DNA of 64,000 nucleotides from Candidatus Poribacteria bacterium (GTDB taxonomy: Bacteria > Poribacteria > WGA-4E > WGA-3G). Shown here piece by piece: positions 1 through 64,000 of this stretch. Position 1 is the stretch's first letter. The number at the start of each line of letters is the position of its first letter. Under the pieces are notes generated by a model. That model made no database searches and was not told where the DNA came from. It was given only the letters and a program-made list of their open reading frames with translations. The stretch is taken from assembly GCA_003635315.1 (NCBI GenBank), contig PYJD01000010.1, positions 71,470 through 135,469 of the forward strand, given 5' to 3'. Both the position numbers and the translations under genes were made by a program.

Positions 1-620
1 AACATCGGCGTATGGGACACATCATAATCCACACGATATGCTTTGCCGGGGACAATAATTCGTATAGGAGGTTTCTGTTTCTCCATTGCACGAATTTGAA
101 CGGGGGATGTATGTGTACGAAGTAGATGTCCATCTGTTAGGTAAAAGGTATCGTGTAGGTCCCGTGCTGGATGGTCAGATGGTGTATTCAATGCATCGAA
201 ATTGTAATGTTCCGTTTCAATTTCTGGTCCAGTGACAGCTTGGAATCCCATTTGATTAAAAATGTCTTCTATCCGATCTAATGTTTGCATCACCGGATGT
301 GCTTTTCCGTATGCAGGTTTTCTCCCAGGAAGTGTGACATCAATGGCTTCCTCCATGAGTTGCTGTTCCTGCTGTTTACTCTCCAAGGCATTCTTTGTGG
401 AATCAAATGCATCGGTCAATGCAGTTCGTATTTCATTCGCAAGTTTGCCAATTATTGGTCGTTGATCCTGGGATAGATTCCCCATCCCTTTCATCACATC
501 AGTCAATTTCCCTTTACGACCAAAGAAATCAATCCTTAGCGATTCAAGTTCTTTTAGATCCTTCACCTGTCTTAATGCTTCAAGACCTTCTTCCTGAATT
601 GCTTGTAGTTCTTCTTTCAT
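1..620 (-). CDS. pheS: Phenylalanine--tRNA ligase alpha subunit (runs off the window edge)
   Basis: Manual translation from ATG 620: [19 protein letters not shown]...[43 protein letters not shown]. AGAGG RBS; lies downstream of rplT. Missing from the ORF track because it is truncated. Confidence 0.97.
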   Translation of the reverse strand, partial: [206 protein letters not shown]

Positions 621-664
621 ATTTTCCTCTAATGTCTATTAATGCACCATCTAAAATAGCTTTA

Positions 665-905
665 AACAAAAATACCCATCACTTCGCTCCATAAAGGATA
701 ATTCCTTATGGGGACGAAAGCGATAGGCATCTACTTCCGCGGTACCACCCCGCTTGGCAACTTGTAATAAATTGCCCTCTTATTTAATGTCTACGACTCC
801 AGGATGAAATTCATCAGTTGCTCTCATAACCGTGTTTCCAGCCGATGACACGGATTCTCTTTATTGAGAGGACTCAACTGCCTACTATACCCTTCATTGT
901 CAATT
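665..905 (-). promoter_or_regulatory. T-box riboswitch (Phe specifier) in the pheS leader
   Basis: On the minus strand: AGTAG, AGAGA and GCTGGAA stem-I motifs; specifier loop GAAT-TTC-A (TTC at 808-806); T-box GGTGGTACCGCG (749-738); antiterminator partner TTTCGTCCCC; terminator hairpin with a T-run. Confidence 0.92.
668..727 (-). terminator. Intrinsic terminator of the T-box leader
   Basis: CCTATCGCTTTCG...CCATAAGGA-ATTA-TCCTTTATGG...CGAAGTGATGGG followed by TATTTTT. Confidence 0.8.
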
Positions 906-938
906 ACAGTCTATTTCCTTTATTATTTTAATAGATTT

Positions 939-1286
939 TTAACCTTTAGCTAAGGTGGCGAGTTGTTCAAAACCCGCTGCATCATTAACAGCTATATCAG
1001 CGAGAACTTTTCTATCAAGTTCGATTCCTGCCGTCTTAATTCCGTGCATGAACCGACTATATGTAAGTCCATGTAACCTTGCAGCAGCATTAATCCGCAT
1101 TATCCAAAGACGTCTGAAATCGCGTTTACGCGCACGCCTATGGGCGTATGCGTGATTCCATCCTTTTTCAACTGCTTCCATAGCAGTACGGCGCAGATTG
1201 TTACGTCCACCACGATACCCTTTGGAATGCTTAAGTATACGTTTCCGTCTTTTACGACGGACATTACCAGTTTTTACTCGTGCCAT
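939..1286 (-). CDS. rplT: 50S ribosomal protein L20
   Basis: MARVK...KGYRGGR...[18 protein letters not shown]...[10 protein letters not shown]. Confidence 0.99.
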
Positions 1287-1295
1287 TCTGAACTC

Positions 1296-1487
1296 CTAAT
1301 GAATTAGACGTTTCAAACGTTTCTCGTTGCTTGGATCAACAAGCGTTGCCTGTCTTAGTCGGCGTTTCCGTTTTGAGGATTTAGAGATGAAAAGATGTCC
1401 AGCATAAGCGCGATTGCGACGGATCTTTCCTTTTGCTGTATACTTAAACCGTTTTGCTGCGCCTTTATGCGTTTTAATTTTTGGCAT
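1296..1487 (-). CDS. rpmI: 50S ribosomal protein L35
   Basis: MPKIKTHKGAAKRFK; located between infC and rplT. Confidence 0.98.
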   Translation of the reverse strand: MPKIKTHKGAAKRFKYTAKGKIRRNRAYAGHLFISKSSKRKRRLRQATLVDPSNEKRLKRLIH

Positions 1488-1679
1488 GACGAATTCCTTC
1501 TGTTGACGACTTATCTAAACAATCAAGAATAAGGAGAAAATTCTATGACCCAGAGATGTAGTAAATAACCTACAAATTAAGGAGAAGCAAAAACTTCTCC
1601 ACAAAATAGTGTTACCTTCACATAGTCGTCTAAAAAAAGATTACACTATCAAATTAATTTCTAACATTATGGACAAAAA

Positions 1680-2240
1680 CTACGAGGATTTTGGCGTTAA
1701 TAACATATACATAACGCGAGTTTCCATACGGGGCGGTTGTTCCACCTCTGCGAGTTCAGAAACATCTTCTTCTAATCGAGCAAGCATATTCTTACCCAAT
1801 TCTGTGTGTAACATTTCCCTACCTCGAAAACGGACAGTAGCTCTCACCTTCCACCCATTCTTCAAAAAGTCTTCTACATGTCTCTTTTTGAATTGATAGT
1901 CATGTTCAGCGGTATCAGGGCGGAATTGTATCTCTTTGAGTACAATCTTTGTCTGTTTCTTTCGGGCTTCCCTTGCTCGTTTATTTTTCTCGTACTGATA
2001 TTTTCCATAATCCATTATCTTACAAACGGGAGGTTTGGCATTTGGAGAAACTTCCACCAAATCTAATCCGACTTCTTCAGCACGTTCCATCGCTTCGCTT
2101 GGGGTCATTACTCCGACTTGCTTATTTTCATGATCAATTAGCAAAATCTCTTTTGCACGAATCTGATAATTCGAGCGAGTTTGCCTTTCCTGCGTTTTTT
2201 GATTACGTTTGCCTCTATAATGTATTTTCGACACCCCCAT
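1680..2240 (-). CDS. infC: Translation initiation factor IF-3 (true start possibly ATA at 2225)
   Basis: LDLVEVSPNAKPPVCKIMDYGKYQY, KEIQFRP and RFRGRE motifs. Confidence 0.98.
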   Translation of the reverse strand: MGVSKIHYRGKRNQKTQERQTRSNYQIRAKEILLIDHENKQVGVMTPSEAMERAEEVGLDLVEVSPNAKPPVCKIMDYGKYQYEKNKRAREARKKQTKIVLKEIQFRPDTAEHDYQFKKRHVEDFLKNGWKVRATVRFRGREMLHTELGKNMLARLEEDVSELAEVEQPPRMETRVMYMLLTPKSS

Positions 2241-2433
2241 AAGTGGTTGGTTTAGAATTCCAGTTATGTAATATTAGAAAAACATAGGTATCTATCCTGA
2301 ACTACACAACTGACTACATCTCGCATTTAGATATATCCACTATATGATAAAATTCAATGATCATGTTAGTGTATATAATGCTACGTGAAAATATGAATAT
2401 GATATTATAATACAAAAACCTACATAATGCAAA

Positions 2434-2790
2434 CTAAAAGTATCCTATCGTCCATAGTGTTCGCAATATAATAACCCCTCCAGATAAACCACCAAGTACG
2501 ATGATAAAACAGAGTGTGATAATGAGTGTGAACTTTAAAATTCGTTCGGCTAATTCAGGCTGTTCTTTTATCCAAGCACGTGCTAATGTAAATGATAGGA
2601 CGATGGTAATTAAACTTAAGAGTGCTGTTCCTAATACAGATAATAGAATCCCTTGAAAGTCTACCATCTCCATCGTATCTGGTATAGAACCGTATTGTGA
2701 ATATCGTTGAATTACATATAGTAAAATACCTAAGAATATTACAAGAAATACGATGAAAACTGCTAATGTGGATTTAAATGCCTTACTCAT
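2434..2790 (-). CDS. Hypothetical membrane protein (about 3 TM)
   Basis: 118 aa ORF with three hydrophobic segments. Confidence 0.7.
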   Translation of the reverse strand: MSKAFKSTLAVFIVFLVIFLGILLYVIQRYSQYGSIPDTMEMVDFQGILLSVLGTALLSLITIVLSFTLARAWIKEQPELAERILKFTLIITLCFIIVLGGLSGGVIILRTLWTIGYF

Positions 2791-2964
2791 TACTTTTATG
2801 TTCTACATTTCATAAGAATACTTTCGATAAATTGTATCTGATTTAATTTTCAATCTCAACCAATATTGTAAATACAGTTAAAAAAATTAAGGTACAGTTC
2901 AAACATTGTTTCCTACATAGAAAATAACCTAAAATTCCTACTCATCTACCATGACATCTTTGAT

Positions 2965-3500
2965 GAAAAAGTTACACTTTTTGTCACATTTTGTGACATT
3001 GAAAAAACGCTGTCCGCCCTGTCACAGTCTGTGTTAATCGGTATTTTCTTAGAATTATAAAAATTCCGAATTTGTGTAATTTTGTGTTTTACATTCCTAT
3101 TCTGCGAGTATCCAATAGAGTAATTTGTAAGCTATGCTGTTTTTGTTTTTTAGAGGATCTGAATAAATTGGATATCCAGTAAATATAGTTTTATTGCTAT
3201 GTGAAAAAGTTACGAAATCGTAACTTTTTTCTGTAACCCCAATTTTAGTAGAATCGCTCTTAGGTAAGTAGCCACCTATGTTTACAGCCAATTTACGAAT
3301 TATTGTAAAAAAATAAAAAAGTTCTTTTGTGGTTTCTTTGGTTCTTGATCCACCATTTAATATGTATGGTATTATTGTCATTTCTATCACTGTGTATATA
3401 AAATCATTAATCATATTGATTTATCTAATATTGGTATTAGTATAAGTATTATAATTTTTCTCTATATGTTATTGTAACGTATATTTTCTCTTAAGTCAAC
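2965..3500 (-). other. Conserved non-coding element, copy A (homologous to 44720-45655 and partly to 14510-14600)
   Basis: 3204-3250 matches 45239-45285 at 46/47 nt in reverse complement. Further colinear blocks at about 2966-3090, 3130-3150 and 3280-3320. Headed by TTGACT-N17-TACAAT (3499-3471). Confidence 0.8.
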
Positions 3501-3618
3501 TCATTCATATATGTGATGTTTGTTCTTTCAAATTTCTTCAATTTATTTTATGAGTTATTTATAACACCTTGTGAACAGGTTGTTAATAGGTTGGAGAGAT
3601 CCCAATATTTGTTAGAAT

Positions 3619-3720
3619 TTGCTTTTTCCTGATAGATTCTGATACAATAATTAAGTTAGTAAACCTTAGAAAGAGCATTTGATCCTATGATTTTATTAGG
3701 GGGTGAGCCCCCTAATTTTT
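3619..3720 (+). ncRNA. Candidate ~65-nt sRNA (coordinates include its promoter)
   Basis: TTGCTT-N18-TACAAT with an extended -10 TG (3619-3648), then terminator ATTAGGGGG-TGAG-CCCCCTAAT-TTTT (3695-3720). No ORF in between. Confidence 0.4.
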
Positions 3721-3872
3721 ATCTATCATTCCATTTCTAATAGATAAGGCATATTTGTGTATTTGTAAGTTTATCCTCAATTTCTGAATGTTATAGGTGT
3801 ATTGAATTGCGCTGCTACGACGTGTTTTTCTCTTAATTTTTGACGATCAATTTGAAATGGTATAATCTTCTT

Positions 3873-4031
3873 ATATCATTTCTAAATAATGATAGGACAT
3901 TATTTCATAAATCGGTTGTCCGAATACAACACTCTCTTCTGTAGGAGCGACCTCCCGGTCGCGACCAGGATGTCACTCCTACAAAGAAAATCGAGAATCG
4001 GAATGATACTTTGTCAATTAGAAATGGTATT
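3873..4031. mobile_element. MITE family A (ATACCATTTCT/AGAAATGGTAT ends) with GTAG-REP cargo; a second copy at about 3728-3863
   Basis: Terminal inverted repeats; internal GTAGGAGCGACC...GGTCGC...CTCCTAC (3941-3982). Confidence 0.75.
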
Positions 4032-4034
4032 ATT

Positions 4035-4589
4035 ATGGATATGAAAACAGACACCATCCCAATTTATACGATAGGCTACGGAAGTCGTTCTATGTCCGAG
4101 TTTATTGACATTCTTCACCAATATAATATTGCATATCTAATCGATGTTCGGTCAGTGCCACATTCTGGTTATAAGAAGGAATACTCCAAAAAACCGCTGG
4201 CGAAGGAACTCGAACAACACGGCATTCGGTATGTGTATATGGGAGACTTACTCGGTGGAAAACCAGAGGATGAATCTTGTTATGTCGACGGAATTGTTGA
4301 TTACGAAAGGGTGAAGGAGACAGAATTTTTTCAGCGAGGTATTGAACGTCTTCGTGCTGCTTTTTCGCAACAGCAATGTGTCGCACTCATGTGTGCTGAG
4401 GAGAAACCGGAGCATTGCCATCGCACTAAACTCATCAGTACAACCCTCACCGATGAAAATTTACCTGTAATCCATATTGATGAAAACAGTGAGGAGATGA
4501 CCCAGGAGCAGATCATTGATCGGATTACACGTGGACAGATGAATTTATTTGGTGATGAACCATTCTACTCGCGTAAGAAACACACCTAA
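4035..4589 (+). CDS. DUF488 family protein
   Basis: IYTIGYG, LIDVRSVP, LGG and ALMCAEEKPEHCHR motifs. The track start at 4011 lies inside a MITE, so ATG 4035 or 4041 is preferred. Confidence 0.9.
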   Translation: MDMKTDTIPIYTIGYGSRSMSEFIDILHQYNIAYLIDVRSVPHSGYKKEYSKKPLAKELEQHGIRYVYMGDLLGGKPEDESCYVDGIVDYERVKETEFFQRGIERLRAAFSQQQCVALMCAEEKPEHCHRTKLISTTLTDENLPVIHIDENSEEMTQEQIIDRITRGQMNLFGDEPFYSRKKHT

Positions 4590-4593
4590 TCCT

Positions 4594-5082
4594 ATGAAGA
4601 TTAAAATCATTACTATTGGTGTATATGGGTTTGATGAGACAGGTTTTTTTGATGCATTGTGCAACGCAAATGTTGATACGTTCTGTGATATTCGCAACCG
4701 ACGTGGTGTGCGTGGTACGACCTATGCATTCGCGAATAGTAAGCGGTTACAGGCACGACTTGAAGAACTTGGCATTCGATACATCTATAGAAAAGATTTG
4801 GGACCAACAAAAAGTGTCCGAGAAAAGCAAGCTGCAGCGGATAAAGCGACTAAAACCCCCAAACGCAAACGGACTGAACTTGGTGAAGTGTTCATTGAAG
4901 CATATCGGACTGAATGCCTCAATGCTTTCGATCCGCAAAGTTTGCTTGACGAATTAGAATCGGATGCACAAGTTGTAGCATTATTTTGTGTTGAAACTAC
5001 GCCAGAGGCATGCCACCGTTCTTTGGTTGCAGAAAAATTGGCGAATACATTTGATTTGGAGGTAGAAGATATTTTACCGTGA
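4594..5082 (+). CDS. DUF488 family protein (second subtype)
   Basis: IITIGVYG, FCDIR, and ALFCVETTPEACHR motifs; stop overlaps the next start (GTGA). Confidence 0.88.
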   Translation: MKIKIITIGVYGFDETGFFDALCNANVDTFCDIRNRRGVRGTTYAFANSKRLQARLEELGIRYIYRKDLGPTKSVREKQAAADKATKTPKRKRTELGEVFIEAYRTECLNAFDPQSLLDELESDAQVVALFCVETTPEACHRSLVAEKLANTFDLEVEDILP

Positions 5083-8000
5083 GAGTATTGATTGTTGCGA
5101 AAACCCGTATGGGTAAAGGTGCATGTATTGGAGGGATAACCGAAACAGGCAAAAGTGTTCGACTTATTCCGTATAATGCTGATCCACATGACGGTGCTAA
5201 TAGAGAGTATGAAGTTGGGGATGTATGGGAGATAACTGGTGAACCAGAGACTTCATTGACGCCACCGCATAATGAGAACTTTGTTGTTGATAAAAAATCG
5301 CGTATTCGTAGGACGGGAAACACAAAAGGTTTAATAGATACCATTGAACGTATGATGCCACCGAAAAATGGCAACCCGCGAGAACTCTATGAAGGTCTAT
5401 TGAAAACTACAGAGAACGGTTCCTTATACGTCCCTCCTGGAGATGTTATTCCACCTTACAGCACCCTGTTTTGGAGAACAGACAAACAACTCACTCTCGA
5501 AACTGAGAAGAAAAACCTACGCTATCGTTATCCATCGGTAAGCGGTGGTTGTACACTCACCTTCGTCGGTCTTCAAAAACCCCTTAAAACCATTCCTGCA
5601 AACACACTATTACGCTTATCGTTGGCACATTGGTGGCGACCAAATCATTCACCCAACATAGAAGAACGATGTTATGTTCAACTTTCTGGCTGGTTTCTTG
5701 AAGAGGAAAGACAGGTGGAACCTATAACAACTCCTGACCCAAACTCGCCACCAGCCCAAACTGAGACATCATCATTAAAGGTACTCAAGAATGTTTTTGG
5801 ATTTAAACAGTTTCTTCCATTTCAGGAAGAGATTATTGACAGTATTCGCAAAGGGGAAGATACGTTGGTAGTTCTACCGACTGGTGGTGGAAAATCACTC
5901 TGTTACCAACTACCGGCTTGTATCTTTAATGGATTAACCGTTGTGGTTTCACCGCTAATTGCACTTATGCAAGATCAAGTAATACAGTTGGAACAAAAAG
6001 GAATCCGCGCTGCTTTTCTCAACCACATCCTTGAGAAAGAAGAACATGAAGAATATCTCGCTACAATGCAAAAGGTCAGAAATGGTGTAATTAAGCTGCT
6101 TTATATTTCTCCAGAAAGACTTGTACAACGACCTGAAATCCATGTAATGTTGTATGACTCAAATGTTGCATGTCTTGCGATTGACGAAGCCCACTGTATT
6201 TCGCAGTGGGGTCACGATTTCCGGCCGAATTATCGTGAGTTGGACTGGGTTCGTGAGCAATTTCCAAACGCCGTTTGTATTGCCACAACTGCCACAGCGA
6301 CTCCACGAGTCCAAGAGGATATTAAACAATCGCTTAACATCCCAGCAGAAAATCAATTCATTGATAGTTTTAATCGTGAAAATCTCTTTATCTCTATTGA
6401 ACCCCGATTTGAGATACTTGGACAGACATTGGCATATCTGAAAAAACACCCTAATGAATCAGGTATCATCTATTGTCAAAGAAGAAAACATGTAGACTGG
6501 TTGTGTGAGCAGTTAAACACCCACGGAATTTCCGCACTACCCTATCATGCAGGACTGAATCCACAAGAGCGTACACAGAATCAAGATGTTTTTATCAACG
6601 GTAATATCGACGTGATTGTGGCTACAATTGCCTTCGGAATGGGTATTGATAAACCAGATGTTCGGTTTGTCTTACATGCGTGGTTACCGAGTGATTTGGA
6701 GTCTTATTACCAGGAAATTGGTCGTTCTGGACGTGATAGTGAACGTGCAGAGTGTCTCCTGTTGTTCAATCCAGATGATGAAGATACGATTAACGAATTC
6801 ATTGATGATGGACATCCATCGCAACGTGAAGGACGGATCGAGAATTTGCAAAAACTTATTGCCTGGGTAAATTCAAAAGAATGCCGCCGTAAAGCACTAC
6901 TAAACTATTTTGGGGAACAATACGAAAACGAAGATTGCGGTATGTGTGATAACTGTTGTAGCGCGAAAATGGAAAAGACAGATTTAACAACGCCTGCACA
7001 GAAGTTTCTATCCTGCCTTCATAGGGTTAATGAAAGTGAGACTAATGATGTTTTCGACAAAGCATATTTTTTTGGTACTTTACAAGATAAAAATACGAGT
7101 ATCCCCGTTTGCCTACCATCAGGTATTTTATATATCATTGACATTTTACGTGGTGAGAAGCAAGAGGAAATTATCGAAAATAAGCATCACAAACTTAGCA
7201 CATGGGGAAAAGGCATGGAATATAGCAAAGCCCAATGGTGCTACCTTGCTCTGCAATTCTTTCAAAACAATCTGTATAGACGGGATGAGGAAGATGGGAG
7301 TCTTCAATTGACAGATAAGGGTTGGAAAGTCAACACAATAAGAATTACCGCTGATGATAGGTTTTGGGGTTTTCCGGTAGATTTGGTGACTTCTGTGTCG
7401 GAAAATAGTATAACTGTAGAATTGAATACCTATGAGACCGATTCCGACGAACAGTACGATTATGATCCCGTACTTTTTGATAGACTTCGTCAAAAACGTA
7501 GCAGTATAGCAGAGGAGGATAGAACAAGAGCATCAAATATATTGCCGCGTGATTCATTGAAAGAGATGGCAACCCTACTACCACAATCCTTGGATGAATT
7601 TGGACAGATTAAAGGTATTGGAAAAGTACGAATGAAATATGCTGATGATTTTTTACCGATTATACGTGCATATTGCGAAGAACATGGAGTTGATTCAACA
7701 GATCGTGAAACTGATGAACTGAATACTACCGAATCAGATCAGGAACCAAAAGGAATTTCAGTTGAAAACGAAACTGATATTTCAAACAATTCAGAATCAG
7801 CATCTCAAAAACTGAACACGCAGACTCTGGAAATATTAGAGCGACTACGCGATAAACGCAAAACTGTGGTAGATAAAGAAAAGGTAAGGGCATTCCGTAT
7901 TTTTTCAGACAAGGTCCTGAAAGAAATGGCAATTCATCTCCCACGAACCAAAGAAGCACTTTTGCAGATTCATGGGATTGGACCAGTAAAAGCTGAAAAA

Positions 8001-8360
8001 TACGCCGATGACTTTTTGCCAATTATTCGAGCATATTGTGAGGAACACGGAATTGATACAGTTGATGATGTGCATGAACCATTGAATACTCATGATACTA
8101 TAACCGATAAACAAAGTATATTTTCCCAAGAGCTTTTTGAACTACTTCGAGAAATGCGGAAAACAATTGCTGACGAAGACGGAGTTCCGACGTTTGTCAT
8201 ATTCTGGGATAGGACGTTGAAAGAAATGGCAACCTATTTTCCAAAAACTAAAGAAGAATTTATACAGATTGAACGTGTTAATTCCCATAAAACTGAAAAA
8301 TATGCCCATATCTTTTTGCCCATTATCCGCGAGTATTGCCAAGAACATGGTATTGATTAA
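5079..8360 (+). CDS. recQ: Dual-OB-domain / RecQ helicase fusion with RQC and three HRDC domains
   Basis: N-terminal ~210 aa (IVAKTRM..GACIGG...RLIP...LLRLSLAHWW...CYVQLSGW). Then LPTGGGKS, DEAHCISQWGHDFRP, QEIGRSGRD, CRR...CGMCDNC and three HRDC repeats each ending IIRxYCxEHG. Confidence 0.9.
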   Translation: MRVLIVAKTRMGKGACIGGITETGKSVRLIPYNADPHDGANREYEVGDVWEITGEPETSLTPPHNENFVVDKKSRIRRTGNTKGLIDTIERMMPPKNGNPRELYEGLLKTTENGSLYVPPGDVIPPYSTLFWRTDKQLTLETEKKNLRYRYPSVSGGCTLTFVGLQKPLKTIPANTLLRLSLAHWWRPNHSPNIEERCYVQLSGWFLEEERQVEPITTPDPNSPPAQTETSSLKVLKNVFGFKQFLPFQEEIIDSIRKGEDTLVVLPTGGGKSLCYQLPACIFNGLTVVVSPLIALMQDQVIQLEQKGIRAAFLNHILEKEEHEEYLATMQKVRNGVIKLLYISPERLVQRPEIHVMLYDSNVACLAIDEAHCISQWGHDFRPNYRELDWVREQFPNAVCIATTATATPRVQEDIKQSLNIPAENQFIDSFNRENLFISIEPRFEILGQTLAYLKKHPNESGIIYCQRRKHVDWLCEQLNTHGISALPYHAGLNPQERTQNQDVFINGNIDVIVATIAFGMGIDKPDVRFVLHAWLPSDLESYYQEIGRSGRDSERAECLLLFNPDDEDTINEFIDDGHPSQREGRIENLQKLIAWVNSKECRRKALLNYFGEQYENEDCGMCDNCCSAKMEKTDLTTPAQKFLSCLHRVNESETNDVFDKAYFFGTLQDKNTSIPVCLPSGILYIIDILRGEKQEEIIENKHHKLSTWGKGMEYSKAQWCYLALQFFQNNLYRRDEEDGSLQLTDKGWKVNTIRITADDRFWGFPVDLVTSVSENSITVELNTYETDSDEQYDYDPVLFDRLRQKRSSIAEEDRTRASNILPRDSLKEMATLLPQSLDEFGQIKGIGKVRMKYADDFLPIIRAYCEEHGVDSTDRETDELNTTESDQEPKGISVENETDISNNSESASQKLNTQTLEILERLRDKRKTVVDKEKVRAFRIFSDKVLKEMAIHLPRTKEALLQIHGIGPVKAEKYADDFLPIIRAYCEEHGIDTVDDVHEPLNTHDTITDKQSIFSQELFELLREMRKTIADEDGVPTFVIFWDRTLKEMATYFPKTKEEFIQIERVNSHKTEKYAHIFLPIIREYCQEHGID

Positions 8361-8526
8361 TACACCTATTTTACTCTGAACCATAAGTATTTGGACACCT
8401 GGGATACTTCAGAAATATCGCATTGCCTACCTGATAGATATTTCCTAAATTCCGCATGAGAACAAACTGGAATGCCACGATATTCACTTTGTGAACTATA
8501 TACCACTGCAAAACTACTAATTGCTA

Positions 8527-8555
8527 TTGACTGTAGTGTTGGATTATTTTATAAT
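8527..8555 (+). promoter_or_regulatory. sigma70-type promoter for the 8687-10408 module
   Basis: TTGACT-N17-TATAAT. Confidence 0.65.
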
Positions 8556-8686
8556 ATTCACAATATAGCAATTAGCTAATTCACTAAAAGTTTATTAACG
8601 GAAATCCCTCATTATATTGAATGTTAGTCTTCAGACAAAGATTATCGGAACGCTTGTAAACTACTTACCTGCAACATTGAAAGGCA

Positions 8687-9358
8687 ATGCTTATGAAATT
8701 AGACCATTCCTCAAGTGCTTTAGTTATTGTCGGTGGTTGGAACGCACATATTTTTAATCCGAATTGGATTAGGAGATATTTGTTTGATGGAGAAAAAGAA
8801 AAATTAAAGGTTGACATCTTAGCCGAACTACCCAACGGTTTTAATCCACAATTTGCCTCACAACGAGTATCATCTAAAGAAGTTAGAATTCAATTGCAAG
8901 GTAACAAGCTAAGTCTTAGTCCTATAGAAGACAATGACAAATACTTTAAAAAAACAGAAGAAATTGCATTGCTACTTGCTGATTATTTACCACATACACC
9001 TGTCTCTGGATTCGGCATTAACTTTGTCTTCACTGAGAATAAAGTTAATGAAGAATTAAAAAACATCGTACGTTCAAAAGATTTAAGCAAAATAGAAAAA
9101 TTTGGTGCTTCATTAATTAGTCAACAATATACCCGAAGTTTAGAATTGGATAGCATGACTCTTAATTTCACCATTGAACGGAAGGATAAAAAAGTTACCT
9201 TTAAGCTAAATTTCCATACCGATATACGCGATTTAGCCGAATTCAAGACAAAAATATCTGAAACCTCTGTCCTAACAATGAAAGAAAAAGCAGTAGACTT
9301 CATTGTTTCAGTCTATAATTTGGAGTTAAAAGGAGTTATGAATGAGCAAATGGAATGA
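8687..9358 (+). CDS. Hypothetical protein, TIGR04255-like (VIVGxWNxxIFxPxW ... LPHTPVSGFGINF)
   Basis: 223 aa ORF. The motif pattern is recognisable from sporadically distributed, toxin-antitoxin-associated proteins; the family call is tentative. Confidence 0.6.
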   Translation: MLMKLDHSSSALVIVGGWNAHIFNPNWIRRYLFDGEKEKLKVDILAELPNGFNPQFASQRVSSKEVRIQLQGNKLSLSPIEDNDKYFKKTEEIALLLADYLPHTPVSGFGINFVFTENKVNEELKNIVRSKDLSKIEKFGASLISQQYTRSLELDSMTLNFTIERKDKKVTFKLNFHTDIRDLAEFKTKISETSVLTMKEKAVDFIVSVYNLELKGVMNEQME

Positions 9359-9973
9359 TACAATTATAGTTCCTGAAGATACATTTTCAGATGATGACTC
9401 CTATAATAAGAAACCAATAAAAACCCATACTCCAAAGTACGATCTGGACACAGGATTTCAAGAATTAGAAGATGAAATTTGGGAACAGATTCAAGTTCAA
9501 GAGGTTGAGTCAACACCGGAAATTCGTGTTTTGATGTCGCTGCTTACATTGTGGAGAAAAAGGGTGCTATGAGTACTATGAAACTCCAAAAATTGGTATA
9601 CTACAGTCAAGCGTGGTCATTGGTGTGGGATGAAAAGCCTCTCTTTAAGGAAGATATTGAGGCATGGGCAAATGGTCCAGTTGTTAGAGATCTGTTCTAT
9701 TATCATCGCGGGAGATATGAAATAGATACCGTGGAAATTGGCAATCCGCGTCTATTAGATCAGAAACAACAGGAGACTATTGATGCTGTGCTTGATTACT
9801 ATGGGGATAAATCTGCCCAATGGTTAATTGAACTTACACACATGGAAGATCCATGGATCGAAGCAAGGGAAGGTTTGCATCCACTGGAACGGGGAGATAA
9901 GGTTATACCATTGGACGCGATGGCAGTTTATTATAGTTCTTTACCTGTTGAGGATGAAGTTGTAGATGAATAA
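9342..9973 (+). CDS. Panacea (DUF4065/SocA) antitoxin with an acidic N-terminal extension, interrupted by a -1 frameshift at the T4 run 9529-9532
   Basis: KLQKLVYYSQAW, EAWANGPVV and LTHMEDPW motifs. The conserved N-terminal FDVAAYI lies upstream of the track start with no initiator in that frame; adding one T joins it to ORF 9342. Confidence 0.8.
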
Positions 9974-10408
9974 AAAAACAAGAAATCAAGACGGAAGGCT
10001 AATCCGAAGACACAAAAGACTCCCACATCAATTACTCAGAAGACAACCAAGGATAATAATATTGTTTGGGACGTTTCACAGATCGATGACGATGGTAAAT
10101 GGGGCTGGAGGAGAGTAAATTGTTCATTTTTCTTTAAAGAAATTTGGAAAAAGATGCGTAACTTTGAATCTACAACTTGGGATCAAATAGCAGGAAATAC
10201 TCACCATATGATACCTGTAAATAGCATAATAAAACCAGCACAAGAGCGACTTGCAGAGTTAGGTCATGATGATGAGAATAGATTGGCTTCATTTCATATC
10301 AATGGGAAACAAAGACTTTGGGCAATTCGCAGATCTGTAAACATCTTTTATCTGCTTTGGTGGGACCCTAAGCATGAGATATGTCCATCACCGAAAAAAC
10401 ACACATAA
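9966..10408 (+). CDS. Putative RelE-like toxin partner of Panacea, frameshifted at the A7 run 9972-9978
   Basis: ATG 9966 overlaps the antitoxin end. The -1 frame is open from 9974: KNKKSRRK...WDVSQIDDDGKWGW...TTWDQI...HHMIP...RLWAIR...FYLLWWDPKHEICPS. Confidence 0.65.
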
Positions 10409-10717
10409 GCATGTGTCAATACGTATACAACTACCATGAACGCTGATTTCAGAGTTATCAGGTTTGTAGGAATTCTTTCCACCTCTATCGTTCACTCAAT
10501 ACTCCGATCAAAAAAACTGTCTACAAACCAAAGCCAACTCACTGGAGTCAGCATGTGAGTGTAGCATGCTGCATGAGATGCTAAACACATTCTTTTTACC
10601 ATCCTCTTAAATATCATAAATTTTGATTACTAATAATCTGTGGATTAACCTTAACATTTCCATTCAGGAAGAAATACATGATTGTCCCATTGATGAAGAA
10701 CTATTGTTGAAACGATT

Positions 10718-10918
10718 GTGAGAGTTGTTCGAAATTGGCTTCGCACTGCTTCGGGCAGACTGGCAATTCCAGGTGGAAATATCATTTGGGAACGTTATCA
10801 GACTTTTCTAAGGGATCTACCCCAAACAGCAGAAGAGTATCAATTAGATGCTGAAGACTTGATTTTTAACGATTATCTTTTGGTAATTGCGGTATGGCAG
10901 GAAACCAATGACAAGTAA
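10718..10918 (+). pseudogene. C-terminal remnant of a conserved hypothetical protein (VRNWL...IPGG..IWERY...LIFNDY)
   Basis: Looks like the C-terminal third of a larger protein; upstream frames are blocked by stops. Confidence 0.5.
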
Positions 10919-10951
10919 CCTTTTAAAATGTAACTCAGGGAGGTAATCCAT

Positions 10952-12196
10952 ATGTCAAGACAAAGAACTGTTAAGTACCCCCCGAAGCGAGGGAAACTCA
11001 CAAAACACCAGGTCAAAAAGGCAATAGAGAAGGTTGTCCGGGAGAGACTTGAATGCGGGACAGAAGAATCTTATATACCTACTTACCCCGCGCAGTGCAG
11101 CCCACTACTTGAGGCAATAGCCGACGCATTAGACATCTCTGAAAACCACCATGCACAAGTTCTAAAGTTTTATGAATCGCTTGGTGCATGGTTACAACGG
11201 GACGAATCTATCGTTGCTTGCTATATGCCTAAAATTTATCCACACGGTTCTTTTTTACTCGCTACAGTTATAAAACCCATTTCTGGTGCTGAAGAGTATA
11301 ACATAGACCTTGTCAGTGAGTTGAATCTCCAGAAAACCGAGATTAGTCAAGAGAAACTAAAGTATTTAGTCGGTACAGAAATCAAGTCTTATGCCCAAGT
11401 TAACAACCTGAATTCTCAACCTAAAGAAAGGCAGCGATGTTGGATCCTGAATTATGCAGATGGTTTTCAGTTCCACGCGAATATCTTACCTGCGATACCG
11501 GATGCCAAACCGTTCAAACTATTCCTTGAATCAAGGGAAAACTCACCTTCTAACTGGACGGATTCCGCTATTGCAATTACGGACACTACTCTCCCCAATT
11601 ATTCACAGATCACTCCTGACTGGTCCCATAGTAATCCAAAAGGATATGCAGAATGGTTCCGAAGTCGCATGAGAAAAAGAGTTAGCGCGATACGACAGTC
11701 TCTAAGCCGAAGGAAGATTGACAAATTACCCGACTATAAAGTGAAAACCCCACTTCAGCGAGCTATTCAAATTTTGAAACGGCACTGCGACATTTGGTTT
11801 GATAAAAACCAATCCACCTATGATAAAAAGGCGAAACCAGCCTCTATTATCATCACGACGCTTGCGGCGCATGCCTACTATAACGAGAATGATCTTCAAC
11901 AAACATTACTGAAGATTTTAACACAAATGCCGCACTATATTGAATATCAGGATAACGGGGTAACTCTTATACGCAATCCAGTGAACCCATTTGAGAACTT
12001 CGCAGATAATTGGCAGGAGTATCCAAGCCGAAAAGAGAGTTTCATGGATTGGCTTAAGCAGGTGCAACGTGACCTGACCGATGCGTTGGAACTGAGTGAT
12101 ATTCACAGTATTGAAAAATCACTAAAATCCTACTTGGGTGAACAAACTATCAAAGAAGGACTACAGAATCTCTCTAAGCGGAAGGGAGGAGTCTGA
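10952..12196 (+). CDS. cGAS/DncV-like nucleotidyltransferase (CD-NTase, SMODS) with a degenerate active site
   Basis: IYPHGSF..ATVIKP, EYNIDL, RCWILNY, FHANILPAIP, SNPKGYAEWF, KTPLQRAIQILKRH, SIIITTLAAHAY and NPVNPFENFAD motifs; GGGAGG RBS. Confidence 0.9.
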   Translation: MSRQRTVKYPPKRGKLTKHQVKKAIEKVVRERLECGTEESYIPTYPAQCSPLLEAIADALDISENHHAQVLKFYESLGAWLQRDESIVACYMPKIYPHGSFLLATVIKPISGAEEYNIDLVSELNLQKTEISQEKLKYLVGTEIKSYAQVNNLNSQPKERQRCWILNYADGFQFHANILPAIPDAKPFKLFLESRENSPSNWTDSAIAITDTTLPNYSQITPDWSHSNPKGYAEWFRSRMRKRVSAIRQSLSRRKIDKLPDYKVKTPLQRAIQILKRHCDIWFDKNQSTYDKKAKPASIIITTLAAHAYYNENDLQQTLLKILTQMPHYIEYQDNGVTLIRNPVNPFENFADNWQEYPSRKESFMDWLKQVQRDLTDALELSDIHSIEKSLKSYLGEQTIKEGLQNLSKRKGGV

Positions 12197-12203
12197 TTCT
12201 TCT

Positions 12204-12788
12204 TTAGGCAGAACCACTCGGACTCCCCGATGGCATCTCCTGCAATACAGGAATAACATAACTCCGAATCTGGAAGCCCTCTATCGTCTCAGTTTCTACA
12301 ATCAAACTCATCAATGACTATAACGCATTCTGGGGTGTGAGTAAACGTTCAAGACGTCTAAAAAACCTTCTCATTGCATGATGATCCGTTAGTTTGGTGT
12401 CCTCCAAAATTTGACTGACAGTTTCAGGAACTATCTCGTCGCGTCTCTGATAGAGTTTCTCAATTTCCTCACATATATCTTGGTAAAGGTTGTCGTAAAA
12501 ATCTGCAACAGATGTGTTCTTATACACATCAAAATTTAGCTGAATAGGAAAGTAGTTGTACTTTGAAGTAGACTTGACTTGTGTAGGATCAGTATTTGCA
12601 AGCTCACCGACTGTGAGTGTTTCTAAGCATGCTTGAAAGAAGGTAGTTTTACCTGTTTGTCGGGGAGCAAAAAGGACAACATATTTACCATCTTCTACAT
12701 GTTTAATGTAGTCGGCAATTTCATCAGAACGTTGAACAACGTAGTGATCTTGAGTATTGACGGGACCTTGTGTACCAAAACGTCTCAT
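12204..12788 (-). pseudogene. AAA-like ATPase pseudogene (frameshift plus internal deletion)
   Basis: Starts MRRFGTQGPVN; Walker A APRQTGKTT. Walker B IVIDEFD appears only after a frameshift near 12322 and is joined directly to a C-terminal-like tail (ETETIEGFQIRSYVIPVLQE). Confidence 0.75.
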
Positions 12789-12959
12789 ATACCTTTCCTT
12801 TTCGCTATTGCATTGTGTCTTAATTGTATCAAAACCAATTGACCGAGTCAAGGTACGCGTTTTTACCGTGGGTATAAAGTGTTTTGCAAATAGACACAGA
12901 AAACCTGTAGTCCGAATCACGATCAGTCGGTATTCGGATTTCCTCCTTCAATGAATTGT

Positions 12960-13075
12960 AATACCATTTCTGATATATAATGTCTCTCTTTGTAGCATAA
13001 ACTTTCCAGTTTGTGCTACATTACGCCTAATTTCAAACAATAGGTTATTGGAAAAAATTTAATAGAAATGGTATA
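12960..13075. mobile_element. MITE family A with a TGTAGCAYAAAC...GTTTGTGCTACA hairpin
   Basis: Terminal inverted repeats; closely similar to 28320-28432, 31153-31265 and 39793-40022. Confidence 0.85.
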
Positions 13076-13203
13076 AGGTTAATGCCAAAAACTATACATC
13101 CCCATCACACTTAAGTCTTTCTTTTTTCTTTCTGTTTCTGCTATAATCTTTGTTATATTCTACATTCCACTGGAACTATTATCAAGTATTGCAGGCTAAT
13201 CTG

Positions 13204-14319
13204 ATGCGTTATTTATCTGTTCTGATTTTTCTATTACTGGTTTTCGCACCGCGTGCGGATACCCAATCTGCTCAACATCTTGCCAAAACCTTATCGGCAT
13301 CTACAGTGATTTTAGAGATACGGGATGCCAATGGTCGTGTTTCACACGGCACCGGTTTTTTCATTGGGGAAGGACTCATTGCCACCAACCACCATGTCAT
13401 TGAAGCAGCCCGAAGTGGCACGTGTAGATTAGTCAACACACAACAACAATTTAAGATACACGGTTCTATGGGAAAGGACGCGGACAGAGACATGGCTATC
13501 CTGCGCGTCTCTAACACACAGGCACCAGCGTTGCAATTTGGCGATAGTGATACTGTCCAAAGAGGGGATACGGTTTATACGATGGGGAATCCACGCGACT
13601 TTGAAGGCGTATTCTCACAAGGACAGGTCAGTAATCTTATTCCCAACGGTATCCCTGGAATATCGGGCAAAGTGATACAATTCACAGCTGCCATTTCACG
13701 CGGTAGTTCAGGCGGCGCGGTTGTCAATCAAAACGGGCAGGTCATTGGTATTGTCAGCCAAACACGCGATGATGGGCAAAATCTGAACTTTGCTGTACCC
13801 GTCAATGCGCTGAAACAACTGCTGCAGCTACCACCCAATTACATACCCTTTTCACCGCAGGTAACAAAAACTTCAGAGCCAGAGACAAACAGAAACGAAA
13901 ACAAACTGCTACGTGTCATACTCCTATCCATTATCGCATTCGGAGCGATTTACTTCTTACCCTTGGCAAAAGTTGAAAAGATTGGAATGACCATCGCAAT
14001 CGCTATCGGATATGGGTTATTCAACACAATCGCAGGTAGCATAATGCAGGCAGGTATGACAGACGCAATGCTACACACGCTCCACACAATGCCAGACGAT
14101 GAAAATCTTGCACACATACTTGACTGCTTCAATTGCTTCCCAAGATTATTGATACAGGCAGCTAAAATACCGACATACATTGTCAGTATAGCATTTCTAT
14201 TCGCTATAGCAAGTAAAGTCATACGTCCATTAGAACTGAACGGATTTTTCTACACATTTGCACTCGCCGCAGCAGTCGTTGTTGCAGAAATTACGATCTA
14301 TTGGCTGCTTCCTTTCTAA
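13204..14319 (+). CDS. Secreted trypsin-like (S1C/HtrA-type) protease fused to a C-terminal holin-superfamily-IV-like membrane domain
   Basis: Signal peptide; catalytic triad motifs TNHHV / DMAIL / GSSGG; no PDZ; C-terminal ~135 aa with 4 TM segments. Confidence 0.8.
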   Translation: MRYLSVLIFLLLVFAPRADTQSAQHLAKTLSASTVILEIRDANGRVSHGTGFFIGEGLIATNHHVIEAARSGTCRLVNTQQQFKIHGSMGKDADRDMAILRVSNTQAPALQFGDSDTVQRGDTVYTMGNPRDFEGVFSQGQVSNLIPNGIPGISGKVIQFTAAISRGSSGGAVVNQNGQVIGIVSQTRDDGQNLNFAVPVNALKQLLQLPPNYIPFSPQVTKTSEPETNRNENKLLRVILLSIIAFGAIYFLPLAKVEKIGMTIAIAIGYGLFNTIAGSIMQAGMTDAMLHTLHTMPDDENLAHILDCFNCFPRLLIQAAKIPTYIVSIAFLFAIASKVIRPLELNGFFYTFALAAAVVVAEITIYWLLPF

Positions 14320-14509
14320 CACCGTATACATTCAACTGACATAGACTTTCAATATTTTATACCTATCCACTACTGTACCTCCCATTTCGTTCTACTCACC
14401 TTCCGCGGTTAGATCTGTTTGCAAATCACAACCTGTTCCTTAATTTGTTTTGTGTGTAGATTTACTTTAACTGGTTTAGATACATAAGTTTAGAAGATGT
14501 CGAAAAACG

Positions 14510-14600
14510 GGAAAATGTCACACTTTTTCCTACATTCTGTAGGATTAATCTTCGTTAAAATTGTGGCTATCAGACCAGTGCTGTACTGGGATTGTTACCC
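14510..14600 (-). other. Partial third copy (B) of the conserved non-coding element
   Basis: GAAAATGTCACACTTTT-TCCTACA-TTC-TGTAGGA-TT versus GAAAAAGTTACACTTTT-TGTCACA-TTT-TGTGACA-TT in copy A. Confidence 0.5.
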
Positions 14601-15435
14601 TAAATATAGAAAAAAGTAGAATTTTAAATTTCTCATTATTGTGCTATTTCTCTGATTTCAATTTTTCTCCAATGTATTCACAAGTGTTAATATTTTGCTG
14701 ACAATTATTAGTTGTTAGTTTATATCTGTTAATACTCGGTAGTTGGTTGTCAGTTAATAGGATATCTGGGCAAATATTTACTGGTTTATATACACCTTCA
14801 AAAGTCTCTGTGTTTAGTTCTGAAATTTGTGTAGGTTTCAATTCTAGTTTTTCTATCAATCTGCTATAAATCCAGTCGGGTAAAGGGATTGTATAGAATT
14901 GTCTGGTATTTACCAGTTTAGTTTTAATATCATAATTTATCTTAACATAATAATCCATCATTGGTGATTTATTCTATTATACATAAAATTATTTAAACAT
15001 ATTCACAAATGGATTACAACCTTATTTTCACGGATGTGACTTTAGATGTTTGTGTATAGATTTTTCTTAATTATTTATATTTTAATTGGAAATATTTGAT
15101 CTTTATGAGGTTTTGTGACGGGTTGTTTGAATCCAAAATCAACGCCGAATGCGCGGAATTAAATCTCGAAATGAATAATGATAAATTCAAAGGTTTGCTA
15201 AATTGGTTTTGTCATAAGGTAAATCTATGAATGACAAATTATGCATTGTGGTACGCAATAAATGTATTGAATTTATGGTTTGTAATAATGATCTAAGACA
15301 TCAAAAAAAATTAAAACACATGAAAATTACAAACTAACATTTCTTACGATAAAACCTCTTTATGTCTATATTTCATGGGTGTAGTAATAGAATGGAATAA
15401 GTGAATTGGGTTAAAAATAACGTAAATTTTTAAAG

Positions 15436-15452
15436 TTGGCACGATATTTGCT
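15436..15452 (+). promoter_or_regulatory. sigma54 (-24/-12) promoter
   Basis: TTGGCACGATATTTGCT is an exact match to TGGCAC-N5-TTGC. Confidence 0.65.
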
Positions 15453-15519
15453 TAAGATTGTTAGGTTGATATCACCATATCATCAATTGTATGACGACAA
15501 TATTATAACGTAAGTTCGT

Positions 15520-16049
15520 AAGTTGCCACCTTGTCACAACATTTGATAGATTGTACCTAAAAATACTGTAAAACTAACAGATTATGCTACATAGGTAGCA
15601 ACTTGGATTAAAATAGTGCAAATAATTTTAAATTATGCACCCTTTTCCATAGCTTCTGTGTCTTAAATTATGAAGGGCAGCCTATATCGTTGATTAATAA
15701 TCTATGTCAATCAATATCTCACATAACTATTGCCCTAAACTATTGGTTTATAGTGAAATCTATTATCCTAAAAAATGCACAAAATAGAAAAAAATCTGCA
15801 ATTTGCTATTAACTTTTTCTGATTAAGGTTGATATAAGTTTAAAAGATGTCTAAAGTGGCAGACACTGGAAAGGGAGGGTCTCTCAAGAAATTGAAATGT
15901 CAATTGCCAGGGGCAAAATGTCCACGTTGCCACCTATGTATCAGAATCTGTTAGATTGTATCTACATAAACGCAAACTGATAGTTTACGCTACAAGTATT
16001 TGCTAAAAGGACGGTATTTTCAAGTCTAAATCTTGATAGGTAGCAACTT
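15520..16049. repeat. Two copies (15520-15604 and 15926-16049) of a small element with GTTGCCACCT/AGGTAGCAAC inverted ends
   Basis: Both have the same inverted termini and an internal TAGATTGTA...AAACTrAyAGwTTAyGCTACA. Confidence 0.65.
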
Positions 16050-16114
16050 GATTAATTGTATAATGTATAGTTATTTACTCACTATGTGTTCATTTATTAA
16101 AAATGGTATAAGGA

Positions 16115-16618
16115 GTGAAACTCATGCGAAAGAAAATGTATTGGGGGATCATAACTCTTGTTATACTAATACTTGGTGCTGGAGTCGTACAGAAGCACAT
16201 CGCGGATCGGTTTTATACGCAATTTGGGTTGAAAGTGCCGCCCCGCGGATACGATTATGTGTGGAAGGATGCCTGGGTGCCGGAATTAGATGAGAACGGG
16301 AACCCTATTTTACGTAGATTGGACGAACCGGTAATCAAAATCAGAATGGGGGTTGGTTTTGCACCGACAAAAGAACAGTTTGAAAAATACAATCAGCTCA
16401 AAGAGGAGCGGTTGACAAAACGCCGCAATCCCACTGAAGTCGCTCGACTTACTGCAGAAATTGAGGCACTTGAAGCGTCTGCTCAACGCATGCGTCCTCT
16501 CTCTGTAGGGGCAGGTTGGACGACTGCTGAACAAGCATCAAAGTCTGATCGTATGGCGAAAGAAAAGTTCAATGCTGCACTCCGTGAACACGGATTAGAA
16601 CACTTAATAAGGAAGTAG
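16115..16618 (+). CDS. Hypothetical protein with an N-terminal membrane anchor
   Basis: AAGGA RBS; hydrophobic N-terminus; predicted coiled segment. Confidence 0.75.
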   Translation: MKLMRKKMYWGIITLVILILGAGVVQKHIADRFYTQFGLKVPPRGYDYVWKDAWVPELDENGNPILRRLDEPVIKIRMGVGFAPTKEQFEKYNQLKEERLTKRRNPTEVARLTAEIEALEASAQRMRPLSVGAGWTTAEQASKSDRMAKEKFNAALREHGLEHLIRK

Positions 16619-16628
16619 GAGGTTTATC

Positions 16629-16793
16629 ATGTTAGTTTTTAAACGCGTATTATTCTTGGTTCTTATTTTTAATTTTCTGTTTGCAATTGGGTTGTATGTA
16701 TATCCCCACTTTCCCCATGATGCGAAAAAACCAGAATTAAACTTTACAAGTGATCCCGATTTTTCATGCAATATAGATGGGTTTGCCTTTTAA
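16629..16793 (+). CDS. Small membrane-anchored protein (54 aa; below the track cut-off)
   Basis: AGGAGG RBS at 16617-16622; MLVFKRVLFLVLIFNFLFAIGLYVYPHFPH...GFAF*. Confidence 0.55.
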   Translation: MLVFKRVLFLVLIFNFLFAIGLYVYPHFPHDAKKPELNFTSDPDFSCNIDGFAF

Positions 16794-16948
16794 CTGAAAC
16801 AGAAATGAAATAGTTATTGACATCCGAACACAAATCCGACATATTCATGACAAAACAGTTTGTATACGGTAAGACAAAAACCTTGATATATCAAGAAAAT
16901 GGTGGTAAACTAAACCGAAGAATTGAATTGTAGACTAAGGAGTTAGGA

Positions 16949-17539
16949 ATGGCTGTAGAATATACTAAAACAATTGTTGAAGTCATAAACAAATTAGAAA
17001 TAGGGAATCCTGTACCAACGCTTGTTCCAAAGAATGCTTGGAATGATGATCTTACCAATACATTGGAGGGTCTATCCCTTGGGGATCTTTTTCAAGGACA
17101 TGAAGTAAAAGATGATACATACGCACAGGCGATCAAGAGCGGTTTACTACTTTGGAATGATGCCTTGGACGAATCTCACGAAATATCACAAACTCTTGCA
17201 AATGAAACAGGTAGTTATTGGCACGGACTGATGCACCGTCGTGAACCCGACTATAGTAATTCAAAGTATTGGTTTGGAAGGGTTGGAGATCATCCCATTT
17301 TCCCTTCACTTCGAGATAATGTACTTTCATTATCTAAAGAAATAGAAAACCCATCTGACTCTTTATCACAGGTTATCCATACAATTGAATCTGAAGATAA
17401 GTGGAATAGTTTCCAGTTTGTTGATTGGTGTGAATCCGCAGAAAATGATCCTACATCTGACAGTACAGCATTCCTAAAACAGATACAAGCTGAAGAGATT
17501 AAGCTGTTATTGGCTTATTCATACCAAAATGCCGTCTGA
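16949..17539 (+). CDS. Conserved hypothetical protein (LDESHEISQ...SYWHGLMHRREPDYSNSKYW)
   Basis: AAGGAG RBS; conserved motif family of unknown function. Confidence 0.85.
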   Translation: MAVEYTKTIVEVINKLEIGNPVPTLVPKNAWNDDLTNTLEGLSLGDLFQGHEVKDDTYAQAIKSGLLLWNDALDESHEISQTLANETGSYWHGLMHRREPDYSNSKYWFGRVGDHPIFPSLRDNVLSLSKEIENPSDSLSQVIHTIESEDKWNSFQFVDWCESAENDPTSDSTAFLKQIQAEEIKLLLAYSYQNAV

Positions 17540-17541
17540 TT

Positions 17542-17692
17542 TATAGTGAACATCGAAAATAATAACACAAAATCCCTGTAGGAGCGATCTCCGAATCGCG
17601 ATTTAACTCAGTGATAGTTGGGAATCGGCCAGAATCATGTTAACTGTCCTCCTACATCTCAAAATGTTCTATTAATTCAAAAGTTTACTATA
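17542..17692. mobile_element. MITE family B (TATAGT...ACTATA ends) with GTAG-REP cargo
   Basis: Inverted ends; homologous to 33555-33740. Confidence 0.75.
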
Positions 17693-17727
17693 AACTATCT
17701 ATATTAGGTTTTTTCAAGGAGATTAAG

Positions 17728-18735
17728 ATGGTATCAAATAGTAGAATAGTTATGTTACAAGGATGGTTTTCTTTATCAGTCATCATAGTATTATCACTGT
17801 TTGCTGTTTCCTGTGTCCCCTCAAGTATGAATACTGAAGGTACAACACCTGTTAGGGCAGGTGATGGATATTCCGATATAATAAGTATCTCAAAACAACT
17901 CAAAACCACTGCTGATACAGCAATCGCTGAGATGATAATTGATAAATCTAAATCTTTTATCAAGGCACATCCAAAATACGATAAAGTGGATCAAATTTAT
18001 TATATCTTAGGGTCTGTTTTAGTCGAATTTGATCGTCCTGATGAAGGAATAAAAGTATTAGAAGAATTGATACGATATTATCCACTTGCTCCTTCTGTTG
18101 AACCCAGTCTGCTAATTTTGGGTATTGCTTATGATAAGTTAAGTATGCATGACAAAGCGGATGAAGCCTATTACAAATTGATCAATAACTCTAAATACAA
18201 TAACGGTCAATTTGCAAAGACAGCCAAGACACTTCTTGAAACAGACATCTCTGACAGAAAAGGATCTCTTGAAGGATTATCAGATGCATCGACATCAACT
18301 AATTATATAGGTAAGAAAGCCATAGATTTTCAGGTTCAGGATTTAAATGGGGAAGCATTATCCTTAAAGAAGTATCACGGACAGATAGTCCTCCTTGATT
18401 TTTGGGCAACATGGTGTGCACCATGTAGAGCGGAGATGCCCTTTGTAAAGAGTACATATCAGAAATATAAGAACCAGAACTTTGAAATAATCGGTATTAG
18501 TTTAGATCATGATTTGAACGAACTTACGACATATTTAGAAACAAAAGGAATTACATGGCCACAATACTATGATAATGCTGGTCAGATATCAAATTTATAT
18601 CAAGTACAAGCAATACCTACCACTTACTTAATTGATAGTAAAGGGATAATACGTTATGCAAACTTACGGGGAAATGCACTTGAGAATGCTGTAAGACAGC
18701 TTGTATTAGAAACCAATAGTCCTTATCTTGAATAA
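17728..18735 (+). CDS. Lipoprotein with TPR repeats and a TlpA-like thioredoxin domain
   Basis: Lipobox-like AVSC; TPR helices; LDFWATWCAPC. Confidence 0.9.
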   Translation: MVSNSRIVMLQGWFSLSVIIVLSLFAVSCVPSSMNTEGTTPVRAGDGYSDIISISKQLKTTADTAIAEMIIDKSKSFIKAHPKYDKVDQIYYILGSVLVEFDRPDEGIKVLEELIRYYPLAPSVEPSLLILGIAYDKLSMHDKADEAYYKLINNSKYNNGQFAKTAKTLLETDISDRKGSLEGLSDASTSTNYIGKKAIDFQVQDLNGEALSLKKYHGQIVLLDFWATWCAPCRAEMPFVKSTYQKYKNQNFEIIGISLDHDLNELTTYLETKGITWPQYYDNAGQISNLYQVQAIPTTYLIDSKGIIRYANLRGNALENAVRQLVLETNSPYLE

Positions 18736-18780
18736 GAAAATGGAATAAAAATATATTACGGATGTTTAGAGTATATGATC

Positions 18781-18895
18781 TATAGTAGAACTTAGAATTA
18801 AAAATACATTTTAAAAATATCAGAGTGTCTCTGTCGTAGGGGCGAGGTTTCCTCGTCCGTTGAAGAGTGTCTCATTAATTCTTGAACTTACTATA
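18781..18895. mobile_element. MITE family B with GTAGGGGCGAGG REP cargo
   Basis: TATAGTAGAACTTAGAATTAA...TTAATTCTTGAACTTACTATA. Confidence 0.75.
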
Positions 18896-18929
18896 AAAGT
18901 TTATCTACTTTCAGATTTAGGGGGTTAAA

Positions 18930-20516
18930 ATGCTTATCAAAAATCAGAAAATACATTATGGCAGAATAAACAGAAAATATACTTTGATTAGTTTTTCTAT
19001 CATCACTATGATGGTATTACTTGGTTATATTGCCAACATCACCATGGCTGAATCGGCTGAAAAGGCAGTAGAAATTAGTCCTGCGAAGATAGGATATAAA
19101 TATCAAGAAATAAAGAGTATCGCAAAAAAGAACATAAATAAGAATGACACTGATGCATTAGAGAATATAGTTGCAAAATCACAGAATTTTATCGAAAGTC
19201 ATCCTAAATACAAACGTATAGATGAAGTGTATTATTACCTTGGAAATGCCTTAGTTCGATTAGAACGGGTTGAAGAAGGGATTTCAGTATTTGAAACTCT
19301 CTTTAAAGAAGATTCAGATGCACGATATGTGCCTTCCATACTATTAGAATTAGGTTTAGCGTATGATAAGCTTGGAAACCACCCAAAAGCAGATGAAGTA
19401 TATAAAAACTTGATTGAACATCCAAAATATAGTAAACGTTCACAAGCGAAGAAAGTTCAAGAAATTCTTGAAATGGATATAGAATCACGTACAGGTGAGT
19501 TACCAAAACCTAAGTCAGCAGGGGGTCAACCCAGTGAATGGATTGGAAAACAGGCACCAGCGTTTAAGGTAATGGACTTAAATGGTGAAGAAATTACTTT
19601 GGAAAAATATCATGGTCAGGTTGTTCTCATTGATTTTTGGGCAACATGGTGCGGTCCCTGTATAGGCGAACTTCCAAATGTTAAAGCCACCTATGATAAA
19701 TACAAAGACAAGAGATTTCAAATTATTGGTATCAGTCTTGATAGGTCAAAACCCACACTTGAATCTTTTGTTAAGGAACAAAATCTCGGATGGGTTCATT
19801 ATTTCGATCAAGAAAGTAAGATAGCGAATCAATACGGTGTCACAGGGATCCCCGCAACCTTCCTAATTGATGGTGAAGGTATAATCCGTATGACGAATTT
19901 ACGTGGACACCAACTTGAAACTGCAGTGGGTGAAATGGTTGAAGAAAACTTAAAGATTCCTCACCATACCCATCAACCTAAATCCATACCTGCCACAAAG
20001 TTAATCAAACCAAGTAATCCTACACCTAATAATCCATCTATTCCATCAAGCAAACTAACTGATTGGGTAGGTAAACCTGCACCAGATATTAAAATAACCA
20101 CTTTGAAAGGTGAAGAACTTACTTGGGAAGATTTTAGAGGACAGATTGTGTTGCTTGATTTTTGGGCAACCTGGTGTGGTCCATGCCTTATTGAATTACC
20201 GAAAATCAAAAAGACCTATGCGAATTTTAAGGATCAGAAGTTTCAGATTATTGGAATAAGTCTTGACAGATCATTGTTACCACTTGCAGAATACATAGCA
20301 AATGAAGAACTGGGTTGGCATCACTATTGGGATGAAGATCGTAAAATTAGAACTCTTTTTAAAGTTAATGCAATTCCATCGGCAATTCTAATTGATGGAG
20401 AAGGAATCATTCAGAAGGCGTATCTCGGTGGTTTTGACGTTGAAACTGCTGTATCAGAATTGGTTGATAAGAATCTTAACGGTGTTCAGACGCCAACTAA
20501 GACTGAGAAGAATTGA
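18930..20516 (+). CDS. TPR protein with two TlpA-like thioredoxin domains
   Basis: Two DFWATWCGPC motifs joined by a Pro-rich linker; paralogue of 17728..18735. Confidence 0.9.
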   Translation: MLIKNQKIHYGRINRKYTLISFSIITMMVLLGYIANITMAESAEKAVEISPAKIGYKYQEIKSIAKKNINKNDTDALENIVAKSQNFIESHPKYKRIDEVYYYLGNALVRLERVEEGISVFETLFKEDSDARYVPSILLELGLAYDKLGNHPKADEVYKNLIEHPKYSKRSQAKKVQEILEMDIESRTGELPKPKSAGGQPSEWIGKQAPAFKVMDLNGEEITLEKYHGQVVLIDFWATWCGPCIGELPNVKATYDKYKDKRFQIIGISLDRSKPTLESFVKEQNLGWVHYFDQESKIANQYGVTGIPATFLIDGEGIIRMTNLRGHQLETAVGEMVEENLKIPHHTHQPKSIPATKLIKPSNPTPNNPSIPSSKLTDWVGKPAPDIKITTLKGEELTWEDFRGQIVLLDFWATWCGPCLIELPKIKKTYANFKDQKFQIIGISLDRSLLPLAEYIANEELGWHHYWDEDRKIRTLFKVNAIPSAILIDGEGIIQKAYLGGFDVETAVSELVDKNLNGVQTPTKTEKN

Positions 20517-20603
20517 GATAACACCGACAAATAGATTTCCTTCATTCTATAGCAGCCTAAACAGATTTGGATTCACAAGTTGAATCTAATCCAAAGCTAT
20601 ACA

Positions 20604-21101
20604 ATGATACGTTTAAGTCCTATTTTAATCTTTGTTATCTATATGTGTATTTCTCTCAGTATACCTATTGCATTTGGACAAGATACTGTTGTAATGAAGG
20701 GGGGTGCAACACTGCGAGGACATGTTATTGATACATCCCCAAAACAGAAACCTTTAGAAGGTGTCCGTGTTGAAATAGAAGCACTCAATGGTCAGACCTT
20801 CACTGTTTATACCGATAAAGATGGATTATATGAGAAAACTGGATTATCAGCCGGTCGGTATACAATAAGCACACATAAGAAAGGATACGGTAGTAGAATA
20901 GGTAAATCGAAAGTAGTAGCCTCAGGAGGAGAGGGATATGACCGTATTAAGATGAGAAGGATGGAAACTATCTTCTCATTCTTCTATACAGGATCATTCC
21001 TCAAAGTAGTATTTACTTGGCAACTCTTCGTCGGTTTTGCTATCGGCTTTCTTGTCGCCCTGTTTTTAAATTCCCTGCATACACGTTCAGAGGTAAGATA
21101 A
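20604..21101 (+). CDS. Carboxypeptidase-regulatory-like domain protein with a C-terminal TM segment
   Basis: Signal peptide; LRGHVID...PLEGVRV...TDKDGLY...GRYTI...GY. Confidence 0.75.
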   Translation: MIRLSPILIFVIYMCISLSIPIAFGQDTVVMKGGATLRGHVIDTSPKQKPLEGVRVEIEALNGQTFTVYTDKDGLYEKTGLSAGRYTISTHKKGYGSRIGKSKVVASGGEGYDRIKMRRMETIFSFFYTGSFLKVVFTWQLFVGFAIGFLVALFLNSLHTRSEVR

Positions 21102-22195
21102 TGGCAGAGGTATCTCTGAAAGATGTCACCAAAGTTTATGAAGGAGATGTACTCGCCGTACAAAGTGCTAACTTTCACATTCCTGATGAGTCATTTACTG
21201 TTCTTGTTGGACCCTCAGGATGTGGAAAGTCTACTCTGTTAAGGATGATTGCGGGTCTCGAACCGATTACGGAAGGTGATATTTATATCAACGATGAAAT
21301 TGTAAACAATGTCCCACCAAAGGATAGGGATATCGCAATGGTATTCCAAAACTATGCTCTCTACCCACACATGACAGTGTATAAGAACATGGCTTTTGGA
21401 TTGAAACTTCGAAAATACTCAAAGACTGAAATTGACCAACGTGTGACCGAAGCTGCAGATATCCTCAATATCTCCCATCTCTTAAATCGTAAACCCAAAC
21501 ATCTATCTGGTGGAGAACGGCAACGCGTTGCTGTTGGGAGAGCAATTGTCCGTCAACCGAAAGTATTTCTATTCGACGAACCGTTAAGCAACCTTGACGC
21601 AAAACTACGTGTTCAGATGAGAATGGAAATCAGCCGTCTACACGAACGATTAAATGCTACTATGATCTATGTCACTCATGACCAAGTTGAAGCCATGACG
21701 ATGGGGGATCAAATAGTGGTATTAAATGAAGGCAAAATACAGCAAATTGCTGATCCAGGAACGTTATACCGCAACCCTGAAAACCAATTTGTAGCAGGTT
21801 TCATCGGTACACCACCAATGAACTTTATCCAGACGAAGATTACAGGAAATGATGGGACTCAGCAACTAAGTTTTGAAAATTTTTCGCTTGAATTAAATCC
21901 CAAATTACAGACTGCATTGAATAGTCATTCTCCAGACACTGTCACGTTAGGTATACGTCCAGAGCATATCCAGATAGATGGCAATGGGAAAAACCGTGTA
22001 ATAACACAAGTAGAACTCGTAGAACCACTTGGCAACCATGCTCTTCTATATCTGAAAACGGATGAACACAATTTTGTAGCACAATCTAATATCATGGATT
22101 TACCCCAACACAACACTCCCCTGACAGTTAGTTTTGACATTGATAAAGCACATCTTTTTCATCCGGATACTGGTGAATCTTTAACAGTCGAATAG
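21101..22195 (+). CDS. Sugar ABC transporter ATP-binding protein (MalK/UgpC/MsmX family)
   Basis: GPSGCGKS, VFQNYALYPH, LSGGERQR, DEPLSNLD and C-terminal TOBE; ATG 21101 with GAGG RBS. Confidence 0.95.
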   Translation: MAEVSLKDVTKVYEGDVLAVQSANFHIPDESFTVLVGPSGCGKSTLLRMIAGLEPITEGDIYINDEIVNNVPPKDRDIAMVFQNYALYPHMTVYKNMAFGLKLRKYSKTEIDQRVTEAADILNISHLLNRKPKHLSGGERQRVAVGRAIVRQPKVFLFDEPLSNLDAKLRVQMRMEISRLHERLNATMIYVTHDQVEAMTMGDQIVVLNEGKIQQIADPGTLYRNPENQFVAGFIGTPPMNFIQTKITGNDGTQQLSFENFSLELNPKLQTALNSHSPDTVTLGIRPEHIQIDGNGKNRVITQVELVEPLGNHALLYLKTDEHNFVAQSNIMDLPQHNTPLTVSFDIDKAHLFHPDTGESLTVE

Positions 22196-22209
22196 TTTAA
22201 CCTCAGTTT

Positions 22210-23244
22210 CTACATGAGTCTCCACACCAACGCTTGAATTTGTCTCCAAGTCTCTTCGTCAATGGGGATACCATCCCGTTCTCTTTTCTGTTTTTCATTC
22301 CAACCCCTTTCACCCGGCATCAATATCGTATCTTCTCCTACAACAGTCTTCGCAGATTTTAGATAAGCAACAAAACGTTCAATTTCAGCACTAAATCCTG
22401 AAAACCTCCGAAAACTCGCAATATTAATTACATGGATATATAACCCATTACCGACACGTGCATCTTTATTCCTGCTACATCCTGCTGCTGAAAGTGCCCC
22501 TGCCAGAATATCTACAATCACACTGAGACCGAATCCTTTATGAGCAGCAATTCCGCCAAACGGTAAAATCGAGGCTGGTGTTTCTCTATAAAAATCTTCC
22601 ACATTAGTCGTAGATTTACCTTCCGAATTAATTAGCCATCCTTCTGGTGCAGATTCATTTAACCGTTGTTTCACGCGTATCTTACCTGATGCCACCACAC
22701 TCGTTGACATATCTAAAACAATCGGATTCTGTGACGCAAGTGGAATAGCACAAGCTATTGGATTGGTAGAAAGTCTACCTTCTGTTCCACCGTAAGGAGC
22801 GACACACGTTCCTCCTCCATGATCGTTGACCATAAGTATACCTATCATATCTGCTTCAGCTGCAAGACAGACATAGTCCCCTAACCGTCCTATCTCATTG
22901 CATTGAGATACGGTAACTGTGCTAACATCTGTTTGCCTCGCTTTCTGAATTGCTAATTTAACAGCATGGGTAGCTATAACAGGACCAAAACCCCAATTTC
23001 CATCCAAAACAGAGATTGATGCAGACTCCTGAATTGTATCAATTGAAGCTCCAGGTACAATCACACCCTCTTCTATTTCTCTTACATACTTTGGAAGATG
23101 GATGACCCCGTGTGAATCATGTCCAACGAGATTTGCGTTTACCATTGAACGCGTGACAATTTCTGCCTCAGATTCAGAGATATTTAGTTTTTCAAATACG
23201 TTTAGACAAATTGATGTGAGAGTGTCTGAAGTGACATTTGGCAT
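22210..23244 (-). CDS. Ldh_2 family (malate/L-sulfolactate/ureidoglycolate-type) dehydrogenase
   Basis: GHDSHG, TNPIA, LDMSTS, HKGFGL and MPGE motifs. Confidence 0.92.
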   Translation of the reverse strand: MPNVTSDTLTSICLNVFEKLNISESEAEIVTRSMVNANLVGHDSHGVIHLPKYVREIEEGVIVPGASIDTIQESASISVLDGNWGFGPVIATHAVKLAIQKARQTDVSTVTVSQCNEIGRLGDYVCLAAEADMIGILMVNDHGGGTCVAPYGGTEGRLSTNPIACAIPLASQNPIVLDMSTSVVASGKIRVKQRLNESAPEGWLINSEGKSTTNVEDFYRETPASILPFGGIAAHKGFGLSVIVDILAGALSAAGCSRNKDARVGNGLYIHVINIASFRRFSGFSAEIERFVAYLKSAKTVVGEDTILMPGERGWNEKQKRERDGIPIDEETWRQIQALVWRLM

Positions 23245-23271
23245 AATGAAGAATTAAGGGTGGGTTGTTTT

Positions 23272-24090
23272 TTATTTCTGATTTAGAATCTCTGCTATCC
23301 GACCGGCAAAACGGTAAGCACTGTTGTCTTCAGGTTCATAACCTATTACTTTCCTGGCATTGGTTATGCTCCAGAACTTATGCGAATTATCGCTAATTCC
23401 GTAGAATATCTGGAAGGGAACACCATTTTCATCTTCTATATTTTCTGTCTCAATACTCTTTACAAAAAGCTGTACCTGGTCACGTACACTTAAATATGCC
23501 CCAAGCGCACGATGCATCTTAGTATAATTTTCTGCAGTGATATCATTTAGATCTGTTTCTCGTGGAGCACCGATCCGTATCTGCACATTCTGGAGTATTC
23601 TTCCTCTGGTATCTCCATTCGCAAATACAAAGCCGAGGTGTTCATAAGCCTCCTTTGCCCATCCATAGAAGTTATCAGATAAGGGACGCATTTCTGGTGT
23701 GACAAAATCCCATTTACCTGCCCAGATTAGGTTTTCATAGTAATCTGCTGCATGGTTTGAACTACAAACCACGACCCGACAAACACCCATTTCTACCGAT
23801 GTACGATATATATTATATGCCATTTGAACATTATTAAGTTCTTCTTCAAAACCACCACCTCTGAAAGCACAATGAACGACTGCATCTACACCTTCGAAAT
23901 ATTGTTGATATACCTCACGGTCCGGATCACTCACATCGACGATATTAATATCTGCAACCTCTTCACCTTGTCGATTTGTCGTTCTCACGTCAAGAAGGAC
24001 AAGATCGTAACGTTCTCGAAAATCGGGTAACATCCGTCCGGCGATATACCCTCCAGCTCCAGTGATGAGGACTTTTCTGCGGTTTGGCAT
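23272..24090 (-). CDS. NAD-dependent epimerase/dehydratase (uronate dehydrogenase-like SDR)
   Basis: TGAGGYIA, SSNHA, YGWAK and RIG motifs. Confidence 0.85.
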   Translation of the reverse strand: MPNRRKVLITGAGGYIAGRMLPDFRERYDLVLLDVRTTNRQGEEVADINIVDVSDPDREVYQQYFEGVDAVVHCAFRGGGFEEELNNVQMAYNIYRTSVEMGVCRVVVCSSNHAADYYENLIWAGKWDFVTPEMRPLSDNFYGWAKEAYEHLGFVFANGDTRGRILQNVQIRIGAPRETDLNDITAENYTKMHRALGAYLSVRDQVQLFVKSIETENIEDENGVPFQIFYGISDNSHKFWSITNARKVIGYEPEDNSAYRFAGRIAEILNQK

Positions 24091-24334
24091 TTATTTTTCG
24101 TTCCCTTCTGTAAAATACAATAAGTTATCAGCAAGTCGGATTATATGCAGTAATTTGGTGTTCAATTCTTCGTAGTATCCTATCCATCACAGGATGAGAA
24201 GGAGTCATCTTAAACGCAATTTCATGTAATACCAATTCTATATATTATTCTGTCATTCTTTGTAGGTCGGGTAGAGGTACGAAACCCATAGGTGTCAACT
24301 TAGTGGTTTATAGTTCTCTGATATTGATGTCTTT

Positions 24335-24462
24335 AGTCCCGTAGGGACGGAATGTTTATAGCAAACCGTTATCCTGACCATTCTTGAGTCCCGTAGGGAC
24401 GGAATGTTTATAGAAAAACGTCACATATACCTCTTGAGTCCTGTAGGGACGATATGTTTATA
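24335..24462. repeat. Tandem GTCCCGTAGGGACGGAATGTTTATAG REP-like units (3)
   Basis: Three ~50-bp units; same family at 30781, 38988-39385 and 54965-55060. Confidence 0.8.
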
Positions 24463-24564
24463 TGTTAAATACAGCATGTGTGTATTTATAACAAACAATT
24501 AGTTAACCGGCACAAGTCGTAATTATAACATACCTCAGAATAACACAACCTAACAACCGAATAT

Positions 24565-26238
24565 CTACGGAATCTTCAACTTCTCTTTGCAGTGATGTGT
24601 AAGTAGTTTCATCTCCTCAATCACCTGATTTTCTGTTTGAATCAAATGATTATAAAAGGAGGGGACAGATTCTCTACCAAATAGCATTGCAAAAAAACCC
24701 CGTTTTTCTTCCTCATCAAAACTATGGGTTGCTGCTTTTGATGGATCTAATCCTAAGTATTCAATTGAAAGAAAGTGCGTAGCACGATCCTTTGATACCT
24801 TACCCTCATAAGAATTTCCAACGTTCTTCCTTCCATAACTTATGTAATATACTCTACCCGACATTTGATTCAATACGGTATACCCACCCGTATCAATTGA
24901 TTCATTCCAACACTTTTCAAATCCGTTACTGGGAAGTCGTTCGCGAAGTTCTTGGGCAGATCGGACAACAAATCTATTTTGTGTCAACGATTTAGTTATA
25001 GAATATCCATCAAATTGTTCTGTTATAGGTGGATGTCCCGTCAATAAATCAACATTGTCAAGTGTCCAGACAACGCCTTCTCTAACACCTTTTGCCAAGT
25101 TAAAGTGTTGTTCAACAAACTCCCCATTAAGCGGATGCAATTGATAATCTCTGTTACCGTTGAAGATTGATCTAAGATTCTTTCTGTGGTCAATTACAGA
25201 AAACCTCTTATCAGGAACTGGCATCTCTAACTGTAGTGTGTATCCAACATCCAAATCTGTTGTTAAATTGAGTTGTGATATACGAAGTTGAGCAAGTCGA
25301 GACAAAGCTGTTTGACTTTTCGATAAAACGCGTCCAATGAGATATTTACTACGCAGACGTGGTATCTCTGTTGAAAGCCGGTCAAGGGTATCGGGATCAA
25401 GTTTCTCCAACATAACCTTATGTTCCCATCGGGTTCCACGTTCGTGGGAAAGAATCTGAAACTGCTGATTGTCTCCACTGGGACGGATGTATCCGAGGGC
25501 TGTCCACGGATCAAATGTTGCACGATAATAACCGCTTGTTTCGAGATCTCCACCCGCAAGAACACAGTCGCGGCGTTCATATCGAGAATATATACCGAAT
25601 TGAAATTCGTATGATTCATAATCTTCTAATGCTTTTCGCAAATCTTTGGCGAATTCGCTTCCGCGGGCAAATTTACTAAAAATCTCCTCAGTACGTTTGG
25701 GTTGATTTAACGCATCCAGAAACGTACCGATCCGTATACCTGCCTCTTCTTCTCCTTCGTCCTCACTCTTGCCAAATACCTTTGTTTTTGTTTTAAAGGG
25801 TGGATTTCTTAAGGATACATCACGTTGGGAAACAAAGTGTAGAGCAGGATCATCCGTCAGGTTCTCAAGAGATGGCGCATCACCAAGAATCCCAGCTAAT
25901 TTCTGATCGTCAATTTTCTCCATCAATTCAGTCCCACGTTTTAACTCAGCAAAATGTATGATGTCATTGAGACTGTATTGAAGAGGTGCACTTGAAGAAA
26001 GACCATCATAGTTAGAACGGTGAAATCGGATCCGTGGTTTGATACGAAATACTGGTGTCAGTCCATAATCCTTAAGGAGAACATATAATGTGACAGTATA
26101 CGAATCCTCATGCACCTTCTGGGCAAGGATTCCCCTTTCGTTTATATTATTGTCAACAATAAGTTGCTCCTGAACAAGTCTACTATCGTTTCCAAATATC
26201 ATCATTCGATGTTCTTCTCTGTTATCATCAACTAACAT
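24565..26238 (-). CDS. VTC/CYTH (triphosphate tunnel)-like protein with a probable second degenerate CYTH domain
   Basis: Ordered VTC-like motifs: REEHR, TLY, KPRIRF.R.Y, AELKR, YSRYER, RATFD, WEHKV and SK; C-terminal SIEYLG. Confidence 0.6.
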   Translation of the reverse strand: MLVDDNREEHRMMIFGNDSRLVQEQLIVDNNINERGILAQKVHEDSYTVTLYVLLKDYGLTPVFRIKPRIRFHRSNYDGLSSSAPLQYSLNDIIHFAELKRGTELMEKIDDQKLAGILGDAPSLENLTDDPALHFVSQRDVSLRNPPFKTKTKVFGKSEDEGEEEAGIRIGTFLDALNQPKRTEEIFSKFARGSEFAKDLRKALEDYESYEFQFGIYSRYERRDCVLAGGDLETSGYYRATFDPWTALGYIRPSGDNQQFQILSHERGTRWEHKVMLEKLDPDTLDRLSTEIPRLRSKYLIGRVLSKSQTALSRLAQLRISQLNLTTDLDVGYTLQLEMPVPDKRFSVIDHRKNLRSIFNGNRDYQLHPLNGEFVEQHFNLAKGVREGVVWTLDNVDLLTGHPPITEQFDGYSITKSLTQNRFVVRSAQELRERLPSNGFEKCWNESIDTGGYTVLNQMSGRVYYISYGRKNVGNSYEGKVSKDRATHFLSIEYLGLDPSKAATHSFDEEEKRGFFAMLFGRESVPSFYNHLIQTENQVIEEMKLLTHHCKEKLKIP

Positions 26239-26286
26239 GGATCCTCTCCCTCCGTATAGAGTCCATATCTGAAATTGGGTTATAAC

Positions 26287-27258
26287 TTATCCCCAATCTA
26301 TCCTCTGTCTTGCTAATGCGGCAGCACCCAACACTCCTGCATTATCCCCAAGATGTGCCTTAACAATTTGTACACCATCTAATGTTCCGGGTAATGCGTA
26401 TTTATTTGCTGCAGTACGAATATTATCAACAAAAACATCTTCAAGGGCTTCTACAACACCTCCCCCGAGGATTATCATCTCTGGATTTAGGAAATTTACA
26501 ATTGAACCAATACCTACACCAAGATACTTCGTTGTTCTATTGAGTATTTTCTTTGTCAATTTGTCCTTTGCATCAACTGCCTTAGCTAATACACCACTAC
26601 GTATTGAATTTAGATCCCCATCCGTAAGTTTTGTAACAACGCTTTTTTTACCTTTTTTTATTCCCTTCTTAAAGGATTTTGTCATCGCGGTTCGACTTGC
26701 AAGTGCTTCTAAACATCCACGGTTTCCACACCCACATTTCGGTCCACCCTCTTTTACGATGATATGTCCAACTTCACCCGCAGTTTTACTGGCACCATGA
26801 AATAACTCACCGTTCATAATAATACCCCCACCAATACCAGTACCAACGAAAATTCCAACAATGTTCTTTATACCCTGTCCTGCTCCGTAAGTGTGTTCTC
26901 CAAGCGTTCCCACATTTACATCATTATCAACATAAGTAGGTATATCAATTCTCTCTTCAAGTTCAGATTTAAGGGGTACATTCTCCCAACCCAGATTTGG
27001 AGCAACTATCACTACACCTGTCTCTGGGTCAAGGGGACCAGGTGCTCCAATTCCAACCCCTTGTATAGAGTCACGTGAAACATCTGTCCCCTGAATTACC
27101 ATCTGGATACAATCTGCAATTCGATCTATGACATTTGAAGATCCATCTTTTGCATTCGTTCGAATTTTGGATGTTCCTAAGATATTCCCTTCCTCATCAA
27201 CGATAGCAGCGAGAATCTTAGTCCCTCCCATGTCTACACCAACTACATTATTATTCAT
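26287..27258 (-). CDS. ROK family sugar kinase (glucokinase-like)
   Basis: GVDMGGTK, DNDVN, GTGIGGG, GEVGH and CGCGNRGCLE motifs; no HTH; ATG 27258 with RBS. Confidence 0.92.
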   Translation of the reverse strand: MNNNVVGVDMGGTKILAAIVDEEGNILGTSKIRTNAKDGSSNVIDRIADCIQMVIQGTDVSRDSIQGVGIGAPGPLDPETGVVIVAPNLGWENVPLKSELEERIDIPTYVDNDVNVGTLGEHTYGAGQGIKNIVGIFVGTGIGGGIIMNGELFHGASKTAGEVGHIIVKEGGPKCGCGNRGCLEALASRTAMTKSFKKGIKKGKKSVVTKLTDGDLNSIRSGVLAKAVDAKDKLTKKILNRTTKYLGVGIGSIVNFLNPEMIILGGGVVEALEDVFVDNIRTAANKYALPGTLDGVQIVKAHLGDNAGVLGAAALARQRIDWG

Positions 27259-27306
27259 CCGTTTTTCCTTTTTAAATGCATTTACCATGACTTCCAATAA
27301 AATCCA

Positions 27307-27786
27307 TCAGCCATTCTTCTTTTCTGTCGCAATAATTGTCAGTAAATGGTCTTTGAAGTTGTCCTGTGATAATCTTTCCCATTTTGACAAAAATTCATTA
27401 TAATCGGAAATCCTATTTTTTCTGACGCGTGATATAAGTGAATCAATTCCAGGTAGTGTTAAATGATTATGGTCAGTTTTATAATTTGCTAATGTTTCTA
27501 TGACAACATCATTATCATGTATATCTCCGAGTATATCTTGTAAATCTATAATAGTGTGAAGACATTTTATGAATTTTTCACCGTAATTACAGGTAAAGAA
27601 TTCCATCGAATATCGGAGTCTTTTAATTGAAATCCGCATATTATGTAATTCTTCACTTCTCTCAGAATCCCGAATAAAGTTCTCCCACATGTATACCTCT
27701 TCAACTTTTTGAGGTAGTATTATGTACGCATTTATATGGAATGCTTTTTCCGGTTTTACTCCTGTTAATGTAAGTGGCTTAGCCAT
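27307..27786 (-). CDS. CHAD domain half-protein (C-terminal repeat type)
   Basis: LHNMRISIKRLRYSME...LQDILGDIHD. Confidence 0.85.
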   Translation of the reverse strand: MAKPLTLTGVKPEKAFHINAYIILPQKVEEVYMWENFIRDSERSEELHNMRISIKRLRYSMEFFTCNYGEKFIKCLHTIIDLQDILGDIHDNDVVIETLANYKTDHNHLTLPGIDSLISRVRKNRISDYNEFLSKWERLSQDNFKDHLLTIIATEKKNG

Positions 27787-27789
27787 TTC

Positions 27790-28260
27790 TTATACTACTT
27801 CAAAAAATTTAAGGAAATCGTTTTCGAATTTGCTGTCATCAAGTGATTTAAATAGGTCTATCATCGGTTTTCGTTCTACTATACGTTTTTCTTGTAGGTG
27901 TTCAATTAGCGATTCAATATCCTTCTGTTCCGCAATAGGCATCAATGCCATTTCTGTTCGAAAACGTCTAATCAGAACATCAAGATCCCGGACTGTCCCC
28001 ATAGTCTGCGTTATGATCTTCACCTGTTTATATAACTTTTTAAACTGTTCAGGTTCAAAACATACTGCAAAATTATCCATCGCTGCACGTAACCGTCGGG
28101 AAGCGACTCTCATATCATGGACAAATTCGATATTAGACCCATCACTTGCACCCTCTTTATGGGACATCATCTCATGGAAATATCTGATAATAATTCTTCG
28201 AGCGCATACATCCAATGGCTTTTCAGGTGAGATATCACTGTTTTTAATCGGGTCTGCCAT
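27790..28260 (-). CDS. CHAD domain half-protein (N-terminal repeat type)
   Basis: VHDMRVASRRLRAAM...MGTVRDLDV. Start revised to ATG 28260 because the track N-terminus derives from a MITE. Confidence 0.85.
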   Translation of the reverse strand: MADPIKNSDISPEKPLDVCARRIIIRYFHEMMSHKEGASDGSNIEFVHDMRVASRRLRAAMDNFAVCFEPEQFKKLYKQVKIITQTMGTVRDLDVLIRRFRTEMALMPIAEQKDIESLIEHLQEKRIVERKPMIDLFKSLDDSKFENDFLKFFEVV

Positions 28261-28319
28261 ACCAACACCCTCATTATGGAATGTGAAATTACAATGATTC
28301 TTACTAAGGTTTCCAAATA

Positions 28320-28432
28320 ATAGCATTTCTGATATATAATGTCTCTCTTTGTAGCATAAACTGTTAGTTTGTGCTACATTACCCTCTATTTCTAACTTTA
28401 GGTAATGAGACAAAAATTAATTGAATGGTATA
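28320..28432. mobile_element. MITE family A
   Basis: Same body as 12960-13075. Confidence 0.8.
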
Positions 28433-28525
28433 AATTAAGGAACACAACGAAGAAAGTAAACGCACAACCGTTTAAAGAAATAGAACATCATCCTGGGTTG
28501 AAATCATAATTTGTCATTCCACTAT

Positions 28526-29599
28526 TTAAGATTTAGCATTATGCCTTAAAAGATGATCAGTAAGGACAAGGGCGGTCATTGCTTCAACTATAGCAGGGGC
28601 ACGTACCAATACACACGGATCATGACGTCCACTTGCTTCTAATGTCACCTCATTTCCTTCCATATCCACAGTCTGTTGCGGTTTTCCTATTGTCGCTGTA
28701 GGTTTGAATGCGACTTGAAATAGAATATCTTCTCCGTTAGAGATACCTCCTTGTGTACCACCAGAATTGTTCGTTCGTGTACGAATACGTCCCGATTCAT
28801 TGTAAAATTCATCATTGTGTTCTGATCCAGTTAAAGTAATACCTGAAAATCCAGATCCAATTTGAAAACCCATTGTAGCAGGAAGTGACATCATCGCTTT
28901 GGCTAAATCTGCCTTCAGTTTATCAAATACCGGTTCACCCAGTCCAACTGGTACGTTTCTTGTGACAGACTCAATAATACCACCAAGTGAATCTTGATCA
29001 CGTCTTGCTTGGTCAATCCGTTCTGCCATTTTTGCACTGACAATTGGATCAGGACACCGTACAGGACTATTTTCAATATCCTCAAGTGTAACAACATCTA
29101 TATCAACCGTTGCTTCAAGTGTATGAATTTGCTTTACAAACGCCAATGTTTCAGTTCCAGATCTTTCGCGTAGAATTTGCTTGGCAATAGCACCAGCAGC
29201 TACACGTCCAATAGTTTCTCTCGCACTGGCTCTACCACCGCCCTGCCAATTCCGAATACCATATTTTTGTTGATATGTAAAATCCGCATGTGAGGGACGG
29301 TATAGGTCTTTCAGATGATTGTAAGCCGAAGGACGGGCATCTTTATTCCATACCAACATCGAAATCGGTGTCCCAAGTGTTTTATCTTCAAATACACCTG
29401 AAAGAATTTCAACAGCATCTACTTCCTGACGTGGCGTGGTTAAATGACTTTGCCCCGGTCTCCTCCGATCAAGTTCGAATTGTATCGCAGATATATCAAT
29501 TTCTATCTGGGGAGGACATCCGTCAATCACAACCCCTACAGCTCCACCATGAGATTCACCCCAAGTGGTTATCCGAAACAGGTGACCAAAAGTATTCAT
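28526..29599 (-). CDS. aroC: Chorismate synthase
   Basis: [36 protein letters not shown] and GRHDPC motifs. Confidence 0.98.
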
Positions 29600-29803
29600 T
29601 TCTCTAATTCAACTAACTTATGGAATGGAAATTCTGTTATATTAAGCATGTAAATAACACTGATATTATGCTATACTATACCAAATTGACAATCAACCTG
29701 CAACCATTTTATATCGTGGTAAACACACGCCTCCCACAGTTCAATTATTAAATCAACATATCTTGGAATCTTGCACTTAAACCGATACTTTTAAGGATTT
29801 GTC

Positions 29804-30511
29804 GTGGATCTATTTAAACGTTATTTTGCTCTATTCATCATATTCGTTGGGATTGCCCTGTTATGGAATACAATTATAATCTATCCTCTCAAACTCTTTG
29901 TTGTATTTATGCATGAAGTAAGTCACGGATTAGCTGCTATAGCAACTGGGGGAGAGATAGTAAAAATTGAGGTTAATCAATATCAAGGGGGTATGGCTCT
30001 CACCCAAGGTGGTTCCCGTTTTTGGACTCTAACAGCTGGTTATCTTGGCAGTCTATTATGGGGTGGTATTATCCTACTATTTGCAGCAAGAACACATTTA
30101 GATAAAGGTATCAGTGTGTTTATTGGAATCGGAATGATAGTAATTTCGATCGGATTTGGTTCTGATGTTTTTACTTATCTATTTGGAATCGGATTCGGTG
30201 TAGTTCTTATCCTATTTGGTATATTCCTTCCAGAGGTTATAAATGATTGGATGTTACGGATCATAGGCGTTACAAGTTGTTTATATGCAATTCTTGATAT
30301 CAAGAGTGATGTTTTGGATAGGTCACATTTACGGTCAGATGCAAGGATGTTGTCAGAAGAAATCGGTGTTTTTTCTACTGAAGTATGGGGAATTCTGTGG
30401 ATTTTCATTGCAATCGTCTTAACAATTTGGTTTATATATATTGCTGGGAAATCCACAAGTGCTACAGCAACTGAGGCGAATGAATCCGATACTATGGATA
30501 TGACAGTATAG
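29804..30511 (+). CDS. M50B-like intramembrane metallopeptidase
   Basis: HEVSH, AGY and SDA motifs; multiple TM segments. Confidence 0.88.
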   Translation: MDLFKRYFALFIIFVGIALLWNTIIIYPLKLFVVFMHEVSHGLAAIATGGEIVKIEVNQYQGGMALTQGGSRFWTLTAGYLGSLLWGGIILLFAARTHLDKGISVFIGIGMIVISIGFGSDVFTYLFGIGFGVVLILFGIFLPEVINDWMLRIIGVTSCLYAILDIKSDVLDRSHLRSDARMLSEEIGVFSTEVWGILWIFIAIVLTIWFIYIAGKSTSATATEANESDTMDMTV

Positions 30512-30546
30512 ATTGTATGAATCGCTTCATATTGAAGTATTCATAC

Positions 30547-30840
30547 TATACCATTTCTAAGATATATTATGACACATAAAGTCATTCACCCAACCCGGTA
30601 GGACCGGTTTGGAACCGCTCCATTGGCGTCAATTTAGTCCCTTTCCCAAACAGGGTAGGTTCGGTTTGTAACCGAACCATAGCTGTCAACTTAGTCCCTT
30701 TCCCAAACAGGGTAGGTTCGGTTTGTAACCGAACCATAGCTGTCAACTTAAGAAGATCGTTCCATTTTATGGGTGTCTTTCAGTCCCATAGGGACGGAAT
30801 GTTTATAGAAAACCGTTATCCTGACCTTTCTTGAGTTCCG
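30547..30840. repeat. Composite repeat cluster (MITE A left end, REP hairpins, 57-bp tandem duplication)
   Basis: GGTAGGTTCGGTTTGTAACCGAACC twice; GTCAA(C/T)TTA(A)G motifs. Confidence 0.7.
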
Positions 30841-30861
30841 ATTGTTAAATACGTATCCTAT

Positions 30862-31074
30862 TTATCTTCTAAGTGGACTAAAATCTATATTATAATAACT
30901 TAACAACCATACACAAATTCCCAGAATAAATAATGGAATACAGATTAATACAATAAGGATCAAGACACCCCACACCCATGATCCTTTAGACTTTGCAACT
31001 GTTGCTAAACGGGCAATCAACACCCCACCACCTATTATAATTACCACAACTATACCGAATACTACTATTACCAT
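30862..31074 (-). CDS. Small membrane protein (2 TM)
   Basis: 70 aa hydrophobic ORF with an AGGA RBS. Confidence 0.55.
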   Translation of the reverse strand: MVIVVFGIVVVIIIGGGVLIARLATVAKSKGSWVWGVLILIVLICIPLFILGICVWLLSYYNIDFSPLRR

Positions 31075-31152
31075 ACAACATTCCTAATTCATAACCTGAA
31101 TTTAATGTAAATAGGATAAGCCTTAAACCCTTGAAAATTGTAGAGTCTATTT

Positions 31153-31265
31153 ATACCATTTATAATTGAAAATGTTTCATTGTTGTAGCATAAACTGTTA
31201 GTTTGTGCCTTCTCCGTTTCATTTCTAACAACCGGTAATGAGATAATAATTAATAGAAATGGTAT
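31153..31265. mobile_element. MITE family A
   Basis: ATACCATTT...AGAAATGGTAT ends with the TGTAGCATAAAC hairpin. Confidence 0.75.
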
Positions 31266-31582
31266 TATATTTAGGATACAATGTATCAACTTCTAACGAA
31301 TGATTCCACACCGAATTCAACTCTGTGATTCACCTTGGTTAATACCCAACCTACCGATTGGATATTTCACAAGTATTAAGTAAATTCCTTGAATTGATAT
31401 TCAAATATGAAACCCTTACTATAAAGAATTATGTTATCATAATACAAAACTGATTTTCAAATACAAAACTTTCCTAAAAATAAAAGGGAATTGTCAAAAT
31501 ACACAGACACCTATAAAAACATCTATTTTTCTGATGTCAACCTTTATCTGCTGAAATATCTATCAATTCATTATTCATATCT

Positions 31583-33493
31583 ATGAAACGTCCGTTAAGA
31601 AGTCCTATTACACTACGTGCAACGCTGGTAGGAATACTACTAATCCCATTTAACAGTTATTGGATTTTACATCTGAGTTATATATGGGATTCCAACCGTC
31701 CTACGAGTTTAGCATTACTTTTTAATGTACTTTTTACACTACTTGTACTCATTGCCCTGAATACCCTACTTCGACGAGTGCGACCTACATTCGCTTTCTC
31801 ACAGACTGAACTACTAACTATCTATGCAATGCTCTGTCAGGCATCAGTTTTTGCTGGACGCGACATGCTACAAGTGTTGGTACCTATAATGGGAAATGGA
31901 TTCTGGTACGCAACACCAGAGAACGAATGGGCACAACTATTTCATCAACATCTACCTGAATGGCTAATAGTTGGAGACATGGATATACTCAATGGATTCT
32001 ATAGAGGTGAGTCAACGTTTTATTTACAACCCCATATACAAGCATGGTTAATACCTTCAATGATTTGGGTTGGATTCTGTCTGGTCATCGGTACAACAAT
32101 GCTGTGCATAAACGTTCTATTACGTAGACAATGGCAAGAACACGAACGACTTACCTATCCCATTGCTCAACTCCCACTTGAAATTACACAAGGGCAAAGC
32201 CGTTTTTTCAATCGCCGAACAATGACGGTTGGAATCTGCATTGCTGCTATCCTCAACCTTCTTTATAGTTTACACCAAATAGATCCTATCTTCCCTACCA
32301 TTCCATTGTATCACAATTTTAGACTCACAGAAAAACCGTGGAGTGCGATGAATAATCCAGGATTTCGAATAAGTTTCTTCCCTTTTGCCATAGGTGTAGG
32401 TTTCCTGATACCACTTGATCTTGGATTTTCCTGCTGGTTTTTTCACCTGTTTTGGCATTTTCAGAGAATCACTGGAGAAAGTTTCGGTTGGCGAAGTGCA
32501 ATAGGATTTCCACGGGAGATGGCACAAATTAGAGGTGTATGGATTGCACTGTTTCTATGGACAATGTGGATGGGGAGAACACATTTTAAGAGTGTTATTC
32601 AAATGCTATTCGGGAATCATCTTCACAAGGATTCAGATGAAGGAGAAGCATTACGCTATAGAACTGCAATGATAGGTGCAACTATTGGTTTGGTTGTAAT
32701 CCTTCTATTCTGTTTAAAGGCAGGTATGTCTCTATGGTTTGCTTTTCTGTTCTTTCTTATCTATTTTTGTATGTCGATAACTATCACCCGGATTCGTGCA
32801 GAATTAGGTCCCCCTGCCCACGATCTTTATAATGCAGGAGCAGATCTGTTATTAGTAGATGCCTTTGGCACAAGACGTATTGGAAACCGAAATCTATCTG
32901 TTATGTCACTCTTCTTCTGGTTGAATCATCTCTCATATCGCGCACATCCGATGCCACATCAATTGGAAGCGCTTAAACTTGCACATCAAACACGGTTCAA
33001 TCCGAAACAACTCCTTTGGGTATTAGCAATTGCAATCTTTGTCGGTGCCCTTTCAGCTGCTTGGGGACACTTACATCTATCCTATCAAGTCGGGTTAGAA
33101 AATGCCCGTTCATGGTATGCACGCGCTGCATTTAATCGATTGGCTGGATGGTTATATAATCCAAGTGATACGAATCTCAGCGGTATGTTTTATACTTTTG
33201 GTGGTTTCATGTTCGCACTGAGTTTGTTATTTCTACGATGGCGATTCATTCAATTTCCCCTACATCCGGTCGGATATGTCGTTTCAAGTTGGTGGACTTT
33301 TACTGGACTATGGTTTCCATTGTTAATTAGTTGGACTGTAAAAAGGATATTACTCTCTACCGGTGGTGTAAAATTATACAGACGTGCCATTCCGTTTTTC
33401 ATTGGACTGGTAATCGGGGATGTCATTGTAGCATCGGTGATAAGTATTTTAGGATTATTCCTCAATTTTCAAGTCAGATATCTCAGTTGGTAA
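31583..33493 (+). CDS. Polytopic membrane protein (DUF6785/DUF6784, OPT-like transporter)
   Basis: ELLTIY, RRQWQEHERLTYPI, RIRAELG, FPLHPVGY and PFFIGLVIGD motifs; many TM segments. Confidence 0.75.
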   Translation: MKRPLRSPITLRATLVGILLIPFNSYWILHLSYIWDSNRPTSLALLFNVLFTLLVLIALNTLLRRVRPTFAFSQTELLTIYAMLCQASVFAGRDMLQVLVPIMGNGFWYATPENEWAQLFHQHLPEWLIVGDMDILNGFYRGESTFYLQPHIQAWLIPSMIWVGFCLVIGTTMLCINVLLRRQWQEHERLTYPIAQLPLEITQGQSRFFNRRTMTVGICIAAILNLLYSLHQIDPIFPTIPLYHNFRLTEKPWSAMNNPGFRISFFPFAIGVGFLIPLDLGFSCWFFHLFWHFQRITGESFGWRSAIGFPREMAQIRGVWIALFLWTMWMGRTHFKSVIQMLFGNHLHKDSDEGEALRYRTAMIGATIGLVVILLFCLKAGMSLWFAFLFFLIYFCMSITITRIRAELGPPAHDLYNAGADLLLVDAFGTRRIGNRNLSVMSLFFWLNHLSYRAHPMPHQLEALKLAHQTRFNPKQLLWVLAIAIFVGALSAAWGHLHLSYQVGLENARSWYARAAFNRLAGWLYNPSDTNLSGMFYTFGGFMFALSLLFLRWRFIQFPLHPVGYVVSSWWTFTGLWFPLLISWTVKRILLSTGGVKLYRRAIPFFIGLVIGDVIVASVISILGLFLNFQVRYLSW

Positions 33494-33554
33494 ATTAGAC
33501 AGAATTTGTAGCATTTTTATGTTTTTTATCGTAAAGTTTAGCAGGATTAATAAC

Positions 33555-33740
33555 TATAGTGAACATTGAAAATAATAATACAAAATCCCTGTAGGAGCGA
33601 TCTCCGAATCGCGACTTTACTCAATAATACAAAATCCCTGTAGGAGCGATCTCCGAATCGCGACTTTACTCAGTGATAGTCTGGAATCTGAGTTCCCTCC
33701 TACATCTCAAAATGTTCCATTAATTCAAAAGTCTACTATA
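33555..33740. mobile_element. MITE family B with an internal ~50-bp duplication of the REP unit
   Basis: AATACAAAATCCCTGTAGGAGCGATCTCCGAATCGCGACTTTACTCA occurs twice. Confidence 0.8.
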
Positions 33741-33759
33741 ATCAGTTGAATTAATCATT

Positions 33760-34692
33760 ATGAACACAGAAAATATATCACTCAACGTCAATATCGGCGG
33801 GATTCAGATGCGCAATCCTGTGATGACTGCTTCCGGAACATTTGGATATGGAAGTGAATACGCTGATTTTGTTGACCTTAACTCTCTCGGAGCAGTTGTG
33901 GTGAAGGGAGTGACCAGTGTTCCATGGCAAGGGAATCCTATGAACCGCATTATGGAAACCCCTTCAGGTATGCTCAATGCTATTGGTCTCCAAAACGTCG
34001 GCGTTGACGGTTTTATTTCTGAGAAGTTACCATACCTAAACAATTTTGATGTACCTGTAATTGTTAACGTCTGTGGTAAAACGGTTGAAGAATACCTCTT
34101 AGTGGTTGAAAAGCTGAGTAACGTTGATGGAGTAGCAGGTGTAGAACTCAATATTTCCTGTCCAAATCTTGACTGTGGTGGCATGAGTTTCGGAGTAGAT
34201 CCAACTTTGGCACATCAACTTGTTTCTCAGGTACGAGAGAAAACTGATCTACCATTACTTGTAAAATTATCACCGAATGTTACGGATATCACGATAATTG
34301 CTCGCGCTGTGGAAGATGCCGGTGCAGATGCACTATCAGCAATTAACACCTTACTCGGCATGGCTATAAATGCAAAGACACAAAAGCCTGAAATCGCGAA
34401 TGTCACGGGTGGTCTCTCTGGTCCAGCAATAAAACCTGTAGCATTACGATTGGTATGGGAAGTCTATAAGAGTGTATCACTGCCAATCGTTGGGATGGGG
34501 GGAATTATGAATAGTACAGATGCCGTTGAGTTTTTCATTGCTGGTGCTTCAGCTGTCGCTGTCGGAACAGCTAATTTTATTAATCCACAAGCATCAATTG
34601 AAGTAGCAGCTGGAATCGGGGATTATCTTAAACAGATGGAGATAACTTCAATAAAAGAATTAGTTGGAAGTTTGAAAGTTGCATCAAAATAG
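33760..34692 (+). CDS. pyrD: Dihydroorotate dehydrogenase, class 1B catalytic subunit
   Basis: ASGTFG, NAIGLQN, ELNISCPN, KLSPNVT and GGLSGPAIKP motifs. Confidence 0.96.
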   Translation: MNTENISLNVNIGGIQMRNPVMTASGTFGYGSEYADFVDLNSLGAVVVKGVTSVPWQGNPMNRIMETPSGMLNAIGLQNVGVDGFISEKLPYLNNFDVPVIVNVCGKTVEEYLLVVEKLSNVDGVAGVELNISCPNLDCGGMSFGVDPTLAHQLVSQVREKTDLPLLVKLSPNVTDITIIARAVEDAGADALSAINTLLGMAINAKTQKPEIANVTGGLSGPAIKPVALRLVWEVYKSVSLPIVGMGGIMNSTDAVEFFIAGASAVAVGTANFINPQASIEVAAGIGDYLKQMEITSIKELVGSLKVASK

Positions 34693-34752
34693 TCAATATA
34701 TCAGGATAAAATAGGATAAGACGTATATATAAAACGCGTTTATAGGAGAACT

Positions 34753-35832
34753 ATGCGACATCTGGTAACTCTTGACGATTTATCAAATTATGAAATTGAG
34801 CAAATATTTCGCTTGGCTGCAGGTATGCAATCCCAATTAGATACATGGGCAGGTATCTGTCGTAGCAAATTGTTGGCAACCCTTTTCTACGAACCGAGTA
34901 CACGTACCCGGCTATCTTTTGAAAGTGCAATGGAACGACTTAACGGTGGCACACTCGGGTTTGCTGATCCAGGTGCAACATCCACTACAAAAGGTGAAAC
35001 GCTTGCCGATACTGCACGAATGGTCACCAACTATGCAGATATTATAGTCGTTAGACACAATTTGGCTGGTTCAGCACGAGTCATGGCAAAATATGCAAAT
35101 ATACCCGTCATTAATGGTGGTGATGGAAGTCACACACATCCAACCCAAGCACTAACCGATCTGTATACAATTATTCGACGTAAAGAAAAAGTCGAAGGAC
35201 TAAGTGTAGGTATATGTGGCGATCTTCGCTATGGACGCGCTGCGCATTCCTTTGCATTATCGGTCGCAAGATTTGGCGGGAAACTGGTACATATCGCACC
35301 TGAAGGTTTACAGATGCCACCATGGGTATTGACTCGATTAGATCAAATACACGGACAAAGACCTATTGAAGTAGAAACTTTCTTAGAAGTTATTGACACC
35401 CTTGATGTAATCTATGTTAACCGGCTTCAAGAGGAACGACTTCCTTCCACTGTAGACGTTGAAGAAGTGCGCGGTAGTTACCTCCTAAATTCTGCAGTAA
35501 TGAAAAATGCTAAACCTGATGCTATGATAATGCATCCACTTCCACGTGTAAACGAACTTTCCTACGAATTAGATGATGATCCACGAGCAGCATATTTCGA
35601 ACAATCAGCAAATGCTGTGCCTATCCGAATGGCTCTGATTTCAAGTTTAATGGGTTTAGAACAACTGATTCTAACACAACCCCCACAACGTAAAATCAGT
35701 AGTTCATCCTTTCAATGCAAGAACTCAAATTGCATCACGAATCACGAAACATATCTTAATTCAGAACGTGAAACATTTAATGGTACGGCTGAAGTGAATG
35801 TATGTGCGTATTGTGGAAGCCTTGAGCAATAG
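34753..35832 (+). CDS. pyrB: Aspartate carbamoyltransferase with a C-terminal PyrI-type Zn domain
   Basis: FYEPSTRTR, HPTQ, RLQEER and MHPLPR motifs; tail CKNSNCIT...CAYC. Confidence 0.95.
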   Translation: MRHLVTLDDLSNYEIEQIFRLAAGMQSQLDTWAGICRSKLLATLFYEPSTRTRLSFESAMERLNGGTLGFADPGATSTTKGETLADTARMVTNYADIIVVRHNLAGSARVMAKYANIPVINGGDGSHTHPTQALTDLYTIIRRKEKVEGLSVGICGDLRYGRAAHSFALSVARFGGKLVHIAPEGLQMPPWVLTRLDQIHGQRPIEVETFLEVIDTLDVIYVNRLQEERLPSTVDVEEVRGSYLLNSAVMKNAKPDAMIMHPLPRVNELSYELDDDPRAAYFEQSANAVPIRMALISSLMGLEQLILTQPPQRKISSSSFQCKNSNCITNHETYLNSERETFNGTAEVNVCAYCGSLEQ

Positions 35833-35855
35833 ACCGGACATTATTATTAATATCT

Positions 35856-36157
35856 TATACCATTTCTAAGAAATAATATGACATATAAACACCACCCAAC
35901 CCGGTAGGTTCGGTTTGAAACCGCTCCATAGTCGTCAATTTAAGGATTCTCCAAACATATTTGGGCGATTTCTACTCCTCTTGTAGGTCGGGTAGAGGAA
36001 CGAAACCCGACATGAGCAGCATGCCATAGGTGCATGCTGCGTTGATTCTCTACGAGGACATGTAATCACTAATTTGACACCAATGGAGCGGTTTGGAACC
36101 GCTCCGAATTCATTATAACATGCGTATTTATGACACCTATTCATCTACAAATGGTAT
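35856..36157. mobile_element. MITE family A carrying nested REP and hairpin elements
   Basis: TATACCATTTCT...AAATGGTATT ends; contains GTAGGTTCGG, GTAGGTCGGG and GCAGCATGC..GCATGCTGCGTTGA. Confidence 0.7.
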
Positions 36158-36209
36158 TATTACATGAAATTCTATAAGAAATTAGAATAATGATCCAATA
36201 CTTATGCTT

Positions 36210-37643
36210 CTAATCGTCCTTTTCAAGGATAGCATATTTGGTATAACCCCAAAAGAGATCCCCTGGTCCGATAGCTTGCCAAAGTCCATTAATAAATGTC
36301 AGCACAACAGCATCTTGACGTTCTGGCGATAGCGTACTCCGTGGAAACCTACCCTTTTTCCCCCAGTTTGAATATGTGAGCGGTTCACCATTCTCCCACA
36401 CCCACTGTCCCTCGGTTTTTTCATCGCTCAGTCCAATCCAATAAAGATTATTCCCAAAAACACCTGAAAGCCATTTCTGCTCATTTTCGTCGTTTATAGC
36501 CACCAAGTAAGCCCCATTCAAGGCAGCTTGTTTCTTTGCATCCTTAAGACTTTTACATCGAATCTTTCTGTAGGCATGACCGTTTTCTGGATTCACTAAC
36601 CATTTCTCTAAATCCTTATGTGGTCGGGTTAATGTATTCTCTTCATCAGCTTCTGGTTGAGCAATTTTGGATTTTACAATTATCTGTGGTGGTTCAACCG
36701 GTAATACACGTATCTCTGGTGGCTCAACCGGTAATTCACGAACCTGAATGTTTTCAATTACTTCATTTTGAATAACTGGTTCTCTGACGACAGGTTTAAC
36801 CACTTTTTTCGGTTTTCTTGACAACTTACCAAATAAGCTGGGGAGAGAGGTACTTTTAGCTTTTTCTTCTGTCGGTATTTTCACCGGTTTTGGTTCAGAT
36901 TCATCAACCTCTGTATCTAAAGTCAAAACCAAGTCATCATATCGTGTACCATCTTCTATTAATATCTTTTCTGACTTTGCAGTTTTTCCTTGATGCTTTA
37001 CCGTAACTGTATATTCTGCTGGTACATCATCATTTTGGATATAATGGTTAAAATATCCTTCAGAATCTGTTGTCGCACCTCCACTTGAACTACCACTACC
37101 AGCCCCTTCCAAATCCGCATGATGTACTTCTTTCGAAATAGAGGTATTTGCCAAAGGGGTTCCATCCTTTTGTAGAACTCTGGTACGAATTCGCATACGA
37201 GGACGCACTATGACAACTACATCTTTAATGTGGGTACCAGGTTTCACACTGAATTTAACACCAGGAGTAAAGTGTTCGTAAGAATTATGAATTGTGATTT
37301 CACCAATTTTAGTGGAGATAACTTCATAATCCGGTCGCATCTGCTCTGTATTAAAAGAGTAATTTCCATCCTTATCTTTATACAGATTCCATGGGATCGT
37401 TAATTGAACGGGTATATTTGGAATATTATTGAAGCTAAATTCACCTTTTTCATTAGTCTTTGACCTTATGGAACCCTGAGAGAGTGTAAGTGTAAAGCCT
37501 TGAACCGGTTCCTCATTCCTATCTAATACTATTCCAGAAAGTGTCCCAGTCTGCATCTGTGCGACACAAGGAATGGATGTTAAAAGGTATAAGCCAATAA
37601 TACATAAGAGAAATTTTGTATGGATATTGTCAATATACATCAT
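36210..37643 (-). CDS. Secreted protein with carboxypeptidase-regulatory-like domains and a C-type lectin domain
   Basis: NPENGHAY...YLVAINDENEQKWL...WIGLSD...GQWVWENGEPLTYSNW. Confidence 0.85.
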   Translation of the reverse strand: MMYIDNIHTKFLLCIIGLYLLTSIPCVAQMQTGTLSGIVLDRNEEPVQGFTLTLSQGSIRSKTNEKGEFSFNNIPNIPVQLTIPWNLYKDKDGNYSFNTEQMRPDYEVISTKIGEITIHNSYEHFTPGVKFSVKPGTHIKDVVVIVRPRMRIRTRVLQKDGTPLANTSISKEVHHADLEGAGSGSSSGGATTDSEGYFNHYIQNDDVPAEYTVTVKHQGKTAKSEKILIEDGTRYDDLVLTLDTEVDESEPKPVKIPTEEKAKSTSLPSLFGKLSRKPKKVVKPVVREPVIQNEVIENIQVRELPVEPPEIRVLPVEPPQIIVKSKIAQPEADEENTLTRPHKDLEKWLVNPENGHAYRKIRCKSLKDAKKQAALNGAYLVAINDENEQKWLSGVFGNNLYWIGLSDEKTEGQWVWENGEPLTYSNWGKKGRFPRSTLSPERQDAVVLTFINGLWQAIGPGDLFWGYTKYAILEKDD

Positions 37644-37678
37644 TTTTATATTCCTTTACTATCTATTTATAATTATTA

Positions 37679-38893
37679 TTACTTGTCTTCTTTAGGTTTC
37701 TCTTTTGGATTCTCTTTCTCAAGAACAGCAATTAAGGGTGATCCTCTATGTTGATTAGAACTAAGCAAATTCCATTTTCCGTATGATCTGACTATCACTC
37801 TATCCTGCATATCTATTTTTTCATTCAATGGTTTCTCATTACCCCAGTTTGTATAGGTGACCGGTTCACCACTATGCCATTTCCATTTCCCCTCTTCAAC
37901 CATATATCTGAGTCCAATTATACATTCTGACATACCCGTGATATTCTCAATCCATTTCTCTTCAATTTTATCATTGATTGATACAAGATATGCCTTCTCT
38001 ATGTTTGATTGGTTTAGAGCATCCTCCATACCTTCACAATATATTCTTTTGTAATCATGACCATTAATTGGATTACGTATCCAAACAGCTGGAGTATTTA
38101 GCAATCTATTGAATTCTACGGTTACACGTTCAGGGGTATTGTCATCGAAAGGAATCGGTTTATCATTAAGTTTCAATAACAGATGTACCACTGGTTGTCC
38201 TTCATGAGGCATAAATGGGTCTGATACAGCAAAATATCCCTCATGCTCAATTGCAATTCTATAAAATTGTGGTTCATCATCTATCCTAAGCTTTTCAGTA
38301 AAATACCCCTCTGAATCTGTTCTTCGGGGTCCACGTGACCTTCCAGATCCGCTCCTGTCTATATCATTTCTATTAATCGCTGTCTGGACTTGTGAATCTG
38401 CGATGGGTGTGCCATCTGCAGCAACAACCCTTGCTCGAATTTGAGGTATTATTTTACTTTTAATTTTAATTATCGCATTCTCTATTTTTGCCCCTGGTTC
38501 CAATGAGAATAACATCATTCTGAAAGGGGGTCTTTCCTCTGGAAATAGTGTTAGACCCTCTAAGTCAATTGATAGTATTTTTGTTTCTGTATCATCATCA
38601 CCGATCTGTATTTTTATAGACTCTGGAGGTATGTTAGTCATGGTAAAACTTCCATCTATATCAGTTTGCTGTACTAAATGCGTTATGAATTTCTCTTGTC
38701 TAATTCCACCAGGTTTGATCTTATATGGTCGAATTACCACCCCTATATTAATAACTGGTTCTCCACTTTCATTGACAACAATACCTGATAATGTTGCCTT
38801 TTCTTGAGCATTTACCACCGATGTTATGATTATAAAGAGTGCCAATATTAAGTTGTGTGATATGTTCTTTTGTATTTTACATTTATATTTCAT
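37679..38893 (-). CDS. Secreted C-type lectin domain protein (paralogue of 36210..37643)
   Basis: NPINGHDY...YLVSIND...IGL...WKWHSGEPVTYTNW. Confidence 0.85.
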   Translation of the reverse strand: MKYKCKIQKNISHNLILALFIIITSVVNAQEKATLSGIVVNESGEPVINIGVVIRPYKIKPGGIRQEKFITHLVQQTDIDGSFTMTNIPPESIKIQIGDDDTETKILSIDLEGLTLFPEERPPFRMMLFSLEPGAKIENAIIKIKSKIIPQIRARVVAADGTPIADSQVQTAINRNDIDRSGSGRSRGPRRTDSEGYFTEKLRIDDEPQFYRIAIEHEGYFAVSDPFMPHEGQPVVHLLLKLNDKPIPFDDNTPERVTVEFNRLLNTPAVWIRNPINGHDYKRIYCEGMEDALNQSNIEKAYLVSINDKIEEKWIENITGMSECIIGLRYMVEEGKWKWHSGEPVTYTNWGNEKPLNEKIDMQDRVIVRSYGKWNLLSSNQHRGSPLIAVLEKENPKEKPKEDK

Positions 38894-38987
38894 TTCATAC
38901 CTCCTAAATAATCAACAGGTCTATTTAGTTTTCTAAATTTCCTATACATTTTATTTATTACGTTATTGTTATCCTATATAAGTCTTT

Positions 38988-39415
38988 AGTCCCATCGGGA
39001 CGGAATGTTCATAGAAAAAATGTAAACCGCCTCTCTTGAGTCCAGTATGAAGATTAAATAATACTTTGGGTAATTGACGGGCAATGAATTGCCCTACTAC
39101 AAACAGGTTGGTTCGTAGTAGGGTGATTTATCACCCGTTAAGAAATTACTGAATTAATAACTTAATCTTCATTAGGGACGGAATGTCTATAGAAAAAATG
39201 CAAACCACCTCTCTTGAGTTCCGTAGGAACGAAATGTCTATAGAGAAACATATTCACACAGTCTTGAGTTCCGTATGAACGGAATGTCTATAGAAGAACA
39301 TATTCACACAGTCTTGAGTTCCGTAGGAACGGAATGTCTATAGAAAACAATGCGAACCACCTCTCTTGAGTTCCGTAGGAACGGCATAACCAAAAAACAT
39401 ATCGTCCCTACAGGA
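38988..39415. repeat. Tandem array of CTTGAGT(T/C)CCGTAGG(A/G)ACGGAATGTCTATAG units, interrupted by a family C MITE
   Basis: About 6 units of ~50 bp plus an inverted half near 39396-39415. Confidence 0.8.
39046..39174. mobile_element. MITE family C (ATGAAGATTAA/TTAATCTTCAT ends) with a REP doublet
   Basis: Splits one GTAGGGACG unit at its TA; contains GGGCAATGAATTGCCCTACTAC / GTAGTAGGGTGATTTATCACCC. Confidence 0.75.
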
Positions 39416-39792
39416 ATGAAGACCATCAAAACGGATTTATCTGTTATTACCACTTTAGGAATAAACTTTCAGTAAATCTGAAAAACGGAAGAATCTTAAA
39501 ACTAAATAATCCTGAAAAATCAATAGGTCAGAAGTATAATTAAATGGTAATAGGTCTGTTCGAAAAGTTGCTTGATTTTTGGCTGTGAATTGGCATCCTA
39601 ATGACTCAGAGTACTACCTTTGAGTCAACCTGAGACTGACATCTCATACATCAATAGTTTATCATTTCTACATCCTTATTTCAAGACCTTCTTTCTTCTT
39701 ATACGATCTCCATATAATGATTACACATTACGAATTGAAGAACACCCTAAATTCCCTTTATCTCTGGAATTATTAAGTGTATTCACCATGCG

Positions 39793-40022
39793 ATACCATT
39801 TCTGATATATAATGTCTCTCTTTGTAGCACAAACTTTCCAGTTTGTGTTACATTCCGCCTCACGCTAACTATAGGTAATAGGAAAAAAATAATAGAAATG
39901 GTATAAGTCATACCATTTCTGATATATAATGTCTCTCTTTGTAGCACAAACTTTCCAGTTTGTGCTACATTCCGTCTCACGCTAACTATAGGTAATAGGA
40001 AAAAAATAATAGAAATGGTATA
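39793..40022. mobile_element. Two tandem MITE family A copies
   Basis: Direct duplication of about 117 bp, each copy with full terminal inverted repeats. Confidence 0.85.
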
Positions 40023-40156
40023 AGTCATCACAACATTAATTATGGATTAAAACTCTATATATTGATATGATTCCTCAACATGTATGACGCTTTGTAATCC
40101 AATGGTATCAATTCTTGACAAAATGTACTGGCTACAGAATCAAGGAGGAATGATTC

Positions 40157-40936
40157 ATGAAAAAGATATTGTCCATCTCTTTTCTAACATTCACTGTATT
40201 CCTATTTTCATTCACAGGAGTACAGTCCGTCCAAGCAGACGATCCAAGAGAAAAAATGGGAATTGTGTCACTCTGGACTTTAGATAAAGACACTGTTCAG
40301 GTCGGTAAAATCGAGGATGTATTCGGTGATAATACAGGAACCATAATTGGAAAACCTGAACAAATTGATGGCTATCGTGGGGATGCCTTTAAATTCGATG
40401 GTGTAGTTGATCTGATACGTATGGATAAGGATATCATCTTCCCTTCTCTAACTGTGGAGGCAATCATTAAACCAACTCTTGGTACACGAAATCCAATTTA
40501 TGATAAATATAACTATGGAATTCAACTACTGGATAACAATACTGTTGGAATCTGGATACGTGCAAATACACCCGTCCAAGCGAATCATTGGCCATCTGCC
40601 TATGTACCATATCCAACAGATGGTGAATGGCATCATATTGTGGGTGTTGTTGAGAATAAGAAAGAGGTCCGTATCTATATTGATGGTGAGTTGATAAAGA
40701 AGACGCCAGCACCTGACCCAATAAGTGTTGCCTATGGTGCAGCACTCAAACCAACAATCGCTTACACGCAACATTTAGGCGGAATCTGGTATGAAGGTGC
40801 TATTGACGAAGTAGCTGTTTTCGAAGTCGCATTAGGAGATGCTGATGTAAGGAAATTGTACACGAATGCCTTGTCTACACTTCAACCAACTGCGAAGCTT
40901 GCTATAACCTGGGGAACACTTAAGATTCAGGATTGA
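40157..40936 (+). CDS. Secreted LamG/concanavalin-A-like domain protein
   Basis: Signal peptide; GEWHHIVGV, IYIDG and GAIDEVAVF motifs; tail KLAITWGTLK. Confidence 0.88.
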   Translation: MKKILSISFLTFTVFLFSFTGVQSVQADDPREKMGIVSLWTLDKDTVQVGKIEDVFGDNTGTIIGKPEQIDGYRGDAFKFDGVVDLIRMDKDIIFPSLTVEAIIKPTLGTRNPIYDKYNYGIQLLDNNTVGIWIRANTPVQANHWPSAYVPYPTDGEWHHIVGVVENKKEVRIYIDGELIKKTPAPDPISVAYGAALKPTIAYTQHLGGIWYEGAIDEVAVFEVALGDADVRKLYTNALSTLQPTAKLAITWGTLKIQD

Positions 40937-41046
40937 TGTTAGTAATCATTCTATGTAAACAACACCGTCGTTTATTAAAGAGTATCACCTCAGGTAAGAT
41001 AAAAGATATTATTACAGTAAATGGAATTAGAAACCATTCTAATACC

Positions 41047-41191
41047 ATACCAATTTGATTATATGTCATAATATCACGCTATCCTCTGTAGGCGGGGAAT
41101 GCCAATAAGGCATTCATACCGTTGATTTGAACTCCGATTCCCGATCTTCTTTACAACGGATAATGGAAAAACTATTATCAGAAATGGTATA
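41047..41191. mobile_element. MITE family A variant
   Basis: ATACCAATT...AGAAATGGTATA ends; GTAGGCGGGG cargo. Confidence 0.6.
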
Positions 41192-41239
41192 ACTTAAATA
41201 TCAATAGCAATCCCATCGTATAAACCCATAGAGGTAAAA

Positions 41240-42898
41240 ATGTCCTACCGAAAAATACTAAAAGAACTCCGCAAAACATTCCCCCAACCGGTATCAGATA
41301 AAATACATGATTCATACTTTGTACACTCTATTATGTCTGCATTAAATCAGGTTGATGATCTGAAAACACGTTTGCCATTTCTTGGCGACATTATTACGGA
41401 AGACTTTGATGTTGCAAAGAAAGCAAAACTACCGGAACACATATCCACTGTTGAAGAAGTTACATCTGAGTTAGTGGGTTACCTTAGAGGTATGACAATT
41501 TTTGGACATCCTCGCACACAACAAAATGTTATCGGTCCAACAACGATCCCAAGTCTTATCGGTGTACTTCTCGCATCTCTACATAATCCTAATTTGGGAT
41601 GGGATGAATATAGTCGAATGGTTGCTTACGCAGAAGTTGAAGTGGTGGGAATTTCTTCACAATTGGTGGGATATAATCCTGAAAAATCAGGTGGAGTGTT
41701 CACATTTGGAGGTACAGCAACAACCCTATACGGTGTGAAGATAGGATTGGAAAAAGCATGTCCAGATACAATAAAAAAAGGAACTCCAGAAAATGTCGTA
41801 GTATTCGTCTCTGATACTGCACATTACTGCGCAACAAATATCACGGGATGGTTAGGAATAGGAACGGATAATCTTATTACGATACCCACCACAGTTGAAA
41901 ACGAAATTGATCTTGTTTTGCTTGAGGAGAATATACGAGAGACATTGAAAGATGGAAAGAAAATCGCAGCAATCATTGCTACGATGGGGACTACCGATGC
42001 TTTCGGACTGGATGATCTATTGCAGATCGTGGCTTTGCGAGAATCAATCGTTGAAGAATTTGAACTTGATTACAAACCCCATATTCACGCTGATGCTGTA
42101 ATCGGATGGGCATGGTCAGTTTTCAACGATTACGACATTGAGGAAAACACACTAAACTTTCGTCCACGCACCATTCGCGCAATAGCAGGGGCATGCCGTC
42201 GTATTCAACACCTCCACTTAGCAGATTCTATCGGAATTGATTTTCATAAAACAGGTTTTACTCCCTATATTTCGAGTCTTGTTCTTGTGAAAGATCAAGC
42301 CGATTTGGATATGTTGAAACGTTCCCCAGAACAGATGCCTTATCTCTACCATTATGGTCAATATCGTCCCGGTATGTATACCCTTGAAACATCCAGAGCA
42401 GGAACGGGTCCACTTTCGGCACTTGCAAACCTACGATTGTTCGGACAAGAAGGTTTACGTGCAATTCTTGGACACATTGTAGAAATGACACAACTTTTAC
42501 GTGAACATTTAGGGGGTCATGCAAGCACAACTGTGCTAAATAGCGGCAATTTTGGAACTGTAACTCTCTTTCGCGCATATCCGTTGGGAATCGATACTTT
42601 TGATATTAAACGACAAGAATTTGAAGATCCAGCATATCGGGAAAGTCTACTTTTACACAATGAATACAATAGAGAAGTGTTCCAATATGTAAATGCAGAG
42701 GCAATGGAGGGGCGTGGGGTATTTATCTCTACAACAGATTGCTATCGGAAAACGTCATACGGTGAACCCATTGTCGCTCTAAAGTCCTATATCCTATCCC
42801 CGTTTGTTGATGAAGATGATGTGAAAATGGTCGTTGATAAAGTCTTAGAAGCAGGAGAGAAAGTTGGCGAAAATGTCAATCCTGATCGGACTGAATAA
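41240..42898 (+). CDS. Group II PLP-dependent decarboxylase
   Basis: FTFGGT, ATMGTTDAFGLD, HADAVIG and DSIGIDFHK (PLP lysine) motifs. Confidence 0.9.
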   Translation: MSYRKILKELRKTFPQPVSDKIHDSYFVHSIMSALNQVDDLKTRLPFLGDIITEDFDVAKKAKLPEHISTVEEVTSELVGYLRGMTIFGHPRTQQNVIGPTTIPSLIGVLLASLHNPNLGWDEYSRMVAYAEVEVVGISSQLVGYNPEKSGGVFTFGGTATTLYGVKIGLEKACPDTIKKGTPENVVVFVSDTAHYCATNITGWLGIGTDNLITIPTTVENEIDLVLLEENIRETLKDGKKIAAIIATMGTTDAFGLDDLLQIVALRESIVEEFELDYKPHIHADAVIGWAWSVFNDYDIEENTLNFRPRTIRAIAGACRRIQHLHLADSIGIDFHKTGFTPYISSLVLVKDQADLDMLKRSPEQMPYLYHYGQYRPGMYTLETSRAGTGPLSALANLRLFGQEGLRAILGHIVEMTQLLREHLGGHASTTVLNSGNFGTVTLFRAYPLGIDTFDIKRQEFEDPAYRESLLLHNEYNREVFQYVNAEAMEGRGVFISTTDCYRKTSYGEPIVALKSYILSPFVDEDDVKMVVDKVLEAGEKVGENVNPDRTE

Positions 42899-43164
42899 TA
42901 TACTCATATTTTCGTAGGTCGGGTAGAGGTACGAAACCCACCGAATTCCATACGCGGATTCGGCGTTGATATGGACGAATTCCATACGCGGATTCGGCGT
43001 TGATATGGACGAATTCCATACGCGGATTCGGCGTTGATATGGACGAATTCCATACGCGGATTCGGCGTTGATTTGGAAACGGGGTGATTGGGTTTATCCT
43101 ATCGGGTTTTGTGCCTCTACTCGAACTACCGAATTATGTTATATTATCATTTAGAAATGGTATA
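42899..43164. repeat. Nested element: MITE A > REP doublet > four 34-bp tandem repeats (42943-43072)
   Basis: GAATTCCATACGCGGATTCGGCGTTGATATGGAC at 42943, 42977, 43011 and 43045. Confidence 0.85.
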
Positions 43165-43167
43165 ACA

Positions 43168-44199
43168 ATGCAATACCTACCAATTGGAAAACTTAAACAC
43201 GACTTGTTGAAAAAACTTCTACCAATTTGCGATGTCAATACAGATGTTATTGTCGGACCTCAGATTGGCGAAGATGCCGCTGTGATGGATATCGGTGATA
43301 AATACCTCGTCGCAACTTCTGATCCAATCACATTTGCTACAGAGGATATTGGATGGTATGTTGTCTGTGTCAATAGTAATGATATTGCTGCGATGGGAGC
43401 AACTCCAAAATGGTTACTGGTTACCCTTCTTTTACCTGAATCTGCCACAACAACTGATATGGTAGAGGACATTATGGCACAAATTACAGATGCATGTTTT
43501 CAGTTCAACATTGCACTATGTGGTGGACATACAGAAATCACACCTACCGTCACACAACCGGTTGTCATCGGACAGATGATAGGCGTTGTCGACAAAGACG
43601 CATTAGTCACTTCATCGGGAGGTAGTGTTAACGATGATTTGATCCTAACAAAAGGAGTAGGAATTGAAGCAACGGCAATCATTGCGCGTGAGTGTGAAAA
43701 TCAATTGAAGGAAAAATACGACACTCAACTCTTAAACAATGCGAAAAACTACCTAATAGATCCGGGTATATCTGTGATAAAGGATGCTGAAATTGCAGTT
43801 GCTACAGGTGGTGTCCATGCGATGCATGATGTTACAGAGGGTGGTGTTACGACTGCTGTTCATGAATTGGCAACCGCTTCCAACTTAGGAGCACTTATCT
43901 ACTCAGAAAAACTCCTTAATTCCTCTAAGATGTATAGTGACATTACTAAAACACTATGTGAGATGTTCCAACTCAGTCCCCTGGGTGTGATCTCATCCGG
44001 TGCTTTACTCATTGCATCTGACCCAGATTATAGTGATATGATTTGTCAGAAGCTTAATAATGCTGCTATCGATGCGGAAATCATTGGTAAATTAACACCC
44101 CTTAATGCCGGAAAATGGTTAGCACATGCAGAAAATAACAAAGAACCACTCCCCATCTTCGAGACAGATGAAATTACCAAGCTTTTCAGTACAGAATAA
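43168..44199 (+). CDS. AIR synthase-related (PurM/HypE-like) protein
   Basis: GEDAAV, SDPITF, NDIAAMGA, GGHTE and MHDVTEGG motifs. Confidence 0.88.
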   Translation: MQYLPIGKLKHDLLKKLLPICDVNTDVIVGPQIGEDAAVMDIGDKYLVATSDPITFATEDIGWYVVCVNSNDIAAMGATPKWLLVTLLLPESATTTDMVEDIMAQITDACFQFNIALCGGHTEITPTVTQPVVIGQMIGVVDKDALVTSSGGSVNDDLILTKGVGIEATAIIARECENQLKEKYDTQLLNNAKNYLIDPGISVIKDAEIAVATGGVHAMHDVTEGGVTTAVHELATASNLGALIYSEKLLNSSKMYSDITKTLCEMFQLSPLGVISSGALLIASDPDYSDMICQKLNNAAIDAEIIGKLTPLNAGKWLAHAENNKEPLPIFETDEITKLFSTE

Positions 44200-44260
44200 A
44201 TAAAAGCAATCTATTGTATTTTATCTGTTGTTAGGTTGCAATACCTTCACCAATAATAGA

Positions 44261-44345
44261 CATTCTGTTAGATTGTGTCTTGTAGCACATGCTGTTAGAT
44301 TGTGTCTTGTAGCACATGCTGTTAGATTGTGCGCTTGTAGCACAT
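44261..44345. repeat. 27-bp tandem repeat, three copies
   Basis: Unit CATGCTGTTAGATTGTGTCTTGTAGCA. Confidence 0.85.
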
Positions 44346-44469
44346 GGATCAATGGTAGATCAACACTATATATTCATTCAACTGAAGCATTAAAAAATGT
44401 CGAAGGTATTGCAAGAATAACCATATCTAATTATATCTCTTGGTACACTCACTCTTATCCATAAGTCAG

Positions 44470-44520
44470 TCTTCCATCCTTCCACTCTTCCATCCTTCCA
44501 CCCTTCCCTCTTCCATTCTT
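44470..44520. repeat. Short CTTCCA(T/C) tandem repeats; the complement occurs at 58216-58256
   Basis: CTTCCATCCTTCCACTCTTCCATCCTTCCACCCTTCC. Confidence 0.7.
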
Positions 44521-44719
44521 ACACCCTAAATCAAAAAAAAATGAATAAATACCCAAAGTAAATCAACAAAATACATAAATACCAGAAAATATCTAAAAAT
44601 TTTATGAAGAAACCCAAACCATGACACAACTAAAGACTGAGAATAATAAAATATTTCACAATCACTTTATTAACACATGTAAACAACATAAACTAATACA
44701 TCACAAACAGAACATTTTA

Positions 44720-45655
44720 CCTTGACTCACGATTTTTATTATGTTACTATATATATTACAATAAAAACACCACTTGAAAAGTTGTTGTGAAACTTTCACA
44801 ACAGTTGTGAATTGAAAATAAAATCTCAGATGTCTACAAACCTATACCAGATAAGGGTTTACACCACTTATAACAAGTACAGAGCATGAAATTTTAAAAA
44901 ATTAAATAAAAATATAGGTTTTTCAGGAATAGCTATAAACCCAATCTAAGACAGACTTTAGGGCAATTTAAAGCATAGTGTTAAAAAAATGTGTTGTGAA
45001 AATGTTATTTGTTATTACGAACTAAAGGAGAACTATCAAATCAACCCATGAACATACTACCGAAATACAGTATATCTCACAAAATGATAAACAAAAACTC
45101 CGAAAAGATAGCCCTTAATTGTTGGAACTTATGAGATATATACTACGAAGGAATCCACCAAGTGAACTGTACTAATTTTTTAGATCTAATTCGTAAATTG
45201 CCTGTAAACACTGACGGATACTAACATCACAACGACTATACTAAAATTGGGGTGACAGAAAAAAGTTACGATTTCGTAACTTTTTAAAAAAATAGGAAAC
45301 TTTCTAATGACTATCAAATACATTCAAAATAATCTTAAAAACAAGAACAGCATAACCAATACCATTTCTGAGAAAAAAAGCCGTATGGATGGTGTATGGG
45401 GATGTCATCTAATAGCTAACATACTAATAGGTTATGTTACAATAATGAGATATTATCATTTAGAAAATGTATTACAAATGTCTGTATCAGATATTCACCC
45501 AAAAAATATAAAAAATAAAAAAGTAGAAGGACAGAAAATAACACAATTCAAGAATTGTTACTATTCTAAAAAAACACCGATGAACGCAGACTGTGACAGG
45601 TCGGACAGCCGTTTTACTAATGACACAAAATGTGTCAAAAAGTGCAACATTTTTA
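44720..45655 (+). other. Conserved non-coding element, copy C
   Basis: TTGACT-N17-TACTAT with extended -10 (44722-44750); blocks homologous to copy A at about 45165-45290, 45335-45357 and 45520-45655. Confidence 0.8.
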
Positions 45656-45896
45656 ACATATTGAATAATATTTATTACTAATGTTAATATTGAAAAACCA
45701 ATAAAGTAAAGGCTTTTTATACTAAATTCTATATAATCAGTTGCTACGTTGATTCCCTACGAGGACATGTTATACCTAAATTGACACCTAATTTTTGAAA
45801 TGATATAACCACTAACCCCATTTCGTTTGACTTTGCTATACATGTGTGTTAATGTATATCTATAAATAAGGTTGAATGGAAGGTATTTTATAGTTA

Positions 45897-46928
45897 ATGG
45901 AACAGTGGATTGAACATCTAATTGTTGGCATTCCCAGTATAGGACTGCTTCTGATAGTAGCAGTAATGCTCTACACGCTCGGAAAAGGAGCCGATTGGCT
46001 TGTAGATGAAGCAGTCGTATTATCAACTCGATGGGGATTAGGTAAAGCAGTTATCGGAGCAACAATCGTAAGCATCGGCACAACAACCCCTGAAGCAGCA
46101 GTATCCGTATTTTCAGCGATTCAAGGAAAACCCGATCTCGCTCTCGGTAATGCCGTCGGTTCGATAATATGTGATACAGGTCTTATCCTCGGATTAGCAT
46201 CCCTAATTGCACCGTTATCGTTTAACCGCCAGTTGGCATCCCGTTTATCCAATGTCCAGGTAGGGGCTGGAATTCTCATGGTTCTCGCCTGTTTTCCATG
46301 GTCATCTACAGCAGTAATCTTCACACAAGGTGGAAATCTACCTCAAATAATGGGGTTTATCTTCGTTGTTCTATTAGGGTTGTATGTGTGGCAATCAATA
46401 CGATGGGCAAGTTCAACACCAACAGATGGTGAAGAGGAATCCGAACATTACGAGTCAAGTGCAGCATTAACCCTACTAAAACTCATCGGTTCAATAGCTA
46501 TCGTTGTAATCTCCGCACAAATCCTAATTCCAACAGTAAGTGTATTAGCAGAAAGATTCAATGTTCCAAAAGCAATTATCGCCGCAACATTAGTTGCATT
46601 TGGCACATCACTCCCAGAACTGGTAACTGCCATCACAGCCGTTCGTCGAGGACACGGAGAATTAGCCGTTGGCAATATCATTGGTGCAGACATTCTAAAT
46701 GTGCTTTTTGTTGCAGGTGTCTCAGCATCAGCCACGCCTACCGGTCTAAAGGCATCACCTCAGTTCTTTCAATTCCTGTTCCCAGCGATGGTCTTCATTT
46801 TAATCGTCTTCCGAATCGGTATTTTCGTATCGGGAAGCCAGTTGAAACGTCCATTTGGTTTTGTCTTGGTTGGAACATATATACTGGTAACAATACTCAG
46901 CTACATTTTCTCAATTGATATGCATTAA
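45897..46928 (+). CDS. Calcium/sodium antiporter (YrbG-like, CaCA family)
   Basis: Two alpha repeats: GTTTPE..GNAVGS and GTSLPE..GNIIGADILN. Confidence 0.93.
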   Translation: MEQWIEHLIVGIPSIGLLLIVAVMLYTLGKGADWLVDEAVVLSTRWGLGKAVIGATIVSIGTTTPEAAVSVFSAIQGKPDLALGNAVGSIICDTGLILGLASLIAPLSFNRQLASRLSNVQVGAGILMVLACFPWSSTAVIFTQGGNLPQIMGFIFVVLLGLYVWQSIRWASSTPTDGEEESEHYESSAALTLLKLIGSIAIVVISAQILIPTVSVLAERFNVPKAIIAATLVAFGTSLPELVTAITAVRRGHGELAVGNIIGADILNVLFVAGVSASATPTGLKASPQFFQFLFPAMVFILIVFRIGIFVSGSQLKRPFGFVLVGTYILVTILSYIFSIDMH

Positions 46929-46956
46929 AAAACAATTATCTACATCATAGGGTATT

Positions 46957-47070
46957 TAAGTAAAGTTAATAATTAATGAGACATTGCGACCTTGACGAAG
47001 AACGTCCATCGTAGGGACGAGGCTTCCTCGCACGTTGTAAAATGTTCGATTAATTCAAAAGGATACTATA
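46957..47070. mobile_element. MITE family B
   Basis: GTAGGGACGAGGCTTCCTCG cargo; right end TTAATTCAAAAGGATACTATA. Confidence 0.6.
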
Positions 47071-47224
47071 AATTCCGTACCAATAGATTTCTATCTGGAT
47101 ACCGTTCTACAAATCTTTACTATTTAACACACAATGGACATTGATTCACCGAAAAATCTCACCTTAAATATAAGAAGAATCCTTCATATAAACACACCAA
47201 TCCACAATCTAATACATACTCATA

Positions 47225-49099
47225 ATGTCCCGAATACCGTTCTTAATTCTCTCCATCCTACTCTCCATACAGGTTATAGCACCAAACGTTTCTGCCCAAA
47301 ACTACGGAAAATGGGGGTTACCCGATGGTGCGAAAGTACGTCTTGGTAAAGGCATTGCTACACAGGTCATATCCTCCCCAGATGGAAAACTAATTGCTGT
47401 AGCAAGTTCTACAGGTGTTTGGATACACGATGCACTGACGGGTGAAGAACTTTACCTACTAAAGGAACAAAACGCTTATGCCTTCTGTGTGGCATTCAGT
47501 CCAGACGGATTAACTTTAGCCAGTGCAGGTACAGATAGAATTGTTCGTTTATGGGATGTGCGAACAGGTACAGAACTTAGAACAATGACAGGACATAAAA
47601 TGAGCATAAATAGTGTGGATTTCAGTCCGGATGGGAAGATTGTAGTAAGTGGTAGTCACGATACGACTGTCCGGTTATGGAACGTACAGACCGGAACGTT
47701 AATAAATACCCTTGAAGGATACACGGACCGATTCGGAACGGTAGTATTCAGTACAGATGGTACAATGCTTGCTATCACAAATCGAGAATATAAAATATAT
47801 CTATGGGATATAACAACAGCAACCTTACTTCACACACTCAAGGGACATGAAAAACGTATAAGACGTGTCGTTTTCAACTCAGACGATAAATTCCTTCTTA
47901 GTAATAGCTCTGATCGAACAGTACGCATGTGGGATGTAAACACAGGGTCAGCTCTTCAAACACTAATAGGGTACAGACCTGAAGAGGTTGTAGGTGTCCA
48001 ATACAATCCAGATACTAAAACGATTCTAAGTGTAAGGTTATGGGATAATACCTTTACAACAAAAGATGTCATCACAGGTGAAACACAACCAACATTTAGT
48101 GATAACATAGATAACAAGAATCGTATTGAGTTAATTCGGGATGGGAAAACCTATATAACGGGTGGATTAGGTGAAACTCTTCAGGTATGGGATGTGAAAA
48201 CATTGACAGTCCTTCAGGATCTGAAAGGTTATACCAATAGAGTCCGAGCTGTAGCATTCAGTATCGACGGGAACATCATCGCAACTGGGGGTAGTGGAAG
48301 TGTTACTGTCAGTTTGTGGGATGTAGAAACAGGAAATCTACTTAATGAACTCTCAGGACATACGGGTAGGGTCTCAGACGTAGTATTTAGTCCAGATGGA
48401 AAGACCCTCCTAAGTTCCAGTTATTCCGATGAAACGATAAGATTATGGGATATCCAATCCGGTAATTTAATCCGAATGTTCTCAAAACATACAGACGGAG
48501 TCAGCAGTATAGCACTTAGTCCAGATGGGAACATACTTGCAGCAGGTAGTGACGAACCGTCCATTCTTATATGGAATCCACATACAGGAGATCAACTTAG
48601 ATCACTTAAAGGTCATACAAAAAATATCGTGAGTCTTGCCTTCAGTCCAGATGGAGATATATTAGCAAGTGGAAGTTGGGATTACACTATACGGCTTTGG
48701 GATATGCACACAGGTGACAATATACATGTACTATCGGATCACATGAATAGGGTGAGTAGTTTAGCATTTACGCCAGATGGTGGTACACTCGCAAGCGGAA
48801 GTTGGGACGACACAATCATATTATGGGATGTAGAAACAGGTGAAGCTATACAATCCTTGTCTGGACATGCAGATGATGTACAATCCGTCACCATTAGTCC
48901 AGATGGTAGAATGCTGGTCAGTGGCTGTTGGGACAGTACGATCCGTTTGTGGGATATACAGACAGGAGTACATATTATTACGCTGAATGGACATACTGGT
49001 AGTATTGATAGTCTGGCATTCAGTCCGGATAGTAAAACACTTGCATCCGGTAGTTTCGATGGAACCGTTCTCCTCTGGGATTTGAACCCAAACCCGTAG
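47225..49099 (+). CDS. Secreted WD40-repeat protein
   Basis: Signal peptide; WGLPDGAKVRLGKG; about 14 GH...FSPDG...WD repeats. Confidence 0.93.
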   Translation: MSRIPFLILSILLSIQVIAPNVSAQNYGKWGLPDGAKVRLGKGIATQVISSPDGKLIAVASSTGVWIHDALTGEELYLLKEQNAYAFCVAFSPDGLTLASAGTDRIVRLWDVRTGTELRTMTGHKMSINSVDFSPDGKIVVSGSHDTTVRLWNVQTGTLINTLEGYTDRFGTVVFSTDGTMLAITNREYKIYLWDITTATLLHTLKGHEKRIRRVVFNSDDKFLLSNSSDRTVRMWDVNTGSALQTLIGYRPEEVVGVQYNPDTKTILSVRLWDNTFTTKDVITGETQPTFSDNIDNKNRIELIRDGKTYITGGLGETLQVWDVKTLTVLQDLKGYTNRVRAVAFSIDGNIIATGGSGSVTVSLWDVETGNLLNELSGHTGRVSDVVFSPDGKTLLSSSYSDETIRLWDIQSGNLIRMFSKHTDGVSSIALSPDGNILAAGSDEPSILIWNPHTGDQLRSLKGHTKNIVSLAFSPDGDILASGSWDYTIRLWDMHTGDNIHVLSDHMNRVSSLAFTPDGGTLASGSWDDTIILWDVETGEAIQSLSGHADDVQSVTISPDGRMLVSGCWDSTIRLWDIQTGVHIITLNGHTGSIDSLAFSPDSKTLASGSFDGTVLLWDLNPNP

Positions 49100-49135
49100 A
49101 AGAGTTAACCGCTTGTGTAGATTGATATACTCTCT

Positions 49136-49352
49136 TTTTTGTAGCACAAATTTTCAGTTTGTGTCTTCCCCGTTTCATTCCTAACAATCGGTAATGAGAT
49201 TATAATTATTTTTGTAGCACAAACTTTTAGTTTGTGTCTTCCCCGTTTCATTCCTAACAATCGGTAATGAGATTATAATTATTTTTGTAGCACAAACTTT
49301 TAGTTTGTGTCTTCCCCGTTTCATTCCTAACAATCGGTAATGAGATTATAAT
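49136..49352. repeat. 73-bp tandem repeat, three copies (MITE A body)
   Basis: TGTAGCAC recurs at 49140, 49213 and 49286. Confidence 0.85.
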
Positions 49353-50336
49353 TGAAGTCATATTGAGTAAAACCTATAAATATAGTAAAATAAGGGAATA
49401 TAAGTTAAAAACGTAGGTTCTTACTATTTTATAATGAGGTACTCTTATGGCTGACCCAAATGAAAAACAACTGAATTACAATTGTCTTCCGAAACAAGTG
49501 AAGCTTAAGGATTTTAACCGGTACATTAAACCCTTTTTGTCAGTAAGACATAAAGGACCAAAACCTAAAATATCTTCATACAAGATATTTAATTACATCC
49601 TCTATGTATTACATACAGGTATGCAATGGAATCAACTCCGGACAAGACGCAACGAAATCCATTGGTCTAATGTCTATAAATGGCATAATCGGTGGTCAAA
49701 AGATGGTTCTTATGAGAAACTTTTTGAAGCATCTGTTCTACATCTTCTTGACAGTGATCAACTTGACACCTCTTGTTTACACGGTGATGGTTCAAACACC
49801 GTTGTAAAAAAAGGGGAGACGGCATAGGTTATTCAGGGCACAAACATCAAAAAGGTGAAAAAGAGTTGACGATCACTGACAATAAAGGGTTTATCATTGC
49901 TCCTATATCTGTCAGACCTGTCAATGAACACGATACAACGATTTTGCCCGAGGCGTTGACCCAATTGATCTGCTTCAGCAATCGCATTGACCTGGATCTT
50001 GATGGTTCGGCACTCACTTTGGATTCCGGTTTTGATTCCAAGGTGAATAAAAAAAGTATCAAAGAACAAGGTCTAATCCCAGTAATCTATCCGAACAAAC
50101 GAAATACGAAAGAACCTATAGCTATCGCTCGTATGTTCCGGTGGTTTAAAAAAGATATATACACAGAACGATATAAAGTAGAGCGAACATTCGGATGGCA
50201 AGATACCTATAGAAAACTTGCCCTGAGTTATGATAAACTCAAAGAAACGCGTTTAGGATTTCGGTATTTAGCATATTCTATGATAAATTATCGGACTACT
50301 TTTAACAATCTTTAGATGTTACTCGCAATGAGTTCA
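49353..50336 (+). mobile_element. IS5-family insertion sequence (about 984 bp)
   Basis: Imperfect 18-bp inverted ends TGAAGTCATATTGAGTAA and TTACTCGCAATGAGTTCA flank a DDE transposase. Confidence 0.85.
49447..50315 (+). CDS. IS5-family transposase, two ORFs joined by a -1 frameshift at A7G4 (49806-49816)
   Basis: ILYVLHTGMQW, HGDGS, GYSGHKHQKG, LDSGFD and RYKVERTFGW motifs. Confidence 0.88.
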
Positions 50337-50440
50337 TAGAAAACTTGATTTTTAACTCACTTCTCAGGTATAATTGCCACAATAGTTTATAAGACGGAAC
50401 TAATTTAGGAACGAGAATTAGATATGGAGGATATTAACAA

Positions 50441-51094
50441 ATGAAAAGGATATTTGTTCTATCAGCATTAATCTTAATGGTATTCACAACCATTGTATTT
50501 GCAACAGACACAACGGATATTCAAGGCGAATACATTGAAGCACGCTCCGCAAGTGTGTATGTGGGTGCATGCCATTTCGGTTCTGAATATGTAGAAGGTG
50601 GAAAAGAAGCCACTATGGTATGGAACATCCAACAAGGAAATTGGAATGATGTATCACTTGATGGATTGACAGTTGTTGCTGTTGTCAGTGCAAAAGAGAA
50701 TTTAGCCATTGATTTTGAAACACGCAAGAGTGTGTTGTATATAGACACAAACACAACGCCTGAACAACAAGCAGCAGTCAAGGATATGTTGGCAACTAAA
50801 CAAGCAAAAGAACTTGGTACAATCGTAGCAACTCAAACTGCCCCTATAAACTTCTCAAAGAATGGCACAAAATACTCTGTAGAAGTTGGTAAGGTTCTTA
50901 AATTAACTGCTAATCGGTATCCTTGTGTCCATTGTACGCAACCTCACCAAATCTGGTATAAACCCTTGATTGCGTTAGACAATCCCATCGTAGGAAAATC
51001 TGAAGTCTATCGTTACAAAGACTCCTATCTCACCGTAAATTGGCAACAAGGTGATACTCTCAATAATGTGTTTGTTGGAAGTTTTTCTATGTAG
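50441..51094 (+). CDS. Secreted DUF1326-like protein
   Basis: Signal peptide; GEYIEARS..VYVGACH...W...G...LDGL. Confidence 0.7.
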   Translation: MKRIFVLSALILMVFTTIVFATDTTDIQGEYIEARSASVYVGACHFGSEYVEGGKEATMVWNIQQGNWNDVSLDGLTVVAVVSAKENLAIDFETRKSVLYIDTNTTPEQQAAVKDMLATKQAKELGTIVATQTAPINFSKNGTKYSVEVGKVLKLTANRYPCVHCTQPHQIWYKPLIALDNPIVGKSEVYRYKDSYLTVNWQQGDTLNNVFVGSFSM

Positions 51095-51100
51095 GTATTC

Positions 51101-51138
51101 AGGTCTGTAGTCATCTTTTGATAACTACAGACCTTTTT
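51101..51138 (+). terminator. Intrinsic terminator
   Basis: AGGTCTGTAGT...ACTACAGACCT followed by TTTT. Confidence 0.75.
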
Positions 51139-51206
51139 ACGTATAGTGTTTATACATCACCTGTTACAGAAGTCGAATTAAATCAAACAAAGTGATTAGA
51201 ACAGTT

Positions 51207-51388
51207 TATACCATTTCTAAATGAATGGTTCTCTTAAATTTACATATAATTCTATATTACGAGCGGTTCCAAACCGCTCCTACCGGGTTTATTGGATGAT
51301 GTTTATATGATTCGGAGCGGTTCCAAACCGCTTCTACCGGGTTAGGTGAATTGTGTTGATATGTCATAACATTTCTTAGAGATGGTAT
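51207..51388. mobile_element. MITE family A with a duplicated GAGCGGTTCCAAACCGCT..TAC REP
   Basis: Terminal inverted repeats plus two REP copies. Confidence 0.7.
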
Positions 51389-51411
51389 TAGGATTTTGAA
51401 TAGGAGTATGA

Positions 51412-52257
51412 GTGAATACAGAAACGCATGAATTTAGTTTAACAGAAGATGAACGTTCCTCGTGGGAGGAGAATGGATACTTTCTCCGGTATAATGTGTT
51501 TACAAAAGAGGAAAACGATATCTTAGCAAAAATCGCTGATGATATAGTAAATAGAAAACGAAGCTTTCCAGAATACCACATCTTTGAAAACGCGTTAGTC
51601 AGAGATGGTAAGGCTGAAGCTGAAGGAATTTATGCCATACATAATATCCAATATGTAAGCTGTAATTGTAGAGAATTTCTTGATCGCACGCGTGACCCAC
51701 GACTCACAGATCCTGCAGCAGACATACTCGGTCCGGATCTACTTGGACTCAATAATTTATATATTTGGAAACCACCAGAAATAGGATTAGGGTTCCCTTG
51801 GCATCAAGATAAATGGTATTTTAATCATCAATATAAGACGGGTACCACCGTTGCAACTTGGACTGCGATTGATGATGCTGATGAAGAAAATGGATGTCTG
51901 TATGTTATCCCAGGTAGTCATAAACATGGGGTAAAAGATCATAATGAACTTGAAGGATCTCAACAAGGCGAATTCAGACAGGCAGAGGGAGCAAGAGATG
52001 AGGACGGTATTCCTATCGAAGTTCCCGCGGGTTCGGTAATATGGTTCAATAGTCAAGTACTCCATAAGAGCACTGATAATCACAGTTCACGTTTTCGACG
52101 GGCAAATGTAGCGCACTATATCAACGCAAAAGCTGAATGGACACGACCTGAAGCGGTGAATAAGAAACGACCTCCTATGTGGATACGTGGTAAGACATAT
52201 CCGGGAATGGGGGATGAAGTACAACATGATATCATTCCAATCATAGAATCCGATTGA
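51412..52257 (+). CDS. Phytanoyl-CoA dioxygenase (PhyH) family 2OG/Fe(II) oxygenase 1
   Basis: WHQD...NGCLYVIPGSH...LHKS..N...R. Confidence 0.93.
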   Translation: MNTETHEFSLTEDERSSWEENGYFLRYNVFTKEENDILAKIADDIVNRKRSFPEYHIFENALVRDGKAEAEGIYAIHNIQYVSCNCREFLDRTRDPRLTDPAADILGPDLLGLNNLYIWKPPEIGLGFPWHQDKWYFNHQYKTGTTVATWTAIDDADEENGCLYVIPGSHKHGVKDHNELEGSQQGEFRQAEGARDEDGIPIEVPAGSVIWFNSQVLHKSTDNHSSRFRRANVAHYINAKAEWTRPEAVNKKRPPMWIRGKTYPGMGDEVQHDIIPIIESD

Positions 52258-52333
52258 GGATGATCATGGGACGAATTGTTTATCGATATTTAGATAGAAT
52301 CATACGACGAAGATATTTCATATAGGGTAAATT

Positions 52334-53182
52334 GTGGGAAAGAATACATCCAGTGAAGATAGAAAATATAGAATAACTCCAGAGGAGAAGATCTCTTGGC
52401 AAGATAACGGTTATTTCATCCGTTACGATGTCTTTTCCTCCCAAGAAAACAGGGCATTAGGACAAATCGCAGATGATATAGTTGAAGGCAAGAGACCATT
52501 TCCCTCTAATGGTATACATAAAAATGCCTTAGTGACGGATGGTAAAGCTGAAGCATCAGGTGTCAACGCTATGCACTGTATCCATCATATCAATAAACAT
52601 TCACCTGAATTTCTTTCTCGTACTCGTGACTCGCGGCTTACGGATCCTATTGTTGACCTAATTGGACCAGATATCCTTGGACTAAATAACCTATATATCT
52701 GGAAACCTCCAAGAATCGGTTTAGGTTTTCCTTGGCATCAAGATAAATGGTATTTCAATAATCAGTATATCACTACAAAGACTGTGGGAACATGGACAGC
52801 TATTGACAATTCCGATGTTGAAAATGGATGTCTATATGTTATCCCAGGAAGTCATAAGAGTGGTGTTCATGAGCATGTTAATCTTGAAGGATCACAACAG
52901 AATGAGTTTAAATTTGCCGTGGGTGCGATAGATGAAGATGGTATCCCAGTAGAAGTCCCTGCAGGTAGTGTCATATTTTTCAACAATCAGATTCTGCATA
53001 AGAGCACCGACAATCATAGTGATCGCTTTCGTAGGTGTAATGTCGCACATTATATATGCGCCCATTCCGATCGAGTGGAAAATGTAAAAAACAAACGCGC
53101 GGTTATGTGGGTCAGGGGTGATACATACTCTAAAAAGATGGAACCTGTCTATTATGATGTTCTCCCTTTGACAGAAGAATAG
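52334..53182 (+). CDS. PhyH family dioxygenase 2
   Basis: Same motifs as dioxygenase 1. Confidence 0.93.
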   Translation: MGKNTSSEDRKYRITPEEKISWQDNGYFIRYDVFSSQENRALGQIADDIVEGKRPFPSNGIHKNALVTDGKAEASGVNAMHCIHHINKHSPEFLSRTRDSRLTDPIVDLIGPDILGLNNLYIWKPPRIGLGFPWHQDKWYFNNQYITTKTVGTWTAIDNSDVENGCLYVIPGSHKSGVHEHVNLEGSQQNEFKFAVGAIDEDGIPVEVPAGSVIFFNNQILHKSTDNHSDRFRRCNVAHYICAHSDRVENVKNKRAVMWVRGDTYSKKMEPVYYDVLPLTEE

Positions 53183-53190
53183 AAGATAGG

Positions 53191-54042
53191 ATGTATATGT
53201 CTATTGTAGAAAAAGAATTTGCATTATCAGCTGAAGAACAATCCTCTTGGGAGGAAAATGGTTTTATCATTCGGTATGATGTATTCACAGAGGAAGAGAA
53301 CGATGTCTTACGACGAATCGCAGATGAAATTGCCCAAGGAAAACGACTGTTTCCATCAGCCAACATAAATCAGAATGCATTGGTGAGAGATGGAAAGGTT
53401 GAAGAAACCGGCATAAACGCAATGCATAAAATACATCATGTCAGTTGTTATATTCCAGAATTCCTTGAACGTGTTAGAGATCCTCGTCTCACAGATCCTA
53501 TTGTTGATCTCCTTGGTCCAGATCTTCTCGGTCTCAACAATCTATATATTTGGAAAGCCCCAAAGATTGGATTAGGATTCCCATGGCATCAGGATAAATG
53601 GTATTTTAACCATCAATATAAGACAGAAATGACAGTAGGAACATGGACTGCTATTGATGGTGCAGATAAAGATAACGGTTGTCTTTATGTTATCCCAGGT
53701 AGTCACAAACATGGCATTTATGACCATGCAGATCTGGAAGGTTCACAACAGAGTGAGTTTAAACTGGCACAAGGTGTAAAGGATGAAGACGGGGTTGCTG
53801 TTGAAGTTCCACCTGGTGGTGTTGTTTGGTTTAATAACCAAATCCTGCACAAAAGCACTGATAATCATAGCCTTCGTTTCAGACGTGCCAATGTTGCCCA
53901 TTATATAAGTGCAAAAGCTGAACGGATACCAAAAAAGAATCCCAAGTTTATTCGACCTGCTATGTGGATTCGAGGGAAAATATATCCAAATAGGATGGAT
54001 CCTGTATATCGTGATGTATTGCCTATACCTGAATCCAGCTAA
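53191..54042 (+). CDS. PhyH family dioxygenase 3
   Basis: Same motifs as dioxygenase 1. Confidence 0.93.
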   Translation: MYMSIVEKEFALSAEEQSSWEENGFIIRYDVFTEEENDVLRRIADEIAQGKRLFPSANINQNALVRDGKVEETGINAMHKIHHVSCYIPEFLERVRDPRLTDPIVDLLGPDLLGLNNLYIWKAPKIGLGFPWHQDKWYFNHQYKTEMTVGTWTAIDGADKDNGCLYVIPGSHKHGIYDHADLEGSQQSEFKLAQGVKDEDGVAVEVPPGGVVWFNNQILHKSTDNHSLRFRRANVAHYISAKAERIPKKNPKFIRPAMWIRGKIYPNRMDPVYRDVLPIPESS

Positions 54043-54079
54043 ATCCAATATATGGAGACCATGAAAATCAGGAATTGTT

Positions 54080-54934
54080 ATGAATACGAATACTTCTCAA
54101 GAACGTAAATATGGAATGACTCCAGAGGAAATATCCTTTTGGCATGAGAATGGTTATCTTGTCCGATACGATGTTTTCAAGAAAGACGAAAACGACTTAC
54201 TACGACAAGTAGCTGAAGATGTTGTTGATGGTAAACGTCCCTTCCCCTCTGCCCATATCGACCAAAATGCATTGGTTAGGGATGGTAAGATAGAAGAACA
54301 AGGGATCTATGCCATGCACAAGATACATCATCCAAGTTGTTTCGTTTCCGAATTCCTCAATCGTGTAAGAGATAGTCGTTTAACAGATCCAATAGTCGAT
54401 ATTTTTGGTCCAGATATTCTTGGTATCAACAATCTATTTATTTGGAAAGCCCCAAAAATCGGATTAGGATTTCCATGGCATCAGGATATGTTCTATTTTA
54501 GAAATAGGTTTGATACGGAGACAACTGTTGGTACATGGACAGCAATTGATGCTGCTGATATTGACAACGGCTGTTTGTATGTTGTACCGGGTAGTCATAA
54601 TCATGATATACATGAACATGATGATCTTGAGGGTTCACAGCAACGAGAGTTTAAATTAGCACGCGATGTAAGTGATGAAGACGGTATTGCTGTTGAAGTT
54701 CCTCCCGGTGGTGTGGTTTGGTTTCATAGTCATCTCCTTCATAAGAGTACAGATAATCATAGTCTACGATTCAGGAGAAGTTACGTATCCCATTATCTGA
54801 GTGCCCAAGCAAAATGGGCAAAGCACGATGGATCCTACAAAGGTCAACCCATTATGTGGATACGCGGGGAAACCTATCCAGATAGAGTTCACGAAGTACA
54901 ACGTGATGTCATTCCCTTTCCCGATTCAGAATGA
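54080..54934 (+). CDS. PhyH family dioxygenase 4
   Basis: Same motifs, with a WHQDMFYF variant. Confidence 0.93.
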   Translation: MNTNTSQERKYGMTPEEISFWHENGYLVRYDVFKKDENDLLRQVAEDVVDGKRPFPSAHIDQNALVRDGKIEEQGIYAMHKIHHPSCFVSEFLNRVRDSRLTDPIVDIFGPDILGINNLFIWKAPKIGLGFPWHQDMFYFRNRFDTETTVGTWTAIDAADIDNGCLYVVPGSHNHDIHEHDDLEGSQQREFKLARDVSDEDGIAVEVPPGGVVWFHSHLLHKSTDNHSLRFRRSYVSHYLSAQAKWAKHDGSYKGQPIMWIRGETYPDRVHEVQRDVIPFPDSE

Positions 54935-55210
54935 TTATAGTCTCTTCTCATAGGTAAGAACATTTATAGTGGATACACTTTTGCTATAAACATTCCGTCC
55001 CTACAGAACTCCCTATGGTGGATATACTTTTGCTATAAACATTCCGTCCCTACGGGACTAAGGAGGTTTTCTGCACTTGAAAAATCCTTAAATTGACACC
55101 TATAGAATGAAACGAGTAAAGCACAAACTAACAGTTTATGCTACAAAGGGACATTATATATCATAAACGGTATAAGAACATTCTAACTTACATTTACCCT
55201 AAAGGAACTA

Positions 55211-56068
55211 ATGGTAACACCAATTATTCAGTCTTATGTTCATATTACCAATAGAGTTTCTAATTGGTTATTCTGTATACTTATGCTATTCGTATCTGGG
55301 TGCGTTAGCTTAAGCTCCCTTGAGAGTGGCGGAAATGCAGTTCTCGAAGCAGTAAGTGATGTTAATATCTTTACTGATGAAGAAGAAATTCAATTCGGTA
55401 AGGCGTATGTAGCAGAGCACGATAGGAAGGTAAGTATCTATCGAGACCCTATTGTAAACAACTACATAAATTCTTTGGGACACTCACTTGTTCGGCACTG
55501 TAAACGAAAAGACATTCAATACACATTTAAGGTTGTGAATAAAAAGGGAGTTAATGCCTATGCTGTGCCGGGAGGATACATTTATATACACCTTGATCTA
55601 ATCAGATTAGCAAGAACTGAATCTGAATTAGCTGCTGTACTTGGACACGAAATAGGTCATATTGTAGGACAGCATTCTATGAAGAGGCTTACACAATTCT
55701 ATGGTGTTGAAATCCTAAAACAACTCATAGTAGATGAGGATTCAAGTGAATTAACGAAGATAATTACTGACATCATCGCTGCAGGTTATCTCTTCAAATA
55801 TAGCCGTGATAATGAACGTGAGGCGGATATGTATGGGGTGCAGAATATCTATGAGGCAGGGATTAACCCTGAAGGTGCAGCTAAATTCTTTGAGGTAATG
55901 CGTGATATGCAAAGTAGGGAACCAACAACCTTGGAAGGACTGATTTCTTCACATCCATTACATAGTGAAAGAGTGGTGAATGTAAGAAACCAAATTAAGG
56001 GTTTACCTCCGAAGAGTGGATTACGTTCAGACTCAGCATCCTTTCGTAGGATTAAACGTCGAATATAG
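55211..56068 (+). CDS. M48 family Zn metalloprotease lipoprotein
   Basis: Lipobox VSGC; NAYAVPGG, HEIGH, YSRDNEREAD and SHP motifs. Confidence 0.92.
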   Translation: MVTPIIQSYVHITNRVSNWLFCILMLFVSGCVSLSSLESGGNAVLEAVSDVNIFTDEEEIQFGKAYVAEHDRKVSIYRDPIVNNYINSLGHSLVRHCKRKDIQYTFKVVNKKGVNAYAVPGGYIYIHLDLIRLARTESELAAVLGHEIGHIVGQHSMKRLTQFYGVEILKQLIVDEDSSELTKIITDIIAAGYLFKYSRDNEREADMYGVQNIYEAGINPEGAAKFFEVMRDMQSREPTTLEGLISSHPLHSERVVNVRNQIKGLPPKSGLRSDSASFRRIKRRI

Positions 56069-56103
56069 TAATTATTCTACATCTAACTCTTCAAAATGAA
56101 ATG

Positions 56104-56150
56104 TCTAACAGAAACGCAGGTTGACATAAGCCAATCCGCGTTTCTGTTAG
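56104..56150. terminator. Hairpin between convergent genes (probable bidirectional terminator)
   Basis: TCTAACAGAAACGC...GCGTTTCTGTTAGA. Confidence 0.65.
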
Positions 56151-56200
56151 AAGAACACAATTATGGTCATCAACTGAATTCGTTTGATGGATAAGAAATA

Positions 56201-58042
56201 CTAATCATCATCCCGTTCATTCAGCAACTCACCCCGTGCCAGACGTTCAGCGTTCTCAGTCGACCACAATATGTTCTTCATGAGTTTCTGTGCGGTAATA
56301 TATCTCGTGGCAGCTAACATATGCATCCTCTTCTCCTCTGCACCCTCTGTCAGATCATAGTGACGGAACGCAACTTCCAACACCTGGAACATATGCAGTT
56401 CGGCATCTTCCCTTAGAAGGATATGTGATAATGTTTGCTTTAAGGGTTTAATGTCATATCCCTCTTCAAGATATTGGTTTACTAAGATTTCCGCTTCAAA
56501 CACTTTTTGAAAGTCAGCGAACTCTTGGAGTCTATCTAACATCTGCTTTTGGGAGTCGTAAGTTTCATCCAGTCTTTGTCCGGGTCTGGGTATTCGTGCA
56601 GCTGGCATATTCAACCACCGTAAGAATGCGAGAAAGACAACACCGTGGAAAATTCCACGTAGTAGATTCGCACTCGGCGCATATCCAAATGCTTGATAAA
56701 GTCCATGTGCATAAGAGTAAATATTCGCCACATCATGCCAGTCACCTTCGTTCTTTAAATGGAACCGAGCAGTACGGATAGCAGAAGCATAAGTCATTGC
56801 ACGACATATATCTCTTGGATCTACACCGGCACGTAGTTTTTCTTCAACGATTTTAACAGTTGGTTCAAACTCATCACCGAGTAATGTCTGGGTGAAGTCA
56901 GAAATATCAAGATCAGATTGGTTGTTCTGGTTATCATCCCAGATGCTATCTAATCTTTTAAATATAGGTTCTAAAACAGGGACAGCATCAGCCCAACGCG
57001 AAGTCTCTTCATGCCGTGTTCTTCCGACTAAATCAACAACAATCGGACGTAAAATCTCATAAGCCCCTTCCCATTCAATGTAATCTAAGGCTTCAAACAT
57101 TTTGTTTGCAAAATCGAGTGCATGTCCATCCCCGGTGAAATAGTAGTCTGTAGCAGCAGTATATATGAAATCAGCAATCACGGATTTATCATAGTCCCGA
57201 TCTTTTAATGTTAGCAAGATACGTTCTGCAGCCCCTGAGTGTCTCTTTTCGACAAAATAGCGAAACCATCGCAACAATGTTTCCAGATCATGGGACTCTG
57301 TCATACGTGGAAACGGCGCGCGATATGGTCGTGCACTTCCAGTCGTTCGACGGCTAATCTGTGCTAAACCGTGTACGAGGAAAAGGTTATGGTCTTTGGT
57401 ATCTACATCATCCCATAGGTTTGCTGCAATCGTAAGGATTGTAACCCCTGATGACCACCCATCACTACTTTTATGTGCTCCGTAATGAAGTCCTTGTTGG
57501 ATAATCTCATTTGGCGTTGCTCCTGCATCTCTAAGGGCAGTGACAGCCTTTGCAATGAAGAATGTACTACGATCTTTAAGACCACGTTCAAGAGCACGTT
57601 TCCCTTGATCAATTACACGTCGTTTTGCTGCTTCCCGTTCACCTTTTGCTAAACCTACATATAAATAACCGTCATCACGTTGTTCAACGGGAAAAGCTTT
57701 CAGATCATCTCCAGATGCTAAGAAGCAACCACCAGATTTTAGATCGAATTCCCAATGATGCCAATGGCAGATGAGTACACCATCTCGGATACTTCCTTGG
57801 GACATTGGATATCCCATGTGAGGACATCTGTTGTCAACGGCGTAATACTTCTCCTCATACTTGAAAACGGCAAGATGGGTTCCGTTTATATGGAAAGGTT
57901 TTCCTTCAAGGTCATCAAAACTATCAGCAGCACAGAGTTGATGATAAACCAACTCTTGGTCTTCTGTTATATCCACAGGTAAATCTTCAATGTTTATAGA
58001 TCCTGTCGGTGTTTCCTGGGAACTCAGTTGTGAATTTATCAT
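56201..58042 (-). CDS. Rieske [2Fe-2S] domain protein with a large helical, His-rich C-terminal region
   Basis: CPHMG...CHWHHW; later GHALDF, WHDVAN and HMFQ motifs. Confidence 0.88.
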   Translation of the reverse strand: MINSQLSSQETPTGSINIEDLPVDITEDQELVYHQLCAADSFDDLEGKPFHINGTHLAVFKYEEKYYAVDNRCPHMGYPMSQGSIRDGVLICHWHHWEFDLKSGGCFLASGDDLKAFPVEQRDDGYLYVGLAKGEREAAKRRVIDQGKRALERGLKDRSTFFIAKAVTALRDAGATPNEIIQQGLHYGAHKSSDGWSSGVTILTIAANLWDDVDTKDHNLFLVHGLAQISRRTTGSARPYRAPFPRMTESHDLETLLRWFRYFVEKRHSGAAERILLTLKDRDYDKSVIADFIYTAATDYYFTGDGHALDFANKMFEALDYIEWEGAYEILRPIVVDLVGRTRHEETSRWADAVPVLEPIFKRLDSIWDDNQNNQSDLDISDFTQTLLGDEFEPTVKIVEEKLRAGVDPRDICRAMTYASAIRTARFHLKNEGDWHDVANIYSYAHGLYQAFGYAPSANLLRGIFHGVVFLAFLRWLNMPAARIPRPGQRLDETYDSQKQMLDRLQEFADFQKVFEAEILVNQYLEEGYDIKPLKQTLSHILLREDAELHMFQVLEVAFRHYDLTEGAEEKRMHMLAATRYITAQKLMKNILWSTENAERLARGELLNERDDD

Positions 58043-58464
58043 TATTTTTCCTCCAGTCTTACTATCCTTATAATTTCCCTATTGTATTATGGCAGTCCGA
58101 TAGAATATATTATAGTCTTTAGTAAATTCTGATGAAACTCATCCCAATAATTACAGAATGGTTTAAAATGTGTAATATCCATAATATCACTTTCTGATAA
58201 TATTTACAATAGTTTAAGGATGGAAGGATGGAAGAGGGGAAGAATGGAAGGATGGGTGCGGATGAGGTGGTTTGAGTGTTTGAATCGCGGATTATGAGGA
58301 GGGAAGATCGGGAATCGGAGTTCCCTCCTACAGAAGAGTATGTATAAAATGGTATACAATCAATTAGAAATGGTATTTTTAGGGATTAATGCTATAATTC
58401 GCTGAATTGCTGCTTTTTATAATTAAAGTTCGAATTCATTGAATACCCAGGAGAAACTGACAAT

Positions 58465-60240
58465 ATGTGCTTCTTTTTACAAAAAAATCGATATTGTAAT
58501 TTTGTGAATTTCTCAATATACCTGAACATACTTTTGTTTGGTGTCATAATATCTACTGGAGTTTCTGCTCAAGCACCTGTATTACCCGATGGAACACCCA
58601 TAATTGAACGTGCATTCTCTGAGGATCCTGATAAATTCACCTTTGCAATCATTGGTGATAAAACAGGTGGCGGTTTAGATAAATGGCACGTTTTTGATAG
58701 AGCCATTGATGAAATCAACACCCTAAAACCCGATTTTGCAATCATGGTAGGGGATTTAATTCAAGGAAATACAACCAGTGTGGAAAGACTTGATGAGGAG
58801 TGGAAGGAATTCTGGGAACATCAATCGGAATTAGTCATTCCATTTTTTCCATTACCGGGAAATCATGATATTACAAACCGCGTCATGTATGATTATTGGA
58901 AAAAAAATATTGGTCGTACCTATTCCGCTTTCACCTACAAAGATTGTCTGTTTCTCATGCTGAATACTGAAGAGTGGCATGCCGTTGATGGAGAATGGAC
59001 GAACTGGTTTGGAGAAGAACAGGTTGCGTATGTGAAATCACAACTGACACAACACGCCAATACACGACACACTTTTGTCTTGTTACATAGACCTTTATGG
59101 CTGCAGAAAGATTCAGGTTGGGAATTAATCGAAACCGCACTGGGTGAAAGAGAATATACAGTTTTTGCCGGACATTATCACAACCTTACGCTACATACAC
59201 GTAATGACCGACGGTATTTTGTTCTCGGTGCAACTGGTGGAGGATTTACACCGAAGGAAGTAAAAGAAATCGGGGCATTTGACCACTACAGTCTTGTAAC
59301 AGTTGATAATAAAGATATAAACGTAGCAATTATTGAACCGGGAAACATCTATCCTGCTGATATTTCAATCGCAGCTTTTAAAGCAGAACTATCAAAGCAA
59401 CTTTCCTTCAAGCATGATATCAATTTCGACAGAACACTGAATATCAATACTGGAAGTATTGTAATTGACATGCAGAATACATTGGAAAAACTACTATTGA
59501 CTGAAGTTGTTTTCGACGCAAATGATATTTGGCAGATCACTCCAAATACACTATCTCTTCAGGTTAAACCCGGTCAAACAACAAAAGCAACTATAAACAT
59601 ATCTGTGAACTCAGATAATATTACGCCGTTCCCAATCTATAGATATTCAATGAAGTATGGGGGTGAATTGTTATCAAGTGGTACTAAGTTAGTTCATCCT
59701 ATTGATAGTGAGCACATGAAGGTCATTAAAAATTGGATGTTACTTGGACCATTTGACTTAGGGTTGAAAATCATACCTTCTAATTCCAATGAAATACCAC
59801 ATAACTTTCTGTCAATAACATTACCAGAATCTGATTTTCAGAAAATATATCAAGGAAAATTGGGAGAAATATCATGGAATGAACACTTTTCTGAATCTGA
59901 CAATATTCAGTTAAGGAAGATATTTGGAGAAGAGGAATATACTTACGGTTTTGGTACTACATATATTAAGAGTCCAGATAATCGGAAGGTTTTTGCACAG
60001 ATAAAATGGGGTGGAAATCTTGGGAAAATATACCTTAATGGTGTTGAAGTTGATGATGCTGGTATTCCCAATGAGAACTTATACTCTTGGTGGGTACACT
60101 TCCAACTCCCATTAAAGGAGGGATGGAATTCTTTGACAATCCTCTCAGCTGATTACAATGGGTATTGGGATTATCGGATGGAGGTGGCAGATCCAACAGA
60201 TTCACTCAAATTTAGCATAAAGCCGAATATAGAAAAATAA
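58465..60240 (+). CDS. Secreted calcineurin-like metallophosphoesterase with C-terminal beta domains
   Basis: IGD, VGDL, PGNHD, HRP and GHYH motifs. Confidence 0.88.
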   Translation: MCFFLQKNRYCNFVNFSIYLNILLFGVIISTGVSAQAPVLPDGTPIIERAFSEDPDKFTFAIIGDKTGGGLDKWHVFDRAIDEINTLKPDFAIMVGDLIQGNTTSVERLDEEWKEFWEHQSELVIPFFPLPGNHDITNRVMYDYWKKNIGRTYSAFTYKDCLFLMLNTEEWHAVDGEWTNWFGEEQVAYVKSQLTQHANTRHTFVLLHRPLWLQKDSGWELIETALGEREYTVFAGHYHNLTLHTRNDRRYFVLGATGGGFTPKEVKEIGAFDHYSLVTVDNKDINVAIIEPGNIYPADISIAAFKAELSKQLSFKHDINFDRTLNINTGSIVIDMQNTLEKLLLTEVVFDANDIWQITPNTLSLQVKPGQTTKATINISVNSDNITPFPIYRYSMKYGGELLSSGTKLVHPIDSEHMKVIKNWMLLGPFDLGLKIIPSNSNEIPHNFLSITLPESDFQKIYQGKLGEISWNEHFSESDNIQLRKIFGEEEYTYGFGTTYIKSPDNRKVFAQIKWGGNLGKIYLNGVEVDDAGIPNENLYSWWVHFQLPLKEGWNSLTILSADYNGYWDYRMEVADPTDSLKFSIKPNIEK

Positions 60241-60355
60241 GTGCCTCCTTTAATTTCATCTGTCAATTCATGTTGGTTTTCGTTCCTCAACCCCGCAGCA
60301 GGCCATAGGCGAATGCTGCGTTGATTCCCAACAAGAAGGGTAAAGGAAATCAGAT

Positions 60356-62290
60356 ATGAAAAACATTAGGTTAATCATTCTTGGTCTGTTATGCATAATT
60401 CTATTTAGTAATTCAGGTCTAAGTCTCGCGAAAGATATAAAGGACTTCAGTTTACCAGATCATGCAGTTGCTCGATTGGGAAAGGGGATTATTAACGATT
60501 TTAAACATTCACCTGATGGAAAACATTTTGCAGTAGCTTCCTCAATTGGTATTTGGGTGTATGAGACAACGAACTATAAAGTAGTCAGTTTATTAACAGG
60601 ACACTTGGGGGGAGTCAATTGTATATCCTTTAGTCCAGATGGTAGAACACTTGCAAGTGGTAGTCCTGATAAAACCGTACGACTTTGGGATGTTGCCACA
60701 GGAATTGAGAAAAAGACACTAAGTGGTCATCCGCATGCTATTACCAGTATCACCTTTAGTCCCGATGGTAAAACAGTTGCAAGTGGTAATATGGGTATTG
60801 ATGGTGGTGATAGGTTGTATGAAATCACCGTCCGACTATGGGATGCCTTTACTGGGGAGCTCAAACATACACTCACTGATTTCACTGGAGAAGTAAATAG
60901 TCTGGCATTTAGTTCAGATGGAGAAGTACTCGTGAGTGGAGAAGGTTATCCAGATAATGTCGTCCAGCTATGGAATACGGATACAGGGAAATCAATACAT
61001 TCCTTTAAGTCTCAAGTAGGAAGTATTGAACAGGTCTTTATTACTCCGGATAATACAATAATTAGTCTGGGTGGAGATAATAAAGTACAGGCTTGGGATT
61101 CAATTACACTTACACCTAAAAATTTGCTGCCAGATAAAGTCGGACGTGTGATCGGTCTTACCTCAAGTTTTGATGGAAAGACGTTTGTCAGCTGTGGTGA
61201 AGATAAAATAATTCGTCTATGGAACACCGAAACAGGTAGGAACACTCATGAATTTTCAATCTACAATAGAACGACCAATATTTCACTCAGTCCAAATCAA
61301 GAATTTCTCATAACGAAAGATTTGGGGAATGTATTGGGGGTTTGGGAAATTGAAACAGGGATTCTCAAACACACGATTACCGGTTTTACCGACCCAATCA
61401 GGGATATTGCATTGGCAGCTGACGACAACACTATTGCCTGTGCCAGTTATCGTGTGGTTGAGATCTGGCAAATTTCAACAGGAAACAAATTACACACACT
61501 TGCAGGACACGATCACAACGTAGATACTGTGGCATTTAACTCTGATGGTAGCCTTCTTGCAAGTGGAAGTTTTGACACCTCTATTCGTCTGTGGGATGCT
61601 ATGTCAGGCGTATATCAACACACACTAACACAAGACAGAATCGGTGAAGTAAGTTCTTTAGCTTTTAGTCCTGATGGAAAAACACTTGTAAGTGGTCACT
61701 ATCATACGCTTCACAAATGGAATGTACCTAACAAAAGACATATCCAAAAACTGGAAGGCCAGAATAATCAGATAAATAGCGTAGCAATCAGTTCCGATGG
61801 TAAAACAATTGCCAGTGGTGGGATAGCCGCATATAACGGTGAGGACAATTTTGGGAATAAGGCAATATACCTATGGGATTTAGCGACTGGAAAATACAAG
61901 AAGACACTTTCTGGGAACATGGGGGACACAAATTGTGTTGCTTTCAGTCCGGATGGGAAATTATTGGCAAGTGGATGTGAAAATGTGTGGGACGAAGAGA
62001 TGGATGCTGTGATAGTATGGGATGTTGTATCAGGGAGTCAATTGAGTATATTGAAAGGTCATACAGGAAGTGTGTATAGAGTGGAATTTAGTTCAGATGG
62101 AAATACTCTGGCAAGTGGCGGTGCGGATAAAACTATTCGTCTCTGGGATGTAAAGACACAGAAACACATTTATACATATACTGGTCATAATGGTGAAATT
62201 AAAGGTCTTGCATTTACTCAGGATGGGAGTAAATTGGTGAGTGGTAGCGCGGATGGAACTATATTCGTCTGGAAAATTCCAACTCATTAA
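60356..62290 (+). CDS. Secreted WD40-repeat protein
   Basis: FSLPDHAVARLGKG followed by multiple WD40 repeats. Confidence 0.93.
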   Translation: MKNIRLIILGLLCIILFSNSGLSLAKDIKDFSLPDHAVARLGKGIINDFKHSPDGKHFAVASSIGIWVYETTNYKVVSLLTGHLGGVNCISFSPDGRTLASGSPDKTVRLWDVATGIEKKTLSGHPHAITSITFSPDGKTVASGNMGIDGGDRLYEITVRLWDAFTGELKHTLTDFTGEVNSLAFSSDGEVLVSGEGYPDNVVQLWNTDTGKSIHSFKSQVGSIEQVFITPDNTIISLGGDNKVQAWDSITLTPKNLLPDKVGRVIGLTSSFDGKTFVSCGEDKIIRLWNTETGRNTHEFSIYNRTTNISLSPNQEFLITKDLGNVLGVWEIETGILKHTITGFTDPIRDIALAADDNTIACASYRVVEIWQISTGNKLHTLAGHDHNVDTVAFNSDGSLLASGSFDTSIRLWDAMSGVYQHTLTQDRIGEVSSLAFSPDGKTLVSGHYHTLHKWNVPNKRHIQKLEGQNNQINSVAISSDGKTIASGGIAAYNGEDNFGNKAIYLWDLATGKYKKTLSGNMGDTNCVAFSPDGKLLASGCENVWDEEMDAVIVWDVVSGSQLSILKGHTGSVYRVEFSSDGNTLASGGADKTIRLWDVKTQKHIYTYTGHNGEIKGLAFTQDGSKLVSGSADGTIFVWKIPTH

Positions 62291-62600
62291 ATTGATTCTT
62301 AAATTGTGTCATATGGTTTTAATAGAGCGTTTGCTATTTCAATTTCTACATGCGTAGGTAGTTGCACGGTAACAGGAGAGAAATTGTGTGCAGTTGAGAA
62401 CGGATCAACCTTGGTGCGATTAATTTTGAATACCAGTGGGACGCAGTGCTGGTTTGAGTATACCGTTTTGTCCAATGACAATTACTGTAATTTTACTAAT
62501 GAGTCATTTTCGTTTTTTTTACCAAACCAACGTCAAATGTGCTTGTAGAATTCTTGGTGGGTTTGATGTACTTCAATGCAGTAATGAGTAAAGGTATTCC

Positions 62601-63107
62601 TCAAATTAAGCATATTGCGACAGTAGTACTGGCAAAAATGAAACCTACTTTTCTTATCATAGGATTTCCAGAGAAATATAAATGCACCCATGCAAGGTAA
62701 ATAAAGGTAAGCATCTTTAGTGCTCCGTAACTACCACGACTAATACGTGAACGGGTAAGGTCGTGTATGAATCTGTTTTTTGGTGGCGTGATATACTGTT
62801 GCAACGTATCTGTCAAAACACCTCTTGTTATGACAACAAGTGGTATCCACAAAGGGATGTATCCTATAGCAGTAAAATAAACCCAAAAGACGTTTTCAAT
62901 AATTCTATCTGCACTCACGTCAAAAGCAGCACCGAATTCAGACACCTCGTTTCGTTTGCGAGCGACGATGCCATCAACTGCATCAAGCACGAAAATAATA
63001 GCAATGATGACAAGACATGCGATGTTTAGGAATGGATATCGTTTTAACAAAACAATAACAATGAAGGTTAAAAGAAGACGGATGAGGGTTATGGTATTGG
63101 CAAGCAT
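62601..63107 (-). CDS. CDP-alcohol phosphatidyltransferase (possibly truncated by a premature TGA)
   Basis: DAVDGIVARKRN..S.FGAAFD..AD signature. Confidence 0.88.
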   Translation of the reverse strand: MLANTITLIRLLLTFIVIVLLKRYPFLNIACLVIIAIIFVLDAVDGIVARKRNEVSEFGAAFDVSADRIIENVFWVYFTAIGYIPLWIPLVVITRGVLTDTLQQYITPPKNRFIHDLTRSRISRGSYGALKMLTFIYLAWVHLYFSGNPMIRKVGFIFASTTVAICLI

Positions 63108-63716
63108 TTAAAGAGGTTTTTCAAATATGAATAGATTATTACATCCGAATCCCCAACGTTCCCATTTTATTAGATTCCACTGATTGAAAATATCTGGAAG
63201 ACACTCTGGATTGAACCCGTAATGCTCATGTATTGAGAATCCTTCAACGATTCTAACAACTTTTAGAAAATCAAGGAGTTTCTCAACGCGTGGGTGTTGC
63301 ACTGTGATAATGACTTGTCCGCTGGGTTTAAGATATTTCCAACATGCATCTGCAACTGATGGAAGGACATTCATTGGTATATGTTCAACGGTAGCCAACA
63401 TTGTAATGACATCAAAAGTTTCATCTGTAACTAAGTTGTATGGAAAATATCCGGGTATAAGTTGATATGTCCCAAATTTCACAGTTTGTGTGAGATGTGA
63501 GTCAATCCCTATAGCCGTATGTAGATGTCCATTGAGATAACGTAAAAAGTTTCCATCTCCAGTCCCAATGTCCAAGAGACGTGCACCTATCGGTATGTAC
63601 GGTTCAACTTTCGTAAATCGGAGATATTCAAGGAAGGAATCCAGGGGTTTTCTTGGATACCGATCACCTTGTGTATACTTCCTGTTTTTGAGAAATCGGG
63701 TAATAGAGTTTGCCAT
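63108..63716 (-). CDS. Class I SAM-dependent methyltransferase
   Basis: LLDIGTGDG, FDVIT..ATVEH and LKPSG motifs. Confidence 0.9.
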   Translation of the reverse strand: MANSITRFLKNRKYTQGDRYPRKPLDSFLEYLRFTKVEPYIPIGARLLDIGTGDGNFLRYLNGHLHTAIGIDSHLTQTVKFGTYQLIPGYFPYNLVTDETFDVITMLATVEHIPMNVLPSVADACWKYLKPSGQVIITVQHPRVEKLLDFLKVVRIVEGFSIHEHYGFNPECLPDIFNQWNLIKWERWGFGCNNLFIFEKPL

Positions 63717-64000
63717 CTATTCTTTAGCTAGTTCGCTTGTTGGTTCAATAGCAAGGTATTTGTCATCGGTTTTTATATCAGGTGGATAATGAATTTCCCA
63801 AATCTTGAGAGGGGCGGTATCTACTCCATCTGTAGGATAGATGGGTACAAAGATATCGGAAAAGTCGCCAAGGAAGTAGAGCCGGACAGCAAGACTTTGC
63901 CAACCGAGATTAGAAATGTGAAAGGCTTTTTCAAGTTCACCCTTTTCATCGTAATAAAGGATGATGTTTCCGTGTGGATTGTCACCAATTGAGGTTTTGT
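63717..64000 (-). CDS. C-terminus of a larger protein, possibly STT3/oligosaccharyltransferase-like (partial)
   Basis: Manual translation ...NIILYYDEKGELEKAFHISNLGWQSLAVRLYFLGDFSDIFVPIYP...PLKIWEIHYP...KE*; stop abuts the methyltransferase start. The family call is weak. Confidence 0.5.
   Translation of the reverse strand, partial: KTSIGDNPHGNIILYYDEKGELEKAFHISNLGWQSLAVRLYFLGDFSDIFVPIYPTDGVDTAPLKIWEIHYPPDIKTDDKYLAIEPTSELAKE

Follow-up and report, generated by a model that had tools for sequence, protein, structure and literature searches.

A dispersed family of promoter-headed intergenic repeats with a common palindromic box in Candidatus Poribacteria

Introduction

What is a promoter-headed, apparently non-coding repeat with shifting palindromes doing in front of unrelated genes? 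The question is raised by a 64,000-nt stretch of Candidatus Poribacteria DNA (the window), in which an earlier note had described three copies of such an element, A, B and C, and had proposed a long structured RNA or a platform for bound protein. Dispersed promoter-bearing repeats are one proposed route to fast rewiring of transcription, and few large families have been characterised well. Matus-Garcia, Nijveen and van Passel (2012) have reported putative mobile promoters (PMPs), which are highly similar non-coding sequences upstream of non-paralogous genes of one genome; a summary of that work gives them a possible promoter or other regulatory role and no known mobilising gene (PMC3575422). 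The family described here is large and sharply bounded (4 of 176 genomes), and it heads housekeeping genes as well as recurrent sulfatase, oxidoreductase and lectin-like genes. Its conserved promoter, invariant 12-mer, discrete dyad alleles and neighbour exclusion are all directly testable features.

Copies in the window

The features of the three copies are collected in Table 1. All three carry a common box of approximately 36 nt, which in this genome occurs on backbones of four types (F1 to F4). Pairwise alignment recovered the reported reverse-complement colinearity of copies A and C, with 83% identity over 111 nt (3204-3314 vs 45175-45285) and 81% over 85 nt (3003-3087 vs 45531-45615), and the approximately 130 nt extra in copy C correspond to gaps of 115 and 16 nt. 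Deletions of the same two sizes set copy A apart from the long F3 copies in general. The block said to be identical at 46 of 47 positions (3204-3250 vs 45239-45285), the perfect palindrome common to A and C, the promoters of both copies and the stops that interrupt the aligned frame in copy C were likewise found as described. The terminal dyads, on the forward strand, also read as claimed: TGTCACA-TTT-TGTGACA in A, TCCTACA-TTC-TGTAGGA in B and TGACACA-AAA-TGTGTCA in C. Copy B is a family member by its box, and the rest of its backbone differs, being F2 and not F3. In an alignment of 14 copies including their flanks, the 5' boundary of F3 begins at AAATAAATTGAAGAAAT. BLAST depth along copy A (minus strand) is approximately 41-56 copies at positions 20-430 and 90 at 561-600; along copy C (plus strand) it is 5-12 copies at positions 21-460.

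Table 1. Positions in the window of copies A, B and C, their parts and the genes downstream of A and C.
Feature	Position	Strand	Remarks
Copy A, F3 short form (promoter module, body with 115-nt deletion, box)	2960..3548	-	From BLAST coverage
Copy A promoter, sigma-70-type, TTGACT-N17-TACAAT	3471..3499	-	From sequence and family conservation
Copy A open frame, 105 codons	3097..3414	-	Remnant of a stop-poor frame that reaches 146-197 codons in 9 other copies; gene status unsupported
Copy A central palindrome, perfect 12+12, AAAAAGTTACGA-AA-TCGTAACTTTTT	3204..3229		T run 3' on element strand, terminator-like
Copy A box, AAT-GTCACA-AAA-TGTGAC-AAAAAGTGTAAC-TTTTT	2966..3001	-	Dyad 2982-2998, 12-mer 2971-2982 (plus-strand coordinates)
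Gene downstream of copy A, 118 aa	2434..2790	-	Co-oriented; without Pfam family
Promoter-like site of that gene, TTGAGA-N17-TACAAT	2859-2831	-	
Copy B, backbone F2	14340..14665	-	Approximate; F2 extent of ~-120..+190 around box applied
Copy B box			12-mer 14517-14528; dyad TCCTACA-TTC-TGTAGGA 14528-14544
Copy C alternative 5' module	44700..45140	+	~7 copies in genome
Copy C promoter-like TTGACT-N17-TACTAT	44722-44750	+	Within alternative 5' module
Copy C 5' module palindrome, perfect 10+10	44783-44803		
Copy C F3 body, long form	45150..45700	+	Central palindrome 45260-45285, same 12+12 arms as copy A
Copy C box	~45618-45652	+	12-mer is AAAAAGTGCAAC; dyad 45621-45637
Gene downstream of copy C, 343 aa	45897..46928	+	Co-oriented; Na_Ca_ex

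Family size, backbones and phylogenetic range

The count of three copies proved far too low. Searching the own genome (G000, 4.33 Mb) with BLAST gave 114 loci, 58 of them of at least 400 nt, with E-values down to 1e-89, and the A-like similarity far exceeds chance. Copies are mutually 74-88% identical across 350-600 nt. The F3 backbone, of which copy A is one example, has about 45 copies of 590-750 nt. The picture of a dispersed, multi-copy, promoter-headed element beside unrelated genes is borne out. The box itself has 150 matches in this genome (69 on F1, 36 on F3, 22 on F2, 6 on F4 and 17 on others), and 144 were retained after the removal of four reverse-strand duplicates and two matches with a variant 12-mer. 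The same box thus occurs on at least three unrelated backbones (four as counted), and the A-type promoter module heads at least six F1 bodies. The build is modular, with one box on four backbones and one promoter module on F3 and some F1 members.

Across 176 genomes of the phylum, exact matches to the box pattern number 131 in G000, 92 in G004, 53 in G022, 2 in G097 and none in the other 172, and a reversed-pattern control gave no match. The box is therefore restricted to four genomes, all of one genus. A blastn search (word size 11) against 50,697 phage and 72,556 plasmid records returned no match. Rfam had no match in the whole window, and at two loci with F1, F2 and F3 copies it gave only two chance-level matches, scoring 22-27 bits where the gathering thresholds are 50 and 180. 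No Rfam, phage or plasmid record thus corresponds to an element that had been put forward as belonging to no described family. The repeats are best read as a lineage-specific variant of dispersed intergenic repeats.

Promoter

A perfect TTGACA-N17-TACAAT is present in 27 of the 37 copies that carry the F3 5' module, and a looser TTGNNN-N16-18-TANNNT is retained in 33 of them. A single such match is no better than chance in AT-rich DNA (10 promoter-like matches observed, 10.8 in shuffles); the match is meaningful because it is kept across copies, and only for that reason. The hexamers persist though the copies are only about 80% alike, and together with the box they are conserved well above the rest of the element. 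Native promoter-like DNA sits between copy A and its downstream gene. As this gene keeps a promoter-like site of its own, the promoter brought by the element may be dispensable there.

Two other regulatory architectures were tried and rejected. A sigma-54 enhancer arrangement (dyad, IHF-like site, GG..GC promoter) was sought by eye on the F1 consensus, where the GG and GC are 9 nt apart, against 10 nt in the sigma-54 consensus, and the IHF-like site misses its last base. A CRP-like site misfits the consensus in its half-site spacing.

Coding potential

F3 could be the gene of a small protein of approximately 190 codons with its own promoter, amplified about 45-fold into mostly pseudogenes with few intact coding copies. 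An intact example of 195 aa lies at C44:26459-27193, in which the box would encode the C-terminus ..CDRADSRFTNDTxCVKKCNIF. Stop codons are depleted on the forward strand only, where the longest open run has a median of 101 codons vs 51 in dinucleotide shuffles, and runs of at least 140 codons occur in 12 of 58 copies vs 0 of 1160 shuffles. Nine copies have ORFs of 146-197 aa spanning both palindromes, and C17 differs from C44 by one frameshift, which is compensated. In every family the frame that reads N-D-T-x-C-V-K-K-C-N through the box is more open than the others (total medians of 58, 61, 33, 39 and 33 codons). Within the dyad motif ACA-N-AA-TGT, the loop base N, which is the first position of a codon in this frame, is never T in G000 (0 of 143), a feature that neither a pure DNA site nor a pure RNA site would predict. 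One box of G004 has TAA at this codon, which counts against a protein.

Against a protein stands the lack of any third-position excess of variation (0.175/0.165/0.188 by codon position), and conserved blocks are kept at all codon positions (46 of 47 nt). The 56 other aligned copies have 4-17 frameshifting indels each and mostly 1-9 in-frame stops. A dN/dS below 1 was obtained in 35 of 36 pairs, but the values range from 0.42 to 1.08 and are biased downwards, since the alignments were guided by protein sequence and limited to copies chosen beforehand as open. The F3 frame has no Pfam or NCBIfam family. Its protein had 14 matches among 5.8 billion clusters, and its profile had 22 in 1.84 billion representatives, all of them fragments of 65-162 aa; these searches gave no relatives apart from copies of the element. 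In F2 and F4 the consensus has no start codon in the box frame. Stop recoding was rejected, since in-frame TAA, TAG and TGA are mixed and no single reassignment opens the frames. Neither purifying codon selection nor an intact frame in most members was found, and an amplified protein gene is quite improbable. The element is not supported as coding; judged by its sequence, it is probably non-coding or no longer coding.

The box, its dyad alleles and the neighbour rule

The box lies near the 3' side of the element and consists of AAT, a 7-bp dyad, AAAAAGTGTAAC and WTTTT. Each position of the 12-mer is identical in 141-144 of the 144 boxes. The dyad takes two or three discrete alleles (GAC/GTC, GTC/GAC and CCT/AGG) and shows no spectrum of variants, and each of the GAC, GTC and CCT types is present on F1, F2 and F3. 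On the F1 tree the alleles are unclustered (22 changes vs 20.6 in shuffles), with at least three changes forced by well-supported branches. The earlier note had spoken of co-varying palindromes; the terminal dyad does vary, but its variation is that of a few fixed alleles and the central palindrome is invariant.

Where two boxes lie close together, they have the same orientation in 15 of 15 pairs and different alleles in 14 of 15, a figure reached by none of 20,000 within-family permutations. The near-invariant 12-mer beside the dyad and this neighbour rule fit a protein-recognition or recombination site, but the analysis turned up no partner for it.

Placement, orientation and downstream genes

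The next downstream ORF lies on the element strand for 131 of 145 boxes; gene models here are ORF proxies of at least 130 aa, not annotations. By context, 77 boxes are tandem and co-oriented, 47 divergent, 8 tandem anti and 3 convergent. Copy B is among the 14 boxes that break the orientation rule. Co-orientation was also seen in the first 30 loci of G022 (24 same, 3 opposite, 3 unscorable) and of G004 (22 same, 3 opposite, 5 unscorable). Genes do track GC skew (526:257 and 380:587), and element strand has no link to local GC skew (20/23/23/21). The orientation of the elements tracks genes and not replication. Boxes lie a median of 389 nt from the start codon (10th percentile 219 nt).

The genes headed by the elements, about 140 in number, are indeed unrelated, as first claimed, with 112 downstream proteins forming 90 clusters. 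Among 100 scanned downstream proteins, 79 have a Pfam family and their functions are mixed. They include Ribosomal_S2, Ribosom_S12_S23, Gp_dh, Oxidored_q4, Cyt_bd_oxida_I, LepA and GARS, together with three sulfatases and five GFO_IDH_MocA proteins; rpsB, rpsL, gap and nuoA are among the genes headed by boxes. A function-based regulon was dropped as an explanation, genes downstream of both alleles being functionally mixed.

Evidence for and against an RNA

An RNA could account for part of these data. The promoter may drive an RNA of approximately 260 nt with its 3' end at the terminator-like palindrome in the centre, or else a 5' leader of 600 nt that continues into the gene, and a protein binding the box hairpin plus AAAAAGUGUAAC would set termination, stability or translation. 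The conservation of the promoter across F3 copies is in keeping with this proposal, as is the A5-stem-T5 palindrome, perfectly kept in 33 of 33 long copies. A transcribed element would also need to run with its downstream gene, as these elements strongly tend to do in three genomes. RNAalifold on 33 full-length copies gave three doubly compensated pairs in the box stem and essentially no covariation outside the box. The 14 other helices of at least four pairs have 80-96% of cells paired, and all include non-pairs; only five have a doubly changed pair, a single one each. The central palindrome (99% of cells paired) never varies and is uninformative on folding. The long structured RNA proposed earlier is thus not supported, its helices being mostly broken by variation, with compensation in the box hairpin only.

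Further points tell against an RNA. One mismatch (T.T or A.A) occurs in 16 of 34 dyads of the sister genome, and two or three fixed alleles are unlike the spectrum expected from pairing constraint alone. No clear preference for G-U wobble was seen among dyad variants in tables of two genomes. In addition, no conserved promoter of F3 type was shown upstream of F2 and F4 boxes. An intrinsic terminator at the central palindrome was rejected, as the scan left it unflagged and by eye it is weak (6-bp stem, 4-nt loop, T5). Three metatranscriptome runs and one DNA run, compared with window 1600-4700, contain a relative at 90-95% identity without copy A. Pieces of the box and central block do occur in metatranscriptome library contigs, but what these contigs cover is limited to box or central-palindrome sequence from other copies, at depth 2-56, and DNA can be present in libraries of this type. 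On balance, such an RNA or leader with a protein bound at its box is rather unlikely.

Insertion history and mobility

The clearest trace of insertion is at rpsB, where G004 has 37 nt and G000 has 1286 nt made up of mosaic repeats including one F3 copy. It is the only clean filled/empty site, and with four or more repeat types combined in the insert it gives no exact junction. At the loci of copies A and C the element is absent in G022, and synteny is broken there in both G004 and G022; homology of the A locus to its element-free orthologues in G022 and G004 stops at approximately 2866-2873. One orthologous copy points to constraint, as its element core is 94-97% identical vs 93-100% for the adjacent gene and 76-88% for neighbouring non-coding DNA; at gap the orthologous copy (86-87%) is no better conserved than the gene (89%). 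The tree leaves 47 of its 66 inner branches unresolved and has a median terminal branch of 0.11, a star-like shape that suggests a burst-like history.

No transposase was found for the elements. The family ends of copies A and C have no inverted repeat joining them (the best pair, 74% over 19 nt, extends past the conserved 3' boundary), and the flanks of 14 F3 and 30 F1 copies have no common direct repeat by eye, with fuzzy 3' boundaries. As neither a transposase nor terminal inverted repeats nor an evident target-site duplication was seen, mobility is something that we infer.

Such ends, along with many solo boxes, would also suit single-strand DNA transposons of the REP/RAYT or IS200/IS605 type that are non-autonomous and rely on a Y1/HUH enzyme acting in trans. 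A hairpin followed by an invariant 12-mer resembles their hairpin-plus-cleavage-sequence architecture, the CCT allele contains CTAC..GTAG, and G000 is rich in other REP-like repeats and has four Y1_Tnp matches. However, none of these four genes (C43:33664, 42884 and 57672; C30:30323) is box-flanked, and Y1_Tnp (PF01797) does not track the box, since 36 of the 40 genomes in the genus have it, among them 33 of the 36 box-free ones. IS200/IS605 insertion is strand-biased, whereas element orientation is independent of the replication strand. The elements (430-750 nt, with promoters) are far above REP size, and none of the 15 close box pairs is inverted. Transposons of this kind are very improbable.

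Interpretation

The reading that we prefer, at a probability of roughly 0.55, is that copy A belongs to a lineage-specific superfamily of promoter-carrying, mobile intergenic cassettes addressed by a protein-recognition box. Each cassette would consist of its own sigma-70-type promoter, an A-rich transcribed body and the box near its 3' side, and would be transcribed from that promoter. In the ancestor of these species the cassettes may have spread as DNA that was mobile or recombined, a step suggested by the star-like tree and the insertion relative to the sister genome. Only insertions transcribed in the same direction as the neighbouring gene would have been tolerated or useful, and these may today provide additional upstream promoters or long leaders. 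A dimeric protein with an adjacent sequence-specific contact would read the box on DNA, and the box would mark the target for propagation, recombination or regulation; the dyad alleles would be variants incompatible with one another.

In a more ambitious version, which we consider unlikely, a lineage-specific protein system uses the box as its address, placing promoter or leader cassettes before genes and maintaining them there, with incompatibility classes. About 4-5% of transcription units, including those of rpsB, rpsL, gap and nuoA, would then have been re-headed in three Poribacteria species. Identical boxes in cis would recombine or interfere and hence not be seen, and short-patch conversion could switch a gene between two allele classes, that is, two binders and two regulons. 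If true, promoter cassettes would be managed across the genome through the box, with incompatibility classes as part of the system, which is not known to have been described for bacterial repeats. If the box has a protein partner at all, it would offer a handle on regulation and genome plasticity in uncultivated sponge symbionts and a natural case of incompatible site variants within one genome. If it has none, the result is still a useful annotated repeat family that explains contig breaks, rearrangements and spurious small ORFs in these metagenome-assembled genomes.

Comparison with known repeats and sites

The neighbour rule recalls heterospecific lox/FRT spacer variants, which have identical outer parts and different centres and can coexist directly since only like pairs recombine. 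The likeness is one of behaviour only; the box (7-bp arms, 3-nt spacer) is without the core build of a tyrosine- or serine-recombinase site, and no recombinase is linked to it. Integron attC sites stand in arrays next to an integrase and are imperfect palindromes (R''-L''...L'-R') 57-141 bp long, with GTTRRRY as their core. By eye, GTTACAC and GTTACGA misfit this consensus, and the boxes are dispersed.

Long direct repeats (LDR) and other enterobacterial multi-copy type I toxin-antitoxin loci have few copies, a short hydrophobic peptide and an antisense RNA. Like them, the Poribacteria repeats measure about 500 nt, bring a promoter with each copy and contain conserved hairpins as well as a small open frame. 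They differ in that each backbone has 45-70 copies, with no hydrophobic peptide and no antisense promoter shown.

REPs form inverted pairs and are found mainly behind genes or where two genes converge. With REP, BIME and REPIN elements, whose RAYT (Y1) genes go with the repeats and usually have repeats on their flanks, the boxes share a short palindrome plus a conserved flanking word, hundreds of copies and several classes per genome. They differ from REPs and REPINs in lying upstream, singly or in direct pairs, inside long promoter-bearing backbones, and in not tracking Y1_Tnp. REPIN elements are cited in two papers (PMC3575422; PMC8049555). Like Correia elements, the Poribacteria repeats are dispersed, multi-copy, intergenic, promoter-carrying and near gene starts. 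Correia elements are approximately 100-155 bp long, have terminal inverted repeats and a TA duplication, and can alter expression. In contrast, the repeats described here are without inverted ends, 4-6 times longer and strictly fixed in orientation. Correia elements of Neisseria have been cited as promoter-bearing mobile repeats (PMC3575422).

Most PMP families, according to the same paper, are pairs found within a 100-nt upstream slice (-150..-50) (PMC3575422). The Poribacteria family differs in its median box distance of 389 nt from the start codon, outside that slice, and in its 144 members, four backbones of 300-750 nt, common box and allele rule. It is PMP-like in the similarity of its copies (74-88% over 350-600 nt) before non-paralogous genes, the threshold for PMPs being 80% identity across 50 nt or more.

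Repeat family in the window and its genome

The genome that holds the window (G000) comprises 4.33 Mb in 50 contigs with a G+C content of 38%. The earlier note on this DNA had its coordinates and sequences right: copies A and C are colinear and inverted, matching at 3204-3314 against 45175-45285 (111 nt, 83%) and at 3003-3087 against 45531-45615 (85 nt, 81%), with ~130 nt extra in copy C; its account of the perfect 12+12 palindrome, of the three differing dyads and of the two promoter-like sites also holds. The element is indeed multi-copy, in far more than the three copies first counted, as BLASTN with A (minus strand) and C (plus strand) against their own genome found 114 loci, 58 of them of at least 400 nt. 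Both copies belong to a backbone, F3, of 590-750 nt. The first 430 nt of copy A are covered by ~41-56 copies, the long form of F3 (as in copy C) is commoner than the short form, and a 115-nt deletion is common to copy A and ~8 other copies. The 5' module of copy C differs from that of A and is rarer (5-12 copies); it includes a perfect palindrome (Table) in an operator-like position, ~35 nt 3' of the promoter-like site.

The last ~36 nt of F3 form a box in which AAT is followed by a dyad (7-bp arms, 3-nt spacer) and then by AAAAAGTGTAAC, W and TTTT. The box is far more frequent than the rest of the element, with 150 BLAST matches, of which 144 were retained after removal of four reverse-strand duplicates and two with a variant 12-mer (one being copy C). 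Boxes are carried by at least four unrelated backbones. The promoter module heading F3 also stands at the head of at least six F1 bodies, and the elements are therefore modular mosaics.

Table. Repeat copies, backbones and other repeated features of the window and its genome
Feature	Position	Strand	Copies	Remarks
Window	G000:C10:71470-135469
Copy A	~3548 to ~2960	-		Short form of F3
Target of copy A	2790-2434			118-aa ORF
Copy B	14.5 kb			Member of F2
Copy C	~45 kb	+		Long form of F3
Target of copy C	45897-46928			Na_Ca_ex gene
F1			69	~430-nt repeat, box mid-element
F2			22	Includes copy B
F3			36	Box-bearing copies
F4			6
Other boxes			17	Several are unclassified F1-F3 members
Palindrome	44783-44803			TGTTGTGAAA-C-TTTCACAACA, perfect 10+10
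Tandem 34-nt unit	42908-43077		at least 4	CGAATTCCATACGCGGATTCGGCGTTGATATGGA, 99-100% identity
REP-like arrays	24330-24481, 30777-30840, 38983-39413, 54971-55064	both		~50-nt repeat, palindrome GTCCCGTAGGGAC, GTAG core
Palindromic repeat	31184, 44281, 49213, 49286, 55106-55146; G000:C50 (L208 3130-3390)			TGTAGCACAAAC-TGTTAG-TTTGTGC
Intergenic word	4003-4037, 36130, 43136, 58349 and others			AGAAATGGTATAA(T)
Paralogous genes	51412-54934		4	Tandem, 281-284 aa, DNA identity 61-77%
WD40-repeat genes	47225-49099, 60356-62290		2	Large; repeats cross-match

Placement and constraint

The placement of the copies is the most informative result. With ORFs of at least 130 aa as gene proxies, the next downstream ORF in G000 lies on the box strand for 131 of 145 boxes. 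Among 135 intergenic boxes, 77 were tandem and co-oriented, 47 divergent, 8 anti-oriented and 3 convergent, and 11 further boxes lay inside an ORF proxy; copy B is an exception to the orientation rule. In two other genomes of the genus, the downstream ORF at the first 30 loci was on the same strand in 24 cases, opposite in 3 and unscorable in 3 (G022), and on the same strand in 22, opposite in 3 and unscorable in 5 (G004). Element strand showed no relation to local GC skew (20/23/23/21), whereas genes do follow the skew (526:257 and 380:587); thus the gene, and not replication, sets the orientation. The downstream genes are non-paralogous (112 proteins in 90 clusters), and 79 of the 100 proteins scanned, from 105 distinct ones, have a Pfam family. 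Their functions are both accessory and housekeeping, the latter including ribosomal proteins S2 and S12, GAPDH, NADH dehydrogenase chain 3, cytochrome bd, LepA, PurD, ThiI, Dus, Lnt, SurA and DisA, and the recurrent families are Laminin_G_3 (7), GFO_IDH_MocA (5), sulfatase (3) and WD40 (3). These repeats are a family of promoter-headed, box-tailed cassettes in 5' intergenic regions, pointing at genes.

Constraint is stronger on the promoter and the box than on the body. Overall likeness among copies is ~80%, and TTGACA-N17-TACAAT is perfect in 27 of the 37 copies with the promoter module and kept as a pattern in 33, against ~7% perfect promoters expected, by a rough estimate, had the twelve positions drifted like the rest. 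This conservation of the hexamers bears out the proposal that the element is headed by a promoter. At every position of the 12-mer, 141-144 of the 144 boxes agree; although solo boxes are more readily detected by BLAST when conserved, the F1 backbone alone yields the same 69 copies. Evidence for constraint on the body is mixed, since one copy orthologous between G000 and G004 has 94-97% identity in its core (adjacent gene 93-100%, nearby non-coding DNA 76-88%) and a second, upstream of the gene gap, has 86-87% against 89% in that gene.

Dyad alleles and neighbouring boxes

No feature of the family is more unusual, or more open to testing, than the box neighbour rule. The three dyad alleles, GAC/GTC, GTC/GAC and CCT/AGG, are each present on F1, F2 and F3. 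The F1 tree has 22 allele changes against 20.6 with shuffled labels, at least three of them forced by strongly supported branches. A change from CCT..AGG to GAC..GTC takes six simultaneous substitutions, so each allele must be transferred as a unit, for which short-patch conversion between the identical flanks is the simplest mechanism. Fifteen pairs of the 144 boxes are no more than 1.5 kb apart; all have the same orientation, and at least eight family configurations are represented. Fourteen of them combine a CCT-type with a G-type box and the fifteenth GTC/GAC with GAC/GTC; 14 heterotypic pairs were reached in none of 20000 trials with labels shuffled within families. As read from the box positions, four of the 92 boxes in G004 are of the CCT type and the single close pair there is heterotypic; none of the 53 in G022 is of the CCT type, and its boxes are all at least 4.4 kb apart. 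Like boxes may be lost by deletion between them, two different binders may be needed, or the boxes may have been copied as composite units. Neither allele was associated with the functional class of the downstream gene.

Structured RNA or coding sequence

The suggestion of a long structured RNA was not borne out. For 33 full-length copies, each taken from its predicted start through 70 nt beyond the box, RNAalifold predicted many helices, mostly disrupted by sequence variation. Only the box hairpin has three doubly compensated pairs; five other helices have one each with non-pairs alongside, and the central palindrome is invariant. A T.T or A.A mismatch occurs in 16 of the 34 box stems from loci of the G004-like assembly, and in G022-like loci all seven dyads are TGTCACA..TGTGACA. 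What had been taken for co-variation of palindromes is thus a small set of fixed dyad alleles, two or three in number, together with the degenerate W. This resembles the half-sites of a dimeric DNA binder more than an RNA stem.

The forward strand is depleted of stops: its longest open run has a median of 101 codons (dinucleotide shuffles, 51), and 12 of 58 copies, but none of the 1160 shuffles, have a run of at least 140 codons. No excess over shuffles was seen on the reverse strand. ORFs of 146-197 aa occur in nine copies. Variation is equal across codon positions (0.175/0.165/0.188), the 56 other aligned copies have 4-17 frameshifting indels each relative to the best ORF, and dN/dS is 0.42-1.08 in 36 of 36 pairs, copy selection and alignments biasing it toward low values. 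Pfam and NCBIfam hold no family for the ORF, its relatives number only 14 in 5.8 billion clusters, and a profile search of 1.84 billion representatives found 22, all fragments of 65-162 aa. The sequences of F2 and F4 lack a start codon in frame with the box. These results argue against a working protein family. Two observations are odd if the element is non-coding: in every family no other frame is as open as that of the box, and the box loop base in G000 is C in 60, G in 52, A in 31 and T in none, with T present in one G004 box. In our reading, the backbone descends from an open frame or is selected to stay open, and it may be translated as a sequence-indifferent leader, not a conserved protein.

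Distribution and history

Of 176 genomes of the phylum, four carry the exact box pattern, and all four belong to one genus (G000, 131; G004, 92; G022, 53; G097, 2); a reversed control pattern had no match in any of the 176. Among 41 relatives, the F3 body is present in G000, G004 and partly G022, and three more have only single 27-31-nt matches to the central palindrome. The matches listed from a scan of 185,579 species genomes include at least 49 loci labelled uncultured bacterium or Poribacteria and four single matches in unrelated taxa, about chance level by a rough estimate. Phage and plasmid collections and Rfam gave no match to the element. In the 120-contig assembly of G004, many boxes are less than 250 nt from the end of a contig (e.g., C6:139, C9:2, C17:47, C23:73, C26:59, C41:199), and short-read assemblies of the lineage are probably broken by these repeats.

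With 47 of its 66 inner branches unresolved and a median terminal branch of 0.11, the F1 tree has a star-like shape, which fits a burst of copying. At the rpsB locus, 37 nt in G004 contrast with 1286 nt in G000, made up of mosaic repeats with an F3 copy among them; G022 lacks the element at the loci of A and C, where synteny is broken. No terminal inverted repeats and no linked transposase came to light, and the flanks of 14 F3 and 30 F1 copies, inspected by eye, showed no shared direct repeat that would mark a target duplication. Y1_Tnp, present in 36 of the genus's 40 genomes, does not follow the distribution of the box.

Proposed working and comparison with known systems

The spread of the cassettes would have taken place at the DNA level, in the ancestor shared by G000, G004 and G022. 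If their promoters fire and only insertions co-directional with the next gene persist, the 77:8 tandem ratio and the near absence from convergent regions would be explained, and the cassettes would serve ~140 transcription units as extra upstream promoters or long leaders. The gene of copy A retains its own promoter-like site between element and start codon, and homology to element-free relatives stops just upstream of that site; therefore this cassette was added upstream of the native promoter and did not replace it. The box would be a DNA site recognized by a protein for propagation, recombination or regulation, with dyad alleles behaving as incompatible classes.

The closest concept is that of "putative mobile promoters" (PMC3575422), whose core property the family has; it lacks the positional one and exceeds the typical pair by far in size and in structure. 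Unlike Correia elements and other MITEs, it has no inverted ends, and it differs from REP/RAYT and IS200/IS605 derivatives in placement and pairing, with no strand bias and no Y1 link. It is also distinct from Rfam RNAs and from gene families. A broad literature query gave, among its top-ranked results, no description of such repeats in Poribacteria, which is weak evidence that none has been published. Overall, the multi-copy, promoter-headed element with a meaningful dyad stands and the long structured RNA does not, and the family is a probably undescribed variant of dispersed promoter-bearing intergenic repeats.

Other repeats

Words related to the tandem 34-nt unit occur in the mosaic upstream of rpsB. 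The palindromic repeat with TGTAGCACAAAC is often tandem with 73-nt spacing and also flanks F1 copies. The word AGAAATGGTATAA(T) is common to many intergenic regions, occurs at the rpsB insertion edge, and resembles an extended -10 promoter (TGGTATAAT). WD40 genes are also found repeatedly downstream of other boxes elsewhere. Another genome of the genus, G009, has 21 Y1_Tnp matches (e.g., C1:783886-784240), many of them split into two overlapping halves with one in-frame TAG, which looks like an expanded IS200-like element with recurrent interruption.

Follow-up and report, generated by a model that had tools for sequence, protein, structure and literature searches.

Genome stability depends centrally on RecQ helicases, and in the case described here the canonical RecQ of a whole phylum is joined to an additional domain and to two enzymes. 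What do these parts do together? The question arises from a three-gene set on the plus strand, at positions 4035-8360 of a 64-kb stretch of Candidatus Poribacteria DNA (the window): two DUF488 genes, D1 and D2, followed by a gene (ORF3) for a 1093-residue protein in which a dual-OB domain, DuOB, precedes RecQ. A sequence-only reading of this DNA had proposed a DNA-lesion or anti-phage system, with a link to DarT/DarG DNA ADP-ribosylation; as a whole, that interpretation is partly supported. Wherever RecQ carries an N-terminal DuOB, two distinct DUF488 paralogues are encoded with it, always in the same order and with coupled junctions. Tentatively, we lean toward the three gene products forming one DNA-processing machine that acts on DNA ends or adducts as an accessory genome-maintenance module.

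Architecture of the Operon

The D1 and D2 reading frames both begin with ATG, that of D2 lying 4 nt past the D1 stop, and the GTG start of ORF3 overlaps the D2 stop as GTGA. The same ORF3 start and 4-nt overlap with D2 recur in relatives. A sigma-70-like promoter candidate upstream of D1 is weak taken alone, with 10 promoter-type sites in the region compared with 18.2 expected from shuffles.

Following DuOB, Pfam identifies DEAD, Helicase_C, RecQ_Zn_bind, and RQC domains and HRDC in three stretches of ORF3, and the helicase motifs PTGGGKS (residues 267-273) and DEAH (residues 369-372) can be read from the sequence. ORF3 scores 719.7 bits against the NCBIfam recQ model TIGR01389, above its equivalog cut-off of 640.2. 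It shares the helicase core, zinc-binding, RQC, and HRDC domains with E. coli-type bacterial RecQ (TIGR01389), but differs from it by the extra 205-residue N-terminal DuOB, by three HRDC domains instead of one, and by obligatory operon partners. Relatives have 0 to 4 HRDC domains, or an HTH_40 or Sipho_Gp157 tail. The NCBI label for the fused proteins is plain "DNA helicase RecQ".

Table 1. Features of the DUF488-DUF488-DuOB::RecQ operon, in window positions
Feature	Position	Strand	Basis and remarks
Sigma-70-like promoter candidate, TTGAAA-16-TATCAT	3852..3879	+	Upstream of D1; consensus match only
D1, long DUF488 paralogue, 184 aa	4035..4589	+	Pfam DUF488, PADLOC PDC-M45B
D1 active-site motif, C120-A-E122-x2-P125-E126-x-C128-H129-R130	4392..4424	+	Conservation
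D1 C-terminal QMNLF peptide, resembles beta-clamp-binding motif	4536..4550	+	Motif pattern
D2, short DUF488 paralogue, 162 aa	4594..5082	+	Pfam DUF488, PADLOC PDC-M45C
D2 active-site motif, C132-V-E134-x2-P137-x-A-C140-H141-R142	4987..5019	+	Conservation
DuOB::RecQ fusion protein (ORF3), 1093 aa	5079..8360	+	Pfam, NCBIfam
DuOB dual-OB domain, residues 1-205	5079..5693	+	Pfam, AF2 model, Foldseek
RecQ SF2 helicase core, DEAD + Helicase_C	5817..6734	+	Pfam, NCBIfam; Walker A 5877-5897, DEAH 6183-6194
RecQ zinc-binding (6774-6959) + RQC winged-helix (7122-7331)	6774..7331	+	Pfam, sequence
HRDC domain 1	7461..7691	+	Pfam; boundaries from repeat sequence
HRDC domain 2	7824..8054	+	Pfam, repeat sequence
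HRDC domain 3	8124..8357	+	Pfam, repeat sequence; Helicase_Sgs1 match over residues 1020-1077

The DuOB Domain

Residues 1-205 of ORF3 match the Pfam DuOB family (PF22557) at 8.4e-32 and 111.4 bits (cut-off 27), covering profile positions 1-210 of 210. The AF2 model of the domain is all-beta, with two barrels and a pLDDT of 93.4, and Foldseek matches it to tandem-OB HIN-200 domains (E 3.5e-5). Residues 1-80 align to the OB folds of RPA, SSB, and PriB at Z 6-7.5, under the Z 8 line for common arrangements. The best structural matches, the tandem-OB DNA binders of the HIN-200 (AIM2/IFI16) and RPA/POT1 types, likewise have two consecutive OB folds. There are also differences: TM-scores are just 0.33-0.41, a profile search with DuOB returned 0 PDB matches and found no sequence similarity to HIN-200, RPA, or POT1, and DuOB has its own set of invariant Cys, His, Glu, and Arg residues. 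The full invariant set comprises T9, C16, R28, P63, H64, E66, W132, G164, R179, S181, L182, W186, C198, Q201, S203, and G204.

DuOB also occurs in other fusions, to HRDC alone (P0138) and to a TOTE helicase (P0225). The latter, a PADLOC PDC-M16A helicase, likewise has DuOB N-terminal to a DNA helicase, but that helicase is of the SF1 RecD/PIF1-like type with a TBP-TOTE tail, as opposed to RecQ here.

The DUF488 Pair

Both upstream proteins belong to Pfam DUF488 (PF04343, cut-off 22.2 bits), D1 at 2.1e-23 (83.6 bits) and D2 at 1.7e-13 (51.7 bits). Against DUF488-N3a (PF22751, the "active DUF488-N3 subclade", cut-off 27 bits), D2 lies barely above the threshold at 28.0 bits and D1 below it at 24.7. 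Each carries a cysteine motif, C120-A-E...P-E-H-C128-H-R130 in D1 and C132-V-E...P-E-A-C140-H-R142 in D2. Conservation of the motif residues is 97% or higher across 67 D1 and 54 D2 sequences, and they are invariant in the 18 aligned sequences of each. D1 orthologues (51-83% identity) are the first gene of the cassette in 17 aligned loci, and mean column identity in D2 is 72% over 18 orthologues. The sequence-only reading thus described the anatomy accurately: the open reading frames and Pfam matches bear out two coupled DUF488 genes and a DuOB/RecQ/three-HRDC fusion, the Cys...CHR motifs are intact in both enzymes and conserved in relatives, and the family, the model, and the tandem-OB structural match agree that the N-terminal ~210 residues are OB-like.

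No PDB relative was found by sequence. Foldseek with the D1 model (AF2, pLDDT 85) gave weak rows of mixed fold, the best at E 3.8e-3 and none at or below 1e-3; they include DUSP13, DUSP26, PFA-DSP1, PIR1, and tetrapyrrole-methylase folds. Burroughs and Aravind (2023) reportedly assigned DUF488 to the rhodanese-phosphatase superfamily, with the Rossmann-like fold common to Cys phosphatases, and together with these rows this assignment suggests that D1 and D2 may be phosphatase-fold enzymes.

D1 is further distinguished by its C-terminal tail. A Qxx[LMV]F pattern is found there in 64 of 65 D1 sequences, and in its strict form, Q[LMIV][SDNTEA][LMI]F, in 43 of the 65; it occurs in none of 54 D2 sequences and nowhere outside the tail in 67 D1 sequences. 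The D1 tail of a cassette from R. marinus reads QLNLF. Judged by these five residues, the peptide resembles the beta-clamp-binding motif, QL[SD]LF.

Conserved Linkage and Distribution

In every one of the 80 best DuOB loci taken from species genomes, the domain is part of a RecQ fusion. D1 and then D2 immediately precede the fusion gene, on its strand, in 77 of these loci; the remaining 3 are truncated at contig ends. According to the sequence records, these loci span at least six phyla (Poribacteria, Latescibacterota, Chloroflexota, Verrucomicrobiota, Planctomycetota, and Terriglobia). The conserved linkage expected by the sequence-only reading is therefore found, and the fusion is not a peculiarity of this assembly. 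Stand-alone cassettes lacking RecQ also keep the order D1-D2-DuOB, in 3 of 3 IMG/VR loci and on an R. marinus plasmid.

These surveys bear on the simplest reading of the locus, that an ordinary housekeeping recQ has two unrelated DUF488 genes next to it by chance, with no joint function. The NCBI name and the canonical RecQ part of the protein accord with it. It is contradicted by the constant gene order, by the 4-nt junctions, and by the joint presence of the genes across phyla, in all 77 loci that allow the test; DuOB and DUF488 travel together even without RecQ, and the gene is missing from about half of a genus. Chance adjacency is scarcely credible.

Within the Poribacteria, DuOB is present in 114 of 176 genomes, at one copy per genome, and in 57 of the 65 genomes of one genus (g13). 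Presence within a genus can also be patchy (11/24 in one count, 21/39 in another), with about half of the genomes lacking the gene. Mobile DNA rarely has the family: a search of 2.9 million viral contigs gave 3 loci, and 1 of 72,556 plasmids carries it. As to other RecQs, a separate RecQ-family helicase is present in this genome, a point that the sequence-only reading had raised. In a search of 41 relatives, all 10 RecQ matches above the TIGR01389 cut-off are the fused gene. Among 5 genomes of other phyla, 2 have a second, canonical RecQ alongside the fusion.

Relation to DarT and ADP-Ribosylated DNA

Following a lead of the sequence-only reading, the cassette would be specific to single-stranded DNA ADP-ribosylated by a DarT-type enzyme: RecQ together with DuOB would expose the modified strand and keep hold of it, leaving the DUF488 enzymes to process ADP-ribose phosphate moieties. 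DarT-DarG is a toxin-antitoxin system that acts on single-stranded DNA, and a 2022 paper (PMC9503650) counts in favor of the proposal. The statement that darTG is absent holds for the locus and the 64-kb window and fails for the genome, where a DarT::Macro fusion gene lies on a different contig (C26). DarT is common in the phylum (97 of 176 Poribacteria genomes) and co-occurs loosely with DuOB at the genome level, with an odds ratio of 2.3 that is not corrected for kinship (both in 71 genomes, DuOB only in 43, DarT only in 26, neither in 36). Against this, the association vanishes within the genus (20/2/14/4, p 0.38), and 43 genomes carry the cassette without DarT. The proposed gene-level link also fails to appear: phmmer with the genome's own DarT::Macro gave 0 matches in 103 DuOB loci and 0 in the window, so that the two systems are unlinked in all loci examined, and their genes show no similarity. 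Furthermore, the DarT found here already has its own Macro antidote domain. Specificity for ADP-ribosylated DNA is very unlikely.

Genome Maintenance or Defense

An anti-phage or anti-plasmid role of the PDC-M45 type is a serious, if somewhat doubtful, alternative. DuOB-RecQ would recognize and unwind invading or replicating foreign DNA, and the DUF488 pair would make its replication or packaging fail by altering ends or nucleotides. Several observations point to such a conflict role. D1 matches PADLOC PDC-M45B at 1.6e-49 and D2 matches PDC-M45C at 6.9e-12, and DuOB is elsewhere fused to the TOTE/PDC-M16A helicase. The distribution is patchy within a genus and spread over at least six phyla, and a canonical RecQ coexists with the fusion in some genomes of other phyla. 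In the window, a CBASS cyclase (2.4e-122) and a Panacea antitoxin domain lie 1-3 kb downstream of the operon, and cas1-cas2 adjoins the cassette on the R. marinus plasmid. The DuOB-DUF488 cassette (PF22557, PF22751) is presumably the one described by Burroughs and Aravind in 2023, in an abstract that reportedly predicts conflict roles for the clade.

The correspondence to PDC-M45 covers its genes B and C. The known three-gene cassette, a candidate in PADLOC under the name PDC-M45, has the same two DUF488 paralogue types and DuOB in the order D1-D2-DuOB; here, in contrast, DuOB forms the N-terminal part of a complete RecQ that has three HRDC domains. PDC-M45A is not among the best 25 of 35 PADLOC matches of ORF3, the window's DuOB domain alone has 0 PADLOC matches up to an E of 1, and of 15 stand-alone DuOBs none matches any PADLOC model. 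Because no PADLOC model matched DuOB in these searches, the locus would fall short of a full three-gene PDC-M45 call. PDC systems are candidate predictions, based on their location within BREX, DISARM, and type I restriction-modification (RM) loci (Payne et al., 2024 preprint); the present locus is inside none of these. The family itself is known from computation alone, and a literature search on PDC-M45, DuOB, and DUF488-N3 found no paper.

Other observations point toward maintenance rather than defense. The RecQ part exceeds the NCBIfam equivalog cut-off, the fused gene supplies all 10 above-cut-off RecQ matches in relatives, and one genus has the cassette as a single-copy, near-core element. 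Viral contigs and plasmids seldom carry the family. Most of the genes around it have housekeeping functions (miaA, GNAT, and peptidase genes, for example): among 127 neighbors in 22 loci there are few defense genes, and PADLOC matches to specific defense genes occur in ~4 of the 22. A defense-island setting does not hold generally. Clamp-binding peptides, which the D1 tail resembles, are more typical of replisome-linked repair factors.

A Proposed Mechanism and Its Implications

If the preferred maintenance reading is correct, RecQ would unwind a DNA fork, gap, or end in the 3'-5' direction, and DuOB would keep hold of the single strand or junction thus exposed. At a DNA end or adduct, D1 and D2 would then remove a group linked through phosphate or sugar-phosphate, or transfer it, with D1 reaching primer-template junctions by binding of its C-terminal QxxLF peptide to the beta sliding clamp. 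The substrates of such a module would be replication and repair intermediates of the cell itself, and in the Poribacteria the cassette may have taken over the place of canonical RecQ.

A bolder and rather unlikely extension is that DuOB has a sensing or catalytic role of its own, with the invariant Cys16, His64, Glu66, and Cys198 recognizing or cleaving a specific DNA end or base adduct, while the clamp-tethered DUF488 pair performs undescribed cysteine-dependent chemistry on DNA termini. This would constitute a new RecQ-coupled DNA-processing pathway, serving repair in some lineages and immunity in others.

Processing of DNA ends or adducts by the DUF488 pair would provide the first biochemical function for DUF488, a very widespread family, and a new way to couple unwinding with end chemistry. 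A defense system, on the other hand, would represent a helicase-based immunity mechanism with new effector chemistry. Under either role, the fused form indicates which partners work together, and the Cys motifs, Walker A, and the QxxLF tail offer clear handles for mutation.

Architecture of the operon

ORF calls, Pfam, NCBIfam and motif positions bear out the order proposed in the sequence-only reading: two DUF488 genes, then a dual-OB:RecQ fusion with three HRDC repeats. The three genes form a translationally coupled unit of fixed order, in which the long DUF488 paralogue (D1) stops 4 nt before the start of the short one (D2), and ORF3 begins at a GTG within the D2 stop overlap (GTGA). The first 205 residues of ORF3 match the Pfam family DuOB (residues 1-205, 8.4e-32), and the other Pfam domains are DEAD, Helicase_C, RecQ_Zn_bind, RQC and three stretches of HRDC. 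The protein scores 719.7 bits against the NCBIfam recQ model TIGR01389 (cut-off 640.2), and its Walker A and DEAH motifs were located on the sequence, as were the limits of the three HRDC repeats. ORF3 is a canonical RecQ with an extra dual-OB domain.

Coordinates of the operon, its downstream neighbours and related genes elsewhere in the genome
Feature	Position	Strand	Matches and context
D1, DUF488, 184 aa	4035-4589	+	Pfam DUF488 2.1e-23
D2, DUF488, 162 aa	4594-5082	+	Pfam DUF488 1.7e-13
ORF3, DuOB-RecQ fusion, 1093 aa	5079-8360	+	
Unknown gene, 223 aa			Downstream of operon
SocA_Panacea domain protein (antitoxin domain)	9551-9973	+	Downstream of operon, 1 kb upstream of cyclase
CBASS-type oligonucleotide cyclase	10952-12196	+	PADLOC Cyclase 2.4e-122; Pfam DncV-like, SMODS weak
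AAA_35/PDDEXK_9 ATPase remnant, truncated, 200 aa	12318-12920	-	Downstream of operon
Trypsin-like protease			Downstream of operon
Second RecQ-family helicase, 587 aa	G000:C10:16039-17115 (L002:1381-3144)		DEAD, Helicase_C, Zn module at extreme C-terminus
DarT::Macro single-chain fusion	G000:C26, L122:1468-2640	+	Pfam DarT 8.2e-47, Macro 2.8e-7

Between the promoter-like site and the start of D1 lies a 44-nt GC-rich palindrome (window 3940-3983), which is a dispersed repeat. With up to 3 mismatches allowed, its 22-nt core matches the genome 60 times, against 0 for the reversed control, and some copies stand in tandem with a period of 78 nt (C10:169587, C15:9327, C50:69328). These copies could be REP-like elements or another kind of array.

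Distribution and linkage of the cassette

The distribution of the cassette is wide yet patchy. DuOB occurs in 19 of 41 relatives, where most of its open frames measure 830-1130 aa, and in 114 of 176 genomes of the phylum, with a single match in each; of these matches, 103 fall within frames of 590 aa or longer. Broken down by genus, DuOB is present in 21/39 (g1), 57/65 (g13), 9/10 (g5) and 13/20 (g6). In a protein collection clustered at 90% identity, 869 clusters (601-1913 aa) have an ORF3-type N-terminus. Among the 120 of these clusters that were listed, all have RecQ helicase Pfam domains and 119 also have DuOB, and wherever the source gives an organism it is Candidatus Poribacteria. When 1.84 billion representatives were scanned in full with HMMER, 745 DuOB proteins were recovered at E<=0.001, mostly stand-alone and of ~200 aa. 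One fused DuOB-RecQ protein is assigned to Litorilinea sp.

Linkage was surveyed with one genome per species, taking the best 80 of 481 DuOB-encoding loci. By record title these include 44 Poribacteria, 21 Chloroflexota lineages, 5 Latescibacterota, 4 Verrucomicrobiota, 2 Planctomycetota, 1 Versatilivorator and 1 Terriglobia. The DuOB frame runs on into a RecQ core in all 80, and HMMs built from the D1 and D2 matches put both genes immediately before it, in the same orientation, in 77; in the remaining loci (L051, L107, L109) less than 520 nt of contig precedes it. Stand-alone cassettes on three IMG/VR contigs and on Rhodothermus marinus plasmid pRMAR01 keep the order D1-D2-DuOB. The possibilities that the fusion is unique to this assembly, or that the linkage is not conserved, are therefore refuted. 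Some copies are broken, with D1 disrupted in three loci (L072, L101, L113), the helicase gene split in two (L039, L078) and that of one genome (G001) interrupted. Coincidence is a highly improbable account of recQ standing next to DUF488 genes.

On the R. marinus plasmid (NC_013502.1, 46430-48221), the DUF488-DUF488-DuOB cassette is immediately followed by cas1-cas2, a J-domain gene, cas6, csx2 and csm6, and 2 kb ahead of it is an SSB gene.

Other RecQ helicases

A search for a separate housekeeping recQ, suggested in the earlier reading, uncovered a second RecQ-family gene. Its product has neither RQC nor HRDC and looks like the core RecQ-like helicase of the lineage. Of 24 genomes drawn from the genus, 22 have a short gene like it; of the remaining two, G002 has the fused gene only and G024 has no match. 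In the 41 relatives, 10 matches exceed the recQ cut-off, and every one of them is the fusion with DuOB. Among five fusion-bearing genomes of other phyla, two (G177, G179) have a second canonical RecQ over the cut-off, one (G180) has a weaker RecQ-like gene in addition to the fusion, and in two (G176, G178) the fusion is the sole RecQ.

The DuOB domain

Structural comparison upholds the proposal of an OB-like N-terminus on RecQ. The AF2 model of DuOB (pLDDT 93.4, pTM 0.89) has tandem-OB HIN-200 domains as its top Foldseek matches in the PDB (E 3.5e-5 to 1e-3, TM 0.33-0.41), followed by Teb1, POT1 and RPA. An independent VIA search matches residues 1-80 to OB folds of RPA, SSB, PriB and MCM at Z 6-7.5, which the tool's own note rates as middling. 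Taken together, the model and the Foldseek and VIA matches indicate a predicted fold that is OB-like and dual. Sequence profiles of DuOB, D1 and D2 each gave 0 matches in the PDB. An alignment of 30 DuOB sequences has 16 invariant positions, including C16, R28, P63-H64-x-E66, R179-x-S181, C198 and Q201-x-S203-G204.

In Pfam annotation of long representatives, other partners of DuOB are an HSP70-like ATPase (P0199), a RecD/PIF1-like SF1 helicase of the TOTE/PDC-M16A type with TBP-TOTE (P0225), and HRDC (P0138). Long DuOB-RecQ representatives end in HRDC, HTH_40 or Sipho_Gp157 by Pfam. In one Poribacteria family, the RecQ fusions of 927 aa (P0125; L075:7001-9784) have Sipho_Gp157 in place of the HRDC tail. 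In a DuOB tree, 14 of 15 RecQ-fused forms fall in one 25-tip group with a support of 0.49. This grouping is weak, and a single DuOB-RecQ fusion event is not claimed.

The DUF488 paralogues

D1 and D2 are two distinct paralogues of DUF488, each with its cysteine motif intact. Across 67 D1 and 54 D2 sequences, conservation of the C-x-E...P-x-x-C-H-R residues is at least 97%, and they are invariant in 18-sequence alignments of either protein. Beyond this motif, D1 contains an H-I-D-E stretch that is likewise invariant, and it ends in a tail bearing a conserved QxxLF. Among 65 D1 tails, 43 match Q[LMIV][SDNTEA][LMI]F and 64 match Qxx[LMV]F; the motif is absent from D2 (0/54) and from the rest of D1 (0/67). 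It reads QMNLF in the window (4536-4550) and QLNLF in R. marinus; L118, L036 and L019 have a degenerate copy or none. We take this pentapeptide to be a putative bacterial beta-clamp-binding motif.

DUF488 is a putative member of the rhodanese-phosphatase superfamily, and a search for literature linking it with rhodanese found nothing relevant. The D1 model (AF2, pLDDT 85) has weak Foldseek matches (best E 3.8e-3), with dual-specificity phosphatases and tetrapyrrole-methylase-like folds intermixed. These weak matches are compatible with the rhodanese-phosphatase assignment, without proving it. Processing of ribose-linked phosphates is proposed for the sister family DUF4326 in a passage of Iyer et al. 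2022 (PMC9503650).

Genomic context and proposed role

Anti-phage defence is one possible role of the cassette. PADLOC assigns D1 to PDC-M45B (1.6e-49) and D2 to PDC-M45C (6.9e-12), two genes of a candidate system, and both proteins match PDC-M19A. No PADLOC model matches DuOB, either in the window (E<=1) or in 15 stand-alone forms. As the preprint of Payne et al. (2024) describes it, the PDC set consists of 145 untested candidates found embedded in BREX, DISARM and type I RM; its main text makes no mention of PDC-M45, DUF488, PDC-M19 or RecQ. Searches of the available literature library found no publication on PDC-M45, DUF488-N3, PF22557 or PF22751, and none joining DuOB with DarT.

The operon is preceded by four minus-strand genes, infC, rpmI, rplT and pheS, and downstream is the CBASS-type cyclase, near which no effector gene was identified. 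Other loci have different surroundings. Among 127 neighbours at 22 diverse loci, a count that leaves out 12 neighbours of L038 and L046, few have PADLOC matches at E<=1e-10. Specific-looking defence neighbours occur at L093 (PDC-S01), L106 (BrxD-like, PDC-S62), L116 (mad3/8) and perhaps L102 (kinase). Sampled Poribacteria neighbours include miaA, GNAT, a SpoIIE phosphatase, PQQ propellers, a Zn peptidase and the AAA_35/PDDEXK_9 ATPase. At many Poribacteria loci, for example L041, L045 and L047, the last is full-length (538-576 aa) and follows the helicase gene immediately, in convergent orientation, and apart from it the flanks of the window share no synteny with those of relatives.

We lean slightly, and tentatively, toward accessory genome maintenance over anti-phage defence. 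In the proposed mechanism, RecQ would unwind DNA and DuOB would grip single-stranded DNA or a junction. The two DUF488 enzymes might act on a phosphate or sugar-phosphate group carried by a DNA end or adduct, with D1 perhaps tethered to the sliding clamp.

Relation to DarT

A dedicated function on ADP-ribosylated DNA is a further, improbable role. The sequence-only reading took darTG to be absent, which holds for the locus and the window and fails for the genome, where a DarT::Macro fusion lies on another contig (C26). Queried with this protein, neither 103 DuOB loci nor the 64-kb window contain a DarT::Macro homologue. DarT homologues occur in 97 of the 176 Poribacteria genomes; a genome often has several copies, and frames of ~400 aa are frequent. 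Both DuOB and DarT are found in 71 genomes, DuOB only in 43, DarT only in 26 and neither in 36, an odds ratio of 2.3 with kinship ignored. The corresponding table within the genus is 20/2/14/4 (p 0.38). Co-occurrence at the genome level is weak.

In two genomes of different families, DarT lies ~112 kb from the DuOB gene (G006:C1, 111,857 bases; G084:C1, 111,946 bases), a spacing probably shared by chance.
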